Source: Pseudomonadota bacterium
Lineage (GTDB): Bacteria; Myxococcota_A; UBA9042
Length of the DNA stretch: 64,000 nucleotides
Direction of reading: 5' to 3'
NCBI GenBank assembly: GCA_005792545.1
Contig: SXRM01000386.1
Coordinates: 934 to 64,933 of the forward strand
In this document: piece by piece, positions 1 through 64,000 of the stretch
How the letters are laid out: each line of letters starts with the position of its first letter
Position numbering within the stretch: the first letter of the stretch is position 1
Notes under the pieces: model-generated
Databases searched by the model: none
What the model was told of the DNA's origin: nothing
What the model saw: only the letters and a program-made list of their open reading frames with translations
Position numbers and translations under genes: made by a program

Positions 1-209
1 CGCCATCGTAGCCGCCTGAGTCCCGCACCCCCGACTCGCGCACGCCAGAGTCGCGGGCACCCGACTCGCGGATGCCGGAATCGCGAATGCCCGAGCTGCG
101 ATACGCGCCATCGACCACGTGCAGGCCCGAGATGAACGGCCCCTCCGACAGGTCGATGTCGTCCATCTGCTCGAGCGGCAACTCACCAGAATCACGCTGA
201 TCGTGCATG
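1..209 (-). CDS. Partial CDS (N-terminal ~69 aa; runs off the window start). Unknown protein with SG-x-R-[DE] pentapeptide tandem repeats (SGIRDSGIRESGARDSGVRESGVRDSG)
   Basis: Manual minus-strand translation from the ATG at 209..207 gives MHDQRDSGELPLEQMDDIDLSEGPFISGLHVVDGAYRSSGIRDSGIRESGARDSGVRESGVRDSGGYDG with no stop before the window edge. The ORF track omits it because it is open-ended. The plus-strand alternative 119..532 looks like high-GC junk. Confidence 0.35.
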
Positions 210-565
210 GTATGCCTGCCGAGGCGGCCACTGCCGCCCACTGGTTTGGAGGTCGATCGGAGAGGCCGAACTGGCCCGCCGCGCACGAACGCGGGGGATC
301 GCGGTCGCGCGGCGTGCACACCGGAGGGCGCAGCAGCACTGGACATGGCACCGGCCATCGCGGCACCAGCCGCAAGCGGCGCCCGGCTGGGGAGCGGACG
401 CGCTCCGTTTTGCCATGCAAGGACCTTGCCAACTGGCCGGGGCGGCGCGCAGTACGTCCAAGCCGACGGAATTGCAAGAACGACCCGTGGCGGCACGCGC
501 ACGGAACCGCGATCTCCGCGTCAATCGGCTGACACGCGCGTCATGGCGGGGTGTGGGGCGACCGT

Positions 566-3319
566 TCAGGGGGCGGCGCCGCTCTCCAGACGCTCAACCC
601 GCCGCAAAAGTTCTGCTGCGGGTTCGCTGCGACCCAGGTGCATCAGGTAGGCCGCATGGCCTTGCAGGCACGCCTCAAGCTCGCGCACTTCTCCAGACTT
701 GGTAAACCATTCTGCGGCTTTGTCCCAGGCTTCGTTGGCGCCGGCCTCGTCGTTGGCATCCCCCAGCACCTCGGCCAGCACTTTGTGGGCAAACGCCCGG
801 GTGCGGACCATGTCGCTGGCGCCCGCCGTGGCGACCGATCGCCGCGCCCACTTCATTGCGCGGGCGGCGTCGCCGCGACCACGCGCCGCGACCGCCAGAT
901 TGCGCGCGGCGTCGGACAACAGGGCGTTGTCGCCGAGCTTGCCCGCACCCTCGACGGCCTGGTACAGCAGCGCTTCGCCCTCGTCCACGCGGCCGAGCAG
1001 GCCCAAGACCTCGCCCAGGTTGTTCTGCAACAGCGCCACCGATCGGCGGTTGCCGACGCGCTGCGCGAGCCCCAGCGCCTCTTGCATCACACCCGCGGCG
1101 ACTTCGTGGTGTCCAGCGTTGATGTGGCAGACGCCGAGCGCATTGAGCGCCTCGGTCAAGCCGAACAGGTTGTTGCGGCTGCGCTGCAGCTCGACCGCGC
1201 GCTCGAGATAGGTCTGGGCCTGCTCCAAGCGCCCCTTGGACAACAGCACGATGCCCAGATTGCACACGGTGAAGGCCTGACCAGCGCGATCGCCCATTTT
1301 TTCGCGGTATTGAGCGGCGCGCTTGAGAAACTGCTGTGCGGGTTCAAGCCGTCCCACGGTCCAATAGGCCCGGCCGATGTCATCGCACGCCGAGGCCAAC
1401 CCTTTGAGATCCTGCGCGGCCTCGTACAACCGCAGCGCCGGCGCCAGGTGGTCGATGGCTGCGACCGCTTTGCCCTGGGTACGAAACATCCGGCCCAAGT
1501 GTTGCAGCGCCCGGGCGCCGCGGGTTCGCGCCCGGAACTTCCAGGCCAGTTCCAACGCATCGCGGTACAGGGCCTCGGCTTGCGCCCACTGGCCGTCGAA
1601 TTCGTGCAGCCGGCCCAGGCCCAGTGCCGCCTCGGCGTGGACGTGGGCCAGGTGCTCGGGCGCCAGTTCGCGCGCTTTCTCGAGCAAAGTGCGCGCGGTG
1701 GCGTTGCGGTACTCATCCATCGCGCGGCTGCCGGCGCGCAGATACAGGTGGGCGGCGTGCACGCGGTCGCCCGCCAGCAGCCACAGCGGCGCCAGAATCT
1801 CCGCCAGATCGCCGGTGCGCTCGTTGGAGACCATCTGCAGCCACACGGCCGCCTGCTGGCTGTAGCGTTGCCGCTGAGTCGGTTCGAGCAATTCGAGCAG
1901 CGACTGCCAGTCGCCCTCATCGACAAAGCGGTGCGGGTTCTCGGTAGGCAGCAGCGCCTGCGGTTCGGCGGCGACCACCCCACGATCCACCAGGAACCGC
2001 ACGGCCTTGGCCACGCGTTCCGGTAGCTTGTCGCGGCCGAGTTCATCGACCGTGCGCGCGCCCTTGCGATCGTGATCGGCCGCCTCGCCGCGCAGCAGCG
2101 CCACCACGCCACCCGACCAGAAGTGGGCGCCAAACACCGCCGCCGCGGTGGCAACCGACATCTGGAAGTCGTCCAGGCCGTCCAAGCGGCCGCCGCGGTC
2201 GGCGAGCAGATCGTGGGCCGGCAACTCGCGCCGCCAAACCTCATCGTCCAGCTGCCACTTGCCATCGCGCGAGGCAATGGCGCCGCGCTTGTGCAGGGCT
2301 TCGATGGCGGCCAGCACCCGGCCCGGCCGGCCGCTGCCCAGTTCAACCAGCGCGTCGATGTGACTCGGGCTGACGCCGGCAACGCCCTCGATCGCACTGA
2401 CTGCAAGCTCGCGCACCACGGTTGGCGCCAGCGGGGACAGCTCCAGGATCGGTCGATCGGCCAGCCAGCTACGCCGCACTGCGCCGCGGCGGTCGGTCGC
2501 GAACACCACCGCCACCGGCAACTCGGGCGCCTGCGCCAGCAGCTTGGCAAACGCGTCCAGGCTTTCGGCATCGGCCTCGCCGGCCTCGTCCACCAGCAAC
2601 AATGTCGGCGGGTCGGCCAGCACCTTGTGCAGCAGGCCAAACAGCGCCTCGTGGGCGCGCTGCGCCTGCTCAGTGCGATCCAAGAAGTCGATGTCGTGGT
2701 CGTTCCAGAAGTGGAAGCCCAGCATCGGCCCACAGGTACGCGCGATCTCCGCGCCGGCGGGGTCGGCGTACAGCGCCTCGACGCTGCGCTCAAAGCGCTC
2801 GCCGGCGATGGTGCCCGCCAGGAACTCGCCGATATCAAAGCGCAGCCGCATCAGCCGCTCGAGCAGCGAATACGCGCGCACGCAGCCCTGAGCGGACACA
2901 GCCAGCACCCGGCAGCCCGGCAGTTCGGCAACGGCGCGATCGCGCACGGCACCGAGCACCGTAGAGCGACCAGAGCCAGCCTCGCCCTGGACGGTCAGCG
3001 CAGCGAGCCGGCGGTCGCGCAGCGCCGACAGCGCGTGATCGGCGACTTGGCGGGCTTCGCGCTCGCGAGCGAACAGCACGAGCTTGCGGTCCGCGGCCGT
3101 TCGCCACGGCAGATCAAAGCCCTGCGGCGTGACAGTGCCGCGCGAGCTGTCGCCCGAGCCCTGCTCCAACAAGTCGGCATCTGCAAAAAACTGGCCGACG
3201 ATGTCGACCGGGCGGTCGCTGCGGGCAATCAGACCCGAGTCGTTGCGCAGGGGCGCGAGGCACACCTCACAGAAGCGAAACGACGAGATGTTTTCGTGGC
3301 CGCAGCGGTGGCAGCGCAT
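566..3319 (-). CDS. STAND/AAA-type NTPase regulator with N-terminal zinc-ribbon (CxxC...CxxC) and C-terminal TPR repeats
   Basis: 917-aa ORF. N-terminus MRCHRCGHEN...FCEVC is a zinc ribbon. A Walker-A-like GEAGSGRST is present. The C-terminal half is TPR-like (ALNALGVCHINAG, LGRAYWTVGRLEPA and similar). Coherent long frame on minus strand. Confidence 0.75.
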   Translation of the reverse strand: MRCHRCGHENISSFRFCEVCLAPLRNDSGLIARSDRPVDIVGQFFADADLLEQGSGDSSRGTVTPQGFDLPWRTAADRKLVLFAREREARQVADHALSALRDRRLAALTVQGEAGSGRSTVLGAVRDRAVAELPGCRVLAVSAQGCVRAYSLLERLMRLRFDIGEFLAGTIAGERFERSVEALYADPAGAEIARTCGPMLGFHFWNDHDIDFLDRTEQAQRAHEALFGLLHKVLADPPTLLLVDEAGEADAESLDAFAKLLAQAPELPVAVVFATDRRGAVRRSWLADRPILELSPLAPTVVRELAVSAIEGVAGVSPSHIDALVELGSGRPGRVLAAIEALHKRGAIASRDGKWQLDDEVWRRELPAHDLLADRGGRLDGLDDFQMSVATAAAVFGAHFWSGGVVALLRGEAADHDRKGARTVDELGRDKLPERVAKAVRFLVDRGVVAAEPQALLPTENPHRFVDEGDWQSLLELLEPTQRQRYSQQAAVWLQMVSNERTGDLAEILAPLWLLAGDRVHAAHLYLRAGSRAMDEYRNATARTLLEKARELAPEHLAHVHAEAALGLGRLHEFDGQWAQAEALYRDALELAWKFRARTRGARALQHLGRMFRTQGKAVAAIDHLAPALRLYEAAQDLKGLASACDDIGRAYWTVGRLEPAQQFLKRAAQYREKMGDRAGQAFTVCNLGIVLLSKGRLEQAQTYLERAVELQRSRNNLFGLTEALNALGVCHINAGHHEVAAGVMQEALGLAQRVGNRRSVALLQNNLGEVLGLLGRVDEGEALLYQAVEGAGKLGDNALLSDAARNLAVAARGRGDAARAMKWARRSVATAGASDMVRTRAFAHKVLAEVLGDANDEAGANEAWDKAAEWFTKSGEVRELEACLQGHAAYLMHLGRSEPAAELLRRVERLESGAAP

Positions 3320-3450
3320 CCAGAGCCTTGGCCGCGCGGGGGAGCGTGCGGCAGTCGCTTGGGGTTGGGCGGGCAGTCGCAGGCCAAAGGGCCTGCCGGG
3401 CGCGGCAATTGTGCGTCACATACGGCCGGCGGCGCAATGCCGGCGCCCCG

Positions 3451-4524
3451 CTACTTGCGCACCTTGACCTTGTTGTCTGGTTTGCCTTTGGCCGACGCCA
3501 GCACCTCAGGCTCTGGCAGCAAGTCGGGTGTCGGGACCGGCTCGGGGATGGCATCTTTGGGCTGGCTCAACGCGCGAACGATGAGCGCGATGCCGGCCAC
3601 CACCAGCGGAATCGACAGCCACTGGCCGGTCGTCAGGTGCACCCCCAACGCCTGCTCAAGCGTGCCCAAAAAGCCATGGCTGCGTAGCTGTTCGTGCTGA
3701 AATTCCTTGAAGTTTTCAAAGATGATCCGCTGGCCGAAATAGCCGACAAAAAACGTGCCTGCGTACAGGCCAGAGCCGGCGCGGCGGATGTCGGCACGTT
3801 GCAGCAAGAGCAGGATGAGAAACGTGATGCAGCCGTAACTAAATTCGTACAGCTGGCTGGGGTGGCGCGGCAGGCATTGCGCGGCAGAAATGTGTTCGAT
3901 GTTGCAGTAGCGCAAGAACTTGACGCCCCACGGCATGTCGGTGACGCGGCCGACGATCTCGCTATTGAAGAAGTTGCCGATGCGCACGCCACCGGCGGCG
4001 ATCGCGATGGCCGGCGCCAGATAGTCGCCCAGGCGAAACCACGTCTTGCCGTGCTTGCGGGCGAACAGCCACAGCGCCACGATGAGGCCGACTGTCGCCC
4101 CGTGCGAAGCGAGGCCACCGCGCCAGAACTTCAAAAAGTCCAGCCATGCCGAGATTTTGTCCCAGAACAGCGGCAGTTGTTCCCACACGCCGTTTTGCAT
4201 GCCGTCGCGGGTCCACGGCATGAAGTACTCGCGCGGCTCGTAGAACAGCACGTGGCCCAGCCGCGAGCCGCCGACGATCGCGATGACGCCCCACCACAAG
4301 AACTGCTCGGCAAAATCGTGGGTTTCGCCGTTGCGCAGGGCCTGGCGCCGCCACACCGCAAACCCGGTGTAGATGGTCAGCGCGAACATCACGCCGTAGT
4401 AGCGGATTTGCAGGGGCCCCAGGTTGACCAGGATCGGGTCCAAGTTCCAGGTGATGGCGGCGAGCATGGCGATCCTTGCGGCCCGGCGGGCGCGCCAAGG
4501 TAGCGGGCCGACCGGCGCGGTCAA
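3451..4524 (-). CDS. lgt: Prolipoprotein diacylglyceryl transferase (Lgt), with a Pro/Lys-rich C-terminal extension
   Basis: Lgt signature regions are present: IDPILVNLGPLQIRYYG, GGLASHGA, HPSQLYE. True start is probably the internal Met at 4467 (MLAAITWNLDP...). The C-terminal ~50 aa (PEPVPTPDLLPEPEV...KGKPDNKVKVRK) extends beyond typical Lgt length. Confidence 0.85.
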   Translation of the reverse strand: MTAPVGPLPWRARRAARIAMLAAITWNLDPILVNLGPLQIRYYGVMFALTIYTGFAVWRRQALRNGETHDFAEQFLWWGVIAIVGGSRLGHVLFYEPREYFMPWTRDGMQNGVWEQLPLFWDKISAWLDFLKFWRGGLASHGATVGLIVALWLFARKHGKTWFRLGDYLAPAIAIAAGGVRIGNFFNSEIVGRVTDMPWGVKFLRYCNIEHISAAQCLPRHPSQLYEFSYGCITFLILLLLQRADIRRAGSGLYAGTFFVGYFGQRIIFENFKEFQHEQLRSHGFLGTLEQALGVHLTTGQWLSIPLVVAGIALIVRALSQPKDAIPEPVPTPDLLPEPEVLASAKGKPDNKVKVRK

Positions 4525-4542
4525 GCACTCGGGCTGGTGCCG

Positions 4543-7155
4543 TTAGAATTCTCCGCGCAATCCAAGGCTTGGAATGATTGGCAGGCCGGTCTGGTACTGG
4601 CTGGCGGTCGCGTCGTAGTTGTACTGGATGCCTTCGGGATTGCCGTGGTTGTAGACATTTTGGATGTCGAGGTACACGTTGAACAGCCAGTCTTCGAACA
4701 CGAATTTCTTGTCCACCCGCAAGTCGAGCTGGTGGAACGCTGGCAGCCGCTCGGTGAACAGCTCGGCTGACTGCACCCGCGTGTAGGTGTCGGTAGCTTC
4801 GTTGTACACGGCCGTCGACAGGGGCGTCATCGGGTTGCCGGTGACGAAACGAAAGCGTGCGCCGACCTCCCAGTTGTCGGGCAGTTTGTAGCTGCCGAGC
4901 ATGGTCAGGATGTGGGTCTGATCCCAGCCGAACGGCCGCTCTGGCAGGTGCGGTTCGTCGCGGCGCAGCGCTTGTTGCAGGGTGTAGGCGATCCAGCCAA
5001 AGAAGCGGCCGACGGGCTTGTGGCGCAACAGCACCTCGGCGCCCAGGATCCTGCCGGTGCCGGAATTGATGGGCGGCTCGGGTATCACGCTCTTGGGGTA
5101 GACTACGAGGCTGCTCAGGTCTTTGCGAAACAGTTGGACATCGACGTCCACGGCGTCGCTGATCTTGTATTCGGCGCCGCCTGCCACCTCGAAGCTCTGC
5201 GACGGCAGCAGGTCGGGGTTGCCGAACCGCGCACCGACTTCGTTGGGCTGCGGCCGCTGCACTCGTTGGCCAGCGGCGAACTTTAGGGTCCAAGTCTGGT
5301 CAGCGGCCCAGCGCAAATTGAAGCGAGGCGTCAACGCTTCGCCGCCCGAGGCGCCGCGAAACAGATCCAGGCGCATGCCGGGCACCACTTCAAGATCTGG
5401 GCGCAGGTTGAACACCGCGTCGAAGTAGGCTGCCGGCGAGATGAACACCCCCGACTGCCGCACTTGTAGCCGCCGGGTCGGCACGCCGGCGCCGCCACCG
5501 CCAAAAGTGCCGCGCTCGCCAGTCGTCTGTACCGGCGGAGCATAGATATCCACGCCAAACGGGTTGCAGAAGATGTCCAGGCCCGGCCGCAGCTGTAGCG
5601 GTCCTTTGCCGAACGTGAAGTCCTGGCGCAGCGTGTATTCGCGGTTGGTGCCCTCGGCCCGAAACAGGTCGCCAAACGCCGCGTCGAGCACGCCGTAGGT
5701 GGCGCCGAGCGTGGTGTTGGAGGTCCAGTCGTCGCCGCTGTGGCGCAAGATCCCGATCAACGTGTGGAAACTGGTGCGGCTGGACAATTCGCCGCGCGCT
5801 TGCGGGAAGGCCGTCGGCGGGTTCTTGAGCACGGCCGTCAGCGCGTCGTCCGAGCCGAACCAGAACCACGACATCGAAGTGCGGTCGCTAAAGCGATGAT
5901 CGAGCTTGAGCTGGTAGTCCCAGTAGCGCGGCGCCAGGGTCAGCGGCAGTTGCTTGGCGATGATGTCCAAGCTCAAGAACGCGTCGATGTACGACCGGCG
6001 AGCGGCCGCGGCGATCGTGGTGTTCTCGCCGAGCGGCCCCTGGACCAGAAAGCCGGTGTGGTAGACGTTGCTTTCCAGGTAGCCGTGCCAGCGCTCCTGC
6101 TTCTTGGGCAGCGCCAGCCGGGCGTTGAGCAAGCCACCGGTCTGGCGGCCGAAGCGCGCGCCGAAGCCACCTGGATAGAAGTCGATGGTCTCGAGCAGGT
6201 CGGTGTTGATGATCGAGTACACGCCGCCAAAGTGGTAGATGAGCGGCACGCGCACGCCTTCGACGGCGATCAAGGTGTCGAGCGGCGCCGATCCGCGGAC
6301 CACCAAAAAGCCCGATCCGCCGGTGCCGCGCGCGACGCCGGGCAGGTTCTGCACGACCTTGAAGGCGTCGCCCTGCACGCCGGGGATGCGCTGGATTTCC
6401 TCGGCCCCCAGGCTGCGGCGCGCCATCTGACCGGCCTCGGGCGGGGCGACTGCGCTGGCGCGATAGACCGTGTAGCTCAGGCGCTCGGCGCGCAGCCGGA
6501 CCGTGGCGGTCTTGCCGTCGGCGATCTGCACGGTCTGGCGCAGTGGCTTGTGGTCGGTGCCGGGCAGGTACACTTCGGCGGCGCCTGCGCGCAGCAGCCC
6601 GAACCGAAAGCGACCGTCGGCGTCCGTGAGCACTTCGGCACCCTGGGCGGCGATGGTCACGGTGGCGCCGATAACTGGCCTGCCTGTGCCTTTCTCGATG
6701 ACCTGGCCGTCCAGGCTAGAAAAGCCGGCGGGGGCGCGCTCGATGTCGCGGCGCTCAAAGCGGCTCTGGCCCGGTGCGCTGTCGCGGCGGTAGGCAGCCA
6801 ACCGCGCGCCAAACTTGAAGCGCCAGGTGATCCGCACGGCAACCGGCTTTCCTGCCTGCTGCGCCGGAGAAAAGGTCATCTTTTTAGCGGCTTGGACTGC
6901 TGCGTCGTCGAACTCTGGACCCGCGGACTGGGCAACCTTGACCGCCTTGACCTTGCCAGTGGCGTCGATGTCGATCTCGACCACCACCGTGCCGCCGACG
7001 CCCTTGTCCTCCATAGCGGCGGGGTAGGTCGGCTCAACCACCAGGATCGGCTCCGGAGGCACCAGCGCCGCCGGTTCGACTTGCGCAAACGCCAGCGCTG
7101 GCGCGACCACCAGGGCAACAAGGCCCGCCAGCAGCCTACGCACCGGTCGATCCAA
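4543..7155 (-). CDS. TonB-dependent receptor-like outer-membrane beta-barrel protein with N-terminal TonB-C-like domain and carboxypeptidase-regulatory-like domain
   Basis: Signal peptide is [25 protein letters not shown]. Residues ~30-120 resemble a TonB C-terminal domain ([59 protein letters not shown]). Then a CarboxypepD_reg-like region, plug-like and beta-barrel sequence, ending in a C-terminal Phe (GLRGEF), typical of OM barrels. Confidence 0.7.
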
Positions 7156-7594
7156 AACCGCCGGCGCCGCGCACCGAGGATTGCAATTGGTCCGTCAGCG
7201 CAAACGTGGCCCGCTGGACAGGCGCTAGCACTAGCTGGGCAATGCGATCACCGCGGCGCACAGTCGCGGGTTCGGCGCCGAGGTTGACCAGCAACACCAT
7301 CACCTCACCGCGGTAGTCGGCGTCGATGGTGCCCGGGGCGTTGAGCACCGTGAGCCCTTGGTTCCAAGCGAGGCCCGAGCGCGGCCGCACTTGCACTTCA
7401 AAACCACTGGGGATGTGCAAGCGCAGGCCCGTAGGCACGCGGGCACGGCCGAGCGGGGGCATGATCAGCGGTTCTTCTAGCGCGGCGTAGACGTCGGCCC
7501 CTGCGGCGTCGGCCGTCGCGTAGGCGGGTAGCGGCAGGTCGCGGTCGCGGTCGGCATCGACACGCTGGACGGCAATGGGCGGGTGGTCTGGCAC
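7136..7594 (-). CDS. dut: dUTP diphosphatase (dUTPase)
   Basis: Conserved dUTPase motifs: [50 protein letters not shown]. It overlaps the downstream gene start (7155) by 20 nt. Confidence 0.9.
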
Positions 7595-8230
7595 GGCGAT
7601 CCCGGCGCCCGGCAGCGGCGCGGGCCAACATTAGGCGGCAAAGGCCGCGGGTGCAATGGCTCGGTTTGCGGACGCGCCGCTGCCGAAAACCCCTGCGGCA
7701 GTCCGCGGACTCGGCCAGCGATGCAGCGCGCCGGTGAAGTTTCAGCTATCGAAGTGGACGGCAAAGCCCGCGTGCAGTGCGATATGAACCGGTGGCCTGC
7801 TCGAATCTATGACAGCGAGCGGGTTTTGGCCGCCCGGCTGTGCCGGGCTTCGCGTGGGACCGAAGGCCACCGCGACGTTCGAGAAGTCTGCAAGCTGACT
7901 CTGCTGCAGGAACTTGGGTGCATCACTGATAAGCGCTAGAAAGCTCTGTCTATCAGCCCAGCAGGGGCCTCTTGACCATCGCGGGGGAAGGCAGTCCCAG
8001 GCCCAGTGCGTCCACCGGGACGGCTGCGGACGCTGTGCAGCGAAGTTAGAGACCTGTCCCGGGACTGGTGGGCCTCGAGATCCGATCACACTCGTCGGCG
8101 GGCTGCAGCTTGACAGCGCGGCTGACCGCGCCAAATATCCACGGCGGAAGCGCAGCCCCTGCCCTGCCGCGTCGTCGCCCGTCCCTTGTAGCGCCCTGAA
8201 TAACGCTCCGGGCGCCGTCAGAGTCAGCCC

Positions 8231-9760
8231 GTGCCATCACCCGGCATTGCAGTCAAGGCCAATCAGCGTTGGTGCGCCATTGAGCCGTGTGGGCGAGTTC
8301 TGATCGTCGCTAGCGTCCTGCATTGCGTTGCGATGGCGGTCACCTGGCCCGATGCCATCACCAACACCGACGAACTGAGCTACGTCGCGGCCGCCACCGA
8401 CTACGCGCAAGGCAGGAGCACCGGCGTCGCGATCGATCCGACGACACTCCTGCCCTACGACCGGATCAACAGCCTTTACCCTGCTGGAACCTCATTGGCA
8501 CAGGCGCCCTGGGTTGCGGTCTTCGGCTGGCGCGGCGCCTACGTGGTGCCGCTGGCAGGGTTCCTGGGTGCCCTCTGGGCCATGTACGCGCTACTGCGGT
8601 CGGTCGGTCTCAATCCGTGGTTTGCGCTGGTACTGCCAGCGTTCCCCGCCACCACCGTACTTGCGCGCTGTGCAACCAGCGACTCCTGGAACCTTTTTCT
8701 GGTCACTGTCGCGCTCGCAATGTTTGCCCATGGGGTCAATGGGCCAAAATGGCGGTGGTCGCTCTCCGGATTCGCGGCGGGCCTAGTGTTGGCAACCCGC
8801 GAAGCGTCGGTACTTGTGCTGGCGCCCATCATGCTGGTTGCGGTGGTGCGCCGCGAGCCGGGCTGGTGGGCGCTGGTCGCTGGCGGCGCCCTCGGCGCCG
8901 GCGTGCGACTGGTCTCCGCATGGATCATTTTTGACAATCCGCTGTTTCGGCACCCCGGTTATGGCGTGTTTACGTTGCACTGGCTGTTGCGCAACTTTCC
9001 GTTCTACTTGGGTATCACCCTGGTGTTGATTCCAGCCGGCCTCGTTGCGCTGGTGCGCTACCGCGGGTGGCGCTGGCGCGAGTTGACGATCGGCGCGGCG
9101 GCGCTGCTGTTATTGCATGCGGCTTACCAGTACGGTGCGGGCGAATCCGGCGGACCCAACGCGGTGGTGATCGGCGGACGCTATGTCATGCCCGCCCTGC
9201 CCGTGTTCGCGTTGGCCTTGGCTTGGCTGGTGCGTCCGCAAGAGGCGGGCGCGGCGACTGGCTTGGCCGGGCGGTGGCAGCGCTGGCGCGAAATCGTGGA
9301 CCGCCGCGTGCCTGCCGTGTTTACGGTGGTTGCGCTGGCGACAGTTGCCATTCACCCGCTGTCCTGGTGGTGGAGCCGCGCCCACGCCGGGCTTGCGGCG
9401 GACATCTGCACCCACGTGCCACCAGGCGCCCGCGCCATCGTCAGTGGTCCGACGCTCGTCAAGGCGCTCGGCCCGTGGCATTGCCAGCGCGCTTGGGTGC
9501 CGGCCGGGCAACCGAGCGCACAACAAGCGAACAAGTGGGCAACAGAGAGCACGCCGCTGTACGTGGTCAACGGTGTGCGCGCCGACAGCGCAGCCTACCG
9601 CGCCGGCAGTGCCGCGTTTGTGCAATGGCTCGACGCGCGCATTGCCCCCGAGCGGCGTCAGGTGGTGTATCGGGCCAGTCGCGGCGTGGTGCAACTGGAA
9701 ATCTCACGGATTTTGCCGCCGCGCCCGTCCGCGCCGCCAGACGCGCCGCGGCGGCCCTGA
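8231..9760 (+). CDS. GT-C fold membrane glycosyltransferase (PMT/ArnT-like, GT39/GT83-type); multi-pass membrane protein
   Basis: Highly hydrophobic 509-aa protein with many predicted TM helices. It resembles dolichyl/undecaprenyl-phosphate-sugar dependent 4-amino-arabinose/mannosyl transferases. Start may be the internal Met (MAVTWPD...). It is convergent with the minus-strand sugar-modification operon. Confidence 0.6.
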   Translation: MPSPGIAVKANQRWCAIEPCGRVLIVASVLHCVAMAVTWPDAITNTDELSYVAAATDYAQGRSTGVAIDPTTLLPYDRINSLYPAGTSLAQAPWVAVFGWRGAYVVPLAGFLGALWAMYALLRSVGLNPWFALVLPAFPATTVLARCATSDSWNLFLVTVALAMFAHGVNGPKWRWSLSGFAAGLVLATREASVLVLAPIMLVAVVRREPGWWALVAGGALGAGVRLVSAWIIFDNPLFRHPGYGVFTLHWLLRNFPFYLGITLVLIPAGLVALVRYRGWRWRELTIGAAALLLLHAAYQYGAGESGGPNAVVIGGRYVMPALPVFALALAWLVRPQEAGAATGLAGRWQRWREIVDRRVPAVFTVVALATVAIHPLSWWWSRAHAGLAADICTHVPPGARAIVSGPTLVKALGPWHCQRAWVPAGQPSAQQANKWATESTPLYVVNGVRADSAAYRAGSAAFVQWLDARIAPERRQVVYRASRGVVQLEISRILPPRPSAPPDAPRRP

Positions 9761-9765
9761 CCTCG

Positions 9766-10536
9766 TCAGGCAACTTTGCGTAGCGTGATGTGCCAGTGCA
9801 GCGCCACTGCGCCGGCCACCGGTCTGGTCATCCGGTCCACCGCAGTGGCCACAAAGCCGAGCGCGCCGGGCAGCAACGACCGCCGCGTCACACCTCCCGA
9901 CACCAGGTAGGCAAACCACGGCAAAAGCGCCAACCGATCGATGCGCAGGGTCGGGTGCTGGCGCTCAAAGCGGGCGCGATCGCGCACGAACACCAACCAC
10001 GACAGCGCCTGATTGGCGTCGGCCATGGCGTCGGTCTGGTCAAACGTCCAGTCGCCGGCCTGGTCGTCATAGGGCTCGGGGTGTAGATGGCCGAACACCG
10101 CGCGCGCTAGGGGAGTGTGGGCAACCTCGATCATCGACACCACGCCGCCGGGTACCAGCGTCCGCTCGGCCTCGGCAAAAAAGCGCGTGACTTCGGGAAT
10201 GTGATGCAGACAGTGAGTCAGCAGAATCGCCCGCAGCCCGCCGTCGGCAAACGGCAGCGCGCGCGCATCGACCACCCGATCGGCCAGCCCCGCGACCACA
10301 TCTGAAGTAATGACCCCGGGCAGCATCGTGCACAAGTAGCTGCCGCCGCTCCCTAGTTCGAGCAATTCGCCGCCCGCGTCCAACGGCACCGACGCTGCGT
10401 CGGCAATCAGGCGCCGGTACCAGTCGTCGTAGCAACCCCGCAGCAGCGGCTTACTGTCCAGCAGCGCGCGCTGCGCTGCAAACCAACCGGGCGATCCCAT
10501 CTCTAAGCCCCGCAGGCTGGGTTCTTGCAACAACAT
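9766..10536 (-). CDS. Class I SAM-dependent methyltransferase
   Basis: The motif ELGSGGSY is the methyltransferase motif I. Likely start is MLLQEPSLRG at 10536. The ORF-track start at 10632 adds an Arg/His-rich junk extension. Confidence 0.65.
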   Translation of the reverse strand: MLLQEPSLRGLEMGSPGWFAAQRALLDSKPLLRGCYDDWYRRLIADAASVPLDAGGELLELGSGGSYLCTMLPGVITSDVVAGLADRVVDARALPFADGGLRAILLTHCLHHIPEVTRFFAEAERTLVPGGVVSMIEVAHTPLARAVFGHLHPEPYDDQAGDWTFDQTDAMADANQALSWLVFVRDRARFERQHPTLRIDRLALLPWFAYLVSGGVTRRSLLPGALGFVATAVDRMTRPVAGAVALHWHITLRKVA

Positions 10537-10568
10537 CTTGGCCTCTACTGGGCGTCTGTGGCCGCGGG

Positions 10569-11327
10569 TCAACTGCGCATGCGATCGCGGACGATGCCGG
10601 CTGCGGCTTCCGAGCGGACCTTGGCCAGCCAATAGATCGCCACAAGGCCGTCGCGCGCCCGGATCTTCTTGCCCTCGAGGATGCCGCGCGGGTTGTAGCT
10701 GATCGGCACCTCTGTAATGCGGATGCCGGACAACATGGCCTTGCCGGTGAACTCTGGACAGAATTCGAAGCCGCGGCAGTGCAGCTCGAAACGGTCGAGC
10801 ACCGAGCGGCGGAACACCTTGTAGCCCGTCGCCTCGTCGGTGATGCGCTGGCCGTAGAGAACTCGAGTCGAATGCGTCAGGATCAGATTGGCCAGCAGGT
10901 TCAGGCCGCGCATGCCCTTGGGAAAGCCGCTGTGGAAGCGCGATCCGTACACCACCAGGACTTCGGGGTCGCGAAACGGCGCCAGCAGCACCGGGTAGTC
11001 GTCGGGCGAGTACTCGAGGTCGCCGTCTTGTACGATGAGGATGTCGCCCGTGGCCAGCTTGAAGCCGGCGCGCAGCGCCGCGCCTTTGCCGTGGTTGACG
11101 AGCCCGGCGTGGACCTTGAGGTGCGGCGCATGCTGCGGATGGTCGGCTAGAAACTCGTTGATCGCCCGGACGGTGCCGTCCGTCGAGCCGTCGTCGACGA
11201 CGATGACCTCGCGCTCAGCATGGTCGATGAGCGGCGCCTGAAACACCCGCCGCAAGATCTCGGCGACCAGAAGCGCCTCGTTGTACACTGGAATCACGAT
11301 GCTGACGCGCAGCACGCTGCCGCTCAT
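10569..11327 (-). CDS. GT2 family glycosyltransferase, polyprenyl-phosphate sugar synthase type (DPM1/ArnC-like)
   Basis: VSIVIPVYNEA...VIVVDDGSTDGT...GKGAALRAGF...IVQDGDLEY is the classic GT2 DxD architecture of dolichol-P-mannose synthase and ArnC-like enzymes. The start ATG at 11327 overlaps the upstream gene stop (ATGA). Confidence 0.8.
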   Translation of the reverse strand: MSGSVLRVSIVIPVYNEALLVAEILRRVFQAPLIDHAEREVIVVDDGSTDGTVRAINEFLADHPQHAPHLKVHAGLVNHGKGAALRAGFKLATGDILIVQDGDLEYSPDDYPVLLAPFRDPEVLVVYGSRFHSGFPKGMRGLNLLANLILTHSTRVLYGQRITDEATGYKVFRRSVLDRFELHCRGFEFCPEFTGKAMLSGIRITEVPISYNPRGILEGKKIRARDGLVAIYWLAKVRSEAAAGIVRDRMRS

Positions 11328-12256
11328 GGGGACTCCTTGTCGGTTCGCCGATTCCACGGCGGGGTGGTCGCCCGCGTGGCCAGATCGCGCAGCACAATCC
11401 GGTAGTCCATGGGTGTCATCTGCAGGCGCGCAAGATCACCGGTCACGTCGGCGACGACCAGCGCCTTTTGGCCCAGCAGGTTGTCCGACGTCATCGGCAG
11501 ACGCAATCCTATGCGTTCGCACCAGCCCAGCACCATGACGGCAGCATCGCCGGGCAGCGGCACGACGGGCAGCCGGGCGCGGCCAATGCTCGCTGCAACC
11601 TCGCGGTAGAACTGTACAACCGGCACGGCTTGCGGCTGGGCAATGGTCAAGGTGCCGCGCAGGCCGCGGGAGATCGACCGTTCGAACCCATTGGCCAGAT
11701 CTTGCAGACCAATGGGTTGCAGCTGCGCGCTACCGCCATAAAAGCTCGGCACTGCCGGCGCCACCGCCAGTGTCGACGCCAACCGCTGAAACACCCCGCC
11801 TTCGCCCAGCACGAAACCCGGCCGCACCACCAGATCGCGCGCTGGGTCGAGCAAAGCCTCCACCTGCACCTTGGACCGGCCGTAGTGCGAAAGCGCACCC
11901 GCGTGCGCCGACATCGACGACACGAACACGCGCGACACCACGCCGTGGTCGCGGGCTTGGCCAAACAGGCGCTCGGCGCCGCGGACGTTGCGCTGCGCAG
12001 CCTGTGCCGGCGCTGTCGCGTCGCTCGCCCATGCCGCGTGGACCAGCACTTCCGCACCATCTAGCGCCTGCGGATCGAAGCCATTGCCGTCGAGGTCGCC
12101 GCCGAACCAGGTCAGGTCGACCTGCGAGCGGCGCGCAGCGGTCGCGGGATCGCGTGCAGTGCCGCGCACTTGCCAACCGGCCTGCGCGAGTGCCCGGGCG
12201 ATCGCACCGCCCACCAGGCCCCCGGCGCCCGTGACAACAGCACACCGACGGATCAC
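11324..12256 (-). CDS. NAD(P)-dependent epimerase/dehydratase (SDR family)
   Basis: Rossmann motif VVTGAGGLVGGAIARAL near the N-terminus and a catalytic-like SHYGRSK (YxxxK). Real start is the GTG at 12256..12254, which overlaps the TGA of the upstream GMC gene (GTGA). The 88-aa ORF-track N-extension is low-complexity junk. Confidence 0.75.
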   Translation of the reverse strand: MIRRCAVVTGAGGLVGGAIARALAQAGWQVRGTARDPATAARRSQVDLTWFGGDLDGNGFDPQALDGAEVLVHAAWASDATAPAQAAQRNVRGAERLFGQARDHGVVSRVFVSSMSAHAGALSHYGRSKVQVEALLDPARDLVVRPGFVLGEGGVFQRLASTLAVAPAVPSFYGGSAQLQPIGLQDLANGFERSISRGLRGTLTIAQPQAVPVVQFYREVAASIGRARLPVVPLPGDAAVMVLGWCERIGLRLPMTSDNLLGQKALVVADVTGDLARLQMTPMDYRIVLRDLATRATTPPWNRRTDKESP

Positions 12257-13872
12257 GCGGCCTCCAGGCTGACCGCCGCCGCCAGTGCGATGCGCCGGGC
12301 ATTGGCCATGATCGTCAGCGTCAGGCCTTTGGCCGGTAGGTGGCCCCACCCTGCGCTGTCCGCGACATACACGCCGCGCGTGCCGAGCAACCGCCCGTGC
12401 GGATCCAGGCCATGGCGGTTCTCGCTGCCCGGCGACAGATGTGGAATGGTGCCCGCATAGTGGATGCTCGACGCATGGCCTGGCCGCAGCCGTGCGCCGC
12501 CGATGCAGCCCAGTCGCCACAATTCAGCCACGATGGCGCGCTCGCGCTGCTGTCGGCGCTCGACCCACTGTCGCGGCGGCTGATAGTGGACTCGCAGTGG
12601 CCACGCGCGCTCACCTAGCGGCCGCGCGACACCTAGCCAATTGTCGGCAGTCGGGGCGTCACTGTGGTGCACGCCGACGATGACAAGGCTCTCCATCAGC
12701 AAGCGCACGACCTGTAGACCCACCCAGGGGTGCAGCGGCAATTCTTTGACCAGCTTGAACGCGAGCAAGCTCCGGTAGGAATAGAACTGCAGCGACACCA
12801 GGTCGTCGGGCGCGTCGGGGGGCGCGTACAGGCCCGTCAACTGCGCCATGCTGTGGCGGCGGTCCTGGGCCGGCCGACCCAGTCGCCGCAGCTGCAGACA
12901 AGGCATATAGGTGTAAGGGTTGCACAAAAGCGGCGCGCGCAAGTCTGTCTGTGCCCGGGCGGCCAGCACCAGACGCGCGGAATTGAGCGCTCCTGCGCAG
13001 ACCACCAACCGTCTTGCGGCGAACTCTACACGCCCATGACCCTGGTCCGGCAAGACGCCGTGCAGTCGCACCAGCCCGTCCTGTCCCTCGTCGAAGCCAA
13101 CCGCGAGCACGCCGCGCGTTTCGACAAACCCTGCGCGGGTGCGCAGTTGCTCGATGGTATAGCGCGGCCGATAGATCGACTTGCGCACGTCGGACCAGAA
13201 GTCCATGTCAAAGTAGGGGTTGGCGCGACGGTCTCCCAGGTCTTGCGACAAGATGGCCAGCGGCATCCGGCCCAGTCGCATGCGCTTTGCGGTGCCACGT
13301 GCTCGATAGGCGGACAGCAGCGCCTGAGCGTTGCTGTCGAGGTCCAGGGGTGGCTGCAGTGCGCGCAACTGTCCGCTGCACGCTCCAGCGGTGTCGTCGT
13401 CGTGGCTGCCGCTGACGCCGATGCGCTCGGCAACCGCCGCGTAGTGCCCGGCGAAGCCTTGCGGTGGTAAACCACACGCGGCGAGCTCGTCGGCCGTGTA
13501 GGTGTACGCCGCCGCACCCCAAGCTGCGCCCAGGCCGCCGAGCGCCAGACTCTGCATGGGCTCAAAGCTGTCGCCGTGCACCGGTAACTCAGTCGCCGTA
13601 TCGCGCACGGTAAACTGCCGCGGCGGCGTCAGCTGCGAGCCGATGCGCACCTTGCCGGTCGGAATCCCCTCGTCGTCCGCGCCGAGCCACCACAGCGACT
13701 GGTCTGCAACGTCGCGACGGACTGTGGAAAATGGCGCGTCGGGAATCAGATCGCGGTAGATGGTGTCGTCGTGCCCGAGGTGGACGAGGTGGACGCTGCG
13801 GCCTTGCTCCAGCAATTCCGCGGCCGCGATGGCTCCAGCGGGCCCCGAACCCAGCACGATGACGTCGTCCAT
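12253..13872 (-). CDS. FAD-dependent oxidoreductase, GMC family
   Basis: N-terminal FAD Rossmann motif VIVLGSGPAGAIAAAEL and a C-terminal GMC-type region (HYAGTIP...GVYVADSAG). Total 539 aa. Confidence 0.75.
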   Translation of the reverse strand: MDDVIVLGSGPAGAIAAAELLEQGRSVHLVHLGHDDTIYRDLIPDAPFSTVRRDVADQSLWWLGADDEGIPTGKVRIGSQLTPPRQFTVRDTATELPVHGDSFEPMQSLALGGLGAAWGAAAYTYTADELAACGLPPQGFAGHYAAVAERIGVSGSHDDDTAGACSGQLRALQPPLDLDSNAQALLSAYRARGTAKRMRLGRMPLAILSQDLGDRRANPYFDMDFWSDVRKSIYRPRYTIEQLRTRAGFVETRGVLAVGFDEGQDGLVRLHGVLPDQGHGRVEFAARRLVVCAGALNSARLVLAARAQTDLRAPLLCNPYTYMPCLQLRRLGRPAQDRRHSMAQLTGLYAPPDAPDDLVSLQFYSYRSLLAFKLVKELPLHPWVGLQVVRLLMESLVIVGVHHSDAPTADNWLGVARPLGERAWPLRVHYQPPRQWVERRQQRERAIVAELWRLGCIGGARLRPGHASSIHYAGTIPHLSPGSENRHGLDPHGRLLGTRGVYVADSAGWGHLPAKGLTLTIMANARRIALAAAVSLEAA

Positions 13873-14103
13873 GGCGATCCGGGTTACCTGCCGGCGTGCG
13901 GCTTGCAGTTGTCGCGCGCGCCTCGCTGCCGCAGGTGCGCAACCAATTGCACCAACGCCAACGGCACCGCCAGCAGACCCAGCGCAAGCAGCGCCAGCAC
14001 GGCAAAAACCGGACCGCGGGCTATCGGCGAAAACGCCCGGACGTTGCTTGGGTCCGCTTCGCGTCTGGCAAGGGCGCGAATCTGATCATCGGTCGGGCCT
14101 AGC

Positions 14104-17100
14104 ATGGCAGCAAGCATAGTCGCAGCGAAGCGGCCAGGGCAATGGGGCCCCGAATTGCGTGCCTTTGCCGTTGCCCAGCCTGACCGGCATGCTAGGCTCA
14201 GCGTTTCGCGCGCTTGCCGCTCGGAGGCCCCGTTGTTCCGCCTGCATGCCTATCGCTCGTTCGCTATCAGCCTCTGCTGCTGGCTCTCGTGCGCGTGCGG
14301 CAACGGCTCGAGCGCCGGCACCGTCGCTGGCAGCTCCGCAGGCGGCGCAGGCGGCAGCGCGCAGGTGGACCCCAAGACGCTGGTGCTGCGCACTGACCTC
14401 GGAATCGGCGAGGCCCGCGCCGGGCTGCCGGCCAAGGTGCTGTGCCGCGCGTTCCTGCCGCCCGCCAAAGGTGCCGTCGCTGGCGAGACCGGCGCAGAGG
14501 TGGCGCTGCCCGGGCCGGCAACGCTAGCCGTGCTGTCGGGGCCAGCGGGTCCGCTGGCGATCAAAGACGGCCAGGTCACGCTGGCCAAGGTCGGCGAATA
14601 TCAGGTGCAGTGCCAGGTGCCGTCGCACGCCTTGCTGGATGCGCTGCCGCCTACGCTCTACGTCGTTCCTGGTCCGCCGACGGCGGTGGAGACGCTGTGG
14701 GTGGGCTTGCACGGCCAGCCACCCGCGCCGCAGCCCGCGCAAGTGACTGCGGGGTCGTTGCTGCAGTGTGCGTGCGCCGCCCAAGACAGCTTTGCCAATC
14801 CGATAGCGGCGGGGTTTTCGCTGCTGGTGACCCCCGATCAGGGCGCGCCGCCGGGCGGTCTGGTGGCGCCGGCGATCAAGGCTGGCCCTCTGCAGATCGC
14901 GTGCGAAGTCGAAGGTGTAGCGGACAAGACGCCGCTTGCGGTGCAGGTCGTCGCCGACGTGCCGCGGCACCTGTTCACGCTGCTGGAACCGCCGCAGATC
15001 GTGGCCGGCAACGCCAGTCAATTGACCTGCGCCGCCAATGACGCCTGGGGCAACCCCATCGCCGACTTTCCGTTCGCGCTCGACCTGCCCAAGACCGTAA
15101 CGGTTAAGGGCCTGTACGCCACCCGCACCAAGGCCGGCGCCCACAAGCTGCAGTGCGTACCCGAGACGCTGCAGTGGAGCCTGTTTACCCTGCACCCAGC
15201 GGTGTTGACGGTCGACCCTGGACCGCCAAACCAGCTCGAAGTGCTGGCCGTGCCCAACAAGCCCGTCTACAAGCAGGAGGAAAAGATCGTTTTTGTGAGC
15301 GCGGTCAAGGACGCCTTCGATAATCTGGTGCCGACGGCGGTGGTCAACCTGGCCGTGCTGGCGCCCGCCAAGGGCTGGAAGGTCATCGGCGGCAACAGCA
15401 CGGTGTTTTCCGAAGACGGCAAGTACCAGCTGCAGTTTACGGTCGAGGATCATCCAAAGCTCGTGCACGACCGCACCCTTATCGTGGACGGTACGCCGCC
15501 GCTTTTGACCATCGACTACCCGCCGTGGGGTTCGACGTTGGAAGGCAAGGCGTCGGTGCAGGTCAAGGGCGCGGCCGGCGATGCGACCAGCGGCATCAAG
15601 ACCCTGCAGCTGAACGGCAAGAACGCCTACGTCACCCACAAGTCGTGCCAGACCGACAAGGAGTGCTCGGCCGGTGTCTGCAACCCCGACACCTACACCT
15701 GCAGCGTCGGCACCTGGGTCAGCCAGTATCCGGCCAAGCATGGGCTCAACCGCCTCGAAGCCAAGACCACCGACATCGGCGACCAGAGCGCGCGCGCCAC
15801 CCGCGGCTTCTACTACTCGGGCAGCTACTACCCCATCGATGGCACCAAGCCAGACGCAGCGCTGGTGCCCGACGGCATGCAAGTGTTCTTGGGCCATGAC
15901 TTTTTCGACGACGGCGACCACGATCCCAAAAAGCCGAATGATCTGGCGACACTGATGGAAATTGCGCTGGGCGGTCTGGACGTGGCGACGCTGCTGCCGC
16001 CGGGCGGTCTGAGCTCGGGCGGGGTCGAGGTCACGCTGTCCAACTTCAAGTTCGATAAGCCAACGGTCTCGCTGCAAACGGTGGACGGCGGGCTGGATCT
16101 GGCCTTGAAATTCACCAACATCAAGACCGACATCGCGGTCAAAGCCAAGCAAAAAGTCGGGCCGATCTCAGTCACGATCAAGGTCACGGGCGACATCAAG
16201 ATCGGTAAGCTCCTGGTCAATGCCGGTATGGGCATGGCGGTGTTCAACGGCTTTGTCGAGGCCAAGGTCACCAAAAGCCAGGCGGTCATCGAAGACATGA
16301 AGCTGCACGTCGACGGCATCGCCGGCCTGTTCGACTTCTTGTTCAACATGATCCTGGACGCCTACAAGGGCCAGATCGCCGACCAGATCGTGGCCGAGCT
16401 CAACAAGACCATCCCCAAGCTCATTGGCGGCCTGCTCAGCCAGATGGCTGTCAACGCGCCGATTCCGCTGCCGGCGGCCATCAAGGGCGGCAAGGACGTG
16501 ACCATTCAGCTGGTGTCCAAGCTCAAGACCCTCAAGTTCACGCATAAGGGTGGCCTTGTGCTTATGGACGCTGGCTTCTCTGCCGCCAAAGGCACGGCGC
16601 ACGTCATCTTGGGCAGCATCGCGCGGTCGGGCTGCATTGGCACGGTCGAAGACGCGTTTGCCATCGACCAGACCAAGCGCTTGCAGTTCGCGATGCACGA
16701 CGACGTCATCAACCAGCTGCTGCATGCGGTGTGGTACGCCGGCGGGCTCAAATTCAACAAGGTTGATCTGGCTGCGCTCGGCGCGGGCGGTGGCGCAGGC
16801 TCGCCGGTGCCGCTCGACGGCGCGACCCTGGACCTCGACCTGTTCCTGCCGCCGATCCTGGAGAGCTGCGTCGGCAGCGATCCCAGCAAGTTTCGCATCC
16901 AGGTCGGCGACGCTTCGATCGGTGCTACTGTGCCGATGGGCGATCCGCCGCTGCAGTTCGGGTTTTTTGGCAGCTTCGACATCGGCGCAGCGATCGCGCT
17001 CGGCAAGAACGCCCAGGGTGACCCGCAAGTCTCGGTGCAGGTCGAGAAGCAATTGCTGTACCACCTGGAGATGGTCAGCATCACCAAGGAATTCGAGGCG

Positions 17101-17313
17101 CAAAAGCCATTCTTTGAGCAGATGATCACCAAGCTCTTGAGCGACCAGCTCGACAAGGGTCTGCCAGGCTTGGACAAGATCGACGTTGCCCTACCGAGCT
17201 TGGACATCGGCGGAGTGCTGCCGGGCATGCCGGCCGGCTCCAAAATTGGCCTTGTGGTGACCAAGCTATTCCGGGCCAGCGGCTTTAGCGTGCTCGACGC
17301 CGAGCTGCAGTAG
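14104..17313 (+). CDS. Large secreted/lipoprotein with tandem Ig-like (Big-type) domains and a C-terminal all-beta domain of unknown function
   Basis: 1069-aa coherent frame. The true start is likely internal at ~14233 (TTG/CTG), before a signal/lipobox-like FAISLCCWLSCACG. Repeated ~90-aa segments with Big/Ig-like character lie at residues ~90-450. The C-terminal ~500 aa is rich in K/G/L beta-strand pattern. Confidence 0.7.
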   Translation: MAASIVAAKRPGQWGPELRAFAVAQPDRHARLSVSRACRSEAPLFRLHAYRSFAISLCCWLSCACGNGSSAGTVAGSSAGGAGGSAQVDPKTLVLRTDLGIGEARAGLPAKVLCRAFLPPAKGAVAGETGAEVALPGPATLAVLSGPAGPLAIKDGQVTLAKVGEYQVQCQVPSHALLDALPPTLYVVPGPPTAVETLWVGLHGQPPAPQPAQVTAGSLLQCACAAQDSFANPIAAGFSLLVTPDQGAPPGGLVAPAIKAGPLQIACEVEGVADKTPLAVQVVADVPRHLFTLLEPPQIVAGNASQLTCAANDAWGNPIADFPFALDLPKTVTVKGLYATRTKAGAHKLQCVPETLQWSLFTLHPAVLTVDPGPPNQLEVLAVPNKPVYKQEEKIVFVSAVKDAFDNLVPTAVVNLAVLAPAKGWKVIGGNSTVFSEDGKYQLQFTVEDHPKLVHDRTLIVDGTPPLLTIDYPPWGSTLEGKASVQVKGAAGDATSGIKTLQLNGKNAYVTHKSCQTDKECSAGVCNPDTYTCSVGTWVSQYPAKHGLNRLEAKTTDIGDQSARATRGFYYSGSYYPIDGTKPDAALVPDGMQVFLGHDFFDDGDHDPKKPNDLATLMEIALGGLDVATLLPPGGLSSGGVEVTLSNFKFDKPTVSLQTVDGGLDLALKFTNIKTDIAVKAKQKVGPISVTIKVTGDIKIGKLLVNAGMGMAVFNGFVEAKVTKSQAVIEDMKLHVDGIAGLFDFLFNMILDAYKGQIADQIVAELNKTIPKLIGGLLSQMAVNAPIPLPAAIKGGKDVTIQLVSKLKTLKFTHKGGLVLMDAGFSAAKGTAHVILGSIARSGCIGTVEDAFAIDQTKRLQFAMHDDVINQLLHAVWYAGGLKFNKVDLAALGAGGGAGSPVPLDGATLDLDLFLPPILESCVGSDPSKFRIQVGDASIGATVPMGDPPLQFGFFGSFDIGAAIALGKNAQGDPQVSVQVEKQLLYHLEMVSITKEFEAQKPFFEQMITKLLSDQLDKGLPGLDKIDVALPSLDIGGVLPGMPAGSKIGLVVTKLFRASGFSVLDAELQ

Positions 17314-17445
17314 GCCTTGCAGATGCCTCGCCTATCCCGATCTGTTGCGATTTTTGCACCGCGCCGCACAAACGGGCACGATGCAGGCGCCCCGGCACCG
17401 GGGCGAGCGGTGTGGGTGCGCGCGTTGAAAGGGCAACTGTGCAAA

Positions 17446-19596
17446 ATGGCGGCGCTCGTCGCCTTGCTCGGCGTTGCTGCGTGCTCTGATGGCCCGCAGG
17501 GCGTCGCCGGTCAGAACGGCCAGACCACGGACGGTTTTGGCGGCGGCAGCCTGGACATTGCCAAGGTCGACGGCACGGGGGGCGGCAGCACCGACCAGGA
17601 CGTGCCGACGCTGGATCTGTCTTCCGTCACCGAGAAGATGTGCGCGACGCCGCAGTCGTTTGGTTGCCCCTGCACCGGCAACGAGGACTGCGACAGCGGC
17701 TACTGCATCGAGAGCGAGACCGGCAAGGTCTGCACCAAGGCGTGCACCAGCAGCTGTCCCAAAGGCTGGAAGTGCACCCAGACCGCCGGCGACAATGAGC
17801 TCATCTTTGTGTGCCTGCCGGCCTACACGCAGCTGTGCCGGCCGTGCAAAGACCACAAGGACTGCGCGGCCTCGGGCACCAAGTCCGACGTCAACTTCTG
17901 CGTGCCGCGCGACGACGGGCAGGGCTTCGTCAACGGCAGCTTCTGCGGCACCGGCTGCGCGGTCGACAAGGACTGCAAGACCGGCTTTGTGTGCAGCGAC
18001 GTGACCATCCCGGGCGCGGAAGGCACCGTCAAGCAGTGTATGCCCGAGGCGGGCGAGTGCAGTTGCCTGTCGGGCTGGGTCGCCATTGGCGCCGCGACTG
18101 CGTGCAGCAAGACCAACGAATTCGGCACCTGCGCCGCCAACCGCACCTGCACCGCCGAAGGCTTGACGCTGTGCACCGCCGACCTGCCGAGCGCCGAGAG
18201 CTGCGACAACGTCGACAACGACTGCGACGGCGCCACCGACGAAGACGACACGGTCGGCTGCGTGATGTACTACCCGGACAACGACGGCGACGGCTTTGGC
18301 ACCGGGGCCGGCGCGTGTCTGTGCGGCGATCCTGGCGTCGGCTACGCCAAGAATGGCGGCGACTGCAACGACCTGGTGGCCTCGACCAAGCCGAGCGCCG
18401 ACGAGGTGTGCGACAACTTCGACAACAACTGCAATGGGCAAATCGACGAGAGCGGAGCCAAGGGCTGCAAGGTCTATTACAAGGACAAGGACGGCGACAA
18501 GTTCGGCGACAACGACGACTCGGCCTGCCTGTGCCCGAGCAAGAAAGGCGCCGACTGGATCGAGCAGGGCGGCGACTGCGACGACGCCAGCAAGCTCGTC
18601 AAGCCGGGCGTGGACGAGGTCTGCAACAAGAAAGACGACAACTGCAACGGCAAGACTGACGAAGAGGGCGCGGAGGGCTGTAAGCTCTTCTACACCGACG
18701 CCGACTTGGACGGCTACGGCCCGGCTACCTCCGCGACCGGCCAGTCGCTCGGCAAGTGCCTGTGCGGCCCCAACAAGATCTACACCACCGACAAGCCCGG
18801 CGACTGCGACGACAACACCAAGAAGGTCAACCCGACGGTCCTGGAGGTCTGCAACGGCATCGACGACGACTGCAGCGGCAAGACTGACGACGGCAACGCT
18901 TCGGCTTCGTGTCCTCCGGTCGCAGGCGGCCAGGCCGGCTGCACGCTCGGCAAGTGTGGCGTCGGCAAGTGCGGGCCGGCGCTGTTTGACGTCGACGAAA
19001 ACCCGGCCAACGGCTGCGAGTGCGCCGGCGACGCCAACTACGGCGTCAAGGGCAACACCTGCGGCAACTACATCGAACTGGGCGAGATGCCCGACGGCAG
19101 CAACACCGTGACCGGCAAGGGCAACGTCATGCCTGGAGAAGACGGCGACTGGTTCCACTTCTTTGCCAAGGACCAGCCCGACGACAACACCTGCGACCAG
19201 TACTATGTGCGGGTCAAGTTCGCGTCCAACCCCAACAACCAGTTCGTGTTCGACGTGTACCGAAAGTCGTGCGCCGCGGCCGACCAGGTGTGCAAGGCCG
19301 AAAAAGAGCACTCGTGGACCACGAGCTTTTACGGCCAGGCGCCGAGCGGCTCCGACGCCAAGCCGCAGCCGAGCACGTTCGGCGACCACCAGAAGTCGCC
19401 GGTGCCCGAGAAAGCGGGGGAATGTAAGTGTCTGGCGCCAAAGCCGAACTTTACCGGCGCTGCGCCTGGCATCAACCTGTGCAGCGACAACAGCGCCCAC
19501 TACTTCGTGCGGGTGTACCGCGATCCCAACGCCAAGCCGTCGCCGGTGTGCGTGGAGAACGCCTACATCATCGCCGTCAACAACTCACCGCCGTAG
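17446..19596 (+). CDS. Cysteine-rich repeat lipoprotein with tandem putative metal-binding motifs (MopE/PF11617-like) and C-terminal domain
   Basis: Lipoprotein signal MAALVALLGVAAC. There are at least four ~60-aa repeats of the form E-V-C-[DN]-x-x-D-[ND]-[ND]-C-[DNS]-G-x-x-D-E...C-x-x-Y-Y-x-D-x-D-G-D-G-[FY]-G...C-L-C...G-G-D-C-[DN]-D. The ORF-track start at 17317 is 43 aa upstream of this Met. Confidence 0.75.
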   Translation: MAALVALLGVAACSDGPQGVAGQNGQTTDGFGGGSLDIAKVDGTGGGSTDQDVPTLDLSSVTEKMCATPQSFGCPCTGNEDCDSGYCIESETGKVCTKACTSSCPKGWKCTQTAGDNELIFVCLPAYTQLCRPCKDHKDCAASGTKSDVNFCVPRDDGQGFVNGSFCGTGCAVDKDCKTGFVCSDVTIPGAEGTVKQCMPEAGECSCLSGWVAIGAATACSKTNEFGTCAANRTCTAEGLTLCTADLPSAESCDNVDNDCDGATDEDDTVGCVMYYPDNDGDGFGTGAGACLCGDPGVGYAKNGGDCNDLVASTKPSADEVCDNFDNNCNGQIDESGAKGCKVYYKDKDGDKFGDNDDSACLCPSKKGADWIEQGGDCDDASKLVKPGVDEVCNKKDDNCNGKTDEEGAEGCKLFYTDADLDGYGPATSATGQSLGKCLCGPNKIYTTDKPGDCDDNTKKVNPTVLEVCNGIDDDCSGKTDDGNASASCPPVAGGQAGCTLGKCGVGKCGPALFDVDENPANGCECAGDANYGVKGNTCGNYIELGEMPDGSNTVTGKGNVMPGEDGDWFHFFAKDQPDDNTCDQYYVRVKFASNPNNQFVFDVYRKSCAAADQVCKAEKEHSWTTSFYGQAPSGSDAKPQPSTFGDHQKSPVPEKAGECKCLAPKPNFTGAAPGINLCSDNSAHYFVRVYRDPNAKPSPVCVENAYIIAVNNSPP

Positions 19597-19625
19597 GACC
19601 CTTGCGTCGGACTGCCCAAAAGGCC

Positions 19626-20612
19626 ATGGCACGAACCCTCGTCGCCCCGTGGATCGCAGCCGCCCTGGCGTTGTCTGTGTGCGGCTGTTTTCAGCCCGTT
19701 CAGGAGCCGCCCACGGTCGATTTGGCCACCGCCGATGCTGGCGCGGTGTTCATGCCCGACACCGGGGCGCCCGACGCCCCGCGGCTTGGCAAAGACCTGG
19801 CCGAAGCGACGGACGACGTCGCCGACGACAGCGAAGAAAAGCCGGTGGATGTGCTGCTTGATGCCGCAGACGTCACCCACGCGGTCGACGCCGAGTTCGC
19901 CGATGCCCTGCCGACCGATGCCACACCGAGCGACATCGCCGCCGACGCCACCAGCGGCTGCGGCAACGGCGCTTGCGACGCCGACGAAACCTGCACGACG
20001 TGCGCCAAGGACTGCGGCGCGTGCCCGGCTGCCCTGTGCAAGGTCCTGACATCCAAGGGCTGTCCAGACGGCCAGCAGTGCTTTCCCGACGGCAAAGCCA
20101 ACCTGTGCTACGCGGCGGGCGCCGGCAAGCATGGGGACAAGTGCAAGCAATTCAACGACTGTGTCGTCGGTGTGCTGTGCGTGGCGGGCTTCTGCCGGCA
20201 ACTGTGCGACTGGACCGGCAAGGACGCCACCAACCTGTGCAAGCCGGGGGTACCCTGCGACAAGCTGGTGTTCGACGGCGCCGGCGAGGTCGGCGATAGC
20301 CTTGGCGCCTGCAAACCCAGCGAGCCGTGCAAGCCTTTGACCGACGAGGGCTGTCCCGCAGGCTCGACCTGCACCCCGACCGGCTGGCTCAAGACCTGCG
20401 TCGTCGCGGGCACGGGGGGCGTCGGCAGCGCCTGCACCGCGCAGGGCGCTTGCAAGCCCGGCCTCTTGTGCACCGACGTGGGGTCGGGCAAGAAGTGCCT
20501 GGCGCGCTGCCACACCGACGGCGGCGCGCCCGCGTGCGCGGCCGGCGACTGCAAGCCGGTCTTGGGCCCCGACGGCAAGGCGGTGCCTGAGTTCGTCGGC
20601 GTCTGCAACTAG
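19626..20612 (+). CDS. Cysteine-rich secreted (lipo)protein with Dickkopf-N-like / myxobacterial Cys-repeat modules
   Basis: Signal MARTLVAPWIAAALALSVCGC. The C-terminal 230 aa carry repeating C-x-DC..G..C..C modules (GCPDGQQCFPDG..C, GCPAGSTCTPTG..C, CKPGLLCTDVG..C). The ORF-track start at 19428 overlaps the previous gene. The ATG at 19626 follows that gene's stop. Confidence 0.65.
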   Translation: MARTLVAPWIAAALALSVCGCFQPVQEPPTVDLATADAGAVFMPDTGAPDAPRLGKDLAEATDDVADDSEEKPVDVLLDAADVTHAVDAEFADALPTDATPSDIAADATSGCGNGACDADETCTTCAKDCGACPAALCKVLTSKGCPDGQQCFPDGKANLCYAAGAGKHGDKCKQFNDCVVGVLCVAGFCRQLCDWTGKDATNLCKPGVPCDKLVFDGAGEVGDSLGACKPSEPCKPLTDEGCPAGSTCTPTGWLKTCVVAGTGGVGSACTAQGACKPGLLCTDVGSGKKCLARCHTDGGAPACAAGDCKPVLGPDGKAVPEFVGVCN

Positions 20613-20635
20613 TCGAAAACGAAAACAGTCTGCCG

Positions 20636-20650
20636 GGCCGCGCTGCGGCC
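20636..20650 (+). terminator. Candidate intrinsic terminator hairpin (GGCCGC-GCT-GCGGCC) followed by TAGTTTGG
   Basis: Perfect 6-bp GC stem with a 3-nt loop, 24 nt after the stop at 20612, followed by a short T run. Confidence 0.3.
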
Positions 20651-20665
20651 TAGTTTGGAAGTGTC

Positions 20666-22426
20666 ATGTACGACCTCAAGGTTACTGGCGCGCGCATCGT
20701 GGACGGCAGCGGTGCCCCGGCTTTTGAGGGTGACATCGGCATCGCCGACGGGCGTATTGTGGCCGTGGGCCATGCCCCGGATGCGGCTCGCCACAGCCTC
20801 GACGCGCAGGGTCTGCACGCCACGCCGGGGTTTGTCGACATCCACACCCACTACGACGGCCAGGCCAGCTGGGACGCCGACATGATGCCGAGCTCGATCC
20901 ACGGCACCACCACGGCGGTCATGGGCAACTGCGGGGTCGGGTTCGCCCCGTGCCGTGTCCAAGACAGGCAGAAGATCATTGAGCTCATGGAAGGCGTGGA
21001 GGACATTCCCGGCAGCGTGCTGTGGGAGGGCATCGACTGGCAGTGGCAGACCACCGCAGAGTACATCGACGCCCTGGCCCGCAAGCCGCGCGCCATCGAC
21101 GTAGCGGTACAGGTGCCGCACGACGCCCTGCGGATGTGGACGATGGGCGAGCGGGCAGTGGCGGCCGAGCAAGCGACCGACGACGACCTGACGGCCATGC
21201 GCGCCGAGCTGCGGGCGGCGCTGCAGGCGGGTGCCGTTGGCTTCTCGACGGGACGCACCGACAACCACCGCACGCGGTTTGGCGCACCGACGCCGGCGGC
21301 CGAGGCCAGCATCCGCGAGCTGCAGGCGCTGGCGAGCGCGTTCGACGGCCTGGATCACGGTGTGCTGATGGCGGTGTCAGACTACGACATGGAAGCCGGT
21401 CCCGACCGCTTTGACCGCGAGTTTGACGTGGTGCAGGCGATGGCTGCGGCGGCGACCGGGCACAAGACCTCGCTGTCGTTGTCCCAGCGTGACCTGGAGC
21501 CGGAGCAGTGGCAGCGCATCCTGGCTCGCGTCGACGCGGCAGTGGCCCAGGGTCTGGACCTGCGCGTGCAGGTCGCGCCGCGCGGTATTGGCGTGCTGCT
21601 GGGGCTGCAGGCGACGTTTCACCCGTTCATCGGTTTTCCGAGCTACAAGAAGATCGCGCACCTGCCGATCGACGAGCGGGTGGCGGCGTTGCGCGACCCG
21701 GCGTTTCGCGCCCAGATGCTGACCGAGTCCAACGACAAGGTGGCGGGCGACGGCAGTTCGATTCCGCCGCTCGCCGACCGCATGCTGGCGATGCTCGACC
21801 AGTTGGCGTTCAAGCTATTTCGGCTGGGCGAGCGGCCCAACTACGAACCAGCGATGGCCGACTCGATTGGCATGGCGGCGCGGCGGCGCGGCGTATCGGC
21901 CAAGGAAGAGATTTACGACGCGCTGTTGGAGCAGGATGGCCGCGCGCTCATCTACTTTCCCATCTACAACTACCAGGGTTTCAACTTGGAGGCCGTGCGG
22001 CAAATGCTGACTCACCCGCGCGCTTTGCCGGGGCTGTCCGACGGCGGTGCGCATGCGGGCACCATCTGCGACGCCAGTTTTCCGACTTTTCTGGTCACCT
22101 GGTGGACCCGCGACCGGCCGCAGGGCCGTATTGCACTCGAGCGCGCGGTGCAGATGCTCGCCGCCGACACCGCCGACTACATGGGTTTTGCCGATCGCGG
22201 GCGCATCGCCGTCGGTCTGCGCGCTGACCTGAACCTGATCGACTACGCCGCACTGGATCTCGAAGTTCCGCGGCTGGTGGCAGACCTGCCAGCAGGCGGT
22301 CGGCGGCTGTTGCAGCGGGCGACGGGCTACCGCGCGACGCTAGTCGCAGGTCAGGTCGTCTGCCAGGACGGTCAGTTGACTGGCACACGTCCGGGTCGGG
22401 TGGTGCGGGGTCCCGTTCACGCTTGA
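20666..22426 (+). CDS. N-acyl-D-amino-acid deacylase (D-aminoacylase) family amidohydrolase
   Basis: N-terminal LKVTGARIVDGSG...GDIGIADGRIVAVG...PGFVDIHTHYDGQ is characteristic of the D-aminoacylase/amidohydrolase family. Total 586 aa. Confidence 0.85.
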   Translation: MYDLKVTGARIVDGSGAPAFEGDIGIADGRIVAVGHAPDAARHSLDAQGLHATPGFVDIHTHYDGQASWDADMMPSSIHGTTTAVMGNCGVGFAPCRVQDRQKIIELMEGVEDIPGSVLWEGIDWQWQTTAEYIDALARKPRAIDVAVQVPHDALRMWTMGERAVAAEQATDDDLTAMRAELRAALQAGAVGFSTGRTDNHRTRFGAPTPAAEASIRELQALASAFDGLDHGVLMAVSDYDMEAGPDRFDREFDVVQAMAAAATGHKTSLSLSQRDLEPEQWQRILARVDAAVAQGLDLRVQVAPRGIGVLLGLQATFHPFIGFPSYKKIAHLPIDERVAALRDPAFRAQMLTESNDKVAGDGSSIPPLADRMLAMLDQLAFKLFRLGERPNYEPAMADSIGMAARRRGVSAKEEIYDALLEQDGRALIYFPIYNYQGFNLEAVRQMLTHPRALPGLSDGGAHAGTICDASFPTFLVTWWTRDRPQGRIALERAVQMLAADTADYMGFADRGRIAVGLRADLNLIDYAALDLEVPRLVADLPAGGRRLLQRATGYRATLVAGQVVCQDGQLTGTRPGRVVRGPVHA

Positions 22427-22537
22427 CCCTGCCGCTTTGACACTTTGCCTGTGACTGTCCCTGTCTTAGCGCTTACCGAACCCACCGCATCGCCTGCTTG
22501 CGCCAATCCCCATTGCACCGCAAAATCCGCGCCCGCG

Positions 22538-22762
22538 ATGACCGAACCCGCGCCCGCTGCCATCACCATCACGCTCAACGGCGAGTCGCACACCTTGCCA
22601 GGCGGCACCACTGTCGCCGCGCTGCTGGCCCAACTCGGTACCCCTGAGTTTGGTGCCGCCGTAGAGCGCAATCGCGCGGTGGTCCGCAAGAAAGACCACG
22701 CGTTGACCGCCCTGCAAGCCGGCGACGTGGTTGAGATTGTCCAGTTCGTCGGCGGCGGCTGA
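22538..22762 (+). CDS. thiS: Sulfur carrier protein ThiS
   Basis: [26 protein letters not shown]...[13 protein letters not shown] ends in the Gly-Gly of ThiS. The ATG at 22538 gives a ~74-aa protein. The ORF-track start at 22445 is probably a spurious extension. Confidence 0.8.
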
Positions 22763-22785
22763 CCCTACCCTGCACCCGGAACACC

Positions 22786-23565
22786 ATGAACGACACCCAA
22801 ACCGATGCCTGGCAGTTGGCCGGGCGGACCCTGCACTCCCGGTTGCTGGTTGGGACCGGCAAGTACGCCGACCTGGACCAGACGCGCGCCGCCATCGCCG
22901 AGTCGGGCGCCGAAATCGTGACCGTGGCTGTGCGGCGGGTCGATTTTAGTCAGAAGCAAACCGTGCTCAACGCCCTGGATCGCGACCGCCACATCCTGCT
23001 GCCCCATACCGCCGGCTGCTACACCGCAGACGACGCCATTCGCTATGCCAATCTGGGCCGCGAGGCGGGTATGGGCGATCTGGTCAAGCTCGAAGTCATC
23101 GGTGACCCCAAGACGCTGTTTCCAGACAATCAGGCCACGCTCGAGGCCGCCAAAGTCCTGGTCGCCGATGGTTTTGTGGTGCTGCCCTACGTGGGCGACG
23201 ACCCGGTTTTGTGCAAAAAGCTGCAAGACCTCGGCTGTGCGGCGGTGATGCCGCTTGGCGCCCCCATCGGCTCTGGTCTGGGCATTCGCAACCCCTTCAA
23301 CCTGCAGATCATCTTGGAGCAGGCCACGGTCCCCGTGCTCGTCGACGCAGGCGTAGGCACCGCCAGCGACGCCGCCATCGCGCTGGAGCTCGGCTGCACC
23401 GCCGTGCTGATGAACACCGCCATCGCCGGCGCCAAGGACCCAGTGAGGATGGCGCGGGCGATGCGGTTGGCAGTGCAGGCTGGCCGCGAGGCGTACCTGG
23501 CCGGCCGCATCCCGCGCAAGTTGCATGCCGCTGCGTCCAGCCCGCTGCACGGCCTGTTGACGTGA
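22786..23565 (+). CDS. thiG: Thiazole synthase ThiG
   Basis: Full-length ThiG with conserved [41 protein letters not shown] and [12 protein letters not shown] motifs. Confidence 0.92.
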
Positions 23566-24212
23566 CCGCTGCGCGGATCGTGGCCATTGCCGACGCGGCA
23601 GCGGTGCATGGGCCGGACGGCGCACAGTTGGCCTTTGACCTCGGGCGCTTTGCGCGCGCATGTGCCGATTCGGATGTGCCCTGGGCCCTGTGGCTGCGCG
23701 CGCACGACTGGTCGGCCGACCGCTGGCTGCCGGTGGCCCGATCGTTGGCCTGGGTCGGTGGACTCAGCGGCTCGCTAGGCGTGTCGGCGCCCGCTGATGG
23801 ATCTGGCGGCTTTCGTGCGGTCGGCCTGGCGGCGGCTGGCGTCGCTCGGCTGCATGTGCCGGCGGCGCGCTGGCCGGATTGGCAAGGGGCGCAAGCGGGC
23901 GTGCCGCTGTGGGTTGCCTGTCACGCACCTGTCCAAGCCGATGCCGCACTGGCCCAGGGCGCTGGGCTAGTGGTGCTGTCGCCGATCTGGAACACCCCGA
24001 GCAAGCCGAAAGTGCCTGCCCTAGGCCTGGACGCCTTGACCGCGACGTGCGCGGCGCACGCGGGCCGCGTGGTTGCTCTGGGCGGAATCGACGCGCGCAC
24101 GGCAGCGTCGGCCCTGGGCGCGGGCGCGTCTGCCGTCGCGACCTTGTCGGCATGGCGGCAGGATCCGCGGGGGCTGGTGACGGCGGTTGCCAGCGTCGGG
24201 CGCATGGTCTAG
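23562..24212 (+). CDS. thiE: Thiamine-phosphate synthase-like protein (ThiE family, divergent)
   Basis: C-terminal [34 protein letters not shown]...[24 protein letters not shown] matches the ThiE TIM-barrel C-terminus. The GTG start at 23562 overlaps the thiG TGA (GTGA). The ORF-track start at 23211 is inside thiG. Confidence 0.6.
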
Positions 24213-24252
24213 CGTCGCCGCATCGCCAGGGCAGGCGCGCAGGACACAACGG

Positions 24253-24618
24253 ATGGACATCGCGGCAAAAGTGGTGCTCGGCCTCGTCGCCATACTGCAC
24301 GTGTACTTCTTTTTTCTGGAGGCGGTGGTGTGGGGCCGGCCGCGCACCAACAAAGTCTTTGGCATCACCGCTGAGCAGGCGACCCATGCCGCCGTGTTCG
24401 CCAAGAATCAGGGTGTCTACAACCTGTTTCTGGTCGCAGGCTTGCTGTGGTCGTTCGTGCACCCGGACCCGGCGTTTTCGCGACAGCTCGCGCTGTTTTT
24501 CGGCGGCTGCGTGGTCGTCGCCGGTGTAGTCGGCGCGATGACGGCCAACAAGCGCATCCTGTTCGTACAGGCCGTGCCGGCGCTGGTCGGCGTGGCGCTT
24601 ACACTAGCCGCAGGCTAG
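24253..24618 (+). CDS. Small integral membrane protein (DUF1304-like)
   Basis: The ATG at 24253 gives MDIAAKVVLGLVAILHVYFFFLEAVVWG..., a 121-aa protein with 3-4 TM helices. Confidence 0.6.
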   Translation: MDIAAKVVLGLVAILHVYFFFLEAVVWGRPRTNKVFGITAEQATHAAVFAKNQGVYNLFLVAGLLWSFVHPDPAFSRQLALFFGGCVVVAGVVGAMTANKRILFVQAVPALVGVALTLAAG

Positions 24619-24645
24619 CCCGGTCGCTGCCAAAGTTGACGGGCC

Positions 24646-26385
24646 ATGGCAAATCGCTACCGTGTGCGCGTCCGGCCGTTCCGCGGCCACCAGTTTGAGG
24701 TCTGCCTGACCCGCCGCGTCCGCTCTGCCGCCCTTGTGCTTGCCGCTTGCGCATGGGTGCTCGCCGCGTGCCAGCAGAAGGTGGCACCCGAGCCCTTCGA
24801 CCTGCCCGACTCGTTCGTACCAAGCGACGCCGCGCCAGAGGTTGCAGCCGCGGACGCCAAGGTGGCCAAGTGGGTCACCGACGCCAGCCCGCCGGTCCCG
24901 ACCTCGATCGCACCGCCGGCCGCCTGCACGACCACCTGGAATTTTCAAACGCCCGCGCTGCCAGAACCCGTCGGCGACGTCGGCATCGAGCCATCCTCGC
25001 CCCTGGTCGCCACCGGCGTCGACGAAAAGGTGTTCCTGTATGTGATCTTGCCCGGCAAGTCGACGCTCGACACGGCGGCTGATGGCCCGCTGGCCGTCAC
25101 TACCACCCAAGGCGCGACGGTGCAGGCGGTCCAGTTCGCCAACAAGGGAATCGGCAGCGCAGTTTTGCGGTTTGCCGCGGCAGGGCAGCACACCATCACG
25201 GCGACCTACGCCGATGGACGCTCGGGCACGATTGCCGTGCAGGCCTATGCGACCAAGTTGCCGGTCTGGCAGATCGACATGCCCGGCGCCACCTTTGCGG
25301 CCATGCTCGCCGACCCGTACCACAAGCAATACCGGCCGTGCGCGCTGTGGGTCGGCGACCAGTTCTACCCCAACGCCGAGATCCGCCTGCATGGCGGCAC
25401 CAGCGTCGACCTGCCTAAGCGCAGCTTTCGCATCAACCTCAAGGGCGGCGCCAGCTTGCCCGACGGCCGCAAGCGCCTGATCTTGCGCAGCGAATACATC
25501 GACAAGAGCATGCTGCGCACGGCGATCGGCTACGAGGCGTTTCGCCAGGCGACATGGCTGCCGGTGCCCAAGACCGAGTTCGTGCACGTGCGCGTGGGCC
25601 AGCGCATGTACGGTGTCATGCAGTTGGTCGAGCACTTGGACGGCGACTGGCTGGCCACGCGCGGGCGTAATGGCAATGGGACGCTGTACGAGGGCGACCC
25701 GCCGCACGAAATGTCCAATCCGGGCGCTAATTTGACGCCGCTGTTCCCGGCTGATCAGTACGCCAAGATCTATGCCAAGCACCAGGGGCCAAAGGGTCTG
25801 GCCGACCTCGTCTCGTTCATCGAGCAGGTGCTGCTGCTGCCGGACGACAAGCTGGGCAAGACGCTGGATCTCTACCTCAAGGTGCGCGACTGGATCGAGT
25901 ACGCGGCGATGATGGCCGTGCTGCAGAACCACGAGCACATCCGCAAAAACTGGTACATGTACCGCGACCACGATGGCGTCGACGACCGCTTTGAGATGCT
26001 GGCTTGGGACCTGGACCTGACTTTTGGGCACCTGTGGAGCTTGGAAAAGGACGCCTTTGACGAGGCCATCATCGCCGACGCTCCGGCCGACAAAGGTCGC
26101 AAAGCGGTCGATGGCGTGTTCTTCAACCAGCTCTATCGCATCCTCGATCGGCAACAGTGGCGGGCAATCTGGCAGCAGCGCGTGCTCGCGCTGGCCGATC
26201 TGGTGCTCGACGAGTCGTTCTTGGGGCCACGCATCGACGCGCTATTGTGCACGCTTGGGCCGGACGTGTTCGCCGACCCGCGCAAGCGAGCGACCAACGC
26301 CGAGTACTTGCAGCGCGTCGAAGAGCTGCGCGCGTTTGCCAAGGCGCGGCGCCTGAGCCTGCACGCGCAGTTGGACGGCAAGTGA
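24646..26385 (+). CDS. CotH-family (spore coat protein H-like) atypical kinase, lipoprotein
   Basis: Lipobox VLAACAWVLAAC. CotH-type core with LVEHLDGDWL, NWYMYRDHDG and FEMLAWDLDLTFG. Total 579 aa. Confidence 0.8.
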   Translation: MANRYRVRVRPFRGHQFEVCLTRRVRSAALVLAACAWVLAACQQKVAPEPFDLPDSFVPSDAAPEVAAADAKVAKWVTDASPPVPTSIAPPAACTTTWNFQTPALPEPVGDVGIEPSSPLVATGVDEKVFLYVILPGKSTLDTAADGPLAVTTTQGATVQAVQFANKGIGSAVLRFAAAGQHTITATYADGRSGTIAVQAYATKLPVWQIDMPGATFAAMLADPYHKQYRPCALWVGDQFYPNAEIRLHGGTSVDLPKRSFRINLKGGASLPDGRKRLILRSEYIDKSMLRTAIGYEAFRQATWLPVPKTEFVHVRVGQRMYGVMQLVEHLDGDWLATRGRNGNGTLYEGDPPHEMSNPGANLTPLFPADQYAKIYAKHQGPKGLADLVSFIEQVLLLPDDKLGKTLDLYLKVRDWIEYAAMMAVLQNHEHIRKNWYMYRDHDGVDDRFEMLAWDLDLTFGHLWSLEKDAFDEAIIADAPADKGRKAVDGVFFNQLYRILDRQQWRAIWQQRVLALADLVLDESFLGPRIDALLCTLGPDVFADPRKRATNAEYLQRVEELRAFAKARRLSLHAQLDGK

Positions 26386-29300
26386 ACGCAAGGAGGGCGG
26401 CGCTGGTGGCGAGCGCCTGTGCGTTGCTGCCGGTCACCGCTATCGCCTGGCCGTGGCCGACACCTGCGCCCGCCTCTGCACGCTGCGGCGACTACTGGCA
26501 GCAGACCAGCCATGTCTTGGGCTCCGGCGCGGCGTTGCGCACGGCTGAGGCGGCCGATCTGCAGTCGCTGGCCAACCAGATCTGTGCTGGCGGCAAGCGC
26601 AAGCCGTGGGCTGTCCTCGACAAGGCACTGCGAATGGCCAGGCTGTCGCCGTTTGCGCCACCCCAAGCGGCCGAGTTGCTGCGCGCAACGGCAAGCGTGA
26701 CTGGCGCGTTGCCAGAATACGCGGCCGCCACCGCCGTCCTGCGTGGCGCCGAAGCGGCCGTGCGCGCCCAGTGGATCGCCGTGCCGGCCGACCCCCATCC
26801 CGAAGTAGCGACGCCTCAGCTGGCAGCGTGGTCGTGGCTCGGGCCGTTTGGTGCCGAACATGGCACGGCATTTGCCCGCACCGCGCCGATCGAGGCGGAG
26901 GCCATGGCGCGACCGACTGCCGCCGGTGCCGAACGCGCGCGCGGCCGCGAAGCCGAGGTGCATTGGCAACGGCTGCCTGCAACCGCAACTGCGGCCCATG
27001 CGCCGCTGCAGCTGCACGAGTGGGTAGACCGGCCCGACGACGCCATCGTGTACGCGCAGACTTGGGTTCGCCCCGCGGCCGGTGGGCACGCCCGCGCCTG
27101 GCTGCTGGCCGCCAGCCCGGGGCCGTTGCGCGTGTGGTTCGCGGGCCGGCTGGTCGTGGACCTGCCCGAAGCGCCCGCGCCCGATGGCCTGCCCGGCGAC
27201 ATGCCGGCGCCGCCACCCGCCGATGCGACGGCCGTTGCGCTACCCGCGGGCTGGACGCGGCTACTGGTCAAAGCCGGTCCAACGGGCGCGCGCATCGCCA
27301 TTGGCCTGTCGTTGGTCGACGACCGCGGGATACCCTTGCCCGTACAGACGACCGCCACAGCGCCAGATGTCGTTGCCGCGCCCATCGCGGTCGGTGCGAT
27401 GCCCGGGATAGCGCCCGGCCTGCCGCCCGTGCGCGACGCCAGCGGCAACCTGGCCGGCGAGGCGATTGCAGCGCTACTGCAGCTGGCCTGGCACGGCTGG
27501 CGACTGCCGGCCGACTTGCACGACGAGCTATTGAACCTTCCACTTGACGAAGTGCCCGCCGATCCCGTGCTGGCGCTGGCCCACGCCAACCTGCCCGGCG
27601 AGGCCGGCGATCGCCTGTCACGCCTGGCCGACTGGCGACACAGACTGCCGCAGAGCGCCGAGTTGGCGCTGGCCCACGCGCTGGCGCTCGATGCCGACGG
27701 GCAGGGCACTGCGGCGCTGCGGGCGTGGTTGGGGTTCCGCCACGCGCAGGGCCAGGGCAAGGCGGCGCCCTTTGCCTCCGTCGATCTGTGCCTTGGCCAA
27801 CTGCGCCTGCTGCGCGCAGCCGGGGCCGAAGTGCTGGCCGCCGATGCGTTGGACCGCTGCCTGACCCAGGCCCCGCATCGCCTGCTGTGGGAAGAGCGCT
27901 TGCGCAAAGCCAACGCGCCGGTGCATGCCTGGCCTGGGTGGTTTAGCGCGGAGACGCTGCATCGGGCCTTGCGTGACGCCGACTGGACCCGGGCCCAGGC
28001 TCAGATTGCCGCAACCGTTGCCGTCCATCCCGGCCGCACGCGGCTGTGGGAGGGGCTCGCCCGCGCCCAGCTGGACCGCAACCAGGCGGCGTCGGGCGAG
28101 GCCACGCTGCAGCGGGTTCCGATGGGACAGCGGCGATCGCAGTGGCACGAGTTGGCGGCGCGGGCCGCGCGGGCCTTGGGCCGAGACGCCGATGCTCTGG
28201 CGCTGTTGCAGACCGCCGTGGCGCTGGCCCCGCAGCGCGCCGACCTGCGCACGCGGCTGCGCCTGTGGACCACCGGGCGCGACTTCTACGCTGAGCACCG
28301 CCGCGACTTGATTGCGCTGGTGCAGCGCGAGCGCGCTCAGCCGCGCCGCCATCCGTTTGAGGTGCGCTTGCGCCAGACGGTGCTCGCTGGCTTGGGCAAC
28401 GGTCAGCAGGCGCGCTATGAGGCGGAGATCTACTACATCGGCCCAGGCGGCCCGACCAGCCACAGCCAGGACATCGACTACGCGCCCAGCCTGTCGCAGG
28501 CCGAGATGCTGCAGGTCGCCGTCGTGCGCGCCAACGGTCAGGTCGATCGCAGCGTCGAGCAGTCGACACAGCAATTCGGCGACGACAGCAGCGGCCTGTA
28601 CTTTGACCTCGCGCGCACGACGTTGCAGTTTCGCAAGCTCAAGCCTGGCGACGCGATCGTCGTCGAGCACGAGATCTCCGACCTGGGGCCGGCGCCGTTT
28701 GGCCTGGTGTTTGGCGAGCTGCTGCCACTTGGCGACACCAGCCCCGTGCGCGAAGTGGACATCACCATCCGGTTGCCCGCAGGGACTCCGCTGCACCACA
28801 CCGTGTTCGACCCTGCGCGACCCGACGCCCGCCATCCGCCGCCATTGCGCCGCGAGCTGAAAACGCCTGGCGGCGACACCAGTGAATGGCGCTGGAAAAT
28901 GGGTCCCTTTGCGGCGGCGCCCAGCGAAGCGCGCTCTCCCAACGCGCTGGAGCGCGCAGCTGTCCTGCACGCCAGTTCGTTTGCCAGCTGGCAGGCCGCG
29001 GCTGCGTGGTTCGGAGCGCTATTGCGCGAGGCGCTGCCCGTTCCCGGTCAGGATCCGACCATCCGCGAGCTGGCGCGCAAGCTCGCCGTAGGCAAGGATG
29101 GCACCGAAGCACAAGTGCGCGCGGTGTTTGAGTTCGCCCGCGCCCAAGTGCGCTACGTCGGCCTGGAGTTCGGCATCCACAGCATCAAGCCCCACGCGGC
29201 GTGGCAGGTGGCGCAGCGGCAATTCGGCGACTGCAAAGACAAGGCTACGCTCATCGTCGCGCTGTTGGCTGAGCTGGGCATCGACGCCCAGGTTGCGCTG

Positions 29301-30161
29301 GTGCGCACCTCGGACTTGGGCCAGGTCAAAGACGGGGTGGCGTCGCTTGGCATCTTCAACCACGCGATCGCCTACGTGCCGCGCTTGGACTGGTGGCTCG
29401 ACGCGACTGCGGTGGCCAATGGCCCACTGGAACTGCCCGACGGCGACTGCAGCGGCCAGGCCTTGCGCATCGGCACGGACAGCGACCTTGAGACGCTGCC
29501 CGATCCCGATCCCAGCCGGCAACAGGCGGAAGTCGCGATCGACGTTGAACTGGCGGCCGACGGCAGCGCCCACCTGCGCTGGAGCGGACGTTTTGCCGGA
29601 TTGACTGCCGCCCAGCTGCGCGGCGAGCTGGCCGCGGTGACCAACAAGAAAGAGAAGATGGAGGCCGAGCTTGCGCCGCGCTGGCCCGGAGTCGCGGTGC
29701 GGTCGGTCACAGTCACCGGTATCGAACCCCAAGCCGACGTGGTCACTATCGCGATCGACGCTCAGCTGAGCCAGTTGGGCGTTCGCCAAGGACAGCGGTT
29801 GCGCTGGGCGCCGCTGCGGCCGTCGTCGGCGTTGCTCGACACCTGGGTGGGCGAAGAAACGCGCAAGACACCGCTCTTGCTGCCGCGGCCGTTGGGAGTC
29901 AAGGAAACGCTGCGGCTGCACCTGCCGCCGGGCGTCCAGGTGGCTGAACTGCCGAGCGCGGCGTCGGCAAGTGGCCCGAGTGCGACGTTTGAGATGGCGG
30001 CTCAGCACGACGACGCGATGCTGCAAGTGGCGTGCGTCTGGCAGGTCGGTGCCCGGCGGGTGGCGGTGGACAAGTATCCGTCGCTGCGGGCGTTCTTCGC
30101 CAAGCTGGACGCCGCCCTGCGCGGCGAAATCGTGCTGCAATGGCCCCTGGAGGCGAAGTGA
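26382..30161 (+). CDS. Secreted TPR-repeat / DUF3857-like / transglutaminase-like cysteine protease domain protein (catalytic Cys-His-Asp intact)
   Basis: The GTG start at 26382 overlaps the CotH TGA. Signal peptide VNARRAALVASACALLPVTAIA. TPR-like repeats lie in the N-terminal half. The transglutaminase core is RQFGDCKDKATLIVALLAELG...FNHAIAYVP...WLDAT. The ORF-track start at 26157 is inside CotH. Confidence 0.8.
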   Translation: MNARRAALVASACALLPVTAIAWPWPTPAPASARCGDYWQQTSHVLGSGAALRTAEAADLQSLANQICAGGKRKPWAVLDKALRMARLSPFAPPQAAELLRATASVTGALPEYAAATAVLRGAEAAVRAQWIAVPADPHPEVATPQLAAWSWLGPFGAEHGTAFARTAPIEAEAMARPTAAGAERARGREAEVHWQRLPATATAAHAPLQLHEWVDRPDDAIVYAQTWVRPAAGGHARAWLLAASPGPLRVWFAGRLVVDLPEAPAPDGLPGDMPAPPPADATAVALPAGWTRLLVKAGPTGARIAIGLSLVDDRGIPLPVQTTATAPDVVAAPIAVGAMPGIAPGLPPVRDASGNLAGEAIAALLQLAWHGWRLPADLHDELLNLPLDEVPADPVLALAHANLPGEAGDRLSRLADWRHRLPQSAELALAHALALDADGQGTAALRAWLGFRHAQGQGKAAPFASVDLCLGQLRLLRAAGAEVLAADALDRCLTQAPHRLLWEERLRKANAPVHAWPGWFSAETLHRALRDADWTRAQAQIAATVAVHPGRTRLWEGLARAQLDRNQAASGEATLQRVPMGQRRSQWHELAARAARALGRDADALALLQTAVALAPQRADLRTRLRLWTTGRDFYAEHRRDLIALVQRERAQPRRHPFEVRLRQTVLAGLGNGQQARYEAEIYYIGPGGPTSHSQDIDYAPSLSQAEMLQVAVVRANGQVDRSVEQSTQQFGDDSSGLYFDLARTTLQFRKLKPGDAIVVEHEISDLGPAPFGLVFGELLPLGDTSPVREVDITIRLPAGTPLHHTVFDPARPDARHPPPLRRELKTPGGDTSEWRWKMGPFAAAPSEARSPNALERAAVLHASSFASWQAAAAWFGALLREALPVPGQDPTIRELARKLAVGKDGTEAQVRAVFEFARAQVRYVGLEFGIHSIKPHAAWQVAQRQFGDCKDKATLIVALLAELGIDAQVALVRTSDLGQVKDGVASLGIFNHAIAYVPRLDWWLDATAVANGPLELPDGDCSGQALRIGTDSDLETLPDPDPSRQQAEVAIDVELAADGSAHLRWSGRFAGLTAAQLRGELAAVTNKKEKMEAELAPRWPGVAVRSVTVTGIEPQADVVTIAIDAQLSQLGVRQGQRLRWAPLRPSSALLDTWVGEETRKTPLLLPRPLGVKETLRLHLPPGVQVAELPSAASASGPSATFEMAAQHDDAMLQVACVWQVGARRVAVDKYPSLRAFFAKLDAALRGEIVLQWPLEAK

Positions 30162-33100
30162 TCGTCGCTCGGCCGGTCGCTGTGACCGCGATTGTGTGTG
30201 CCGCGCTGCTCGCTTGTAGCGGCCCGGCGGCGTGGCGCCGCGATGTCGACGCAGATCGACTGGCCAACGAGCTGCCAGCAGACCTGGACGATCCCGGTCG
30301 GGCGCCCGCAGCCCGACGGCAGCTGGCTTGGCTGTGCCTCGTCCATGATCGGGGCTGTGCGGCAGCGGTGGCAGCGCTCGCGTCTGGTGATCCGGCTGGG
30401 CCGAGCGACGAGGCGGCGCTGCTGCGGGCGCTGTTGCGCGACGGCCATCCCGACGCAGCGCAGGCAGCCCAGGCCTGGCTTGATGTGGCGGAGGTGATGG
30501 GCCAGCCCGCGGGTGATCCGGCGATCGTCACCGCAGCACTACGGCGCGCTGCCGGGCTGGCCGACCAGCTCGATGCCAGCCGAGCGCGGACCCTGGCGGA
30601 CCACCCGGCATGGCGGCAGGCTTGGACCACCGGTGCGCCGCGCGACCGCTTGCTTCGGGCACTGGCCTGGCCGCAGCTGGCTCCGCGGGGGGAGGTTCGC
30701 CTGACGCTGCGCCAGGGGCACGCGCCACTGTCGCGGAGACTGCACGCCGCATTGCCCTGGAATGCCAACGGTCTGCGCGCCGCGCTGGATCTGCCGCTGC
30801 CCGCGACTACGGCCATCGAGTTGCCGGACGACAGCAGCGGCAGCGCGCTGCACACCTACAGCCTGGTGGGCAGCAACCCGGGCGTGTATCGCGTCTCCAT
30901 CGCGCTGCAGATCCAGGCTGGCCGCTGGACGGTCGGGTTGCAGCCGCCCGGCGCGGCGCGCGCGTGGCTGGACGGCGAGCCGTGGCCGACAGCTGACGTG
31001 TTACGCGACGCGGCGGCGGTCGACGTCCAGCTGGCGGCCGGGGTCCATCGTCTCGAAGTGGCCGTGGCCGTGGCCGAAGAGGGCGACCGCTTGCGATTGT
31101 GGGTCACTCCGGCGCCTCCCGACCCGGCGCCGACCGTGCAACCGCCGACCGATGGCGATGGTCCGCCGCTCGCCACCTTGCGCGCGCTTGCCGCGCAGCC
31201 AACTGGCGCCGCCAGGCAGTTGTGGCAGTCTCTCTCGGAACGCAATCTCGCCGTTGACCTGGTCCAACTCGCGCTGGTCCACGCGCCGGCCGAGGTCGGG
31301 TCGGCTGTGGACCGGGTTGCCGCCTCGATTCCCGACCACGTCGGCGCCCTGCTCGCCGATGTCGAGCGTCAGCTGAGCGCTGGCAATGTCCAGTTGGCCT
31401 TGCAGCAGGCCCAACGTCTGCCCACGGCCACGCGGGGGGCCTGGTCCGAAGGCCAGTGGACGGGCGGTCCCCAGCGCCTCGATGTGCACCTCGCTCGCGG
31501 CCGGGCGCTACAAGCCGCAGGCTTGCCGGACCTTGCGTTCACCCACGCCGTTGCGGCGATGGCGGGCGCAGCGGGCCGCTGTCGGCCCTGGATCGACGCC
31601 CTGGCGATCGCCGTCGACGTCGGTCGCGGCCACGACCTGTGGCGGCCCGGCGACCTCGCAGCCTTGCAGGCAGGCTGCCGCGACGAGGCCCGGCTGCCCA
31701 ACGGCCTGCTAGCGGTGCGGGCTCTGCAGGCGGCACACGCTCAGTCCGCGGACCTGGACGCCTGGCTCGGCGCGCCCGTTGCGCGGCCCGCCCGCTGGCG
31801 CCTGGCGGTGCAAGGCGGCGACGTACCCCAAGCCCCAGCGTGGGTCCACGAGGGCCAGTGGCTGCCGGTCTGGCGCGCCGTGCAGTCCGCGTGGCTGCGC
31901 GGCGATGGCGCGCAAGCCCAGGCGCTGCTCGACGCCACGCTGTTGCGCCCCGACATGCCGATCGCAGCCAAGCAGAAGGCCCTGCTGGCCGGGGCAGCGC
32001 CTCCGTGGGCCGCCTTTGTCCGCGATGGCTTGCCGTTGGCCCGCTTGCCCGACGATCCGGCTTGGGCGGCGACTGCGCGCACCGCGTGGTTGCTCGATCA
32101 AGAGATCCTGGTTCTGTTGCCCGGCGGCGGCGCGGTGCGGCGGGTTCACCAAATCGCGCGGGTGCTGCGCGACGAAGCTGCCGAAGCCGTTGGCGAGGTT
32201 CAAGTCCCCGACGGGGCAGAGCTGGAGCTGGCACGCACCATCCTGCCCGACGGCAGCGCCGTTCCGCCCGCCGACATCAGCGACAAAAGTGCGATTTCGC
32301 TGCGGGCAGTCGCTGCCGGCTGCGCAGTCGAGTTTGCCCAGGTCGCGTGGGTCCACCCCGACGACGCGGCGACCGGCGCGACCTGGCAGGCGCCGTTCCT
32401 GTTGCAGTCGCCGGACGCGCCCGTGCGGATGAGCGAATTCGTGGTGCTGGTCCCCGCCGGCATGACCGTGGACTTCGACCGATCGCCGGGCGCGCCGCCT
32501 GCGCGCGTGACCGCGGCCGGGGCGTGGACCGCCCATGTGTTCGCGTTGCGCGATCTGCCTGCGGTCGCGCAAGAACCGCGCGCGATCCGGCCAGAGCGCC
32601 ATCTGCCCAGCGTCACTGTACGGGCCCAGGCCTCGCGCCAGTCGTTGCTGGAGCCCTGGGATGAGCGTCTGGCGGCCGCCCTGGCCGCAGCTTCGCCGGC
32701 CCTGCGCCAATGGCGCGACGACACGCTTGTCACCGCGCCGGGCGCAGACGGCCGCGGCCGCTGGCGCCATTTGGCGCAGCGCATTGGCCGCGAAATCGAG
32801 CAGGACCACGCTGGCGGCCCGCCCGGCGATCCCAACGTGGCGCTGGCGCAGCAAAAGGGCGACCGCGCCGCAATCTTCTACGCCGTAGCGCGCCTGGCTG
32901 GCGCCGACGCCTGCCTGGTTCGCGCCAATGCACTGGTGCGCGACGGTGCGCCCGACCTGCCAGACCCTGCCGACTACTCGATGCAACTGGTCAGTGTGGC
33001 CCTACCTGACGGCGCGTCCCTGTGGTACGACCCCGGCCTTGAAGGTGGCGTGGTCGACAACGTCCGCAGTGGCTTGCGCGGCCGTCGCGGCTACCTGGCC

Positions 33101-33763
33101 GGGTGCGGTCGGGCTGATCGCAGCGTGGTGGTGCCCGCGCTGGGTCAGGGTCAGGATCGCCGCGACATCGCCGTACAGCTGCAGTGGGCGGCCGATGGGT
33201 CGGTCACCGGTAGCGTCACCGAGGCCTTGCACGGCGCCACTGCTGCCTACGTTGGACAATGGCTGGTCGATGCGCCCCCCGCCGAGCACGCCAAGTTGCC
33301 GACCCAACTGGCCGGCGGGGTTTTTCCGGGCTTGGAGCTGACCCTGGGCCGGACGGAGCGCAGCGCTGACGGCGACGAATTGCGCATCACCTATACGGTC
33401 GCCGCAGGGGCCGATGGCGGCCGCGCCCGCTCGCTCGACCTCGGCCTGTACCCGAGCGAAATCGGCAAGACCTTTGCCGTGCTGGAGCGGCGCGCGACCC
33501 CGCTCTCGTTTGGCTTCACCCAGGACTTGCGGGTACTACTGACCGTGCAGAGCGCCACCGGGTCGATCGCGCTGCCCGCGGCTGTCAGCGCTGAGCACCC
33601 ACAGCTGTCGTGGTCGCGCTCGGTGCGCGCCATCCCCGGTGGGGCAACGGTCGAATTCGCGCTGCGGGCTGACGCCGGCGTTGTCACACCGCAGAGCTAC
33701 GCGCTGTTCGCTCGAGCTGCGCGCGCTGCGGACGCCGCCGAGATACTGCGGTTGTCGCGCTAG
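30158..33763 (+). CDS. Paralogous lipoprotein with degenerate transglutaminase-like domain (catalytic Cys replaced by Arg, His lost): probable pseudoenzyme
   Basis: The GTG start at 30158 overlaps the upstream TGA. Lipobox VIVARPVAVTAIVCAALLAC. The region QQKGDRAAIFYAVARLAG aligns to GDCKDKATLIVALLAELG of the upstream paralog with C->R. The Asp is retained in WYDPG. Confidence 0.75.
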   Translation: MIVARPVAVTAIVCAALLACSGPAAWRRDVDADRLANELPADLDDPGRAPAARRQLAWLCLVHDRGCAAAVAALASGDPAGPSDEAALLRALLRDGHPDAAQAAQAWLDVAEVMGQPAGDPAIVTAALRRAAGLADQLDASRARTLADHPAWRQAWTTGAPRDRLLRALAWPQLAPRGEVRLTLRQGHAPLSRRLHAALPWNANGLRAALDLPLPATTAIELPDDSSGSALHTYSLVGSNPGVYRVSIALQIQAGRWTVGLQPPGAARAWLDGEPWPTADVLRDAAAVDVQLAAGVHRLEVAVAVAEEGDRLRLWVTPAPPDPAPTVQPPTDGDGPPLATLRALAAQPTGAARQLWQSLSERNLAVDLVQLALVHAPAEVGSAVDRVAASIPDHVGALLADVERQLSAGNVQLALQQAQRLPTATRGAWSEGQWTGGPQRLDVHLARGRALQAAGLPDLAFTHAVAAMAGAAGRCRPWIDALAIAVDVGRGHDLWRPGDLAALQAGCRDEARLPNGLLAVRALQAAHAQSADLDAWLGAPVARPARWRLAVQGGDVPQAPAWVHEGQWLPVWRAVQSAWLRGDGAQAQALLDATLLRPDMPIAAKQKALLAGAAPPWAAFVRDGLPLARLPDDPAWAATARTAWLLDQEILVLLPGGGAVRRVHQIARVLRDEAAEAVGEVQVPDGAELELARTILPDGSAVPPADISDKSAISLRAVAAGCAVEFAQVAWVHPDDAATGATWQAPFLLQSPDAPVRMSEFVVLVPAGMTVDFDRSPGAPPARVTAAGAWTAHVFALRDLPAVAQEPRAIRPERHLPSVTVRAQASRQSLLEPWDERLAAALAAASPALRQWRDDTLVTAPGADGRGRWRHLAQRIGREIEQDHAGGPPGDPNVALAQQKGDRAAIFYAVARLAGADACLVRANALVRDGAPDLPDPADYSMQLVSVALPDGASLWYDPGLEGGVVDNVRSGLRGRRGYLAGCGRADRSVVVPALGQGQDRRDIAVQLQWAADGSVTGSVTEALHGATAAYVGQWLVDAPPAEHAKLPTQLAGGVFPGLELTLGRTERSADGDELRITYTVAAGADGGRARSLDLGLYPSEIGKTFAVLERRATPLSFGFTQDLRVLLTVQSATGSIALPAAVSAEHPQLSWSRSVRAIPGGATVEFALRADAGVVTPQSYALFARAARAADAAEILRLSR

Positions 33764-33772
33764 CGCGAAGTG

Positions 33773-34750
33773 TCACGCGTGCCCGTGCAGTCGGCCGGTC
33801 GCTTCGTACTCTTCGACCAGTTTCTCGGCGTCGATCGCCGCCATGCAGCCCATGCCAGCCGCGCTGATGGCCTGACGGTAGCGCGAATCAGCGACATCGC
33901 CCGCCGCGAAGACGCCAGGCACTGAGGTCTGGGTCCAGCCCTTGAGCGCGATGTAGCCGTCCGGTCGCAGCTCCAGGTGGTTGCGAAACACCTGGGTGTT
34001 GGGGCTGTGGCCGATCGCCATAAATACCGCCCCGCACGCCATCTCGTCCATGGATCCATCGACCGTGGACTGCAACCGGACGGACGTCACCTTGCGGCCA
34101 TCGCCCAGGATCTCGTCGACCGCGGCATTGTAGCGCACGCTGATTTTGGGGTGCTTCTGCACGCGCTCTGCCATGATCTTGCTCGCGCGAAAGCTGTCGC
34201 GGCGGTGCACGACCGTGACGTGGCTGGCGTAGCGGGTCAGAAACGTCGCCTCTTCCATCGCCGAGTCGCCGCCGCCGACCACCACCACGTGCACATCCTT
34301 GTAGAAGGCGCCGTCGCAAGTCGCGCACGCTGAGACGCCGCGATTCATGTAGGTCTGCTCGCTCGGGATGCCGAGCCAGCGCGCGTTGGCGCCGGTGGCG
34401 ATAATCACGGTTGCCGCTTCGATCCACTCGCCGCCGCCGGTGCGCAGTCGCAAGGGAAAGCCGCCCAAGTCGACCTCGTCGATGACGTCTTCGCGGTGAT
34501 CGGCGCCGAAGCGCTTGGCTTGTTCGCGGCAGCGCTCGACCAGTTCAGGGCCGGTCACCCCCTCAGGAAAGCCAGGAAAATTCTCGACTTCGCTGGTGAT
34601 CATCAGCTGACCACCTGAGGTCATCAGGTCGCCGGACGACAGGAAGCCGCCCTCGAACACCACCGGTGCGAGGCGCGCGCGACCCGTGTAGATGGCCGCG
34701 GTCTGGCCGGCGGGTCCTGAACCGATGATGACGACTTTGTGCAGAGCCAT
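33773..34750 (-). CDS. trxB: Thioredoxin-disulfide reductase
   Basis: VVIIGSGPAGQTAAIY, redox-active ACATCDG, GGGDSAMEEA and GVFAAGDV motifs. Total 325 aa. Confidence 0.92.
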   Translation of the reverse strand: MALHKVVIIGSGPAGQTAAIYTGRARLAPVVFEGGFLSSGDLMTSGGQLMITSEVENFPGFPEGVTGPELVERCREQAKRFGADHREDVIDEVDLGGFPLRLRTGGGEWIEAATVIIATGANARWLGIPSEQTYMNRGVSACATCDGAFYKDVHVVVVGGGDSAMEEATFLTRYASHVTVVHRRDSFRASKIMAERVQKHPKISVRYNAAVDEILGDGRKVTSVRLQSTVDGSMDEMACGAVFMAIGHSPNTQVFRNHLELRPDGYIALKGWTQTSVPGVFAAGDVADSRYRQAISAAGMGCMAAIDAEKLVEEYEATGRLHGHA

Positions 34751-34845
34751 GGCGCGTTCCGGGCGCGCCTTTGCGCGGCGCGGCGGCAGCCAAGGTAGCG
34801 CGCGCTACGGACGGCGCAAGGCAGGAACCGCAGGTTCAGCCACGC

Positions 34846-36567
34846 TCACGGCTGGGGCGGTGCCAGCAGCACTTCGAACAGGCCGGTCGCGTCCGACAGT
34901 GCGCTGCCCAGCAGCAGGCTATCGACCGTGACGGCCGTGCCAGCCGAGCGCGCGCCCTTGCTTTGCGGACCGCGGGTCATGGCCGGCTGCGGCGTCGCGT
35001 TGCGCGCCAGGATCTCGACGGCGGCGTTGGCGACAGGCGATCCAGCCGCCGTCACCACCTTGCCAACGACCAGCACCGGCGCCGGCACGCTGACCGGCAC
35101 CACGGTGTCACTGCCCGGCGTGACCTCGACCTTGGCGGCCAGCCAACGCGGCAGCAGGTCGACCGGCCGCGGATGCACCCACAGCCACCAGCCGCCTGCA
35201 TCGACCGGCAGCTCGAAAACTCCCTGGGCGTTGGTCACGGTCTCCAGCGGCACCTCGCCGAGCGAAGCCGAACCGGAGAGCTCCGAAGCACTCTCGGTGG
35301 GCTGGGCGACGCGGCGCAGCCACACCTTTGCGGTGTGCAGCTTGCGCCCGGCAAAATCGACGACCGTGCCCTTGACCAAACTGCGGCGGGTGCATCCGAC
35401 CGGCAGCAGCCCGGCAGCCACCTCGACCTTGCCCGACCAGCGCGCGGCATGCGATCCGCTGGTCGGCAGCACGCTCAGCAGCGCCGGTCCGGGCGGCATG
35501 TTCATCGCCAGCCGTCCCTGGTGGTCGGTGTAGCCTTGGACTTCGACGTAGGCTGCAACCTGCTTGTTTTTGCTGTCGGCCTGGCGTTGGACGCGAACCA
35601 GAGCGCCGATCTCGGGCTCGCCGACGTCGTTCCTGACTTCTACGGTGACCGTCGCCGCGTCAGGCAGCTTGCCGGTGTCCAATTCGCCCAGTTGCAGCGG
35701 TTTGGGCTTGGCATCGGCCTTGAAGCGGCTGGCCACATCCACCGGCTCTTCCAAGCGGCCTTGCGGTAGCGCCAGAGCACTACTGGTCGGCGCAAAGGTC
35801 AGGTGGCCTGCCACCGCGCTCGGCCCGACCTGGATCGCAAACGCACCGTTCTTGTCGGTCAGTGCCGAAGTCGAGATGGTCTGCCCCGCCGCGTTGACCA
35901 GTTGCGTCCGCAGGCCGACCAGAGGCGCATGGCCCGCCACCAGCTTGCCGCGCACCTCGACGAGGCCATCGCCCTGCGGCAGCGTTATCGCTCCGTGGTC
36001 AAAGGACGCTTTCACTGTGATCTTGCTGTAGTGCGGCGGACCATCGACATCGGCATCGGGGTCGAATACCAGGTCGTAGGTCTTGCCCGGTTGGACGCGC
36101 AGCTCGTAGCCGCTGAAGGCCTTGCCGTCTTTGCCAAAGTAGCGCGTGGCCTCGTAGCGCAGTTGGTTGCCCTTGACGTCGCTGTGCGCGGTGGCCACCA
36201 GCTTGCCTTGCACTGGGGTCAGGTTGAAGGACGCACTGTAGGTCAGGTGCACGACTGCGGGCTCTGTCAACATCAGCGCCACCGGCTCGCTGCGCTTCTG
36301 CGCGTCGAGATCGAGGTCAAAGTGCTCGATGAGCTTGCCAGTAGCTTTGGGCGGGGTTAGGCGCACCGAGACTGTCTCGTCGGGCAGGTGCGCTGCGATG
36401 CAGATGCGCGTCTGGTAGCAGCGCAGGCCCGGTCCGCACTCTGCGTCACTGGTGCAGCGACTGGCCACTTCGTCGGTATCGACGCAGCCTGCGGTTGCGC
36501 CAAGGCATGCCACGAGGCCCACCGCCAACGAGGCCATGCGCGCGGTGCACATCACTTGGACCTCCAA
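34846..36567 (-). CDS. Lipoprotein with carboxypeptidase-regulatory-like / Ig-like beta domains
   Basis: Lipobox MASLAVGLVACLG...AGC. Repeated beta-sandwich-like segments (LRVQPGKTYDLVFD, GTVVDFAGRKL). Confidence 0.6.
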   Translation of the reverse strand: MEVQVMCTARMASLAVGLVACLGATAGCVDTDEVASRCTSDAECGPGLRCYQTRICIAAHLPDETVSVRLTPPKATGKLIEHFDLDLDAQKRSEPVALMLTEPAVVHLTYSASFNLTPVQGKLVATAHSDVKGNQLRYEATRYFGKDGKAFSGYELRVQPGKTYDLVFDPDADVDGPPHYSKITVKASFDHGAITLPQGDGLVEVRGKLVAGHAPLVGLRTQLVNAAGQTISTSALTDKNGAFAIQVGPSAVAGHLTFAPTSSALALPQGRLEEPVDVASRFKADAKPKPLQLGELDTGKLPDAATVTVEVRNDVGEPEIGALVRVQRQADSKNKQVAAYVEVQGYTDHQGRLAMNMPPGPALLSVLPTSGSHAARWSGKVEVAAGLLPVGCTRRSLVKGTVVDFAGRKLHTAKVWLRRVAQPTESASELSGSASLGEVPLETVTNAQGVFELPVDAGGWWLWVHPRPVDLLPRWLAAKVEVTPGSDTVVPVSVPAPVLVVGKVVTAAGSPVANAAVEILARNATPQPAMTRGPQSKGARSAGTAVTVDSLLLGSALSDATGLFEVLLAPPQP

Positions 36568-36583
36568 GCGCGCGGTCGCAGGC

Positions 36584-37084
36584 TCACGGGCACGCCTCTG
36601 ACAGTTCGATGGGCCAGGTCACGCTCGCGGACAGCGTGCCCGCCGGCACTTTGACCAATTGCTTGGCGTCGACCGGTTGATTGGCATCGACAGGCAACGC
36701 CTGATCGGCGACGTAAAGCGACAGCGTGTGCTTGTCGAAGTTGACCTCGCCGAGATTGCACACAAACAGGCGGCATACGGGCTCGTTGCCGCAAGTCTTG
36801 CGAGCCGCAGGTTTGGGCCCCTTGGCCAGATCGTAGAACCAGTAGTAGTACAGGGGCTGGCGCGTGCCGTAGGCGCGAATGGCCTGCTTGACGCTGAACT
36901 CGGTGCCGTCGGCGTTCGAGCGCATGACTTTGGTCGTCTCCAGCTGCGGCGACAGGTCGCTGGTCTGGATGACCAGCAACGGCGCAATCGGCGCCACCAC
37001 GGGATCGACGGGCGCCGGGATCACACAACCGCCCAGGCCCATCGCCCACAAAACGGCAACCAAAGCTGCGATAAGACGCCACAT
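36584..37084 (-). CDS. Small lipoprotein (166 aa), unknown function
   Basis: Internal Met at 37084 gives MWRLIAALVAVLWAMGLGGC, a signal plus lipobox. The ORF-track N-extension is junk. Confidence 0.55.
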   Translation of the reverse strand: MWRLIAALVAVLWAMGLGGCVIPAPVDPVVAPIAPLLVIQTSDLSPQLETTKVMRSNADGTEFSVKQAIRAYGTRQPLYYYWFYDLAKGPKPAARKTCGNEPVCRLFVCNLGEVNFDKHTLSLYVADQALPVDANQPVDAKQLVKVPAGTLSASVTWPIELSEACP

Positions 37085-37462
37085 GGTGCCAGGTTGTCGT
37101 TGAATCGCGCACGGTTGTACTGACGCCCTCCACCAAAGGAGCCAGCCGCGGCGCCGGGAAGGCACCGCAGCACCGCCGCCGATGCTAGCGAAAACCGTGC
37201 CAATCTGAGGCAGGCCCCGCCAAGTTTGATTGCGGTGTCTTGTAGTTTTCGACAGTTGCGTCTGCAATGCACGCCGAGCGCGCCAGCCATCTGCGGGTCC
37301 GGCGCCGCCCGATCATGACACGATTGTCAGCCGCCGGCCATGAATTGCCGCAACTTCGCGCTTCATGCCTGCAATATCAGCGCATTGTAGCCGAGCTGCG
37401 CCCTGATCCACGCGTCGCAACCGCCTCGGCTGGTTCGCTGGCGTGGCTGGTCTGGCACAAGC

Positions 37463-40207
37463 TCAGTTCGGCTGCGCAGCGAGTTCTGCTTCGGCGTCTT
37501 TGAGCATCTGCTTGAACTTGCCGTTGGCCGGATCGCGGTCGACTGCTTTGCGCAAATACAGCACCTTGAGCTTGGCTGTCGTCGCCTTCTGCGCGAGCAC
37601 GGCAAACCGGGCCGCTTCCTTTTGAGCGTCGTTGGCCTCAGCGGCCGCCGGCGGTGCTGGCGGTTTCTCGGCCTTCTCGACCTTGGGCGGCTTGGCCGCT
37701 TCCTTCTTGGCGGCAGCTTCCTCTTTCTTCTTGCGCGCCTCGTCGGCTTTGCGCGCTTTTTCCGACTCGGCGGCCTTCTTGCGCTCTTCATCTGCTTTGC
37801 GGCGCTCTTCGTCAGCCTTCTTGGCGGCAGCCTCTTCTTTCTTCTTGCGCTGCTCGTCGGCCTTGCTGACCTCTGCCTCCGCTTTCTTCTTGGCGGCCTC
37901 GGCCTTGGTGGCTTGCTCCTCTTGCTTCTTGCGGTCCGCCTCCGCTTGCTTGGCCGCCTTGTCATCGGCCTTCTTGCGCTCGGCTTCGGCCTTTTCCAAT
38001 TCTGCCGCGGCCTGCTTGGCAGCCGCCTCGTCGGCAGCCTTCTTCTTGGCTTCGGCCTCCGCGGCGGCTTTGTTGTCGGCCTCGGCCTTGGCAGCCGCAG
38101 CCTTGTTGTCGGCCTCCGTCTTGGCAGCGGCGGTGGCCGCACCCGCAGCGGCATCGACTTGGGCTTGCTCGACCTGCTTTTGCAGGGCCGCCGCCTGGGC
38201 GTCGCCTGGCAGTAGCACTTGCGCCGCCTTGGCCTTTTCCAGCGCTTGGTCGAGCGTGCCGGCGCGCAGCAGCGCCTGACCCTCTTCGACCAGCTTGGCG
38301 GCCTGCGCGGACGGCGGCTCGGTGACCTCAGCGGCAACCTCCGGCGCCGCAGCGACGGCGTCGACAGCGGGCTCGGGGTTGGGCGCTGCGATGTCCGCGG
38401 CCGGGGCGGGCGCCGGCTCTGGAACTGGTGCGGGCGTCGGCGCAGGTGCGGTCGCTGGTGGTGCGGCGGCCTCACTGCCCTCTGGCGGAACGGGTGGCGG
38501 CTCTGGCGGAGCGTTGACTTTGATGTAGACGCCAACCGCCAACATGGCCACGGCGAATGCCGCGAGGGCGCCAAGCAGCAGCTTGTTGACCTTTTGCGGC
38601 GGCGGCACGGGCGGGCCCTGCTCGTGCAAGTCTTTGCCCGCCTCGTGCTTGTCGTTGTGCGAAAAAAACGCCGACTCGTGCATCGCCTCGACGCGGATGC
38701 GATCGGTGGTCTTGACCGTGCGGCCGGTGCCAGCCGCCGCCGGGCTGGCGGCAGGGGCGGGCGCTGCAGTCACCGTCACGGCTTTGGCCTGCGGCGCAGG
38801 GCTGACGGCAGCACTGGCGGCCGCCGGAACCTTGGCGGGTTCGGCTGGCTTGGCCACGTCCGCTGGGCTACGTTCGACCTTGGGTGCCGGCGAGGCGATC
38901 GGGGTCGGCGCCGACTTGCCCGCGATGGGCTGTGGGCCCCCGCGGTCGCGATCGCGCCGACTCTTCTTGCCCTTCTTGCCGCGACGGTTGGGGTCGGTGG
39001 CCACGCCAGCCGCCGAAGCCGGTTCGTCGTCGTCCTCGCCCTCGTCGTCGTCGTCAGCCGCTGCTGCACTGTCAGCCGGCGCTGGCGGAGCCGCCACCGG
39101 AGCCGCCTCTGCCTTGATCGCCGTTGGCACGGCTGTGACGTCCGGCTTGGCCGCTGCCGGTTCCGGTGCCGGCGCTGGCGCTGGCGCTGGCGCTGCGGCT
39201 TCCGGTGCAGCAACCGGTTCGGCGACTTGCTGTGGCTGGGCAGGCGCCGCAACGGGCGCAGGTTCAACTGCGACCTTGACGACAACAGTGGGCGCGGGCT
39301 CCGGTTCCGGCGCCGCGATGGCGCCGCCCAAAGCGCCGGCACGTTGGGGCACGGTCGCATCGGCGCCGCTCGGCAGAGGGCCCCAGGTTGTTGCTGCAGC
39401 TTGCAGCGTCTGCTGCCATGCGGCGGCAGTCGGACGTTTGGCCGGATCCTTGTCGAGTGCCTCGGTCAGTGCAGCCTGCAGGTCCTTGACGCCCTTGAGT
39501 GCAGGTTTGACCAGGTCGAGCCGCAGTGGCTTCTCGGCAGCCTGGCGCTTGATGACGGACAGCGGCTGCGGGCCGTGGAAAGGCGGCTTGCCAGCCGCCA
39601 GCGACCACACCGTCGTCGCCGCGCAATAGACGTCAGACGCTGGCGACAGGGCGCCACCTTTGCAGGCTTCGGCTGCCAGGTACTCAGGGGCGCCGAAAAA
39701 CTCTTCGGCAGCCGAGCCCGGCGCCACCGCCGGCAGCAAGCGCCACCAACCATAGCCAAAGGTCCGGATTTTTCCACCTGCCGCGCCGCCTTGCAGCCAC
39801 AGCCGATGCGGCCCGAGATCGCCGATCCACACGTCGGCACGCGAAGCAGCGGCGCAGGCCCCCGCCATCGCCAGCGCCGCATCGACCAGGTGCGGCATTT
39901 CGAGCTTGTCGCGGCGGCGCAGCGACTCTTCGGCCAGGCACCCGTCGGTTGCTTCGATCGCGATCCAGGCGCCCTGGTCGTCCCTGCCACTGCAGTACGC
40001 GACCAGCGCCTGCGGGCAGTCCGCCAGCTTGCGGTTGTCCGCTAGCACAGCCGCCAGCGTCGCGTCGTCCGCACGGGCTGCCGCAGACAGCCGCAGCACC
40101 AGCGCCGGCGCCGCGAGTCGGTCGTCCGTCGCGCGCACCAGCGTGCCGAGCTTGGTGGTTTCCAGCGTTTCGTGGGCGGTGAAGCGCTGGCCGATTTTTT
40201 CACTCAT
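37463..40207 (-). CDS. Membrane-anchored protein-kinase-like (probable pseudokinase) domain protein with long Ala/Lys/Glu-rich TolA-like coiled-coil region and C-terminal TPR-like segment
   Basis: N-terminal kinase-like fold with APE (GAPEYLAAE) but no VAIK Lys, HLVD instead of HRD, and DLG instead of DFG. One TM helix (LLLGALAAFAVAMLAVGVYI). Then ~250 aa of AEAKKKAADEAAAKQ... low complexity, with ~100-nt DNA-level repeats at ~37700-37900. Confidence 0.75.
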   Translation of the reverse strand: MSEKIGQRFTAHETLETTKLGTLVRATDDRLAAPALVLRLSAAARADDATLAAVLADNRKLADCPQALVAYCSGRDDQGAWIAIEATDGCLAEESLRRRDKLEMPHLVDAALAMAGACAAASRADVWIGDLGPHRLWLQGGAAGGKIRTFGYGWWRLLPAVAPGSAAEEFFGAPEYLAAEACKGGALSPASDVYCAATTVWSLAAGKPPFHGPQPLSVIKRQAAEKPLRLDLVKPALKGVKDLQAALTEALDKDPAKRPTAAAWQQTLQAAATTWGPLPSGADATVPQRAGALGGAIAAPEPEPAPTVVVKVAVEPAPVAAPAQPQQVAEPVAAPEAAAPAPAPAPAPEPAAAKPDVTAVPTAIKAEAAPVAAPPAPADSAAAADDDDEGEDDDEPASAAGVATDPNRRGKKGKKSRRDRDRGGPQPIAGKSAPTPIASPAPKVERSPADVAKPAEPAKVPAAASAAVSPAPQAKAVTVTAAPAPAASPAAAGTGRTVKTTDRIRVEAMHESAFFSHNDKHEAGKDLHEQGPPVPPPQKVNKLLLGALAAFAVAMLAVGVYIKVNAPPEPPPVPPEGSEAAAPPATAPAPTPAPVPEPAPAPAADIAAPNPEPAVDAVAAAPEVAAEVTEPPSAQAAKLVEEGQALLRAGTLDQALEKAKAAQVLLPGDAQAAALQKQVEQAQVDAAAGAATAAAKTEADNKAAAAKAEADNKAAAEAEAKKKAADEAAAKQAAAELEKAEAERKKADDKAAKQAEADRKKQEEQATKAEAAKKKAEAEVSKADEQRKKKEEAAAKKADEERRKADEERKKAAESEKARKADEARKKKEEAAAKKEAAKPPKVEKAEKPPAPPAAAEANDAQKEAARFAVLAQKATTAKLKVLYLRKAVDRDPANGKFKQMLKDAEAELAAQPN

Positions 40208-40538
40208 GGAGTTTCCCCGGCGCCCGGCGTCGCGGGCCTAGTGCTGCGACGCCAGAGTGCGCTTTTGGGTGGCCGCGATCGTCCGCGCGGACGCCACGAC
40301 CCCCCCCTTCGATTGGCAGCCTCCCGCGCGCCACCGCGATCAGGCTGCCCAGCGAAGCGCAGAATGATAGGGCCGTTGCGTACTTGGGGGCAAGACCGCC
40401 GTGACGGTCGCGTAACCAAATGATTAATCAGCCAAAATGCCGCAACAGCGGCCATCGCCGTCGCTACTCGCCTTCACAATTTGTCGCATGGTGGCTGCGA
40501 ACCGCGGCCGCGCCGTACACGGCCCCGCAAGGCTGGCG

Positions 40539-40961
40539 CTAGGTGGTTCGTGCTCCGTTGATATCAAATGGAAAGTGCGACAGACCCACCCGATTACCTT
40601 CGGGGTCGCGAACGTACACTGTCCACGGTGACTGATGGACCACGTCGACGCCCATGTGCCGCAAGTGGTCAAGCCACACCTGTCGATTCTGCCAATGGAT
40701 TTCGACGGCCAGCAGGTGCAACCCCGGCCGGCTGTCTTGCCACGGCGCGGTCTCGCCGTCGCCCGCGCAAGCCTCGAGCGCCAGCACGCTGCCACCCAAG
40801 CGCACCCACACCGAGCGATCGCCCGAGCCGTCGGCGGCCGGCCAGCGCCGGTCAATGCGCAGCCGCAGTACCCTTTCGTAAAAGCGCACCATCGCCGGAA
40901 CGTCGCGGCATTGGATCGCCAGATGGTGGACGCCAAACGGCGCGATGGGCGGCACGGCCAT
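40539..40961 (-). CDS. VOC family protein (glyoxalase/bleomycin-resistance/dioxygenase superfamily)
   Basis: The Met at 40961 gives MAVPPIAPFGVHHLAIQCRDVPAMVRFYERVL...LHLLAVEIH...VYVRDPEGNRVGL, a glyoxalase-I-like fold. Confidence 0.7.
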   Translation of the reverse strand: MAVPPIAPFGVHHLAIQCRDVPAMVRFYERVLRLRIDRRWPAADGSGDRSVWVRLGGSVLALEACAGDGETAPWQDSRPGLHLLAVEIHWQNRQVWLDHLRHMGVDVVHQSPWTVYVRDPEGNRVGLSHFPFDINGARTT

Positions 40962-41137
40962 TGCGGGTTGCCTGTCCGATCGGGCGCGATCGGCGGGCGG
41001 GTTATCCCCTCTGCCGCCCTTTGGGTCAATGGCGGGCACGGATCGCCCCGCGATTAGCCGGGCGCGACTGGTTGCCAAAACGATGATGCCTATTTAGGCT
41101 TGGCGCTGCGGCTCGGCCGTGGCGCAGGGACACGTGC

Positions 41138-41680
41138 ATGGATAACCCGAAAACGATTGGCATTTCGCGCGCCGGTTTGGCATCACGCGCGGTCGGGCGG
41201 TGTGCCCAGTTGGCGCTGGCGTTGGTTTGCGGCTTGTGGACCGCCGGTTGCGCGAACCCTGAGTTTGAACAGGTGCGCAACTACAAGGAGTTTCTCAATA
41301 GCGCCCGACCGCAGCTGCAGGCGATGAACAAGGTGCGGCAAGAGCTGTATGAGGCCGACGACATCGACGCCATGTTGACCAAGTTCGACACGGGGTTGCT
41401 GGTCAACATTGAGGGGCTGCGGCATCTGGCCGACACCGCCAAGGCGCCCGAGGGCAAGCTGGGCGAGCTGCACCAGGCTCTGCGCAAGAACATGGACGAG
41501 TACGTCACCGCCACCGCCGCGCTGGTCAAGCGACTCAAGGCCGCCAAGAAGACGGGCAACGACGATGAAATTCAGCGCGCGATCCTGGACTGGGGCGCCA
41601 AGGACAAGGCGTTTGGCGACCAGATGTTCAAGCTCGTGACCGACTTGAACCACTACCTCGATCAACTCGTCAAGAAGTAG
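41138..41680 (+). CDS. Lipoprotein, mostly alpha-helical, unknown function
   Basis: Lipobox ALALVCGLWTAGCAN. Total 180 aa. Confidence 0.6.
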   Translation: MDNPKTIGISRAGLASRAVGRCAQLALALVCGLWTAGCANPEFEQVRNYKEFLNSARPQLQAMNKVRQELYEADDIDAMLTKFDTGLLVNIEGLRHLADTAKAPEGKLGELHQALRKNMDEYVTATAALVKRLKAAKKTGNDDEIQRAILDWGAKDKAFGDQMFKLVTDLNHYLDQLVKK

Positions 41681-41784
41681 CCTGACGGCGCCGGTCCATG
41701 CTCCGGCAGCCGCGGTCGTGCCATTAAGGCCTCTGCGCTTCCGCCTTCGCCGGGATCGCCGCGCTGCTATACACGATCGCCCAA

Positions 41785-41805
41785 GTCCGGCACCAAATGC
41801 CGGAC
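41785..41805. terminator. Candidate bidirectional terminator hairpin between convergent genes (GTCCGGCA-CCAAA-TGCCGGAC)
   Basis: Perfect 8-bp inverted repeat with a 5-nt loop, lying between the + gene ending at 41680 and the - gene ending at 41986. There is no U tract, which is common at high GC. Confidence 0.3.
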
Positions 41806-41985
41806 CGGCGATCAGGTGCTTGTTAGGTGAGTCGCCAAGCTCGCGTCCGCTCCGCTACCGACTCGCAGCTCCGTCCAAGGTTTGATGTCAAATTTTGGCG
41901 ACAGTGTATAGCTAGCAATCCTCGGAAACTTCTCGCCCGCAGCACGGCTCGCGCCGCTTTCGAGGCTGGTCCGCAACAGCCACGA

Positions 41986-43044
41986 CTACGGCAGGGGTTG
42001 GCGCAAGACCCTCAGTCGCTTGCGCATGCCGTCGGTGGCGTGCCAATGGCCGCTGTCGTCGATGACCAGCGCCTCGCTGGCGCCCAGGGCCACGACCGTC
42101 GGCAGTCCAGCCTTGCCAAGAATCATCAGCGGCTTGCCAAGGGCATCGGCGATCGTGGCCGAAGCGGCCACCACCACGGCCGCCCGCGTTCCCTTGGCTG
42201 GCCAGCCAGTGCGCGGGTCCAGCACGTGGTGATAGCGCACACCACCGATGTCGAAATAGCGCTCGTAGTCCGCAGATGTGGCGAGCGACTCGCCGGGCAA
42301 CAGCTCCAGCGTCGCCCACATGTCGTTGCTCTCGCCGCGCGGATCGCGTAGCCCGGCCAGCCACGGCCCATGCGGGCCCTTACCGAGCGCGAGCAGTTGT
42401 CCACCGGCAGAGACCAGTGCGTTGTCCACGCCGTGTTGGCGCAGCGCCACAGCCGCGCGGTCGAGCGCCCAGCCTTTGGCGATGCCGCCCAGGCCGATCG
42501 CCATGCCCTTATCGGCCAGGCGCACCGTTCGGGTAGCCGCGTCCAGGTGCATGCGCTGCCAGCCCACCAGCGCGACCTGGCGGGCGATCGCCTTTGGGTC
42601 CGGCACCGCGGGCGTTGCGCCCAGCCGAAAGTCCCACAGCCCCCACAGCGCCGCCCAGGTCGGATCGAAGGCGCCACCGGTCTTGTCCGCCAGATCCCGC
42701 GACTTGACCAGGATGTCGAACAGTTCGGGGCTGACTGCGACCGGCGGGCCGCCAGCGCCGCGGTTGACGGTGCCCAGTTCGGACTCTGGCCGCCACTCGT
42801 TCATGCGGCGCTCGACGTCGTCCAGCACGGCAAACGCCGCTCGGGCGCCTGCAGTGGCGCTCGCCCCGGTCGGCAGGTTGACCTCAAAAACGGTCGCCAT
42901 GCTCGGCGCGCGCAAGGTCTGCCACGCCGCCGCAGGCTCATCCAGGCCTGGATCGAGTTGTGGACCGGTCGAGGTTGGCATGCCGCCGCATGCCGTGACG
43001 AGCGCCATCGCGGCCCAAGCCAGGGCGTGGCGCGTCGACTTCAT
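41986..43044 (-). CDS. apbE: FAD:protein FMN transferase (ApbE family), lipoprotein
   Basis: The Met at 43044 gives MKSTRHALAWAAMALVTACGG. ApbE motifs GGIAKGWALD and YERYF...YHHVLDPRTG are present. Confidence 0.85.
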   Translation of the reverse strand: MKSTRHALAWAAMALVTACGGMPTSTGPQLDPGLDEPAAAWQTLRAPSMATVFEVNLPTGASATAGARAAFAVLDDVERRMNEWRPESELGTVNRGAGGPPVAVSPELFDILVKSRDLADKTGGAFDPTWAALWGLWDFRLGATPAVPDPKAIARQVALVGWQRMHLDAATRTVRLADKGMAIGLGGIAKGWALDRAAVALRQHGVDNALVSAGGQLLALGKGPHGPWLAGLRDPRGESNDMWATLELLPGESLATSADYERYFDIGGVRYHHVLDPRTGWPAKGTRAAVVVAASATIADALGKPLMILGKAGLPTVVALGASEALVIDDSGHWHATDGMRKRLRVLRQPLP

Positions 43045-43054
43045 GTGGCGTGAC

Positions 43055-44152
43055 CTAGAAGCCTTTGGCCATGACCGCCGGCATGCCGCGCTCAATCTCG
43101 CGGACGCTGTTGGTCAACACCGCCAGACAGTGTCGATCGTAGGCCTCGATGACGGTGGCGATGCCGATCTGCTCGTCAGGATAGTCTTTGAGATTAGGTA
43201 CTTGACCGCGCCGCAGGCCGTCGCCGCGCCACATGATCTCAAAGCGATTGCCTTTCTCGACCCCGTCGTCTGCGCCCTTGTCGATGTAGACGTAATGGTA
43301 TTGACCGGCAGCGGTCGTCTCGTGGTGGAAATCGATGATGGTGGCCACCAATTCCACCTTGTTGGGCATCGCTCGCGTCAGCACCAGCGGCTCGAACACG
43401 TTGGTCACCAGGTCGCCGCGGCTGATTTCGCTGTAGCTGCGGGTCACCAGCACGCTCACCAGCGGGCGGACCGTGCGCAGAACCTTGCCTTCGCCTAGGA
43501 AGTTGATCTTGTAGCCGACGATCTTGTTGGTCAGCGGATGGACGACTTCGCGCTCGACCCGGTACACGGTATAGCGATCGCCGTCGCGCACGCACGGCCC
43601 CACGAACGCGTCCGGGTCTTTGTCCTTGCCGCTCTCGTCGGAGCACCGGCGCATCGTGAAGCGCACATAGGCCTCGTCCAACTGGCCGAGCATGTTGCGC
43701 TCTTCGCGGCTGGACTCGATGCTGCCCGACTCGCGGTAGTCGCGCGAGCTGATGTAGCCGACCCGGCGGACCAGCTCGACCTGCGGCCGCTTCGGCGCTG
43801 AAAACCGCGACGTCGCGTGGGTGATGGCCTTGGACGCGGCGGCCGCGGCCGGCGCCGAGCGGCGCGACAGGTATAGGACATCGCCAGGGTAGATCTGGTG
43901 CGGGTTGGTAATCTGCGGGTTGTAGCTCCACAGACTGGGCCAGTACCAAGGGTCGTCGTACAACTGTTCCGCGATCGACCACAGCGTGTCGCCCTGCTCG
44001 ACCACGTAGATGCGCTCGCCCGATTTCGCCGATTCCTGTACCGCGATCGCCGGGCCCTGTGCGTCAGGCAGCCATTGAGCGGCGGCGGGCGCACCATGGC
44101 ACAGCCAGGCGGCCCCAACCGCGGCGCAGACCCACTGTGCAGCGGCCTTCAT
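43055..44152 (-). CDS. LysM domain-containing secreted protein
   Basis: Signal peptide is present. The LysM is YVVEQGDTLWSIAEQLYDDPWYWPSLWSYNPQITNPHQIYPGDVLYL. Confidence 0.75.
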   Translation of the reverse strand: MKAAAQWVCAAVGAAWLCHGAPAAAQWLPDAQGPAIAVQESAKSGERIYVVEQGDTLWSIAEQLYDDPWYWPSLWSYNPQITNPHQIYPGDVLYLSRRSAPAAAAASKAITHATSRFSAPKRPQVELVRRVGYISSRDYRESGSIESSREERNMLGQLDEAYVRFTMRRCSDESGKDKDPDAFVGPCVRDGDRYTVYRVEREVVHPLTNKIVGYKINFLGEGKVLRTVRPLVSVLVTRSYSEISRGDLVTNVFEPLVLTRAMPNKVELVATIIDFHHETTAAGQYHYVYIDKGADDGVEKGNRFEIMWRGDGLRRGQVPNLKDYPDEQIGIATVIEAYDRHCLAVLTNSVREIERGMPAVMAKGF

Positions 44153-44958
44153 AGCTCACCCTTGCTGTTCTTGCGCTGCAGGTCGTCCACGGCCCGTCGC
44201 GCGGCCGGCGTGCCGGGGTATTGCCGCGACAGTTGCTTTAGGACCTCGCCAGCGCCGGGATCGTCGCCCATCTTCTCGTAGCTTTTGGCCAGTTTGTACA
44301 TGGCGTCCGGCACCTTGTTGCCGCGCGGGTAGTCTTTGGCGACCCGCACGAACGACTGCGCCGCTTTGAGCCACTGCGACTGGGCGTACCAGCTCTCGCC
44401 GATCCAGTACATGGCGTTGTCGGCCAGGTCATGGTCCGGGTGCGCGAGCAGCATTTTTTCGAACAGGGACCGCGCCGCGGTGACCTGCTCGGCGTCCAGC
44501 AGGTTCTTGGCCTGCGTGTACAGGGCCACCGCCGGGTCCGCCTTGGGTTTGTCGTTGTCCAGCTGCGGCGGCAAGTCGCTCGACGGCCCGCTCGGCGCCG
44601 GTGTGGCCGGAGGTTCCGCGGCGACCACTTCGATGGGTCCCTCAGTGGCTGGCGCCGCGACTTTGACGGTTGGCAGCTTGGGAATCCACCCCGATTCGCG
44701 GCGGGCGCGGTCGACGCGGGCCGAGTCGGCGCGCTCCTCAACCATTACCAGTCGCGACTTGAGCTCGTCATACTGCACGCGCGCGGCCGCCTGGCTGCGC
44801 TTGAGCTCGTCGAGTTCGTCGCGCAGCGCGCTCACCTCGGACTCGACCTGCTGCGTGCGCGCCCCGGTGCATGCTGCCAGCGACGCCGCGCAGCAAGCGA
44901 CGCAAGCCAGCCACCTGGCGCTTCGCTTCGGGTTGGGCGGGCGGTGCGGCATAGGCAT
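44149..44958 (-). CDS. cpoB: Tol-Pal system protein YbgF/CpoB-like (coiled coil + TPR)
   Basis: Signal/lipobox, an N-terminal coiled coil (ELDELKRSQAAARVQYDELKSRLVMVEER), and a C-terminal TPR triad (AMYWIGESWYAQSQWLKAAQSF...AMYKLAKSYEKMGD). Confidence 0.75.
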   Translation of the reverse strand: MPMPHRPPNPKRSARWLACVACCAASLAACTGARTQQVESEVSALRDELDELKRSQAAARVQYDELKSRLVMVEERADSARVDRARRESGWIPKLPTVKVAAPATEGPIEVVAAEPPATPAPSGPSSDLPPQLDNDKPKADPAVALYTQAKNLLDAEQVTAARSLFEKMLLAHPDHDLADNAMYWIGESWYAQSQWLKAAQSFVRVAKDYPRGNKVPDAMYKLAKSYEKMGDDPGAGEVLKQLSRQYPGTPAARRAVDDLQRKNSKGEL

Positions 44959-45006
44959 GTCCTCAGGCCGGCCACGGAGGGGCCAAGGTGCAACGCTATC
45001 CCACCG

Positions 45007-45423
45007 TCAGCGGGTGTCAACATTTGCCCGGGCTTGGCGCAGGTTGCGCAGGCCCGCGCGCAAAGTCGGCGCCACCTTCGCCCAGGCCCGACCCGCGGCC
45101 CGCACCGCCGCGCCAATCGGGCCACTGCGAGGCATTGGCACCACCACCGCGCCCCAGCGCACGGCGCACAGTCGGCCGACGATGGCTGCGCGTGACACCG
45201 GCGGATCGCAGCGATCGCGGGTGTCGCCGCGCAGAATCACACGATCGCCGTCGATGATTTCCACGCGGTGCAAGACGATCGCTGGGGCAGGGCCACTAAC
45301 GACGCCCACGATGTCGCCAACTTGTAGGACATCGACCGCGTCAAGTGCGATCTCGGCTGGGGCGGCCAGTGGCCACATCGACCGGCCGGCAACTGGGTGC
45401 CAGACGCGGGCGCTTGCGGTCAC
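45007..45423 (-). CDS. S24/S26-type (LexA/signal-peptidase-like) serine peptidase domain protein
   Basis: The GTG at 45423 overlaps the rSAM TGA stop. AGRSMWP matches the GDSMxP nucleophile motif. GDIVGVV...AIVLHRVEIIDGDRVILRGD follows the S24 beta-fold pattern with His in place of the usual Lys. The ORF-track start at 45873 is inside the rSAM gene. Confidence 0.55.
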   Translation of the reverse strand: MTASARVWHPVAGRSMWPLAAPAEIALDAVDVLQVGDIVGVVSGPAPAIVLHRVEIIDGDRVILRGDTRDRCDPPVSRAAIVGRLCAVRWGAVVVPMPRSGPIGAAVRAAGRAWAKVAPTLRAGLRNLRQARANVDTR

Positions 45424-46622
45424 GGTTTGCTCGGTGCAGCGAGAACCCGGGCGCCCTGACCCTTGCGAGGTCGGTAGATGGGGAAGACGAATCGCTCCGG
45501 TCGCGGCGGCCGTTCGGACCCCGCGGGGACGCTGGCCCACTGCTCCGGAGCCCACGTCGGGCCGTGGGCGGCTTCGTAGCCGAGCATGCGCAAGCGGGTG
45601 CGGGTATGAAAGTGGCCTGGGGGCTTCCGATAGTCGCCCGTGTTCTTGAACGCTTCGCCTGGGCAATAGAAGCAGGCTCCGCTTCCGCCACAGCTGTGGC
45701 AGGCCGTGCGCTCGCGGTTGGTCCAGTCGCGCAGGGCCAGGCGTGCTGGTGAACCAGACCAGATATCGGCCAGCGCCTGCTGCCGCAGGTTGCCAAGCTC
45801 CATTGGAAACACGACACACGGCCAGACGCCACCGTCGGGGGCGATGTACACGAGGCGCCGGCCGGCACCACACGGACCCTGCGACAGCCGGTCTTTGACC
45901 TGAGCGGTCGGTGGCGGCACCGTTCGGGTCAGTGCGATGAGTTGCTCGGCTCGAATCCGCCGGTCCACCGCCAGGTTCAAGCTGTCGAGACCCTCATTGC
46001 CGGCATTATCGCGTGAAATATCCAAGCCGAACCTAACCGTGCAGCCCAGAGCCACAAAACGGTCGAAAATCGCCGGAATTTCTTCGACAGTTTGGTCCTG
46101 GACGACCACACTCGCTTGCACAGGGACGCCAACAGCCCGCAGGCACTGGATGCCGGTCAGCGTCCTTGCCAGTGATCCAGGATGCCGGGTAAAGGCGTCG
46201 TGAATCTCCGGCCGCAACGAGTAGACGCTGACGTCGACCCGCGTGACCATTTGCTCGGCGTACCGCGCCGCGACGGCGGCATCGACGTTGCCCGCGTGGG
46301 TCTTGATGCGATTCGCAAAGCCCTTTGCCGTTGCGTAGGCCAGCAGCTCCTCAAAGTCGGCGCGCTGGCTGACGTCGCCACCTGACCACGTCAGCAGCAG
46401 CGTCCCCATCGCCGCCAACTGGTCCAACACCGCGCGCCACTCTGCCCCTGTCATTTCGGGATAAGTCGTTCGGTTGTCCAAGTAGCAGTGCTGGCAGTCC
46501 AGGTCGCACCGATAGGTCAGGTTGATGTGCGCCGAAACCGGCACATCCGCTTGCGCGTAGAGCGCCAATGCGGCATCGACCGAGGCCACTTCCGTAGCGG
46601 CCGGACTCGCGGCGGCGATCAT
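45420..46622 (-). CDS. Radical SAM / SPASM-domain peptide-modifying enzyme (maturase)
   Basis: CxxxCxxC radical SAM motif NLTYRCDLDCQHCY. C-terminal SPASM cysteines GPCGAGRR...CVVFP...CHSCGGSGACFYCPGE. The ATG at 46622 overlaps the HprK-like gene stop (ATGA). The ORF-track start at 46928 lies inside the upstream gene. Confidence 0.85.
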   Translation of the reverse strand: MIAAASPAATEVASVDAALALYAQADVPVSAHINLTYRCDLDCQHCYLDNRTTYPEMTGAEWRAVLDQLAAMGTLLLTWSGGDVSQRADFEELLAYATAKGFANRIKTHAGNVDAAVAARYAEQMVTRVDVSVYSLRPEIHDAFTRHPGSLARTLTGIQCLRAVGVPVQASVVVQDQTVEEIPAIFDRFVALGCTVRFGLDISRDNAGNEGLDSLNLAVDRRIRAEQLIALTRTVPPPTAQVKDRLSQGPCGAGRRLVYIAPDGGVWPCVVFPMELGNLRQQALADIWSGSPARLALRDWTNRERTACHSCGGSGACFYCPGEAFKNTGDYRKPPGHFHTRTRLRMLGYEAAHGPTWAPEQWASVPAGSERPPRPERFVFPIYRPRKGQGARVLAAPSKP

Positions 46623-47491
46623 GGCTGGACCGCAGCGAGGCCGCCGCAGGGCAACTGCGGGACCTGTTGCAAGTCTGGCAAAAGCAGCGAAGCCAAGGCC
46701 ACTTCGACCACCTCGACCGGGTCGCTCAGGCAATGTGTCAACACCCCAATCGGCACCGACGCCGTAAGCGCTGCGATGCGCTCCGCCGTTGCAGCTGCTG
46801 CGGCACCTCCGGCGTACCAGCAATGCGGCGCGATTTCCCCAACACATTGAGGCCAATTCGCCCGGTCCACATGCGTCCGGGACCGATCGGCAGCCAGTCG
46901 GACCATGGCGGCAAGGGGCGTCGCCCACGGCAAGTGCTCACCGCGAATTCGTATGGCGTTTTGCCGCCACGCCTGCCACTTGGACGGGTCAGGAGCGGAG
47001 GGCACCAGGTACACCAAGTCGTCGTGGAGTGCGCGATCAACGAACCGGCTTGCCAACGTCGACTTGCCCGCCCCGGAGACACCGCACACCACAAACACAC
47101 CCGACGACAGCGACAGCGCCGCACCGTGAACAAGCAGACCGCCGGCTTGTAACACGAGCGCCTGCAGCATCCACAATAGATTGCTACCGAACTCCCTTAG
47201 ACCACCGACCAAGTCAATCGGTTGCGACAAGGTCAGCGTGCCGGTGCCCTCGCGATGATCCCATTGGCCCCGCACTGACCCTATTCGCCAGCTGCAGTGG
47301 TGCGCGTCAAACTCGTCAAATTCAAGCGCGTCACCTGCCGCAAATTCCGTCGTCGTCACCTCAAGTTCCAGATCAAGGCGCTCGCCGGGTTCCGGCAGGC
47401 ACCACGGTCGCTGCAGGCCGCTCGTATTGACCGGCAGCCTCAGGCCAACGCGGAGCGGACCCAGGCGTACGGTCCGCTGCAACTGATCCAT
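46619..47491 (-). CDS. HPr kinase/phosphorylase-related P-loop kinase (HprK-related kinase, RiPP-cassette type)
   Basis: Walker A GVFVVCGVSGAGKSTLASRFV in a ~290-aa protein. It sits immediately upstream of and translationally coupled to the rSAM/SPASM gene. Confidence 0.7.
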   Translation of the reverse strand: MDQLQRTVRLGPLRVGLRLPVNTSGLQRPWCLPEPGERLDLELEVTTTEFAAGDALEFDEFDAHHCSWRIGSVRGQWDHREGTGTLTLSQPIDLVGGLREFGSNLLWMLQALVLQAGGLLVHGAALSLSSGVFVVCGVSGAGKSTLASRFVDRALHDDLVYLVPSAPDPSKWQAWRQNAIRIRGEHLPWATPLAAMVRLAADRSRTHVDRANWPQCVGEIAPHCWYAGGAAAAATAERIAALTASVPIGVLTHCLSDPVEVVEVALASLLLPDLQQVPQLPCGGLAAVQP

Positions 47492-47494
47492 GCA

Positions 47495-47659
47495 CTATTC
47501 CTGCAACGGGGCTTCTGGCGGACAGCCCGAAGCAAGCAAGGCGTTCAGCGCGGACTCCGCCGTCTGCACCGTCGGCGCGCTGTAGGGCTTGCGAGCGTGT
47601 TGGCGACCATCATCCGCCAGCGGATCCTCCGATGTCTGCCTGAAATTGATGTCGTCCAT
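47495..47659 (-). CDS. Small ORF (54 aa) preceded by a strong Shine-Dalgarno sequence; candidate RiPP precursor/leader peptide: MDDINFRQTSEDPLADDGRQHARKPYSAPTVQTAESALNALLASGCPPEAPLQE
   Basis: AAGGAGAA lies 7 nt upstream of the ATG at 47659. Codon usage is atypically low in GC3 (ATC AAT TTC AGG CAG ACA) for this genome. There is a single Cys near the C-terminus. It sits 4 nt upstream of the HprK-like gene and 38 nt downstream of the giant lipoprotein. Confidence 0.45.
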   Translation of the reverse strand: MDDINFRQTSEDPLADDGRQHARKPYSAPTVQTAESALNALLASGCPPEAPLQE

Positions 47660-47720
47660 GCGAGGTTCTCCTTGTTCACCCATTGCAGACCGCGGGTCGC
47701 ACCATTCGCGGCGGTCAGCC

Positions 47721-50700
47721 TCAATACACTACGACCAGGCTTCCGTCCAGCGAACCGATCACCAGATCGACCTGACCGTCACCATTGAAGTCGCCAACCG
47801 GAGCGTAGGCCGTGCCGCCCCAACCCGTATTGGTAGAAGTGCCCCAATTCAGCTTGCCCTTGTTGAACGGATCCTCGATCCAAAAGTCCTCGTACTGCAA
47901 GCTAACTTCAGCGGGAATGGCCGACGCAGGCCGGACCATACCCAGGCGAATGACCACCCGATTGGTGCCGCCTGCGCCAGTGAAAGTCGGGATGCCGTGC
48001 ACGACGTCGATGAACGGGCCACTTGACCCCTGACGGTCGGCAAAATTTCCAGCTTGCATTGGCACCCAGTGCCACTGCCGCACCACGTAGCCGCCCTCAG
48101 CCGAGTAGGTGTCCGTGGTGCCTGTCAGCAATGCACCCGGCGTCAGCGTAAAGTTGGTTCCCAACTTGCTCGCAAGGTACGAGCCGCGCACCCAGTAGAG
48201 CCCGCCGATGCCCGCCGACGACTGGTGCTGGAGCGCAAGGTCCGGAATGCCGTCGTTATCCATCTTGATGACGGACTGGTAGGAGCCGATTTGGTTGGAG
48301 CCCGTCGCTGAGGTGCCGCGTATGGCCACAGCGGTCGCGTCGCCCGTTTGATTGCCGGCGTAGCTCAGCAGGATTTGCACGTCTCCGCTGAGCGGCCGGC
48401 CCTTGACGACGTACGCCGACTGGCCGCCCGAGTGCAGCGATGTGAACAAGTCGTCGTACTGGGTCGGTCCGCTGTCGGCTAGCATGTTTCCGACGCCGAG
48501 CATTGAATTGCCCCAGGGCGACGCGATGTTCTGATCTACCAACCGAATGGTCGCCATGTTGTTGGCGGCCCGGTCAGCATCGGCGTCAATGCTGATGGTC
48601 TTGGGGCTTGCCGAATTCCAGGCGGCATTGCCCGGCAGGACCAGCACCCGATCGTAGGCGTACTTGGAAGTGGGCTTGGTGGTAATGGCGATGTCCGCCA
48701 ACGGCTTGCCATTCGCCGCGTCGCCATTGAAGTTGCCGATGATCTGGGCCTTCCAGACCCCGTAAGGGAAACCGCCCGCGATGTCCTTGACGGTCACGGC
48801 CGGCGTGTCCGTCATGGCCGCGCCTTTCTTGCCCAGGTACACCACGACCGAGCGCAAGACACTGGTGCCGGTGCCGACCGCAGCCACGAGATCATCGACG
48901 CCATCGCCGTTGACGTCGCCGCCCGACGAAACCGGCGCGCCCAGACCACCGGGATTGGTCAAGCAAACGTGGCTCGGATAGGCGCTCGACACCGACAGGT
49001 CGATGTCCGTCACGGTTGCCTGATTGCGACCGTACACGATGCACAGCGGTTCCGCAGCGCCGCCGCCAAGCGCAACGTCTCCCAACCCGTCACCGTTCAA
49101 ATCGCCAACTTTTTGCACCCGGGACCGCATGTCCGCTTTGTTGAACGTACCGCCCAAATTGATCTTTGCGTACCGCAGGGCCAGGCCTGTCGTCGACACG
49201 CTATTCGACACCGGCGAGAGGTTGCCGGCTGCGTCTTGGGCCTGAACCGCAAAGTGCCACGACGACGCCCCGTTGTCGGTCAGCGGAACGAATTTGCAGG
49301 GGTCTGGATTGGCATAGCTGTTTGGCCGAGGATCGGGGCCTTCCACAAAGATCTGTTGTGCGGTGCCTGCGGCGGCAGGTGAGGGAATGGTCGCTGCCGG
49401 CAGCTTGGCGGCGTCGCAGGCGGCGTCAAAGTCGGCTTGCTTGTCCATCGCCACCTTGCTGTAGCGCACCAGGTACTTGTCCGCTTTGCCTGTCGCGCCA
49501 TTGTCGCCAACTGCTGTTAGAGACAGCTTCGCCATTGGCCGCCGCGCGTTGAGATCCGCCGCCTGCAAAGCGGCAAGCACCGGCGCGGCAGGCGCGACCC
49601 AGTCTACTGTGACCACGATCTGTCCGGTCCCGACATTGCCTGCGGCGTCGGTCACCGTTGCAGTGACGGTGTTGCCCGCATCCTCCTGCAGCGTAGCGAA
49701 CTGCAAGTCGATGGTCGCGGGGTTGGCAGACAACACCACTGGAAGCGCATTTGGCTGCGAGACCGCTAGCGCCACAGTCGTTGCGCCCACAGTCCGTTCC
49801 AGCTTGGTCAGCTTGCCGCCACCGAGACCTGTGTCCGTCGCCTGAACCTGCAGGTGGAGTTGATGGCCGGCTTGACCATTGAGGTCCTTCAGTTTTCCTA
49901 CCAGGACCGGACCCGGCCCGGCGCTGGTCGGCACGCCAAGCACCGTACCCGCAACAAAGGCCACTTTGGGCGCGCTGAGATCGGCCTTGAGCGCGAGCGG
50001 TCCAGACGTGCCCTTGACGGCGCCACTTCCATCAAGCGCGATCGCCTCCAGGGTCGTGTTGTCGCCGTCGGTCACCGTCAGCGCAAAGGTAGCCGCTGTA
50101 CCCGTCGGCGGCTTCTTGCCGACCTCCGTGCTGCCCTTCTTAAGTTGGATGTTGGCAATCGTTCCGCAGGGTCCAAGCAAGTCCGCGGTCACGGTGGCAC
50201 TCAGACTCGCGCAGTCCTTGTTGGCCGTTGCGCAACTGGCGTTGTTGAAGGTTCCACCCGCAGGCAGGCCTTTGAGCGACACCAAGCACCCAGAGAGTTG
50301 AACTTTAAACCCGCGCGAAGCCGTCGCGGTGTTGCCATTGGCGTCCGTCACGGTTGCTCGCACCGAGTAATTGGGCGAAGCGCCAAATGGTATGGTGATG
50401 TGCGACCCGGGGCCGCTGGAGATTGTGGACGCCACGGCGGTTGCCGCTGCGACCTGCTTGAACGCGGTGCAATTGGCGAAAGCGGCGTCGCATCCCTCAC
50501 CGATTTCGATCTTGTAGCTTGCGGTGTCGCCGACGGAAACGGCCCACGCGACCTGATAGCCACCTGCCGACGATTCTGCGTCCTGGGTGTCGCCAAACGT
50601 CGCGCCCTGTGCTGGCGTCGTAAATGACACCGTCGGCGGAATGGTATCGACAGTCACTTTGGCGGGATTGGTCGCAACCGTGGCCACATTGCCACACAGG

Positions 50701-53700
50701 TCCCGAACATCGGCCTGCAGCGAGTGGTCGCCGTCGACTAACGTCTTGTACTTGGCATCGGTGAACGTCGTCGTTCCCGCCGTCAGTTTTTCCGTCCCCT
50801 TGGTCGTGGCGCCATCTTTGAGCGTGACGTCCTGTCCTTCTGCGTCGGCAGACTGCGACACGACAACCACGTCAAGGGACTGCCCAACGATGACCTTGCT
50901 GCTCGACGGCTGCGCGAACGCGCCGGTTGGCTTGAGCGTGTCGACGACAAACGGGCCGAGATTCAGCACCGTACTGGTGTTGCCCACGAGATCGGCGGCA
51001 GTCACTGCAACGGTCAAGGTTCCTTCGGTGCTTAAGGCAAGTACGGCTGAGGCCGACTTGCCTGCTGTTGCGGCGGTGGTGGCAAAGGCCCCTCCGCCCA
51101 CCACCGTAATCTGGCCCTCTTCGCTGCCGGTCACTGAGAAAGCAAAGGTGCCACCCGGCGCGCCCAGGTCATCTTTGGACTGGCTCAGGACGTTGAGGCA
51201 AGCCGCCTTGGCGCCCGGCGCCGCCGGCTCCGTGGCAGCTGCAATCGTCGGCGCCACCGTATCGACGAACACGGTGCGTTGCTTGACGCTCAAAGCCGTT
51301 GCGCCAGTAGACGAGGTGACCGGAATGTCAGGTGGAAAGCTGCCTTCAACGACGAGCACAAACTTGCCATCGCCCAGCGTCGCCGCGTTGAACTGCATGG
51401 TCAGCGACACCGGCAAGGTGCCCGCGTCGATCTGCTTGTAGCCGCTTGTCGCACAGTCTGGACCGCTCGCGCCCGAACCTGATGCACACAGCACCATCTT
51501 GCTGCCTGCCGGAAAGCCCGTCGTCGACGCTGTAACGGTGCGGTTGGCTGCCTTGCCCCAAGGCACAGCGCAGGTCCCACTGATGCACAAGTTGGCGCCG
51601 CAATTCGCGTGCGATGTGCAGGGCCCTTCCGAGACATTACTGGGACCGGTGATGCCAATCGATGCCTGCTTGGACTGCACCTGAATTGCGTAGGTCACCG
51701 TCGCGACGTTGCCGGCAAGATCCGTCACCGTAAACACGAGCTTGGTGTCGACCGAATCCTTCAGATCGACTTTGCCGAAGTCCGCCTTGCCGGTGTCGTT
51801 GGTTACTGCCCCAATCTTGGCTTGCAGCGTTGACTTCGCCCCCAACTGGTCCAGATCAAGCGTCACAGTTTGGCCGGCTTGGGCACCCTTGACCGCAACC
51901 GTCAGCACGATCTGCATACCGTCAGTGAACTTGTCGATGTCTTCCACGGCCACGAGCGTGAACTGAAGGTCAGCCTTGGCCGGGGATGCCAATGGCAGAA
52001 ACTTGGGCGCAACGCGGTCCACCGTCACGGTAATTTCTTGCGACAATGCCACTTGCAGTGCCGCGTCGGTCGCCTTGGCCGCCAATTTACAAGCGCTTTG
52101 GTCTTTGAGCGCGACCGCTGTGAAAGTCGCCTTGCCACCCAAAACACTCGCAGTCGCCTGTTTGGGCGGGTCTACGCCACAAGTCACGGTCAGCTCCGCC
52201 CCCGCGCCATCCTCCACATCGGTCACGGTGGCAACGACGTCGGTTACACAGTCTTGAGCGCCAGCCAGGCATTGTGCGCTGGTCGCGTTGAACACCGCCT
52301 TGTCCAGCGGCGCCGTGATGGCCACGGACGGCTTGGTCGACTTGAATGTCACGGTGACTTCGGGCGAAAAGCCCTTGTCTTTGTCGCCTGCGCCCACGGC
52401 TTTGGCCGCGAATAGCACCTTGGTTATCGGCTTGCCAGACAAGCCCGTCACCGTGAACTCGTAGATCCCAGGCGCAGTTTCGGTCACCGTAACGGCCTGG
52501 GTCGCGCCATCGACCAACACTTCGGTGGTCGCGCCCTTGACCGGTGCGCCGCCCACATTGGTGACCTGTGCGACGAATTTGAAGACGTCTGCCACCGTCG
52601 AGATCGCGGTGCTGGGCGGCGAGGTGAACTGGACGATCGGCGCCGCCGAAACCAGCGTCCCAACCCACGGCGCGGCGACCGTCTGATTGCCGACCTCGTC
52701 GTCGGCGGTGACTTGCACGGTGTTCAGACCCGGCTGAAGCGTGACGGCGGCGAACACCACTTTCTTGTCTGCCGCCGTGGTCAACTTGCAGTCCTTTTGG
52801 CCGGACGACGACTGCAGGCAAACCTTGACCGCATCCGCGATGTCGACCTGGACATCGACCTGATAACCCGGGGTTGCCGGCGCTGAGTCCGGATCGTCGA
52901 GCGTGGTCAGCGTGGCTTTGCTCGGCAGCGAGATCGTTGCCGTTGGGCCGGTCGTGTCTAGCGTCAACGTGCGGGTGGCGTCGCTGCACAGGCTCGCGGC
53001 CGCGTGGTTGCCAAAACCGTCGATGGCGTCCAGGTTGAAGGTGTACTCACCGTCCAACAACTTCTGGCCGGCCGGTTGCAAGTTGACGGAATTGGCGACG
53101 CCGCTGTCGGTGGCGGTGCCGACGGCGATCGGATCGAAGACGACCCCAGACGCCGACTTGAGCGAAAGCGTGACTGCGGCGCCTTGCAGGTTGGCGGCCG
53201 ACGCCACCAGAGCCAGCGTCGTCGAATTGGTCTTTGCTTTGTCGGCAGGCGATTGGACCTTAATGCACGGCGCAGGCAAAGCCACCACAAACGGCACCTC
53301 CGCCGAGACGGCGGCGTTCGGCGCGTTGTCGGTGGCGATACAAGCCACCTTGTTGCCGTAAACCTGGGCGTCGATGGCGACCGGCACCAGCAATGTTGCG
53401 CCAACCTTATAGTTCGCGGTGCCGACCGGTTGCTGGCCAAGCGGCGCGCCCAGCACGTTCTTGCGGCAGTACACCGCGATGTCGCTGTCAGCCGTGCCGC
53501 CGTTGATCGCGACCGTGACCTTGGCCTCATACACCAGCGCCGTCGCCGCGTTGCCGTCGTCCTTGGCGAGCCAGGTGCCATTGACCACCGGATCGGTGAT
53601 GGCGAGGCCTGCGACGTTGGCGAACACGGTATAGACGGCAGACGCCGAACCTGACAGGCCGCAAGAGTTCTTGGCGGTGATCTTTAGCGCGTAGGCCTTG

Positions 53701-54812
53701 GACTCCGGGAACGACCACGGCACCGCAAACGAACCGTCGGCTTGCACAGTGGTCGTGACGGTGGCGGTGCCTTCCATGGCCACTTCGACGGCGCCAATAT
53801 CCGCCGGAGTGAGCGTGGTGGCCTTGCCGCTGATGAGTACCTGAACGCCTGCAGCCACTGGATCGGTGTCATCGGTCAGCGTCAGTTGGCCCGGCAGGGG
53901 TGCGGTAATGGTCACCACCGGCGATTCGGTCGTGAGCGTCACCACCTGCACCGGCGACTCGCCCTCGGGACGGTTGCCGCCCGCGTCTTTGACTACCGCG
54001 GTCACCTTCGCGGATGCGCCAGTCAACCCTTTGGATTTGCTAGACAGCTTGACCTGCACTGGCACCGATTGACTGCCGGCCAGCGCGACTTCGGCGGACG
54101 TGACGCTGTTGCCCTCCGCGTCGGTTACCTTGAGGTAAGCGTGCGTGCAGTCGGCCGTGTCGGTCTTGACAGTGAAGGTGTACTGAAAGCCATCGGTTTG
54201 CGGATCGGCGTCGTCGGTCAAACAGGCCGGCGCAGCGACCAGCGCAGCCGAACAGGCATTGCCGCACTGGACCTGAACTGTTTTGCTGGCCTGGCCGACG
54301 GCGCCCGGCGCCACGGTCACGACGACGCCGAGCGTGGATGGCGCTGCCGCACACGGCACAGTGACTTTGTCGAAGCGCGCTGCGCCCTTGCTGATGACGC
54401 TCGGCTGGCCGACCGCCTGACCACCAACCGACAGCACGACCGACGCGCCGTCCGGTGCGTTGGTGGTCTGCACCACCACGTTGACCTGAATGCCGATCTC
54501 TGGAGCGAGGTCGTTCTTGGTGTCCAGGTTGGCCGTGTTGACCGTGCCCTCGAGCGCGTTACCGGTCTTGGTCTCGAGATAGAAGTTGACCGTCGGCGCC
54601 ACGGGTGGCACGTCCTGGTTGCCGACCTCGCCTCCGTCTACCTCTGCGCCGATGTCCGGACAGGCGCCGTCGCACTTCTGACCGACTACCGCAACGTCGT
54701 CGGTGCAGGCGTTGACGATCAAGGTGGCCGCGAGAACGGTCAGGCGAAGCGGACGCCACCATGCCAACACGGTAGACGCCAGGGGATTGCTCGGGGTGCC
54801 CAAACTGACCAT
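47721..54812 (-). CDS. Giant (2364 aa) extracellular lipoprotein with >15 tandem Ig-like/cadherin-like (Big) domains, a Cys-rich insert, and C-terminal FG-GAP/integrin-alpha-like beta-propeller repeats
   Basis: The start Met at 54812 gives MVSLGTPSNPLASTVLAWWRPLRLTVLAATLIVNAC, a lipobox. There are long runs of T/V/A-rich Ig-like repeats. FG-GAP calcium-binding loops include DLNGDGLGDVALGG, DVNGDGVDDLV, DNDGIPDLAL and DFNGDGQVDLVIGS. It ends ...SLVVVY. Confidence 0.85.
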   Translation of the reverse strand: MVSLGTPSNPLASTVLAWWRPLRLTVLAATLIVNACTDDVAVVGQKCDGACPDIGAEVDGGEVGNQDVPPVAPTVNFYLETKTGNALEGTVNTANLDTKNDLAPEIGIQVNVVVQTTNAPDGASVVLSVGGQAVGQPSVISKGAARFDKVTVPCAAAPSTLGVVVTVAPGAVGQASKTVQVQCGNACSAALVAAPACLTDDADPQTDGFQYTFTVKTDTADCTHAYLKVTDAEGNSVTSAEVALAGSQSVPVQVKLSSKSKGLTGASAKVTAVVKDAGGNRPEGESPVQVVTLTTESPVVTITAPLPGQLTLTDDTDPVAAGVQVLISGKATTLTPADIGAVEVAMEGTATVTTTVQADGSFAVPWSFPESKAYALKITAKNSCGLSGSASAVYTVFANVAGLAITDPVVNGTWLAKDDGNAATALVYEAKVTVAINGGTADSDIAVYCRKNVLGAPLGQQPVGTANYKVGATLLVPVAIDAQVYGNKVACIATDNAPNAAVSAEVPFVVALPAPCIKVQSPADKAKTNSTTLALVASAANLQGAAVTLSLKSASGVVFDPIAVGTATDSGVANSVNLQPAGQKLLDGEYTFNLDAIDGFGNHAAASLCSDATRTLTLDTTGPTATISLPSKATLTTLDDPDSAPATPGYQVDVQVDIADAVKVCLQSSSGQKDCKLTTAADKKVVFAAVTLQPGLNTVQVTADDEVGNQTVAAPWVGTLVSAAPIVQFTSPPSTAISTVADVFKFVAQVTNVGGAPVKGATTEVLVDGATQAVTVTETAPGIYEFTVTGLSGKPITKVLFAAKAVGAGDKDKGFSPEVTVTFKSTKPSVAITAPLDKAVFNATSAQCLAGAQDCVTDVVATVTDVEDGAGAELTVTCGVDPPKQATASVLGGKATFTAVALKDQSACKLAAKATDAALQVALSQEITVTVDRVAPKFLPLASPAKADLQFTLVAVEDIDKFTDGMQIVLTVAVKGAQAGQTVTLDLDQLGAKSTLQAKIGAVTNDTGKADFGKVDLKDSVDTKLVFTVTDLAGNVATVTYAIQVQSKQASIGITGPSNVSEGPCTSHANCGANLCISGTCAVPWGKAANRTVTASTTGFPAGSKMVLCASGSGASGPDCATSGYKQIDAGTLPVSLTMQFNAATLGDGKFVLVVEGSFPPDIPVTSSTGATALSVKQRTVFVDTVAPTIAAATEPAAPGAKAACLNVLSQSKDDLGAPGGTFAFSVTGSEEGQITVVGGGAFATTAATAGKSASAVLALSTEGTLTVAVTAADLVGNTSTVLNLGPFVVDTLKPTGAFAQPSSSKVIVGQSLDVVVVSQSADAEGQDVTLKDGATTKGTEKLTAGTTTFTDAKYKTLVDGDHSLQADVRDLCGNVATVATNPAKVTVDTIPPTVSFTTPAQGATFGDTQDAESSAGGYQVAWAVSVGDTASYKIEIGEGCDAAFANCTAFKQVAAATAVASTISSGPGSHITIPFGASPNYSVRATVTDANGNTATASRGFKVQLSGCLVSLKGLPAGGTFNNASCATANKDCASLSATVTADLLGPCGTIANIQLKKGSTEVGKKPPTGTAATFALTVTDGDNTTLEAIALDGSGAVKGTSGPLALKADLSAPKVAFVAGTVLGVPTSAGPGPVLVGKLKDLNGQAGHQLHLQVQATDTGLGGGKLTKLERTVGATTVALAVSQPNALPVVLSANPATIDLQFATLQEDAGNTVTATVTDAAGNVGTGQIVVTVDWVAPAAPVLAALQAADLNARRPMAKLSLTAVGDNGATGKADKYLVRYSKVAMDKQADFDAACDAAKLPAATIPSPAAAGTAQQIFVEGPDPRPNSYANPDPCKFVPLTDNGASSWHFAVQAQDAAGNLSPVSNSVSTTGLALRYAKINLGGTFNKADMRSRVQKVGDLNGDGLGDVALGGGAAEPLCIVYGRNQATVTDIDLSVSSAYPSHVCLTNPGGLGAPVSSGGDVNGDGVDDLVAAVGTGTSVLRSVVVYLGKKGAAMTDTPAVTVKDIAGGFPYGVWKAQIIGNFNGDAANGKPLADIAITTKPTSKYAYDRVLVLPGNAAWNSASPKTISIDADADRAANNMATIRLVDQNIASPWGNSMLGVGNMLADSGPTQYDDLFTSLHSGGQSAYVVKGRPLSGDVQILLSYAGNQTGDATAVAIRGTSATGSNQIGSYQSVIKMDNDGIPDLALQHQSSAGIGGLYWVRGSYLASKLGTNFTLTPGALLTGTTDTYSAEGGYVVRQWHWVPMQAGNFADRQGSSGPFIDVVHGIPTFTGAGGTNRVVIRLGMVRPASAIPAEVSLQYEDFWIEDPFNKGKLNWGTSTNTGWGGTAYAPVGDFNGDGQVDLVIGSLDGSLVVVY

Positions 54813-54862
54813 TGTCCTATCCTCCGGACCGAAAATTGACTTGAAGATCAAGCGGCTCGACA

Positions 54863-55231
54863 TCATAGCCGCCCGCCCGTGGGTTCGTTGGCGGTGGCGA
54901 TTTGCTTGGCCAGCAGCGTGTCGACAAACGTCGTCACATCCAGGCAGGCGGTCGCCGCATCGACCTGGTAGTCGCGCACGAGCAACTCTGCTAGTTCGCT
55001 GACCGTGGCTGGCGCCGCTGCGAGTCGCTTGATGAGGTCCACTGCCGTCGGGGCCGCGAGGCGGTGAAACGCCCGATCGCCGGTGATGACGAAGACCTCG
55101 CCACCGACGTTTCGCCACGCTGCGCGCGGGTGGATGCGGACGACGGCCGCCGCGGCCGCGGTGTTTGTCGGAGCGCCGGCGCCCAAGACATCGCGATCGG
55201 GATGGACCTGATCAGGTTGCGGCATCTGCAT
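54863..55231 (-). CDS. PqqD-family protein (RiPP recognition element-like)
   Basis: GEVFVITGDRAFHRLAAPTAVDLIKRLAAAPATVSELAELLVRDYQVDAATACLDVTTFVDTLLAKQIA matches the PqqD/RRE winged-helix pattern. The start is uncertain (ATGs at 55231 and 55225, or an upstream GTG). Confidence 0.6.
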   Translation of the reverse strand: MQMPQPDQVHPDRDVLGAGAPTNTAAAAAVVRIHPRAAWRNVGGEVFVITGDRAFHRLAAPTAVDLIKRLAAAPATVSELAELLVRDYQVDAATACLDVTTFVDTLLAKQIATANEPTGGRL

Positions 55232-55376
55232 ACTCGTTCGCGGTGCCCAAGTGGACACGGTAGCTGGGTTGGCCCGGCCGCTGCACGTCGCGCGGTGAGT
55301 TGCCGACAGCCCGATTCGGGGCCGCCACCCGGACAATTCTAGGTTGCACGGACAGCACGCGAAGTTGCGCCGCACA

Positions 55377-55458
55377 GTTACAGAATTTCACATCGACGGC
55401 GGTTACAGAATTTCACATCGACGGCGGTTACAGAATTTCCCATCGACGGCGGTTCGCG
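55377..55458. repeat. Tandem direct repeat, 25-bp unit x 3.3 (GTTACAGAATTTCACATCGACGGCG), intergenic upstream of the PqqD-like gene
   Basis: Copies at 55377-55401, 55402-55426 and 55427-55451 (one A->C mismatch), plus a partial fourth copy. The unit is much more AT-rich than the surrounding sequence. It lies between the tsaB stop and the PqqD-like start. Confidence 0.85.
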
Positions 55459-55565
55459 TCGCCTGGCCCCGTGCCGAGCGCAACGGAGCGTCGTTGTTGC
55501 CGATTGCGCCGTTGCTCCGCGCGCCCAACGGGCCCGCTCGCGGGCAAGATGCGGCAAGCGGCCCA

Positions 55566-56300
55566 TTATTGTGCCCGCTCTGGCAATCCGCTGCAAGGGG
55601 GCATTGGTGCGGTTGGCGGGCGGTTTTCCGCTTCACTGTCTGCCACATAGCTCGGAATTGCCGCGATTGCGTCGGTCCATGCGTGGCTCGGCCCGGCGAG
55701 CGCAACGGTCGCGATCGAGCGCGCGTCGCAATCACCCGCGCCGCTGTGCGACACCTGAACCGCCGCCGCAGCGGCCGCGCGCGCGAGGTCCTGATCCAAC
55801 CATGCGCAGCCAGCCGTCCGATCGCCTGGGCGGGCGACGTGGCGCAGCCAGCCGTCAACGTCGTCCATGGCGACCGCTTGCGGTGCCCGGTCTGGCCACC
55901 GTGCCAGATACCAAACGCCTGCCCGCGCACGCACCGCGCACAGCACGCCCTGCTGCGGGCCTGGTTGCGCCGCGTAGGCCATGGCGTGCCAGCAGGGCAC
56001 TGCACAAACGGGAATGCTTTGGGCCCACGCCAGCGCGCGCACCGCCGCCATACCGCTGCGCAGGCCTGTGAAGGATCCTGGCCCGACATCAAGTGCGAAG
56101 CCCGCCACATCGCCAAGGCCGGCGCCGCGTGCGCCCAGCAGTGCCTGCAGTGTGGCCAGCAGATTGCGCGGTCGGCCGCGCTCGCCGGCAATCTCGGCCT
56201 GGCCAGCCAGCGGATCATCCACGGCCGTGCCAAGCCACACGCTCCAGACTGCGGCAGAACTGCTGACGGCGGCGTACAGCCGGCCACGCTGGGAAGACAC
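55566..56300 (-). CDS. tsaB: tRNA threonylcarbamoyladenosine biosynthesis protein TsaB (inactive Kae1/YgjD paralog)
   Basis: GLGDVAGFALDVGPGSFTGLRSGMAAVRALAWAQSIPV is the TsaB/YeaZ signature. Total 244 aa. Confidence 0.8.
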   Translation of the reverse strand: MSSQRGRLYAAVSSSAAVWSVWLGTAVDDPLAGQAEIAGERGRPRNLLATLQALLGARGAGLGDVAGFALDVGPGSFTGLRSGMAAVRALAWAQSIPVCAVPCWHAMAYAAQPGPQQGVLCAVRARAGVWYLARWPDRAPQAVAMDDVDGWLRHVARPGDRTAGCAWLDQDLARAAAAAAVQVSHSGAGDCDARSIATVALAGPSHAWTDAIAAIPSYVADSEAENRPPTAPMPPCSGLPERAQ

Positions 56301-56306
56301 GGCAAC

Positions 56307-58187
56307 CTAACGCGCGAACAACGATTGCAGGTCGTTCTTCATCACGACCAGAAACAGCAGGCCCAGAAACGTCAACCCGGCGTAGGCCGCGATCTGGCGC
56401 ACGCGCAGGCTGGCGGGCTGCCGGCGCACAGCTTCAATCGCCAAAAACAGCAACTGTCCGCCATCGACCAGCGGAATGGGCAGCAGGTTCAGGATGCCGA
56501 GGTTGATCGACAGCGCTGCCAGCAGCTGGACAAGCCGTTCCAGGCCGTGATCGGTCGCCTCTGAGGTCATCTGAGCCATACGGATGATGCCGCCTACTTC
56601 TTTGATCGGCGCGTTGCCTTTGAACAGTTCGGCCGTCGTGGCCAGGATCAGCATCGACCCGCGCGAGAACTGCTCGATGGTCGTGAGCCAGGCGTGCGCG
56701 ACTGGCCGCGGATTGGCGATGAGCGTCGGCCGTACCCGGTCGACCAGGGACACCAGTTCGATGCGCAGACTCGGGCGTTCGTCTGAGCCAACGCGCACGA
56801 CCGGGGTATAGGTGGTTGACCACCGCACCACCGCCGTGTCGTCGAGCGCCGGAGCCTGCGCAAGCCACGCCTGCCAGCGCCCCTGTGGCTTGCGCGCACC
56901 GGACTGCAGTTGTGCCTGCTCGTTCTTGGTCGCCGCGAGTTGCTGCGGATCCAGCGCGCGCAACACCTCTAATTTGCGCGGCAGCAAAGCCGAGCGCAGG
57001 CGTTGGATCCGGTCGGCCGGAGCCCAAGACTTGTACTGCGGGTGCAGCAAGACCGTCTCGTAGGGCAACTTCAACTGATCAAACAGGGATTCAATGCCGG
57101 CAACCGGCGCGCCGTCGATGGCGACCACCTCGTCGCCGCTCTGCAAGCCAGCCTCCACCTCCGCGCTGTCGCGCAGCAGCGGCCCGACCAGGCGGTGGCC
57201 CGGCAGCACTCCCCAGCGGTCGCGCAGCCTTGCGTCGTCGGCATCGCCAGGCGGCAGTGCGCCAGGGGCCACCGTCGCCTTGCGCTCGGCGCCCTTGTGC
57301 AGCCGATCCAGCGCGCTCGCGGCTTGCTCTTTGCTGACCGCGGCTAGCTGCCCCAGCGGGACCCACGCCACCACAACCGGCGCCGATGCGGCGTGCAGGC
57401 TGGCGGCCAACTGCGCCCACGTCTCGACGCGCTGGCCGGATACGTTGGTGATGCGATCGCCAGAGCGCAACCCAGCGCGCCAAAGTGGGCTGTCCGGCTG
57501 GACCGCGACGGTTGCAACTTGCTGCAGCGGCGACATCTGGATGCGGCCCACGCGCTCGACTACGCCGACTTCGGCCGCGCCGGCATGGACCACCGTGCGC
57601 GGGGTGACCTCGATGACCTTTGGCTTACCCTGGCGCTCGATGCGCAGCGTGGTCTTCAGATCGGCGCGGCGGCCGATCTGGCGCACCAGGTCGTCAAAGC
57701 TGCCGACCGCTTCGTCGTCCACCGCCACGATGGTGTCGCCCGGCTGCAGACCTGACAAAGCCGCTGGACCGCCCGCAATCGGCGTCCCGACTGTCGCCGG
57801 CAGCACTTCTGCATCGTAGTAGAGCGACGCGGCGAACAGCGCCACGATCGGCAGAATGAAGTTGAAAATTGGCCCGGCGGCAATGATGAGCATCCGCCGC
57901 CACACGGGCTTGTTGTGAAAGGCGGCTGGGTCGCGCGCCTCGGGTCCGTCCATTGGCCCCGCGGCGTCGTCGCCGAGCATGCGCACAAAACCGCCGAGCG
58001 GCAGTGCCCGGATCGCGTATTCGGTCGGACCGCGCACCCAGCGCAGCAACACCGGGCCAAAACCGACCGAAAACGACAGCACCTGCACGCCCATCCAGCG
58101 CGCGACGATGTAGTGGCCGAACTCGTGGAACACCACCAGCAGCCCGAACACCAGCACGAATGCCAGGGTCTTGACGACGACGTCCAA
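56307..58187 (-). CDS. rseP: RIP zinc metalloprotease RseP (site-2 protease) with extended PDZ region
   Basis: HEFGHYIVAR (HExxH) lies in the first TM segment. Multiple PDZ-like segments and a C-terminal LDG motif region are present. At 626 aa it is ~175 aa longer than the E. coli protein. Confidence 0.88.
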   Translation of the reverse strand: MDVVVKTLAFVLVFGLLVVFHEFGHYIVARWMGVQVLSFSVGFGPVLLRWVRGPTEYAIRALPLGGFVRMLGDDAAGPMDGPEARDPAAFHNKPVWRRMLIIAAGPIFNFILPIVALFAASLYYDAEVLPATVGTPIAGGPAALSGLQPGDTIVAVDDEAVGSFDDLVRQIGRRADLKTTLRIERQGKPKVIEVTPRTVVHAGAAEVGVVERVGRIQMSPLQQVATVAVQPDSPLWRAGLRSGDRITNVSGQRVETWAQLAASLHAASAPVVVAWVPLGQLAAVSKEQAASALDRLHKGAERKATVAPGALPPGDADDARLRDRWGVLPGHRLVGPLLRDSAEVEAGLQSGDEVVAIDGAPVAGIESLFDQLKLPYETVLLHPQYKSWAPADRIQRLRSALLPRKLEVLRALDPQQLAATKNEQAQLQSGARKPQGRWQAWLAQAPALDDTAVVRWSTTYTPVVRVGSDERPSLRIELVSLVDRVRPTLIANPRPVAHAWLTTIEQFSRGSMLILATTAELFKGNAPIKEVGGIIRMAQMTSEATDHGLERLVQLLAALSINLGILNLLPIPLVDGGQLLFLAIEAVRRQPASLRVRQIAAYAGLTFLGLLFLVVMKNDLQSLFAR

Positions 58188-58403
58188 GGCACGATCTCCG
58201 CAGAGCGTCAGCGGCTCCGGTCGCGCAGGGTAGGTCGCAGGCCGGTGCCGGCAACGTCACCCGCCGTCGATTGTCCCCGATGGCTACCGCGGGGGCAAAT
58301 GCGCGGCGGCGGTCGCGTTGGCGATTTGGCACATTGCGCGTTGGAGGGGCGCGGCGTTACCCTTGATGCCCTTGGCGCGGCCTGCGCCGCCGGTTGCTCC
58401 ACT

Positions 58404-60242
58404 ATGCCCAACCCCCGCCCGAATACCCTGTTCGCCAGCGCCTGCAGGGTGGGACTAGTCGCGCTGGTCAGCATGGCCGCGCAAGCGTGCGCCGTTGCCG
58501 ACCCACCCGCACCGTCCGCCACCAGCATCTGGTTTGCCGCCCTGACCGGCGATGGTTGCACTGCGACCAGCAATGGCAAAAAGCAGATCCCGGCCGACGT
58601 CGACACGCTGGTGGCGCAATGGACGGCCAACCTGGCCAATGGCGACAAGAAGACCGGCACCGCGCGCATCGCCGGCGCCAAGGTTGGGGCCGGAGCTTGG
58701 GAAATCAAGGGCATTCCGGTCACTGGCCAGCTCGATCTCGACGTTTTCGGCTGCAGCAAGGACAAGAAGCTGGTCTATGCCGGGCGCAACAACGGCGTGC
58801 AAGTGCAAGAGGGCGCCTCGCCCCAGCCGGTCCGAATCTTCCTGGCCCCAGCTGACAAGCTAGCGTGTACCGGCAGCCCGTTTGGCAGCCCCAAGCTCAG
58901 CGTCGCGCGCGCTCTGGCGGGCACGGCTGCCTTGACCAACGGCGACGCGGTCGTGGTCGGCGGCTTGGGCACCTGGGACAAGCTCGCCGGCAGCGGCAAC
59001 GGCATTGACGCCGTGGACTACTACGACGCGCGCCAGGGCCACTTCGTAGCCGGTCCCAAGCTCAGCTCGGCGCGGATCTTGCCGCACGTCCACGCCATCT
59101 CACAAGACGGCAAGCAGCCGCAGTTGTTGGTGGTTGGCGGGGCGGTGTCGGTCAAGCGCTACTCGGCCAATAGCCCGTTCGTCCTCGACATCCTGGTGCC
59201 GGAAAAGCTCGACGGCGCGGCCCCCTCCATCAAGGCCGAGTTGCTCGACCTGACGGCTGGCAAGGCTTCGACCAAGGGCCTGGACCCGACCAAGGTCGAT
59301 GTCGGCGTCGGTGCCAACATCTTGTCCAGCGCGATTCGTTTGGGCACTGCCATCCTGTACGTAGGCGGCGTGTCAGAGACCGGTCAGATCATGGACAAGG
59401 CGACGCGCCTGGGCAACCCGGAGGAGATCCTGACCGGCGGCACCGGCAAGTCGGACTCGGTCAAGCTCAACGCCGCCCGGGTGCGACCCGCGCTGCTGAG
59501 CTTTGCCGACGATACCGCGGTCATCTGGGGCGGCGCGGTCCTGGCCAACGGCAAGGCCGCGGCGGCAGATGCCATGGGCGAATTGCTCGAGGCCGGCACC
59601 CCGGTCAGCGTCAAGCTCAAGGTCACCGGCCCCGCCTCGCTGGTCGATGACCCCAATCTGAGCACGGTGGCGCCAGTGGTCGTGCCGGTGTCTCGCACGG
59701 CCGATGTGCTGACGTTCGTGGTGGCGGGCGGTGTGCCGATCGAGTCGGCGCAGACCGCGGTGGCCGCACCGAGCTACCTCGTGACCGTGACGCGTTCGAC
59801 CCAAACCGCCGAACTGCGGCCGGTGACTGTCGGTGGCGACAAGCTGCGCGCCGGCCTGTTTGGCATTGGTCTCGGCTTAGACGGCCGTCGGCTGCTGATG
59901 GGCGGCGGGCTGGTCGCGATGAGCGCGACCGCCGACGTGCAGCCGCTGTGCGAGAAGGCCGATCCCAACACCGCCGATTGCGTGATTGACAGCGCCTGGG
60001 TGGTCAAGGTGCCGGCAACCCTGGCACCTGGCGACAGTCCGGTCGCCTTGGAATTGGTGACCAAGCTTGGCCTGGGCGGCTCGCGCTTGGGCGTCGCCGT
60101 GGCCCCTACGCCGCTTGGGGCGCTGCTGGCCGGTGGACTCGCCAGCACCCGCACCGGCGACACGGCCGCGGTCATCGACGATGTCGGCCAGGTTCTGACG
60201 GTGACGCCTCCAGCCGCCGACGCGGCGATTATCTGCAAGTAG
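58404..60242 (+). CDS. Secreted Kelch/beta-propeller repeat protein
   Basis: The ATG at 58404 gives MPNPRPNTLFASACRVGLVALVSMAAQACA, a signal peptide. Recurrent Kelch-like blade motifs: VVVGGLG, LLVVGGAVS, ILYVGGVSETG, AVIWGGAVL, FVVAGGVP, LLMGGGLV. The ORF-track start at 57915 overlaps rseP. Confidence 0.65.
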   Translation: MPNPRPNTLFASACRVGLVALVSMAAQACAVADPPAPSATSIWFAALTGDGCTATSNGKKQIPADVDTLVAQWTANLANGDKKTGTARIAGAKVGAGAWEIKGIPVTGQLDLDVFGCSKDKKLVYAGRNNGVQVQEGASPQPVRIFLAPADKLACTGSPFGSPKLSVARALAGTAALTNGDAVVVGGLGTWDKLAGSGNGIDAVDYYDARQGHFVAGPKLSSARILPHVHAISQDGKQPQLLVVGGAVSVKRYSANSPFVLDILVPEKLDGAAPSIKAELLDLTAGKASTKGLDPTKVDVGVGANILSSAIRLGTAILYVGGVSETGQIMDKATRLGNPEEILTGGTGKSDSVKLNAARVRPALLSFADDTAVIWGGAVLANGKAAAADAMGELLEAGTPVSVKLKVTGPASLVDDPNLSTVAPVVVPVSRTADVLTFVVAGGVPIESAQTAVAAPSYLVTVTRSTQTAELRPVTVGGDKLRAGLFGIGLGLDGRRLLMGGGLVAMSATADVQPLCEKADPNTADCVIDSAWVVKVPATLAPGDSPVALELVTKLGLGGSRLGVAVAPTPLGALLAGGLASTRTGDTAAVIDDVGQVLTVTPPAADAAIICK

Positions 60243-60250
60243 GCTAAAAC

Positions 60251-61189
60251 TTGCGCATTTCCATCGAGCAGACCGCGATCCTGCGCCAGCGTCAAGTCGA
60301 GGCCGGCAAGGCCCGCCCGCGCCTGCCCGAGTGGCTGCGCGCGCCGCTGCCCGGCGGTCCCCGCTACGCCGAGATCAAGACCCGACTGCGCGACCGCGGC
60401 CTGCACACCGTCTGCGAAGAGGCGCAGTGCCCCAACATCGGCCAGTGCTGGAACGAAGGCACCGCGACGCTGATGTTGCTCGGCGACACCTGTACCCGCG
60501 CGTGCCGTTTTTGCGCCATCAAGACCAATCCGCGACCACCACCGCTCGATCCGGACGAGCCGGCCAAAGCCGCCGAGCAGGTCGCGGTGATGGGCCTGGA
60601 TTACGTGGTGTTGACCAGCGTCAACCGCGACGACCTCCCCGACGGCGGCGCCGGGCAGTTTGCCGCCACAGTGCAGGCGATCAAGCACCGCTGTCCGCAG
60701 ACGTTGGTCGAAGTGCTGACGCCGGACTTTCAAGGTCATTTCGACGCGGTCGACACGGTGCTCGACGCTGGCCCCGACGTGTTCGCGCACAACGTCGAGA
60801 CAGTGGCAGCGCTGACGGCGGCCATTCGCGATCGGCGCGCCACCTTCGACCAGAGCTGTCAGGTGCTTGCCCACGCCAAGCGGCATCGGCCGACGGTCGT
60901 GACCAAAAGCTCGGTCATGCTCGGGCTTGGCGAGACTGAGGCCCAGGTTTGGGATGCGTTACGAGCGCTGCGCGCCCATGCGGTCGACGCGGTGACCATC
61001 GGCCAGTACCTGCGGCCGAGCCCCTGGCACGCCGAAGTGGTGCGGTTCGTGCCGCCCGACGAGTTTACTGCGTGGCAGCGCGCAGCGGCCGAGCTCGGCT
61101 TTCGGTACTGCGCTTCGGGGCCGCTGGTCCGCTCGAGCTACCGCGCCGGCGAGCACTACCTGCGCGGGCTGGCGCGGCCGTCAGAATAG
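60251..61189 (+). CDS. lipA: Lipoyl synthase
   Basis: Auxiliary cluster CEEAQCPNIGQC and radical SAM cluster CTRACRFC are present. The start is annotated as TTG at 60251. Confidence 0.92.
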   Translation: MRISIEQTAILRQRQVEAGKARPRLPEWLRAPLPGGPRYAEIKTRLRDRGLHTVCEEAQCPNIGQCWNEGTATLMLLGDTCTRACRFCAIKTNPRPPPLDPDEPAKAAEQVAVMGLDYVVLTSVNRDDLPDGGAGQFAATVQAIKHRCPQTLVEVLTPDFQGHFDAVDTVLDAGPDVFAHNVETVAALTAAIRDRRATFDQSCQVLAHAKRHRPTVVTKSSVMLGLGETEAQVWDALRALRAHAVDAVTIGQYLRPSPWHAEVVRFVPPDEFTAWQRAAAELGFRYCASGPLVRSSYRAGEHYLRGLARPSE

Positions 61190-61888
61190 CGACTGTTGGC
61201 GCGGCACCGGCGGCGGACCTTCGGCCGGCTCGATGCAGCCCACGCCCTCGCGCCCTGCGACGTTGACGTAGTCGGTCACCCGCAGCACCGACAGCGCGCC
61301 CTGCCATGGCACCAGCAACGCTTGCAAGGTCGCCAGGTCGGCTCGGCCGGGCGAGAGCCAGGCACTCCAGGATGGCCGCGGCAGGATCACCGCCATGCGG
61401 TCGTGCAGCACCGCCACGGCCGGGTTGGGCTCGCAGGTCAGCAGGCACGTCGACAGCAGTTGCGCGTCGGGATCGCCCGCAGGCGCCCACTGCTCCCACA
61501 GCGCAGCGACTGCGAACGGTCCACCCTCCGGCAGTGTGAACCAGTGCGGCACCTTGCGCTTGCCGACCGTCTGCCACTCGTAGAAGCCATCCATGAGCAG
61601 CAGGCCCCGCCGCTGCCGAAACGCGCCGCGAAAGCTCGGCTTGTCGGCGACCGATTCGCTGCGGGCGTTGGCAAGCTGGTTGCCGATCGCCGCATCTTTG
61701 GCCCAGCCGGGCACAAGTCCCCAGCGCATCGGCACCGCGCGGCGCGGACCTGGCAAGTTGGGCACGACCAGCACAGACGAAGTCGGCGCGATGTTGTAGC
61801 GCGGACCGAATTCAACCGGGATCTCACCGAGATCGAAGACCTCGGCCAGGTCCGCGGCGGGGGTTTTTTGGGTGAAGCGTCCACACAT
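61181..61888 (-). CDS. yedK: SOS-response associated peptidase (SRAP/YedK/HMCES family, abasic-site processing protein)
   Basis: The internal Met at 61888 gives MCGRFTQ with the catalytic Cys2, then NIAPTS and WGLVPGWAKD motifs. The ORF-track N-extension is junk. Confidence 0.85.
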   Translation of the reverse strand: MCGRFTQKTPAADLAEVFDLGEIPVEFGPRYNIAPTSSVLVVPNLPGPRRAVPMRWGLVPGWAKDAAIGNQLANARSESVADKPSFRGAFRQRRGLLLMDGFYEWQTVGKRKVPHWFTLPEGGPFAVAALWEQWAPAGDPDAQLLSTCLLTCEPNPAVAVLHDRMAVILPRPSWSAWLSPGRADLATLQALLVPWQGALSVLRVTDYVNVAGREGVGCIEPAEGPPPVPRQQSLF

Positions 61889-61896
61889 GCTGTTGG

Positions 61897-62616
61897 TCAA
61901 CCGGCGACCACGCGCGACATCGGGGTCCAGCGGCCATCGATGAGGCGCTGGTGGGGCCCGTAGCGGCCTTTGTAGCGCATGGCGCGGCAGCCGGCCACGT
62001 AAAAACCGAGGTAGAGGTAGCGCAGCCCCCAAGCCTTGCACAACTCGACCTGGGTCATGACCGAAAACACGCCGACCGACAGCCCGGCGACCCGCGGGTC
62101 GTAGCAGCAGTACACGGCGCTCAGGCTTTGCGCGGCGCGATCGACGATGGCAATCCCCACCGGGCGGTCGCCGTCCCAGTACGACAGCTCAAGGGTGTCG
62201 ACGCAGGTCTCGGCCAGAAAGCCGGCATAGTCCGCGGCCGTCGCCGGTCCCTCGCCGTGGTCCAAGCCGCGCAACTGCTTGTGCAGGTTGTACAAGCCCA
62301 CGCGGTCGGCGTCGACGGTCGGCCGACCCAATCGCACGGACAGTCGAGCCTGGCCCAGGCGCAGTTCCCGCCGCTGGGTCTTGTCGGGCGCAAAAGATTC
62401 GATGTCGAGGCGAATCGGCTCGCAGGCCGAGCAATGGGGACACTGCGGGCGGTAGAGCAAGATTCCCTGGCGGCGGTCGCCGGCCGCAAGGCAGCGGTCG
62501 AACTGTTCCGGATCCAACGGCAATAGCGGCAGCCGCATCGGCAGGACCGCCGTGCGATCAGGCAAGTACGGGCAAGGGTGCGCCGTCTTGTCCACGACCA
62601 GGTGCGGCCAGTCCAC
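61897..62616 (-). CDS. bpt: Arginyl/leucyl-tRNA--protein transferase (Bpt/ATE1-like)
   Basis: ATE-family pattern with conserved Cys pairs (CPYLPD, CPHCSAC) and a C-terminal YLYLGFYVAGCRAMRYKGRYGP. Confidence 0.75.
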   Translation of the reverse strand: MDWPHLVVDKTAHPCPYLPDRTAVLPMRLPLLPLDPEQFDRCLAAGDRRQGILLYRPQCPHCSACEPIRLDIESFAPDKTQRRELRLGQARLSVRLGRPTVDADRVGLYNLHKQLRGLDHGEGPATAADYAGFLAETCVDTLELSYWDGDRPVGIAIVDRAAQSLSAVYCCYDPRVAGLSVGVFSVMTQVELCKAWGLRYLYLGFYVAGCRAMRYKGRYGPHQRLIDGRWTPMSRVVAG

Positions 62617-62634
62617 CGGTCGGCTCCGGGTCGC

Positions 62635-63675
62635 CTACTGACCGGCGGCGCGGGTAGAGACGCCAGCGCCCCACCACTTGATGCCCTTGGGCGCGGCGAT
62701 GCCCCCCACCGGCGCGGCCTTGCCCGTCAGCACGTCGAGCGTGTAGGCGTTGCCGTCGGTCGAAAAGCCGTAGACGACCCCGTCCCACCACGCCAAGCCG
62801 AACAGTTGCTTGACGCCGGTGTCGCCGACGATCTTGAGGATCTTGCCGGTCTTGGGGTCGACCTCGGCGAGGCTGTCGTTGCCGCCCGCGGCCTTCTTGA
62901 CCGTGGCAAAGGTGCCGACGCCCTTGACCGAAAACGCGTCGCCCGAGCACAGCCAGCCGTTGCCGAAGCTGCCGAGCTTGGTCAGCTTGGCGGTGCCGCC
63001 CGATGGCGTCACCCGCGTCCAGTCGCCGTCTTGCGACACGCCGATGATGGCGTCGGCGTTGGCGTCGACCGTCCCCTTGGGCACCAGGGTCATGCCGTAG
63101 TACTGCTCGGGCATGGTCGCCAGCCACTTGCACTTGGCGGTGCCGACGTTGCACACGAACAGATCGCTGTGGGTGATGGCGAACAGCTGGCCTGAGCCGT
63201 CCACGGCGATGTCGGTGACGCTGCCGGGCTTCTTGTCGAAGCCCCACTTGCCGACCAGCACAAAGGCCTTTTTGGCCACGTCGAGCTTGTACAGTTCGTC
63301 GGCGCTCTGGGCATACAGTTCACCGACGGGACCGGTGGGATCAGGGACGTCGGTCGCCACGGCATCTTCGGGGTCCAAGAACTCGGACCAGTCGATGTCC
63401 TGCGCAGGTTCAGTGTCGACCGCTGCATCGGTTGCGCTGTCGACAGCGGCATCGGCAAGGGTGTCATCTACCGCGGTCTCGCTGGTCTGCCCGTCCGCCG
63501 TGTCCGCGCCTGCGTCTTTTGGCGTCGCGGTTTCCGCAACAGTGGCATCGGCGGTCACACCACCGTCAAAAACCGAGGTGGTGGCCGGCCCGGGCGTCGC
63601 AGAGCAGGCTTGAACGAGGACGACGGCAAGCCCCGCAGCGACTGCGGCTGCGGGTCTTGGAATGGGCAATCGCAT
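62635..63675 (-). CDS. Lipoprotein with acidic low-complexity N-terminal region and beta-propeller-like C-terminal domain
   Basis: Lipobox AAGLAVVLVQAC. A D/A/T-rich linker is followed by ~230 aa of Gly/Trp-rich beta structure. Confidence 0.6.
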   Translation of the reverse strand: MRLPIPRPAAAVAAGLAVVLVQACSATPGPATTSVFDGGVTADATVAETATPKDAGADTADGQTSETAVDDTLADAAVDSATDAAVDTEPAQDIDWSEFLDPEDAVATDVPDPTGPVGELYAQSADELYKLDVAKKAFVLVGKWGFDKKPGSVTDIAVDGSGQLFAITHSDLFVCNVGTAKCKWLATMPEQYYGMTLVPKGTVDANADAIIGVSQDGDWTRVTPSGGTAKLTKLGSFGNGWLCSGDAFSVKGVGTFATVKKAAGGNDSLAEVDPKTGKILKIVGDTGVKQLFGLAWWDGVVYGFSTDGNAYTLDVLTGKAAPVGGIAAPKGIKWWGAGVSTRAAGQ

Positions 63676-63702
63676 GCGGGGCTCCGTCGGTCGTGGCTGC
63701 GC

Positions 63703-64000
63703 TTACTTGGTCTCGCCGGTGGCCTGGCGGTACAGGTCCATCAGGCGCCACGGGCTGTAGCCGGCGAGCTTGGCCTGCTCGGACTCGGGCGCGTTGCCCT
63801 TGGGAAAGCGCGCCTTGAGGATGGCGGCCACTGCGTTGGCGCGCGACCCGAACTTGGCGACCAAGCGCTTGGTGTTGTGCAGGTGCGACAGCAGCTTGGT
63901 GTTGGACGACTGCTGCAACTTGGCGGCCGAGCCGTCGGGCGCGTCGTACAGGCCGACGATGGCGTCGACCAGTGCTTTCTTGGTACCGAACTGCTTGGCG
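63703..64000 (-). CDS. Partial CDS (C-terminal ~99 aa; N-terminus beyond window end), unknown helical protein
   Basis: The frame stays open from the ORF-track Met at 63918 upstream to the window edge (AKQFGTKKALVDAIVGLYDAPDGSAAKLQQSSNTK...). Function is not recognisable. Confidence 0.35.
   Translation of the reverse strand, partial: AKQFGTKKALVDAIVGLYDAPDGSAAKLQQSSNTKLLSHLHNTKRLVAKFGSRANAVAAILKARFPKGNAPESEQAKLAGYSPWRLMDLYRQATGETK

Follow-up and report, generated by a model that had tools for sequence, protein, structure and literature searches.

Six open reading frames (ORFs) lie in one orientation on the minus strand of the window, the stretch of 64,000 nucleotides of DNA analysed here. In gene order they encode a PqqD-family protein, a giant lipoprotein, a small peptide, a ScmC-like protein with a kinase fold, a radical SAM (rSAM)/SPASM enzyme and an S26-like peptidase. 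Reading of the window sequence placed all six at the coordinates given in an earlier note on this DNA, and the overlaps and the Shine-Dalgarno sequence described there were seen as well. The kinase stop and the rSAM start share an ATGA, the rSAM stop and the peptidase start share a GTGA, and the ATG of the kinase gene lies 3 nt from the stop of the small ORF. No excess of terminators was found in the operon. Recurrence in 27 loci puts the arrangement far beyond chance, and the six genes form a real operon that uncultured freshwater myxobacteria have conserved. RiPP enzymes chemically modify small gene-encoded peptides, and the module is an uncharacterised variant of this known type of pathway; neither a curated family nor a published description of it was found.

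The 27 non-redundant loci, the window included, are all Myxococcota MAGs or metagenome contigs. Carriers of the module comprise 23 Myxococcota genomes in GTDB and further metagenome contigs. Per-protein identity across the loci is 27-58%, with the lowest values at about 27-45%. In most loci, synteny extends to the RseP/TsaB and TPR/LysM genes on the flanks. Locus L041 keeps the PqqD, giant, peptide, ScmC, rSAM and S26-like genes, but its neighbours are holB and a gene for an acyl-CoA dehydrogenase in place of TPR/LysM. In L043 the peptide, ScmC, rSAM and S26-like genes are present, the S26-like gene stands ahead of the peptide gene and no giant gene adjoins; a 758-aa FG-GAP protein is encoded about 4 kb upstream. 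Every one of the 27 loci retains the peptide ORF, and in none are the genes scattered. The earlier note thought it unusual that a peptidase and a giant adhesin-like protein should go with such a cassette; the combination recurs in every locus of this set whose contig covers the stretch between the PqqD and peptide genes, L043 excepted. With a single phylum behind all loci, part of the synteny could be inheritance and not selection.

The first gene (54863..55231, minus strand) encodes a PqqD-family protein of 122 aa, a putative stand-alone RiPP recognition element (RRE). Its assignment rests on Pfam PqqD (PF05402; 31.3 bits, cut-off 23.4); the orthologues of L041 and L042 reach 40 bits, and there are weak matches to the lasso_PqqD models. 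In addition to the window, 21 distinct loci have PqqD at the head of the module. The rSAM/SPASM enzyme (400 aa; 45420..46622, minus strand) exceeds the Pfam cut-offs for both Radical_SAM (67.4 bits) and SPASM (46.1 bits), in agreement with the initial assignment. It has no fused RRE, and about 75 aa at its C-terminus form a conserved extension. C39, C43 and C46 do not vary, nor do six Cys of the SPASM region. Its nearest solved relatives are SkfB (9e-26), PqqE (2e-21) and SuiB (2.5e-14). The enzyme falls far under the cut-off of every NCBIfam equivalog model, including MftC (91.8, cut-off 265) and PqqE (90.9, cut-off 381). The suggested kinship with Geobacter-type rSAM/SPASM systems is loose, the GeoRSP, ScmE, PqqE and MftC models all scoring far under their cut-offs.

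The HprK-related kinase of the earlier note is a ScmC-like P-loop protein of 290 aa (46619..47491, minus strand) with a PEPCK/HprK kinase fold. By sequence it is matched only weakly (TIGR04355 gives 21.8 bits, cut-off 200), and a profile search of PDB sequences matched PEPCK over 55-60 residues. Its homologues carry PF27840 (ScmC), and the top 50 Foldseek PDB matches of its AlphaFold (AF2) model (pLDDT 84) are all ATP-PEPCK or HprK/P, so that Pfam and fold matches uphold the PqqD-like and the HprK-like assignment alike. The protein contains the motifs GVSGAGKST and LHDD; H122, G137, S139, G140, G142, K143, T145 and D157 are invariant. Phosphorylation of RiPP precursors by HPr-kinase homologues has been described (PMC8498205). 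Proteins of the ScmC family also occur elsewhere without any rSAM gene, beside a small membrane protein and mostly together with an ECF sigma factor, so the peptide is not necessarily a substrate of the kinase.

The last gene (45007..45423, minus strand) encodes an S24/S26-fold peptidase-like protein of 138 aa. Gene callers cut it to 123 aa; homologues back the 138-aa GTG start, which keeps the Ser motif. No Pfam match was obtained, and TIGR02228 was matched at E = 0.027 (14.4 bits, cut-off 51.85). The Foldseek matches of the model (pLDDT 71) are led by SEC11A, SipA and the LexA C-domain with probabilities of 0.97-1.0 and weak E-values of 0.03-0.1, and the same list holds eukaryotic ribosomal-protein chains at lower probability. 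None of the motifs G-x-S-M-x-P, H-R and G-D varies among the 27 distinct loci aligned, the distant L040-L043 included. A classical Ser/Lys catalytic pair was rejected, since the invariant G-x-S-M-x-P and H-R point to a Ser/His pair (Ser15/His52) of the ER/archaeal type. The fold of the S24/S26-type serine peptidase proposed earlier is upheld, at weak E-values. ER/archaeal-type signal peptidases (S26B: SEC11, SipW; TIGR02228) have the same S24/S26 fold with Ser/His in place of Ser/Lys; in contrast, the window protein is only 138 aa long, has no N-terminal membrane anchor and scores far under the family cut-off. It ends in a long C-terminal helix and is presumably cytoplasmic.

The small ORF (54 aa; 47495..47659, minus strand) is a genuine gene under purifying selection (pN/pS 0.41-0.51). 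The strong Shine-Dalgarno sequence claimed for it is present as AAGGAG at 47668..47673 (minus strand), 8 nt before the ATG, and GGAG-type motifs precede the orthologous ATGs in 6 of 8 loci examined. Searches of Pfam and NCBIfam gave no family match. In each of the 27 loci a peptide HMM matched a single ORF, always in the same place and with no match elsewhere; in 56 loci with more distant rSAM genes it matched nothing. The window peptide consists of a variable N-terminus, the leader motif R-K-P-Y-S-A-P-T-V, the segment L-N-A-L-L-A-S-G-C and the tail PPEAPLQE. The motif Y-x-x-P-x-[V/L/I] is invariant in the 27 peptides, and each has a Cys about 20 residues downstream (Y-to-Cys spacing of 20 in 16 peptides, of 19-23 in 24). 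In lasso peptides, recognition by the RRE depends on a leader motif of the YxxPxL/YxxP type (PMC6784204). Past the Cys, the tail is hypervariable in length and sequence and rich in Asp, Pro, Gly and Cys; in L038 a single residue follows. Further Cys and Asp or Glu often lie near the conserved Cys of the predicted core. In 19/27 peptides at least one of the four residues after the Cys (+1 to +4) is acidic, the pattern failing in the other 8, and Ser or Thr is found among the four residues before the Cys in 23/27. No clear A-x-A cleavage site of the S26 type is visible in the peptide. Together with the conservation of the ORF in 27 loci and its RRE-type motif at near-fixed distance from a Cys, the PqqD and HprK-like assignments support the earlier proposal of a dedicated RiPP-like cassette with this ORF as a candidate substrate. 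The C-terminus of the giant protein, named as an alternative substrate, gained no support, as the peptide HMM detected no related motif in giant proteins.

The giant lipoprotein (2363 aa; 47721..54812, minus strand) has the lipobox LIVNAC and matches to Big_13 (65 bits), FG-GAP and FG-GAP_3 in Pfam, which agrees with its first description as an Ig-like/FG-GAP lipoprotein. Many Ig-like (Big_13-type) domains are followed by a C-terminal integrin-alpha-like FG-GAP beta-propeller; the C-terminal 483 aa weakly match the integrin alpha-V propeller (E 1e-4). Identity to the L001 orthologue is 45% over the full length, and most orthologues carry a lipobox (L-x-[A/S]-C). In every locus with a contig covering that stretch, save L043, the giant gene lies between the PqqD and peptide genes. 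It may start instead at 54866, where it would overlap the PqqD stop as ATGA.

From the genes, whose order, overlaps, fold classes and conservation in 27 loci are set out above, the following maturation steps may be proposed. We regard it as reasonably probable that the locus specifies a RiPP-type peptide maturation pathway nested genetically around a giant surface lipoprotein in an uncultured clade of Myxococcota. The PqqD-like protein would bind the leader at Y-x-x-P-x-[VLI], as the B1 RREs of lasso pathways bind YxxPxL, and would pass the bound peptide on to the rSAM/SPASM enzyme, which has no RRE of its own, in the way that PqqD serves PqqE. The rSAM enzyme would then modify the Cys at near-fixed distance from the motif. 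By analogy with SkfB, ranthipeptide maturases and QhpD, the most likely product would be a thioether from Cys to a carbon of a nearby residue, often Asp or Glu of the Pro/Asp-rich tail; this reaction type is a guess, the solved relatives taking in C-C cross-linkers (PqqE, SuiB) besides SkfB. The ScmC-like P-loop enzyme may phosphorylate the peptide, a candidate site being a Ser/Thr at most four residues before the Cys, and the soluble Ser/His S26-like peptidase may cut off the leader. Since the giant gene lies inside the cassette with one exception, the product would most likely act with the giant protein, as its ligand, small partner or maturation factor and not as an unrelated antibiotic; the peptide product and the giant integrin-like lipoprotein probably work together. 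The module encodes no exporter, which counts against an encounter of a peptide modified in the cytoplasm with an exported lipoprotein.

Several known systems have parts of this logic. SynChlorMet (SCM) and HprK-related/PqqD/rSAM-SPASM systems, with the SCM gene content of the TIGRFAM descriptions, likewise combine a stand-alone PqqD, rSAM/SPASM enzymes and a P-loop protein of the HprK/PEPCK fold. Systems of this type (TIGR04249 ScmC, TIGR04250/04251 ScmE/F, GeoRSP) are defined by comparative genomics only, and a search for papers on the SCM cassette returned none. Unlike SCM, the window module has just one rSAM/SPASM gene, an identified precursor, an S26-like peptidase and a nested giant lipoprotein, and the TIGR04249, TIGR04250, TIGR04251 and TIGR04303 models score far under cut-off on its proteins. 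Paeninodin-type lasso pathways, with a split B1 and an HPr-kinase-like tailoring enzyme that acts on the precursor, resemble the module in the leader motif that their PqqD-like RRE recognises and in the HprK-fold protein. However, the module and its surroundings have an rSAM/SPASM enzyme instead of a B2 transglutaminase-type peptidase, an Asn-synthetase-like cyclase and an ABC exporter, and the peptides lack a conserved C-terminal Ser. SkfB, the closest solved relative of the window rSAM, links the module to sactipeptides (SkfA/SkfB) and ranthipeptides, as does the Cys in every predicted core. There, the RRE is an N-terminal domain of the maturase, whereas it is a separate protein here; the window enzyme lies outside all curated sactipeptide and ranthipeptide models, its thioether is predicted, and the accessory genes encode a kinase, an S26-like peptidase and a giant lipoprotein. 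The rSAM enzyme QhpD forms Cys-Asp/Glu thioethers in a small subunit, whose gene shares an operon with those for its large partner proteins and a dedicated serine protease (PMC7876137). The logic of the qhp operon is alike by analogy only: a leader-bearing small polypeptide is cross-linked by an rSAM enzyme, trimmed by a protease and joins large extracytoplasmic proteins. One of these partners is a beta-propeller. Homology does not extend past the rSAM superfamily; the module lacks an ABC exporter, a flavoprotein and a haem subunit, its protease is of the S26 type and not a subtilisin, and its partner is an Ig-like/FG-GAP lipoprotein.

The RiPP cassette could be genuine and the giant gene a mere passenger, kept by inherited synteny in one lineage with no functional link. 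The restriction of all 27 loci to Myxococcota, the stable neighbourhoods of this clade, seen in the synteny of RseP/TsaB and TPR/LysM in most loci, and the four L043 genes without an adjoining giant gene would fit such a history. Yet in all covering loci save L043 the giant gene stands between the RRE gene and the genes of its presumed partners, at identities down to 26-32%, and it stays put in L041 though both flanks differ; moreover, it is possibly coupled to PqqD by ATGA, and even L043 has its FG-GAP protein nearby. We therefore consider a passenger unlikely. SPASM enzymes include protein maturases such as the anaerobic sulfatase-maturating enzyme (anSME), and the rSAM/SPASM enzyme might in the same way mature the giant protein itself, with the small protein as chaperone, regulator or decoy. 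The operon position of the giant gene at covering loci (L043 excepted) and the missing exporter for a free peptide would agree with this. Against it stand the RiPP-precursor anatomy of the small protein (RRE-type motif, spaced Cys, hypervariable tail), the failure of the peptide HMM to find a related motif in giant proteins, and the small-peptide maturases that make up all closest solved relatives of the rSAM enzyme, which together render it very unlikely.

It is highly improbable that the module makes an intracellular peptide-derived cofactor by the logic of PQQ or mycofactocin instead of a peptide product. The gene set does fit the pattern of these pathways, in which a stand-alone PqqD and an rSAM/SPASM enzyme go with a peptidase and no transporter. 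MftC and PqqE also rank with the better NCBIfam matches, but both remain far under their cut-offs, as given above. As a rule, cofactor precursors keep their cofactor-forming residues invariant, whereas only the Cys is kept in the otherwise hypervariable C-terminal part of the peptide, and no PqqB/C or MftD/E/F-like genes are present. Finally, GC-rich DNA holds many spurious ORFs, and the small ORF, being without a family match, might be one of them, with the enzymes acting elsewhere. This has next to no probability: the presence of the ORF with its invariant motif in 27/27 loci, the Shine-Dalgarno sequences and a pN/pS below 1 effectively refute a chance ORF.

The window holds a six-gene module on the minus strand, running from 55231 to 45007, that is real, conserved and uncharacterised. 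It encodes, in this order, a PqqD protein, a giant lipoprotein, a small peptide, an HprK-like enzyme related to ScmC, a radical SAM (rSAM)/SPASM enzyme and a peptidase of S24/S26 fold. All six ORFs were read from the sequence as the earlier note had described them, and codon-position GC gives a coding signature in each. The reported ATGA overlap joins the kinase stop to the rSAM start and the reported GTGA overlap joins the rSAM stop to the GTG start of the peptidase. Only 3 nt separate the end of the small ORF from the kinase ATG, and the strong Shine-Dalgarno sequence ascribed to the small ORF was found as AAGGAG with 8-nt spacing to the start. The source databases hold no names for the six proteins, none of the curated NCBIfam models covers the peptide, the kinase, the rSAM enzyme or the peptidase, and no literature describing the module was found.

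Conservation of the neighbourhood in relatives, a point raised by the earlier note, was borne out, the order of the module being kept across Myxococcota loci. Metagenome contigs with identical gene order were reached through exact and close homologues of the kinase and the peptidase. With an alignment of rSAM orthologues as query, a locus scan in which each GTDB species was represented by one genome yielded 20 "Myxococcales"/Myxococcota MAGs, most of them of lake origin and with rSAM identities of 45-58% (loci L020-L039; L022 is the same contig as L007), and four more distant Myxococcota/Polyangia MAGs with identities of 33-37% (L040-L043). As judged by tblastn and custom HMMs, the order PqqD, giant protein, peptide, ScmC-like, rSAM, S26-like is present wherever contigs are long enough, with the exception of L043, which has its S26-like gene ahead of the peptide gene and lacks an adjacent giant gene; about 4 kb upstream it encodes a 758-aa FG-GAP protein. 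Neither in the window nor in any orthologous locus does the module contain more than one rSAM/SPASM gene. In the 56 loci L044-L099, whose rSAM genes are more distantly related, module-specific HMMs found no PqqD, ScmC, S26-like or peptide match, and a metagenome scan with the peptidase alignment found no locus beyond those already known.

In the window, the module is flanked upstream by RseP and a TsaB-like gene and downstream by a TPR/YbgF-like gene, a LysM gene and ApbE, all of them housekeeping genes on the same strand. GC3 of the module genes (0.71-0.78) is somewhat below that of the neighbouring core genes (0.82-0.86). Recent horizontal acquisition was rejected in spite of this lower GC3, since the place of the module in the chromosome is the same throughout the clade. 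Four records titled Klebsiella pneumoniae or "uncultured Enterobacteriaceae" (L029, L033, L035 and L039) carry the Myxococcota-type locus nonetheless, with the synteny RseP/TsaB, module, TPR/LysM; their public taxonomy labels are probably wrong.

The small ORF (47495-47659, 54 aa) is a gene, as the peptide HMM matches exactly one ORF per locus in 27 of 27 non-redundant loci and nothing significant elsewhere in the loci, the rest of the window included; that the ORF is spurious is refuted. Outside L043 it sits between the giant and the ScmC-like genes. GGAG-type motifs precede six of the eight peptide start codons examined, and four close peptide pairs have pN/pS values of 0.41-0.51. The 27 peptides are 49-74 residues long, and their N-terminal 20-35 residues are variable. 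They share the leader motif [R/K]-x-x-Y-x-x-P-x-[V/L/I], whose Y..P..[VLI] part is invariant in all 27, followed by a helix-like L-x-x-L-L-x-[S/T] stretch and then a Cys. The distance from Tyr to Cys is 20 residues in 16 peptides and 19-23 in 24, and this Cys is the sole residue present in every predicted core. Ser or Thr occurs in the four residues ahead of it in 23 of the 27, and Asp or Glu no more than four residues away in 19. The tail after the Cys comprises 1-24 residues, with Pro, Gly, Thr and Asp at 12-15% each, Cys at 7% and up to three further Cys. Taken together, the constant recognition motif, the target residue at a set distance from it and the hypervariable end are the classical anatomy of a RiPP precursor. 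The proposal that the small ORF is the substrate of a peptide-maturation cassette is well supported bioinformatically.

The PqqD protein (54863-55231) scores 31.3 bits to PF05402 against a gathering threshold of 23.4, and its orthologues in the distant loci L041 and L042 reach about 40 bits, so the PqqD assignment holds. In lasso peptides, Y-x-x-P-x-L is the leader motif bound by PqqD-like B1 RREs (RiPP recognition elements) (PMC6784204). Given this precedent and the invariant Y-x-x-P-x-[VLI] of the adjacent peptide, the PqqD protein would bind the precursor leader. Likewise upheld is the rSAM/SPASM assignment of the enzyme at 45420-46622, with 67.4 bits to Radical_SAM and 46.1 bits to SPASM, each over the Pfam cut-off. 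The CxxxCxxC cluster motif (C39, C43, C46) and the SPASM-region cysteines C251, C269, C308, C311, C317 and C320 are invariant among orthologues, and an N-terminal RRE is absent. A cysteine-free extension of about 75 aa after the SPASM domain (residues ~325-400, window 45420-45650) is conserved in all close orthologues and contains the motifs HFH-x-RTR, GPTW and RFVFPIYRP. Each of the curated NCBIfam equivalogs tested (AhbD, NirJ/NirJ2, MftC, PqqE, ScmE/ScmF, GeoRSP, SkfB, AlbA) stays below its cut-off; the best match is AhbD (116.5 bits vs 500), and others are MftC (91.8 vs 265), PqqE (90.9 vs 381), ScmE (84.9 vs 400) and GeoRSP (75.7 vs 400), and NirJ2 falls in the same range of 75-117 bits vs cut-offs of 265-500. 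In a profile search the closest solved structures were SkfB (9e-26, thioether), PqqE (2e-21) and SuiB (2.5e-14), all of them peptide maturases.

Direct family matches of the kinase (46619-47491) are at P-loop level only, e.g. TIGR04355 with 21.8 bits. Phmmer retrieved two homologues, P0002 (2e-25) and P0003 (1e-5), both annotated PF27840 (ScmC), and of 84 matches in a profile search all carry PF27840 except the window protein and one other. The window kinase itself has no precomputed PF27840 match, its ScmC-like status being assigned through its homologues. Its HprK-like fold was confirmed, since all of the 50 Foldseek PDB matches listed are ATP-PEPCK or HprK/P (AlphaFold model pLDDT 84; E 1.5e-6 to 2.5e-3, probability 0.99-1.0). 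The P-loop GVSGAGKST and the acidic motif LHDD are conserved, and G137, S139, G140, G142, K143, T145 and D157 are invariant. An exhaustive kinase search returned 9,919 representatives at E <= 1e-3, which makes the ScmC-like family a large one. Literature searches found no experimentally established function for any ScmC-family protein, and for "ScmC" only unrelated acronyms. Many PF27840 proteins, probably from other phyla, stand in a different context, a conserved trio lacking an rSAM gene, as in four loci (L002:1992-3995, L015:7549-9690, L018:7531-9590 and L016:7519-8840). There the ScmC gene is preceded by one for a membrane protein of ~150-160 aa, the two overlapping stop to start in three loci; an ECF sigma factor follows, again in three of four. 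This trio suggests that part of the ScmC family has a signalling role. Such loci call for caution on the role of the kinase, but they are no relatives of the module.

The peptidase (45007-45423) has no Pfam match, and its only family match is TIGR02228, the archaeal/ER-type signal peptidase I (E = 0.027, 14.4 bits vs a cut-off of 51.85). For its AlphaFold model (pLDDT 71) the foremost Foldseek matches are SEC11A, SipA and the LexA C-domain; their probabilities are 0.97-1.0 but their E values weak (0.03-0.1), and further down come ribosomal-protein chains at lower probability. In the alignment of 27 distinct loci, G-x-S-M-x-P with the nucleophilic Ser, H-R and G-D are invariant. For the S24/S26-type serine peptidase proposed earlier, the fold and the Ser motif stand; because the invariant H-R occupies the place where Lys is expected, the catalytic pair is Ser/His and not Ser/Lys. 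In ER and archaeal S26B enzymes His likewise replaces Lys, unlike in S24 and bacterial S26A enzymes, which have a Lys general base. Since only 14 residues precede the Ser, the enzyme has no membrane anchor. The 138-aa version starting at GTG retains the Ser motif, and the 123-aa gene-caller version loses it. No S26-type A-x-A cleavage site is identifiable in the peptides.

The giant lipoprotein (47721-54812) contains Big_13 and FG-GAP domains (Pfam) and has a weak integrin-alpha-V-like propeller match at its C-terminus; a lipobox is found in most orthologues. The start given by the earlier note, 54812, is served by a GGAGGA Shine-Dalgarno sequence of its own. One gene caller chose an alternative in-frame ATG at 54863-54868 which overlaps the PqqD stop (ctATGAtg); if this is used, the protein may be 2381 aa long and translationally coupled to PqqD. 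Giant proteins of the freshwater clade share a conserved hydrophobic strand at the C-terminus whose final residue is Tyr, e.g. ...GSLDGSLVVVY (47721-47760), and the distant proteins of L041 and L042 end in R and H instead. This strand might complete the propeller as its final strand or act as a sorting signal.

From these parts we infer both a chemistry and a link to the giant lipoprotein. The module is predicted to work like an RRE-dependent rSAM/SPASM RiPP pathway, in which the PqqD protein, holding the leader motif, would dock the peptide onto the RRE-less rSAM enzyme. The target of this enzyme would be the stretch around the Cys, where the most plausible product is a thioether to a carbon close by, which may belong to Asp or Glu. 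We propose a thioether because Cys is in every core, SkfB is the closest solved relative and rSAM enzymes such as QhpD make Cys-Asp/Glu thioethers (PMC7876137). Phosphorylation of the precursor is the probable task of the ScmC-like enzyme, with a Ser or Thr just ahead of the Cys as candidate site; the precedent comes only from lasso pathways, where HPr-kinase homologues phosphorylate precursors (PMC8498205). Leader removal would fall to the soluble Ser/His S26-like enzyme. The main gap in this scheme is an exporter, which is missing from the module.

Because the giant gene lies within the cassette, with the RRE gene on one side and the precursor gene on the other, the product would function together with the giant lipoprotein, as in the qhp operon, where an rSAM-cross-linked small polypeptide joins large extracytoplasmic partners (PMC7876137). 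We tentatively consider the modified peptide a dedicated partner of the integrin-like lipoprotein (cross-linked ligand, small subunit or maturation factor) and not a free antibiotic-like product, a possible though doubtful assignment. It is unlikely that the giant gene is only a passenger in the cassette. L041 keeps the six genes amid different neighbours (holB, acyl-CoA dehydrogenase), and therefore the unit travelling together includes the giant gene. That the rSAM enzyme matures the giant protein itself appears very improbable. The giant C-terminus had been named earlier as the alternative substrate; it was rejected, as the peptide HMM gives no related motif there. Similarly improbable is the synthesis of a PQQ/mycofactocin-like cofactor, against which stand the hypervariable C-terminus of the peptide and the sub-threshold equivalog scores. 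A defence system has no PADLOC support, the matches reflecting only generic rSAM similarity to viperins (~30 bits).

Among known systems, the SynChlorMet or HprK-related cassettes, which were defined in silico, likewise combine PqqD, an rSAM/SPASM enzyme and an HprK-like protein. Their TIGRFAM definition, which we take to include two PqqE-like rSAM/SPASM genes, ScmE and ScmF, differs from the single rSAM gene of the module. To TIGR04249, the ScmC equivalog with a cut-off of 125 bits, the window kinase has no match at E below 10 and its orthologues score 17.6-24.5 bits. The module lies outside SynChlorMet because it has one rSAM gene instead of two and remains far under this cut-off; no literature on SynChlorMet was found. 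Lasso pathways share the leader motif YxxPxL and the kinase type with the module, but their B2 transglutaminase-like leader peptidase and Asn-synthetase-like cyclase are found neither in the module nor in its neighbours. The Cys of every peptide and the kinship with SkfB recall sactipeptides and ranthipeptides, though an rSAM-installed Cys thioether is here a prediction only. The rSAM-cross-linked gamma subunit of quinohemoprotein amine dehydrogenase parallels the proposed partnership of peptide and giant protein. HPr kinases and S24 peptidases go unmentioned in two papers on RRE genome mining. Of the serine families, S8 and S9 but not S24/S26 appear in a 2023 review of RiPP leader proteases (PMC10885120).

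The module represents a coherent, uncharacterised rSAM/SPASM peptide family whose identified precursor provides a testable substrate at once. We have not found its features described together: a lasso-type leader motif and a stand-alone PqqD which yet feed an rSAM enzyme, an HprK/PEPCK-fold ScmC-like enzyme, a soluble Ser/His S24/S26-fold protease of a type missing from that review, and the gene for a 2,400-residue Ig-like/FG-GAP lipoprotein nested in the cassette. Should the peptide act together with the lipoprotein, this would put RiPP chemistry to a new use in building or regulating a cell-surface structure of predatory or social bacteria, and ScmC-family proteins would gain a first functional handle. 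If it is the partner of the giant protein, RiPP chemistry would be coupled to a bacterial cell-surface adhesin, with an S26-type Ser/His leader peptidase. Since every host is uncultured, genetics is restricted for the present; heterologous reconstitution is not.

In the intergenic stretch that separates the TsaB-like gene from the start of PqqD, the window carries 3.1 copies of the 25-bp unit GTTACAGAATTTCACATCGACGGCG at 98% identity (55377-55454). Unrelated tandem repeats occupy the corresponding place in orthologous loci (15 bp x 11.7 and 13 bp x 5 in L024; 20 bp x 5.2 in L030). These repeats may be operator/promoter arrays or variable-number repeats controlling the operon. By domain matches, two further genes of the window lie outside the module: the second rSAM gene (60248-61189) is an ordinary lipoyl synthase (LIAS_N and Radical_SAM), and a 914-aa Ser/Thr protein kinase is encoded downstream of the ApbE region (37463-40207).

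Follow-up and report, generated by a model that had tools for sequence, protein, structure and literature searches.

A conserved small gene encodes a candidate precursor peptide within a cassette of rSAM/SPASM, PqqD and ScmC/HprK-like genes

Introduction

Several described systems share parts with the locus analysed here. SynChlorMet, a cassette defined bioinformatically (TIGRFAMs/NCBIfam), comprises ScmC, ScmE, ScmF and a PqqD homologue; to our knowledge it has no identified precursor, and we know of no function for the ScmC/HprK-like family. Our literature search returned no paper on SynChlorMet and none combining an HPr kinase with SPASM, and the rSAM-RiPP compendium mentions neither a kinase nor a signal peptidase. 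Among radical SAM (rSAM) maturases, SkfB is a Cys-to-Cα thioether synthase. In PqqA and MftA the modified C-terminal residues are strictly conserved. Phosphorylated lasso clusters (paeninodin and the Bradymonadales bsf type) encode A, B1 (a PqqD), B2, C and K, an HPr-kinase homologue (PMC10368454, PMC8498205). The lasso leader is defined by YxxPxL at −17 to −12 and Thr (or Ile/Val) at −2 (PMC10368454).

Here we describe a small gene and its neighbours in a stretch of 64,000 nucleotides of bacterial DNA (the window). A sequence-only reading of the window had pointed to this gene as a candidate precursor. Its observation was partly confirmed and its interpretation partly supported by the analysis below.

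Results

The small ORF encodes 54 aa on the minus strand, from an ATG at 47659 to a TAG at 47497-47495, with the stop inside its coordinates (Table 1). Coordinates and translation agreed exactly with the sequence-only reading, as did the Shine-Dalgarno sequence and the position immediately upstream of the kinase-like and rSAM genes: a gap of 3 nt separates the ORF from the ATG of the kinase-like gene (47491), and the rSAM/SPASM gene follows. The ORF is annotated as a gene in two public assemblies, and AGGAG is found at about equal spacing before all orthologous small ORFs. An upstream ATG at 47683 (62 aa) was rejected as the start, as no ribosome-binding site precedes it and the orthologous ORFs line up with the start of the 54-aa form. 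No terminator-like site was found between the upstream giant gene and the small ORF.

Table 1. Positions in the window of the small gene, its parts and the surrounding cassette genes.
Feature	Coordinates	Strand	Basis
Candidate precursor peptide gene, product MDDINFRQTSEDPLADDGRQHARKPYSAPTVQTAESALNALLASGCPPEAPLQE	47495..47659	-	Sequence and translation, positional orthologues
Shine-Dalgarno AAGGAGAA	47666-47673	-	Six bases 5' of the small-ORF ATG
Conserved leader-like block Y26-C46 (YSAPTVQTAESALNALLASGC)	47522..47584	-	BLASTP, six-frame pattern, dN/dS
Putative core CPPEAPLQE (C46-E54)	47498..47524	-	Manual orthologue comparison; leader/core boundary inferred
ScmC-like / HprK-PEPCK-fold P-loop protein, 290 aa	46619..47491	-	Weak TIGR04355 match, AF2 fold
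Radical SAM / SPASM enzyme, 400 aa	45420..46622	-	Pfam; ATGA overlap with ScmC-like gene
Candidate S26-like soluble peptidase (archaeal/ER-type or NiSOD-protease-like), 138 aa	45007..45423	-	Invariant motifs, weak matches
Discrete PqqD-family protein, 120 aa	54863..55225	-	Pfam PqqD, 30.3 bits vs cut-off 23.4
Big_13 / FG-GAP lipoprotein-like surface protein, 2,363 aa	47721..54812	-	L003 orthologue, conserved position

Base composition did not set the small ORF apart. Its GC3, previously described as anomalously low, was 0.745, like that of its neighbours (kinase-like gene 0.711, rSAM gene 0.756, giant gene 0.767). As GC3 in the whole cassette is below that of the flanking housekeeping genes (0.83-0.86), a low value is not peculiar to the small ORF. 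Among the codons that had been called rare, AGG and ACA alone are clearly so and AAT is moderately under-used (0.44 relative to AAC), whereas ATC, TTC and CAG are the window's preferred codons for Ile, Phe and Gln. The local codon-adaptation index was 0.632 for the small ORF (kinase-like gene 0.559, rSAM gene 0.645, giant gene 0.668), and 0.35-0.52 in the five remaining frames of the same stretch.

The gene order is conserved. In five other distinct loci from four lineages, the same slot held a small ORF (59-68 aa) with an AGGAG site, namely in L003, L008/L009, L010, L011 and L012/L013, and a 64-aa ORF is annotated in this slot in a 333-kb contig. The sequence-only reading would have been refuted by the lack of a small ORF here in syntenic loci, but every syntenic locus recovered has one. 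The order in this slot is giant FG-GAP lipoprotein, small ORF, ScmC/HprK-like P-loop protein, rSAM/SPASM enzyme and S26-like peptidase. The giant gene lies directly upstream of the small ORF in L003, L008, L009, L010, L012, L013 and the 333-kb contig, and the L011 contig contains only its 3' end; the giant protein of L003 shares 46% identity with that of the window over 2,329 residues. Three loci have contigs that extend to the head of the operon; in these the first gene is that for PqqD, with the giant gene between it and the small ORF, and the position of the PqqD gene is kept in L003 and the 333-kb contig. The enzyme genes are tightly coupled (the 3-nt gap, then ATGA and GTGA overlaps), and those in the window are full-length, with no frameshifts. 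No exporter or immunity gene was found in the cassette.

In lineages only 32-54% identical in protein, the cassette lies upstream of cpoB-lysM, and this shared location argues for old vertical inheritance. Together with codon usage that is normal for the cassette, it speaks against the recent acquisition suggested by the sequence-only reading. The independent lineages are few (four or five), because every locus belongs to a single group of related, uncultured organisms. Scanning genome contigs with an alignment of the kinase-like protein yielded only one distant Anaerolineales locus (L005), in a different context. A scan of metagenome contigs yielded two short contigs only, because the search pattern was too generic.

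Within the peptide, conservation is concentrated in the middle. Four lineages have in common the pattern (Y/W)xxPxVx(S/T)-x4-LxA(L/V)(L/V)x(S/T)GC, and pairwise BLASTP of the window peptide gave E=9e-6 against L003 and 4e-7 against L008, in alignments that extend through the leader as far as the Cys. When the window and the other loci were translated in six frames, the pattern occurred exactly once in each (L012/L013 excepted), so this motif search gave no second precursor copy. The L012 peptide shares position and a loose form of the pattern and gave no BLASTP alignment with the window peptide. Comparison of L003 with L010 gave dN/dS values of 1.09 for the N-terminus, 0.10 for the motif and 0.46 for the C-terminal part, and that of L003 with L011 gave 0.18 for the motif. 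By these orthologue comparisons, a block of 21-24 residues is under purifying selection, between a neutral N-terminus and a variable, Cys-containing C-terminus. The contigs of L001 and L002 were 100% identical and hence say nothing about selection acting on the short core. Neither the peptide nor its orthologues gave a relevant match in Pfam or NCBIfam, and no known precursor family was matched.

These data bear on whether the small ORF is a gene at all. At the local GC of 67%, a 54-codon open frame is unremarkable: with stops at ~2.3% per codon at local composition, simple arithmetic gives a chance of ~0.29 per frame, and 15 kb of the region contains 139 ORFs of ≥40 aa. By itself, therefore, the small ORF is not beyond chance. 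Such numbers, the many spurious ORFs and a homology search of 5.8 billion proteins that returned the identical sequence alone would all fit a frame that is open by chance, or an upstream ORF with a purely regulatory role, lying between the giant and kinase-like genes. A chance frame would not be expected to keep its position and AGGAG in all syntenic loci, to give significant peptide similarity, to have a motif dN/dS of 0.10-0.18 or to show coding-type codon usage in its own frame only, and the spacer has no significant or conserved RNA structure. As the small ORF is conserved, we regard this explanation as effectively refuted and its probability as very small. The ribosome-binding site, in-frame codon usage and, above all, conservation lift the small ORF beyond chance. 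We conclude from its conservation across loci that it is a real gene, and small genes of this kind can be verified by synteny and region-wise dN/dS rather than by composition. An RNA element in the 61-nt spacer was considered separately and rejected (fold z-score +0.94, no consensus pairs in six loci, no Rfam matches).

The window peptide has a mildly acidic N-terminal half (6 D/E vs 4 R/K) and a single Cys, C46, nine residues from its end, as had been described. C46, the start of the putative core, is the sole Cys invariant across the family. The proposal that the peptide is a Ser/Thr-rich phospho-acceptor fared less well: its Ser/Thr content is 13%, no hydroxyl residue occurs in the putative core, and only T33 and S44 are conserved Ser/Thr positions. 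A conserved C-terminal motif had also been anticipated. All orthologues do end in D-P-x-C or D-P-G-D-C, and four orthologous cores have an early CxxxC or CxxxxC, but the window peptide lacks both CxxxC and D-P-x-C and is the outlier of its family.

This outlier core may reflect a decayed allele or a different product. The putative core in the window has 9 residues and one Cys, compared with 22-26 residues and 2-4 Cys in the orthologues, and there is no room for a longer one because only 3 nt separate the stop codon from the next gene. Both facts would suit a truncated or decaying copy in a true precursor family, no longer able to yield the ancestral product. However, the ORF, ribosome-binding site, leader block and in-frame codon usage are intact, as are the cassette enzymes, and the invariant Cys is retained. 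The core of L012 is also very different, so cores evidently vary by lineage. We therefore consider decay unlikely.

We analysed the neighbouring proteins by profile and structure searches. The curated family cut-offs were reached by none of the cassette enzymes. The rSAM enzyme exceeded the Pfam domain cut-offs for Radical_SAM (67.4 bits) and for SPASM (46.1 bits). The radical SAM match begins at residue 33, which leaves no space for a fused RRE. Its closest solved homologues were SkfB (2.3e-18) and PqqE, PqqE and MftC were among its best matches, and an NCBIfam scan gave no family at its cut-off. The discrete PqqD-family protein is likely, from its Pfam match, to be the leader-binding RRE; its best NCBIfam matches were lasso-peptide PqqD chaperones, below cut-off. 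The small peptide itself, as the sequence-only reading held, does not have a PqqD fold, and PqqD is encoded by this separate gene.

The P-loop protein gave 21.8 bits against TIGR04355, and the cut-off of 200 for the HprK-related families TIGR04352 and TIGR04355 was not reached. Against TIGR04249 (ScmC) the window protein had no match at E≤0.01 and its orthologues scored 20-27 bits (cut-off 125). Weak TIGR04249 matches were obtained for 26 of 30 aligned sequences, namely the window protein and its 29 closest relatives in the representative library, and precomputed Pfam matches to PF27840 (ScmC) exist for orthologues alone. ScmC-like proteins form a large family, with 9,919 representatives at E≤0.001 and ~1,100 at E<1e-10. 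A Foldseek search with the AF2 model returned ATP-dependent PEPCK for all matches at E≤0.001, followed by chains of HprK/P with TM-scores (target-length normalised) of 0.42-0.55, and the sequence profile aligned to PEPCK over 63 positions. H122, G137, S139, G142, K143, T145 and D157 are invariant and D158 nearly so. We take H122, the Walker A motif (G137-x-S-G-x-G-K-S-T) and D157-D158 to correspond to the catalytic residues of HprK/P. The model thus indicates that the protein has the HprK/P-PEPCK fold, with a Walker A motif, an upstream His-Gly and a downstream Asp-Asp.

The S26-like gene has a re-derived GTG start that overlaps the stop codon of the rSAM gene (GTGA). Its product has the invariant motifs G-x-S-M-(W/Y)-P, H-R and R-G-D-T, including S15-M16-x-P18 and H52-R53. 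The signal-peptidase model TIGR02228 was weakly matched by 4/4 orthologues (best E=0.0021), below its cut-off (14.4 bits vs 51.85), and the NiSOD-protease model TIGR02754 by two orthologues (6.3e-5), also below cut-off. A PDB profile search with this protein gave no match, and its single-sequence model (pLDDT 41.9) was too poor for use.

Discussion

The product of the small gene is probably the substrate, or precursor peptide, of a cassette of six genes, as in RiPP systems. The other members of the cassette are PqqD, the giant FG-GAP lipoprotein, the ScmC/HprK-like P-loop protein, the rSAM/SPASM enzyme and the S26-like peptidase. The locus has the general features of RiPP clusters: a small co-directional ORF (<~110 aa) beside maturase genes, a conserved recognition segment joined to a more variable one (the C-terminal 9-26 residues), and a PqqD-like RRE encoded in the cluster. 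The conserved leader-like block and variable, Cys-containing C-terminus support the original suggestion of a leader/core precursor for a SPASM-type enzyme. Judged by their sequences, the cassette enzymes are most likely an undescribed peptide-modifying set, with the peptide as its substrate.

We propose that residues 1-45 form the leader, whose (Y/W)xxPxV motif would be bound by the discrete PqqD, as lasso B1 binds YxxPxL. PqqD would then hand the peptide to the rSAM/SPASM enzyme, itself without an RRE domain, which would modify the core at or through the invariant Cys46. A thioether-type crosslink is the most plausible modification, because SkfB is the closest solved homologue. The ScmC-like protein would use ATP and may phosphorylate T33 or S44. 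Finally, the soluble S26-like peptidase may cut off the leader at the small-x-small site A43-S44-G45, directly before C46. Alternatively, the conserved block could be the modified part instead of the leader. There is a precedent for a YxxPxL leader combined with a PqqD-type B1 protein and an HPr-kinase homologue that acts on the precursor (PMC10368454, PMC8498205).

Could the small protein be an accessory factor instead? As a regulator, an adaptor or chaperone of the ScmC-like ATPase, or a partner of the giant protein, it would use the conserved block as a protein-binding helix. Conservation in the middle of the protein rather than at its end, the lack of a match to known precursor families, the lack of an exporter in the cassette and the constant adjacency of the giant protein are all consistent with such a role. 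An adaptor would be expected to be conserved over its whole length, but in this peptide a constrained motif separates an N-terminus that evolves neutrally from a variable tail bearing the Cys. Its neighbours form the standard RiPP layout of an rSAM/SPASM enzyme without an RRE, a separate PqqD and a peptidase, and (Y/W)xxPxV resembles a known RRE-binding motif (PMC10368454). Hence an accessory role appears improbable, and a precursor remains our preferred reading.

A more speculative idea, which we think rather doubtful, is that the product is not a free antibiotic-type RiPP but a dedicated small partner of the giant FG-GAP (beta-propeller) lipoprotein. The rSAM enzyme would crosslink the Cys of the peptide, which would then be trimmed in the cytoplasm by an S26 protease of the SodX type to expose an N-terminal Cys, giving a small crosslinked subunit, ligand or metal-binding hook for the giant protein. 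The analogue here is the logic of the QhpC gamma-subunit in quinohemoprotein amine dehydrogenase. If this were true, ScmC/HprK-like proteins would serve such systems as peptide kinases or ATP-dependent adaptors. For the precursor reading in general, the small gene would be a concrete substrate candidate for an uncharacterised rSAM/SPASM, PqqD and ScmC (HprK-like) cassette.

How does the cassette compare with known systems? We found no literature matching it as a whole. It resembles SynChlorMet in having a ScmC/HprK-like protein, a PqqE-like rSAM/SPASM enzyme and PqqD. However, it has one rSAM enzyme where SynChlorMet has two (ScmE and ScmF), and it adds an S26-like peptidase, the giant FG-GAP lipoprotein and a small peptide gene that can be identified. 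Against ScmE the window rSAM enzyme scored 84.9 bits and its orthologues 91-98, and against ScmF the orthologues scored 48-67 bits (cut-off 400 for each).

A Cys-containing core and an rSAM/SPASM maturase are shared with sactipeptides (sporulation killing factor/SkfB) and ranthipeptides. In contrast to these, the window peptide has one Cys and matches no precursor family. Whereas SkfB and AlbA carry a fused N-terminal RRE, this maturase has none and would use a discrete PqqD, as PqqE does. Its scores lay far below the respective cut-offs (StsB 82.9 bits vs 625, SkfB 68.9 vs 300, AlbA 67 vs 850). The combination of a small peptide, a discrete PqqD-type chaperone and an RRE-less rSAM/SPASM enzyme also recalls PQQ and mycofactocin (PqqA/D/E, MftA/B/C), but in this family conservation lies upstream of a variable C-terminus, and there are no other pqq or mft genes. 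The 138-aa S26-like protein, with its G-x-S-M-x-P nucleophile motif, is small and soluble like SodX, and its invariant His-Arg lies at the place of the S26B catalytic His. However, its scores were below the cut-offs and the cassette has no NiSOD gene.

Phosphorylated lasso clusters provide the likeness in recognition: a small precursor with YxxPx(L/V), a discrete PqqD-type RRE and an HprK-fold protein beside the precursor. If the core starts at C46, the YSAPTV motif of the window peptide lies at −20 to −15 (Tyr at −20), with Ser/Thr at −2, whereas the lasso motif lies at −17 to −12, and the window peptide has no C-terminal Ser for phosphorylation. The B2 cysteine protease and the asparagine-synthetase-like cyclase C were absent among the cassette genes (Pfam, NCBIfam and precomputed Pfam lists), and an rSAM/SPASM enzyme and S26-like peptidase stand in their place. 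The cassette thus appears to join lasso-like recognition parts (a YxxPxV leader, a B1-like PqqD and an HprK-fold protein) to a crosslinking rSAM enzyme and a protease of the S26 type. Always accompanied by a giant surface protein, this mixture could point to a novel peptide modification, or to a novel use of one.

A small ORF in the same slot of every syntenic locus

Taken alone, the small ORF would carry no significance, because a 54-codon open frame has a chance of ~0.29 per frame at the window's composition (our own arithmetic) and 15 kb of the region yielded 139 ORFs with a length of 40 aa or more. Queried against 5.8 billion proteins, its peptide matched only itself, and syntenic loci were therefore found through the neighbouring genes. 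Homologues of the ScmC-like P-loop protein led to L003, L008/L009 (and a 333-kb contig), L010, L011 and L012/L013. The sampled loci come from related uncultured bacteria and represent just four or five lineages; L001 and L002 were 100% identical.

Every locus, as far as its contig runs, showed the same order of giant gene, small ORF, ScmC-like gene and rSAM/SPASM gene, followed by genes for a ~125-142-aa protein, a CpoB-like TPR protein and a LysM protein. Absence of a small ORF from this slot would have counted against the sequence-only reading; one was present in every locus recovered. The syntenic small ORFs encode 59-68 aa, and in each locus AGGAG lies 6-8 nt 5' of the ATG.

Hand alignment of the small-ORF peptides
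Locus	Aligned sequence
Window	...HARKPYSAPTVQTAESALNALLASGC PPEAPLQE
L003	...GERLPYVKPRVLSTNGQLQAVLGTGC AVVCTPTNTGDPPCGGTSGSDPLC
L010	...GKRLPYAKPRVLSSSGQLQAVLGTGC AVVCTPSNIGDPPCGGIDASDPLC
L011	...GERLPYCKPQVHSTAGQLQAVLGSGC PTVCTPSNTGDPACFGTSESDPLCAP
L008	...SRRTYTPPAVHSQRGVLQALVQSGC TEGSCPDTVACPTAGATDPC
L012	...RQTWQTPEVDTFAARDVYAVLTTSSC GGSGQAAIEGGGGDPGDCTAA

With the window peptide as query, BLASTP aligned L003 (E=9e-6) and L008 (E=4e-7, residues 1-46). It gave no alignment with L012, whose resemblance to the family is limited to position, size, ribosome-binding site and a loose pattern. In six-frame translations, a regular expression for the motif had a single match in the window and one per locus, L012/L013 excepted. 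Region-wise Nei-Gojobori estimates of dN/dS between L003 and L010 were 1.09 for residues 1-18, 0.10 for the motif block (19-42) and 0.46 for the C-terminal part; the motif gave 0.18 between L003 and L011. Motif values of 0.10-0.18 indicate that selection acts on the encoded amino acids, and thus that the small-ORF gene family is translated.

Start site, spacer and codon usage

The 54-aa translation previously quoted matched the sequence exactly, and the ribosome-binding site was found as AAGGAGAA, with the ATG six bases further on. The position beside the kinase/rSAM genes also held: 3 nt separate the end of the small ORF from the ATG of the 290-aa P-loop gene, which an ATGA overlap joins to the 400-aa rSAM/SPASM gene. 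A longer 62-aa form from an upstream ATG lacks a ribosome-binding site and fails to align with its orthologues, which leaves the 54-aa peptide as the likely product.

Coordinates of features in the window and in related loci
Feature	Location	Strand	Basis
Small ORF, 54 codons	window, ATG 47659 to TAG 47497-47495	-	sequence and translation
Ribosome-binding site	window, 47666-47673		
62-aa form (rejected), extension from ATG 47683	window, 47660-47683	-	
PqqD-family gene, 120 aa	window, 54863-55225	-	Pfam PqqD 30.3 bits, cut-off 23.4
Big_13/FG-GAP giant protein, 2,363 aa, lipoprotein-like N-terminus	window, 47721-54812	-	
ScmC-like P-loop gene, 290 aa	window, 46619-47491	-	
S26-like gene, public-assembly start (123 aa)	window, ATG 45378		
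S26-like gene, upstream start	window, GTG 45423	-	
Ser/Thr-kinase-like protein, 914 aa	window, 37463-40207	-	
Giant protein	L003, 2639-9763		
Identical 30 nt 5' of small-ORF ATG	L003, 9777-9806		
Identical 30 nt 5' of small-ORF ATG	L010, 5060-5089		
ScmC-like gene, more distant member	L004, 2450-3250		
ScmC-like gene, more distant member	L005, 5842-6711		

The upstream spacer contained no significant or conserved RNA fold, no Rfam match and no terminator-like site. L003 and L010 have the same 30 nt directly 5' of the ATG, a stretch that contains both the palindrome GGCGCGCGCGCC and AGGAG; 26 of the 66 codons of these two small ORFs differ (dS ~0.39). Since no fold is conserved across loci, the identical stretch may be a protein-binding site or a translation signal.

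The small ORF had been described as anomalously low in GC3, which its value of 0.745 contradicts (downstream gene 0.711, rSAM gene 0.756, giant gene 0.767). Its codon-adaptation index, derived from ten window genes, was 0.632 (0.559, 0.645 and 0.668 for the same three genes), and the remaining five frames of the stretch reached just 0.35-0.52. Among the codons called rare, AGG and ACA clearly are and AAT use is moderately low (0.44 relative to AAC), but ATC, TTC and CAG are preferred in the window. Reduced GC3 is a trait of the whole cassette and not of the small ORF: all cassette genes (45007-55225) had values of 0.71-0.77, compared to 0.83-0.86 for cpoB, lysM and rseP in the flanks (43055-44958 and 56307-58187).

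Recent acquisition, suggested earlier from these codons, conflicts with the location of the cassette, which lies 5' of cpoB-lysM in all loci reaching those genes, the most divergent included. Identities between the window and L003 were 42% for PqqD, 46% for the giant protein, 38% for the peptide, 35% for the ScmC-like protein, 54% for the rSAM enzyme and 47% for the peptidase, while those of the flanking CpoB and LysM proteins were 67% and 81%. Judged from these comparisons, the cassette is fast-evolving and long resident. It keeps its chromosomal position in divergent lineages, and weak codon selection is a more likely source of its lower GC3 than recent transfer.

Enzymes of the cassette

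The window genes are transcribed from the minus strand in the order rseP, tsaB, PqqD, giant protein, small ORF, P-loop protein and rSAM/SPASM, followed on the same strand by the gene for a small protein, cpoB, the LysM gene and apbE. PqqD is 5' of the giant gene in three loci (all contigs reaching that far). The giant protein (~2,360 aa) lies directly 5' of the small ORF in all loci extending to it, between PqqD and the small ORF where PqqD is reached. Every cassette enzyme assignment falls under curated cut-offs, and the cassette encodes no exporter. Elsewhere in the window, a very long low-complexity Ala/Pro/Lys/Glu-rich region of the Ser/Thr-kinase-like protein generates numerous spurious long ORFs on either strand.

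The rSAM/SPASM enzyme matched Pfam Radical_SAM (67.4 bits) and SPASM (46.1 bits). As the radical SAM match begins at residue 33, a fused RRE would have no space. Of the solved relatives of the enzyme, SkfB, a thioether synthase, came closest (2.3e-18), ahead of PqqE.

The 290-aa protein had a weak NCBIfam match to HprK-related kinase B (21.8 bits), and its orthologues have precomputed matches to Pfam PF27840 (ScmC). An AF2 model from eight input sequences (C-terminal domain pLDDT ~80-94) matched only ATP-dependent PEPCK and HprK/P structures in the PDB, and a 30-member family profile matched PEPCK over the His-Gly-to-P-loop segment. Invariant family residues include H122, G137, S139, G142, K143, T145 and D157, with D158 nearly so. 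The wider family has 9,919 representatives at E<=0.001, of which the clade with the window protein is small. Members in L004 and L005 have no nearby rSAM gene, so the family (~9,900 representatives) extends beyond rSAM cassettes; the L004 gene follows genes for a 525-aa secreted protein and a 153-aa membrane protein and precedes an ECF sigma factor.

The small protein 3' of rSAM is taken as a probable soluble S26-type peptidase. Public assemblies call it at 123 aa, but an upstream GTG, which shares bases with the rSAM stop codon (GTGA), lengthens it by 15 residues. These include G-R-S-M-W-P, so the automated start probably removes the putative catalytic Ser of G-x-S-M-W-P. S-M-x-P, H-R and R-G-D-T are invariant in the four orthologues. 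TIGR02228 (archaeal/ER-type signal peptidase I) weakly matched all four, with a best E of 0.0021, and TIGR02754 (NiSOD maturation protease) matched two of them (6.3e-5); no score reached its cut-off. A PDB profile search gave no match, and a single-sequence structure model was unusable (pLDDT 41.9).

The putative core and a proposed pathway

In the peptide, a neutral N-terminus precedes a constrained block (~21-24 residues), and the tail, which bears Cys, is variable. With an RRE-less rSAM/SPASM enzyme, PqqD as a separate protein and a small peptidase encoded alongside, this layout, as read from sequence, is the usual one for RiPP precursors and their maturation enzymes. PqqD would bind the leader via the (Y/W)xxPxV motif, and the rSAM enzyme would modify the core at or through C46, the only invariant Cys, most plausibly by a thioether-type crosslink. 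The ScmC-like protein would consume ATP, perhaps phosphorylating one of two conserved hydroxyls, T33 (Tyr+7) or S44 (Cys-2). The S26-like peptidase may then cleave A43-S44-G45|C46, in keeping with the small -3/-1 rule. Alternatively, the conserved block could itself be modified and not be a leader.

The expected conserved C-terminal motif was found in the orthologues but not in the window peptide. All five cores (L003, L008, L010, L011 and L012) end in D-P-x-C or D-P-G-D-C, and four start with C-x3-4-C followed by (T)P. Cleavage before the first Cys of those four would leave an N-terminal Cys and then a second Cys, resembling the NiSOD 'hook', which SodX, an S26 protease, releases; none of these features occurs in the window peptide. 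Its putative core has nine residues, a single Cys, no hydroxyl residue and neither CxxxC nor D-P-x-C, as would fit a decaying allele or a different, simpler product, and it may be either.

Comparison with known systems

We rate the cassette as a RiPP-type system of the RRE-dependent rSAM kind, with a precursor family that had not been recognised before. Full-text literature searches returned no paper with 'SynChlorMet', none joining 'HPr kinase' and 'SPASM', and no description of a giant FG-GAP lipoprotein in such a cassette; the rSAM-RiPP compendium mentions neither kinase nor signal peptidase. SynChlorMet is the nearest named system, but the cassette falls short of its defining models and carries a single rSAM enzyme where SynChlorMet has two. 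The (Y/W)xxPxV element is similar to the YxxPxL motif at -17 to -12 of lasso leaders (PMC10368454). In line with this, lasso PqqD chaperones scored best among the curated families for the PqqD proteins, though under cut-off. HPr-kinase homologues acting on leader-bearing lasso precursors are also known (PMC8498205). However, the lasso cyclase and B2 protease are both missing from the cassette, whose recognition parts are lasso-like, its maturase sactipeptide- or PqqE-like and its protease SodX-like.

Follow-up and report, generated by a model that had tools for sequence, protein, structure and literature searches.

A giant lipoprotein gene of fixed architecture conserved within radical SAM/SPASM RiPP operons of Myxococcota and Bradymonadia

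Results

The window, a stretch of 64,000 nucleotides of contig SXRM01000386.1, contains on its minus strand a tightly packed set of genes in the order PqqD-type RRE, giant lipoprotein, precursor peptide, ScmC/HprK-like P-loop protein, radical SAM (rSAM)/SPASM maturase and putative leader peptidase. The unusual position that the original prediction gave to the giant gene, inside a PqqD/rSAM cassette, therefore holds, its neighbours being PqqD, Radical_SAM plus SPASM, P-loop and peptidase-like genes. The giant gene (47721..54812, minus strand) comprises 2,364 codons, is read from ATG 54812 to a stop at 47723-47721 with GGAGGA 7 nt 5' of the ATG, and encodes 2,363 aa. The longest ORF (2,465 aa), opening at GTG 55118, would run into the PqqD gene in a different frame, and the starts of orthologues lend it no support. 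The gaps on either side are nearly as first described: the PqqD gene stops at 54865-54863, leaving 50 nt before the giant gene, and the first ATG of the peptide gene (47683) lies 37 nt after the giant's stop.

For the precursor, ATG 47659 is a more likely start than ATG 47683 because an AAGGAG ribosome-binding site precedes it, so that the gene would occupy 47495..47659 (minus strand) and encode 54 aa, the alternative start giving 62 aa; the peptide consists of a leader, ...RKPYSAPTVQTAESALNALLASG, and the core CPPEAPLQE. The PqqD-type RRE (54863..55231, minus strand; about 122 aa, the start being uncertain between ATG 55231 and ATG 55225) matches Pfam PqqD (PF05402) at 2.5e-7 and 31.3 bits against a cut-off of 23.4, with weak matches to the lasso_PqqD models of NCBIfam. 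The maturase (45420..46622, minus strand; 400 aa) contains Radical_SAM (3.6e-18, 66.7 bits) and SPASM (8.6e-12, 45.6 bits) domains according to Pfam, and both its CxxxCxxC motif (C39/C43/C46) and its SPASM cysteines are invariant across 40 homologues; none of the NCBIfam equivalogs matched it above cut-off.

The P-loop protein (46619..47491, minus strand; 290 aa) resembles HprK_rel_B weakly (TIGR04355, 21.8 bits against an NCBIfam cut-off of 200). It has no precomputed match to ScmC (PF27840) itself; such matches exist for its orthologues P0002 and P0003 and for genes at loci L064, L104 and L107, and across aa 109-260 it shares 45% identity with P0002. The Walker A motif G.S(G/T)AGK(S/T)TL is kept in 33/33 P-loop proteins. 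A profile search of the PDB returned generic P-loop/PEPCK-type matches only, and an AF2 model built from three sequences had a pLDDT of 39.6, too low for use. Only three proteins were recovered when homologues were sought with this protein, one of them (at L002) a stand-alone ScmC beside unrelated surface proteins.

The last gene (45007..45423, minus strand) encodes a 138-aa protein resembling S26 peptidases of the SipW/Sec11 signal-peptidase-I type, a putative leader peptidase. Nineteen orthologues all retain its G-x-S-M-x-P, H-R and R-G-D-T motifs; its profile matched signal peptidase I or SEC11A/C in five of six PDB matches, all weak (E 0.03-0.65), and among the 19 members Pfam recognised Peptidase_S26 in five and Peptidase_S24 in four, again weakly (best E 0.006). 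Stops and starts overlap between the ScmC-like and rSAM genes (ATGA) and between the rSAM and peptidase genes (GTGA, the latter opening with GTG), and scans for consensus promoters and terminators between the cassette genes found nothing.

The giant begins with a signal peptide and lipobox (54705..54812, minus strand; aa 1-36, ...LIVNA-C36), read from the sequence; the lipobox, ...LTVLAATLIVNA-C36, is atypical in having Asn at -2. By inspection, all 33 orthologues possess a signal peptide and a lipobox cysteine, with endings such as LAAC, LSAC, LTAC and AVGC, and none of them has Lys at +2. With a signal peptide that closes on a lipobox and its invariant cysteine, the giant qualifies as a predicted lipoprotein. 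There follow about 14-16 Ig-like modules (49512..54581, minus strand; aa ~78 to ~1767), a four-cysteine knot with the pattern C-x5-C-x4-C-x4-C (51570..51620, minus strand; aa 1065-1081) and, at the C-terminus, a FnIII-like domain with a putative seven-bladed, integrin-alpha-like FG-GAP beta-propeller (47724..49742, minus strand; aa 1691-2363, of which the propeller takes up aa ~1880-2363). The Ig-like domains, the cysteine-rich segment and the FG-GAP repeats had been anticipated in outline. The tandem Ig-like domains were recovered with Pfam Big_13 (E=7e-18) and an iterative search with internal-repeat HMMs; the cysteine-rich segment, CTSHANCGANLCISGTC, is present, and its four cysteines (1065, 1071, 1076 and 1081) are invariant in an alignment of 33 orthologues; and the C-terminal repeats exceed the Pfam gathering cut-offs of both FG-GAP (PF01839, 26.9 bits against 22.1) and FG-GAP_3 (PF13517, 30.9 bits against 26.9) and contain calcium loops of the type Dx[DN]xDG.

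An AF2 model of the C-terminus, built from six sequences and of medium confidence, had a pLDDT of 72.4 and a pTM of 0.73. When it was compared with the PDB using Foldseek, the 18 best matches were all integrin alpha chains (E 2e-6 to 3e-5), led by the headpieces of integrins alphaIIb, alpha5 and alphaV (E about 2e-6, probability 1.0), with FnIII domains also matched and a target-normalised TM of about 0.3-0.5 for the integrins. At medium confidence, the model is consistent with a seven-bladed propeller fold like that of the integrin alpha headpiece, with which the giant shares FG-GAP repeats bearing calcium loops; unlike in integrins, the propeller would be C-terminal, distal to an N-terminal lipid anchor, and a beta-subunit is absent.

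The Ig-like stalk recalls bacterial surface proteins with FG-GAP and Big_13 domains, but the number of modules and the overall length are nearly invariant between species, in contrast to typical repetitive adhesins. Full-length, collinear orthologues from 33 species are 36-68% identical and 2,350-2,411 aa long, and their alignment is almost free of gaps and contains 34 invariant cysteines; the fixed length and near-gapless alignment of these 33 do not fit a variable-repeat adhesin of the Big/RTX type. Among the best 150 matches listed by an exhaustive search, at least 103 representatives reached E<=1e-30, the full-length collinear ones mostly of about 2,320-2,440 aa, and a few family members reach 2,560-4,322 aa through internal block duplication. 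Exhaustive searching was needed, since the full-length orthologues escaped a word-indexed search made with the C-terminus, which gave mostly generic FG-GAP proteins. These also dominated a metagenome scan with the C-terminal alignment, in which none of 37 loci held true relatives or cassette genes.

Comparison of loci showed the gene order PqqD-giant-precursor-ScmC-rSAM-peptidase in 44 cases, of which 41 come from GTDB species representatives of Myxococcota and Bradymonadia. The giant gene occupies the same position between PqqD and precursor in all 44, and is absent from five related cassettes (L043, L044, L047, L048 and the plus-strand cassette of L050). The order survives a fall in rSAM identity to about 30% and stands in no fewer than five kinds of flanking context: loci with 30-39% rSAM identity keep the giant cassette beside a pair of M16 peptidases (L051), a TPR protein (L046, L053), LarB/C/A and a two-component system (L041), rubredoxin, desulfoferrodoxin and an ECF sigma factor (L104), or a Ser/Thr kinase (L107). 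In the main clade the neighbours RseP/TsaB and CpoB-like/LysM are conserved as well, so that only the approximately 12 divergent loci lend the linkage independent weight. PqqD lies directly upstream of the giant in 32 loci, and in six of these the stop and start overlap (ATGA). The search also worked in reverse, since the divergent family members P0237, P0151 and P0167 adjoin PqqD and/or ScmC plus rSAM.

The composition of the giant gene is unremarkable, GC3 averaging 0.83 over 36 loci against 0.84 for the flanking LysM gene; within the window the giant (0.77) is close to TsaB (0.72) and to the other cassette genes, with LysM at 0.85. Recent horizontal insertion was rejected, given a mean GC3 equal to that of the flanks and an identical position in 44 loci. 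The suggestion that the giant was inserted later is therefore sustained only in a deep evolutionary sense, through the giant-less SCM-like cassettes of an Omnitrophota outgroup, and not as a recent event. Functional coupling had been considered improbable should orthologous cassettes never include such a protein and its composition prove anomalous. The opposite was found, and because 44 loci keep the giant in position with a GC3 that matches its neighbours, coupling of giant and cassette is likely rather than unlikely.

The linkage is strong but not obligate, because five cassettes lack the giant and two giant-family proteins occur outside any cassette: P0136, a full homologue of 3,643 aa from genome GCA_054014975.1 that adjoins flagellar genes, and P0081, a paralogue of the C-terminus. 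These exceptions would fit an adhesin-like giant gene that entered an ancestral cassette a single time, between its RRE and precursor genes, and has since been co-transcribed while functionally independent of the peptide, persisting because clean removal from inside an operon is improbable. The outgroup cassettes, the near-identical peptide types of the five giant-less cassettes, the equally conserved main-clade neighbours and the lack of an exporter to connect a cytoplasmic pathway with a surface protein are all compatible with such a passenger. Against it, the linkage outlives every flank and extends to about 30% rSAM identity across the contexts described, the position between RRE and precursor does not vary, and in the six overlapping loci translation of the giant is coupled to that of PqqD. 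Furthermore, the giant-less cassettes are nested among giant-bearing ones in a neighbour-joining rSAM tree (unbootstrapped), indicating that loss of the giant can occur, although retention is the usual outcome. We regard an independent passenger as rather unlikely, if the most substantial of the alternatives.

A homologous small ORF is found in every orthologous locus, with a leader of the form (R/K)xPYxxPx(V/I/L)x(S/T)...LL(A/G)S(G)C and a core that is short, acidic and cysteine-bearing. Among 32 aligned precursors the Y/WxxPx(V/I/L) leader is conserved while the acidic cores vary between species; the distance from YxxP to the cysteine is 20 aa in 20/32, core net charge is -1 to -3 in 31/32 and each core has 1-4 cysteines. 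The choice of Y or W in the leader motif separates two clades of cassettes. The 'LLASGC' of the precursor was considered as a lipobox or signal peptide and rejected, because it has no hydrophobic h-region, Gln stands at -1 in many orthologues and the preceding segment is acidic.

The precursor bears directly on the proposal that the cassette modifies or secretes part of the giant itself, in which the giant would be altered in the cytoplasm, before Sec export, by the RRE together with the rSAM/SPASM enzyme, by the kinase-like protein or by all of them, for example at its cysteine-rich segments. The RRE gene is immediately 5' of the giant and overlaps its start in some loci, and the 34 invariant cysteines, those of the knot among them, would offer sites. 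Precedents for rSAM/SPASM enzymes acting on exported proteins exist: anSME reportedly modifies sulfatases, and is joined by a second example. This is QhpD, which acts on QhpC (PMC7876137). Nonetheless, each locus has its own dedicated precursor, and the giant-less cassettes still hold RRE, rSAM, P-loop and peptidase genes and yield the same type of peptide. No leader-like Y/WxxPx(V/I/L) columns are conserved anywhere in the giant alignment, and a leader HMM did not match the giant (best E 0.087, score 3.9). Paired, fully conserved cysteines in exported Ig-like domains are more simply explained as disulfides, and no exporter is conserved. Since it lacks a leader-like motif, the giant is probably not a substrate of the cassette enzymes, and the proposal in this form is very improbable.

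Discussion

The locus appears to be a RiPP operon of a recognised type in variant form. The hallmarks of rSAM/SPASM RiPP systems are a CxxxCxxC core with SPASM, a PqqD-type RRE and a precursor whose leader is conserved while its core varies, and all are present. The SynChlorMet (SCM) cassettes defined in TIGRFAMs/NCBIfam (ScmC, ScmD, ScmE, ScmF) likewise combine a PqqD homologue, an ScmC-family protein and rSAM/SPASM proteins of the PqqE-like group. An ScmC-family protein is recognised here through orthologues, but there is one rSAM/SPASM protein rather than the two (ScmE and ScmF) of SCM, the window enzyme scoring 83.7 bits against the TIGR04250 (ScmE) cut-off of 400; a clear precursor, the S26-like peptidase and the giant gene are further differences. 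Literature searches on SynChlorMet, ScmC, or SPASM with FG-GAP found nothing relevant.

In the linear polyphosphorylated peptide (LPP) clusters of Bacillota, which lie within cell-envelope loci, YxxPxV leaders are the target of an RRE, a SipW-type peptidase and an HprK-like kinase (PMC13381572). The cell-envelope setting is shared, and the choice of Y or W in the leader splits two clades here also. The similarity of the peptidase and kinase is weak, however; neither an NTP-transferase nor an MsbA-like exporter occurs in the operon or among its conserved neighbours, and an rSAM/SPASM enzyme and a giant are present.

In the qhp operon, QhpD forms Cys-to-Asp/Glu thioethers in a small gamma-subunit, whose leader is cut off by a protease, and the peptide then associates with large subunits that the same operon encodes (PMC7876137). 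In both operons an rSAM/SPASM enzyme is encoded with a small acidic peptide that bears a leader, with a protease, putative here, for that leader and with one or more large exported proteins. They differ in several respects: in the present locus the RRE forms a protein of its own, the putative peptidase resembles S26 rather than subtilisin-type enzymes, there is a P-loop protein, and the large partner would be one lipoprotein of 2,363 aa whose propeller is of the FG-GAP (integrin) type. One of the large QHNDH proteins is reportedly also a seven-bladed propeller. Domains of dihaem QhpA, QhpB, CTQ-forming QhpG and the ABC exporter QhpF were sought at the locus and none was found, and we use the comparison only as a mechanistic precedent, an analogy of logic.

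The presence of the giant in the operons of more than 40 species of uncultured myxobacteria suggests that the modified peptide and the giant work together. We tentatively favour the giant as an anciently acquired, integral member of the rSAM RiPP operon and the extracytoplasmic partner of the mature peptide, a reading to which we give slightly less than an even chance. The RRE would bind the Y/WxxPx(V/I/L) leader of the 54-aa or so precursor, and the rSAM/SPASM enzyme would crosslink the invariant junction cysteine, the likeliest product being a thioether with an Asp or Glu close by, because the cores are always acidic. The P-loop protein may phosphorylate or ATP-activate the peptide and the S26-like peptidase would cut off the leader. 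The giant would pass through Sec, be lipidated and be sorted to the outer membrane or cell surface, where the propeller head could hold the mature mini-peptide as a ligand or as a firmly bound subunit, after the QHNDH gamma-subunit. Integrin alpha headpieces are peptide-ligand-binding modules. The module of the window and the compared loci holds no conserved peptide exporter, and hence no candidate there for the peptide's route to an extracytoplasmic partner.

RiPP clusters often encode immunity lipoproteins, and the giant might instead provide self-protection, as in lantibiotic clusters, or act as a quorum or kin-recognition receptor. Its surface location and ligand-binding type of head would suit this role, as would cores that differ between species behind conserved leaders. 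But a protein of 2,363 aa with a fixed Ig stalk far exceeds any known immunity protein, the module has no conserved signal-transduction domain or partner, and the missing exporter is a difficulty here too; such a function is decidedly unlikely.

A bolder form of the partnership between peptide and giant is a two-part extracellular device not described before, in which an rSAM-cyclised, possibly phosphorylated acidic mini-peptide is the dedicated ligand or permanently bound subunit of an integrin-alpha-like, calcium-binding propeller, held by the fixed-length Ig stalk about 50-70 nm from the membrane. We consider this unlikely as it stands. If it is true, the idea that a RiPP can be a protein's subunit or cofactor (QHNDH, PQQ) would come to cover a machine on the surface of predatory or social bacteria, with species-variable cores that could give specificity, for instance in kin or prey recognition. 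RiPP clusters are usually viewed as factories of small diffusible products, whereas this one retains, in two bacterial classes, a 250-kDa surface protein of fixed architecture between its RRE and substrate genes. A peptide acting as ligand or subunit of an integrin-like head would be a new functional class for RiPPs, would give uncharacterised SCM/ScmC-type cassettes a first function and would open to testing the cell-surface biology of freshwater Myxococcota, which are abundant and uncultured. Even if independent of the peptide, the giant family, with its near-constant length and 34 invariant cysteines, is a well-defined structural target.

Operon organisation

The giant lipoprotein gene predicted within the PqqD/radical SAM (rSAM) cassette is present on the minus strand, with its product corrected from 2,364 to 2,363 aa; it runs from ATG 54812, with GGAGGA 7 nt upstream, to a stop codon at 47723-47721. 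GTG 55118 would open the mechanically longest ORF; this start was rejected, since that ORF runs into the upstream gene in a different frame and has no support among the orthologues. The ORF before the giant (54863-55231, minus strand) is of the PqqD family (31.3 bits, cut-off 23.4) and stops 50 nt short of the giant's ATG. After the giant, the minus strand carries a small precursor ORF, whose first ATG (47683) falls 37 nt past the giant's stop and whose preferred start, ATG 47659, has an AAGGAG ribosome-binding site and gives a 54-aa product; a 290-aa P-loop protein (46619-47491); a 400-aa Radical_SAM and SPASM protein (45420-46622); and a 138-aa ORF (45007-45423). The P-loop stop overlaps the rSAM start in ATGA (46619-46622), the rSAM stop overlaps the GTG start of the 138-aa ORF in GTGA (45420-45423), and the PqqD and giant genes overlap likewise in six orthologous loci (L012, L013, L023, L024, L025 and L032), a pattern which suggests that translation may be coupled along the operon. 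No terminator-like sites were found between the cassette genes of the window. The operon is flanked by RseP-like and TsaB-like genes on its upstream side and by CpoB/YbgF-like, LysM and ApbE genes on its downstream side.

Between the TsaB-like gene and PqqD, the intergenic sequence holds three tandem copies of CCGCCGTCGATG(T/G)GAAATTCTGTAA with a 25-bp period (55377-55452, minus strand), approximately 150-220 nt before the start of PqqD. Its 18-mer core is present three times where none is expected, and the 13-bp core was found in the window organism only. Another assembly of that organism (L003) has only two exact copies of the 13-mer, so that copy number may vary; lying ahead of the first operon gene, the array may be a regulatory repeat specific to the strain. 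Conservation in the region is highest, by a wide margin, for the 365-aa LysM protein encoded downstream of the operon (43055-44152), which is 61-93% identical across species whose giants are 36-68% identical, and travels with the CpoB/YbgF-like TPR lipoprotein gene.

Conservation of gene order

The original prediction offered, as an alternative to functional coupling, that the giant is cargo inserted later between the RRE and enzyme genes. Homologues of the rSAM protein fell into about 75 clusters (40-62% identity), and scanning their alignment over one genome per GTDB species produced 57 loci, in which gene order was called by tblastn and custom HMMs built from orthologues. The arrangement PqqD–giant–precursor–ScmC–rSAM–peptidase was recovered in 41 species representatives, in the window organism and in two loci from metagenomes (L001, L064), with identity between giants falling from 68% to about 25%. 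The main clade alone proves little about linkage, since its flanks (RseP/TsaB and CpoB-like/LysM) are conserved too. At divergent loci, with rSAM proteins 30-39% identical and records assigned to Myxococcales, Myxococcota and Bradymonadia, the flanks differ (an M16 peptidase pair with an S41 peptidase, TPR proteins, or LarB/C/A with a two-component system), and the giant still lies between PqqD and precursor.

The reciprocal test, an exhaustive HMMER search queried with residues 900-1899 of the giant, agrees with this result: 103 representatives at E≤1e-30 were among the best 150 matches listed, and most full-length collinear representatives among these are approximately 2,320-2,440 aa. Of the divergent members looked up, one (P0237) lies in the order PqqD–giant–53-aa ORF–ScmC–rSAM amid rubredoxin, desulfoferrodoxin and ECF-sigma genes; another (P0151, 3,326 aa) precedes a 54-aa ORF, then ScmC, rSAM and a gene resembling the peptidase; a third (P0167) has PqqD directly upstream. 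Nor does composition mark a separate insertion: averaged over 36 loci, GC3 stands at 0.83 in the giant, 0.84 in LysM and 0.80 in rSAM, with no sign of recent arrival. In all likelihood the giant gene has long belonged to the operon and did not enter it recently or at random.

The association is imperfect in both directions. The giant is missing from five related cassettes: L043, L044, L047, L048 and, in L050, one member of a convergent pair. The precursor gene directly follows PqqD in L044 and L048, and L043 and L047 yielded no precursor ORF; the peptides of L044, L048 and the L050 plus strand have a pattern near-identical to that of giant-containing sister cassettes. A full giant homologue (P0136) adjoins flagellar genes with no cassette beside it, while a 1,071-aa C-terminal paralogue (P0081, ENA ERZ1426829), with an FnIII-plus-propeller unit at 47% identity and Dicty_CTDC Cys repeats, lies outside any PqqD/ScmC cassette, with two other radical SAM genes within 6 kb on the opposite strand. 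On such loci would rest the reading of the giant as a frozen insertion, functionally independent of its neighbours; set beside its retention amid differing flanks, this is a possible but less likely explanation. In an unbootstrapped neighbour-joining tree of rSAM proteins the giant-less cassettes are nested among giant-containing ones, and SCM-like (SynChlorMet) cassettes of Omnitrophota form a giant-less outgroup, which suggests that the giant was acquired once, long ago, and was afterwards lost or duplicated on occasion.

The two L050 cassettes (L050:1-6765) are paralogues on one contig, both with W-type leaders; the minus-strand copy has a giant homologue upstream, and the other is ordered precursor-rSAM-ScmC-peptidase. 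Six loci (L019, L027, L029, L034, L038 and L040) come from GTDB/ENA MAGs with records titled 'Klebsiella pneumoniae' or 'uncultured Enterobacteriaceae'; these labels look wrong, since the loci share synteny and 40-50% identity with the Myxococcota operon.

Architecture of the giant protein

The giant begins with a signal peptide and lipobox (…LIVNA-C36), and all 33 full-length orthologues examined have a canonical lipoprotein signal, none with Lys at +2. From what is known of lipoprotein sorting in Myxococcus, the lack of Lys at +2 speaks for an outer-membrane or surface location and against retention at the inner membrane. The domains originally proposed were all recovered. Tandem Ig-like domains are supported by Pfam Big_13 (E=7e-18) and by iterative internal-repeat HMMs, which delimit about 14-16 modules, each 105-115 aa long, from residue ~78 to ~1767. 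The Cys-rich segment is a C-x5-C-x4-C-x4-C knot with all four Cys invariant, among 34 Cys columns that are 100% conserved in the alignment. FG-GAP and FG-GAP_3 exceed their Pfam cut-offs at the C-terminus, where the sequence shows four to five Ca loops of DxNxDG type as well as seven FG-GAP-like segments. In agreement with these, an AlphaFold2 model of the last 673 residues, built on an alignment of only 6 sequences (pLDDT 72.4, pTM 0.73), has as its best Foldseek PDB matches the integrin αIIb, α5 and αV headpieces (E ~2e-6, probability 1.0), together with FnIII domains. Given the lipobox, modules and C-terminal evidence, the giant is predicted to be a lipid-anchored Ig-like stalk bearing a distal integrin-α-like propeller. 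Expanded members (L102, L105 and L107; 4,322, 3,643 and 3,326 aa) have grown by tandem duplication of whole internal Ig-like blocks, with N- and C-terminal parts in single copy; in L102, HMM positions ~960-1755 are present three times.

Precursor peptide and cassette enzymes

The small ORF between the giant and P-loop genes is present in every orthologous locus. Its leader is conserved as (R/K)xPYxxPx(V/I/L)x(S/T)…LL(A/G)S(G)C; counting from where YxxP begins, the first core Cys is 20 residues away in 20 of 32 precursors. Variable, short cores follow (2-25 aa, 1-4 Cys), with a net charge of −1 to −3 in all but one of the 32. The more divergent second clade has WxTPxV…AAL(A/E/S)CC…LP.C. Discrete lasso-type RREs bind [Y/W]xxPx[L/V/I/F/A], the recently described LPP (linear polyphosphorylated peptide) clusters use the same motif, and its Y/W dichotomy is reported to help determine RRE specificity (PMC13381572); the leaders here divide along that dichotomy, with PYxxPx(V/I/L) in the main clade (window 47495-47659) and WxTPxV in the divergent one (L041-L053). 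The cassette is predicted to be a genuine RiPP pathway, and its acidic, Cys-bearing cores suggest that they may carry Cys-to-Asp/Glu thioethers of ranthipeptide or QhpC type.

The P-loop protein belongs to the ScmC family (PF27840, precomputed on orthologues), with a fully conserved Walker A and a weak HprK_rel_B match. The rSAM protein reached no cut-off among NCBIfam equivalogs. GxSMxP, HR and RGDT motifs are invariant in the 138-aa ORF; five of its six PDB profile matches are SPase I or SEC11A/C (weak, E 0.03-0.65), and the Pfam models Peptidase_S26 and Peptidase_S24 hit 5 and 4 of 19 orthologues respectively, recurrent but weak indications of a putative S26-type fold.

The enzymatic part mixes features of SCM cassettes, LPP clusters and thioether-forming rSAM systems. 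It shares PqqD, ScmC and rSAM/SPASM with SCM, but has one rSAM where SCM has two. The LPP pathway relies on an RRE for delivering the leader to a SipW-type signal-peptidase-I-like protease, and on an HprK-like kinase for phosphorylating the core (PMC13381572); the RRE and YxxPxV leader recur here, together with a candidate HprK-like protein and a putative SipW-like peptidase, whereas the NTP-transferase and MsbA-like exporter are absent, as are the Qhp subunits of the qhp (quinohemoprotein amine dehydrogenase) operon. Hence, the window cassette lacks defining features of each of these systems, and our literature search found no description of it or of its link to a giant FG-GAP lipoprotein.

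Role of the giant

The original prediction also suggested that the cassette modifies or secretes part of the giant. Its invariant Cys might recommend it as a second substrate of the cassette enzymes, but no leader-like motif is conserved in it and the leader HMM does not match it; we regard this as very improbable. A surface protein could also be an immunity or sensor component, a role which we consider unlikely. By analogy we infer instead that the mature, crosslinked acidic mini-peptide would pair with the propeller head outside the cytoplasm, either as its ligand or as a subunit bound to it, and this is the most economical of the explanations. It follows the logic of the qhp operon, in which a small peptide with a leader receives Cys-to-Asp/Glu thioethers from QhpD and subsequently assembles with large exported subunits of the same operon (PMC7876137). 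Its main weakness is the missing export route, no conserved exporter having been found in the window operon or the neighbourhoods of orthologous loci.

In the divergent clade, a pair of M16 (insulinase-type) peptidase genes lies directly 5' of PqqD, with or without the giant (L048:3009-8558, L051:534-3151), and L048 also carries an S41/PDZ/CARDB protease 5' of PqqD; these proteases may contribute further processing steps to the peptide pathway.
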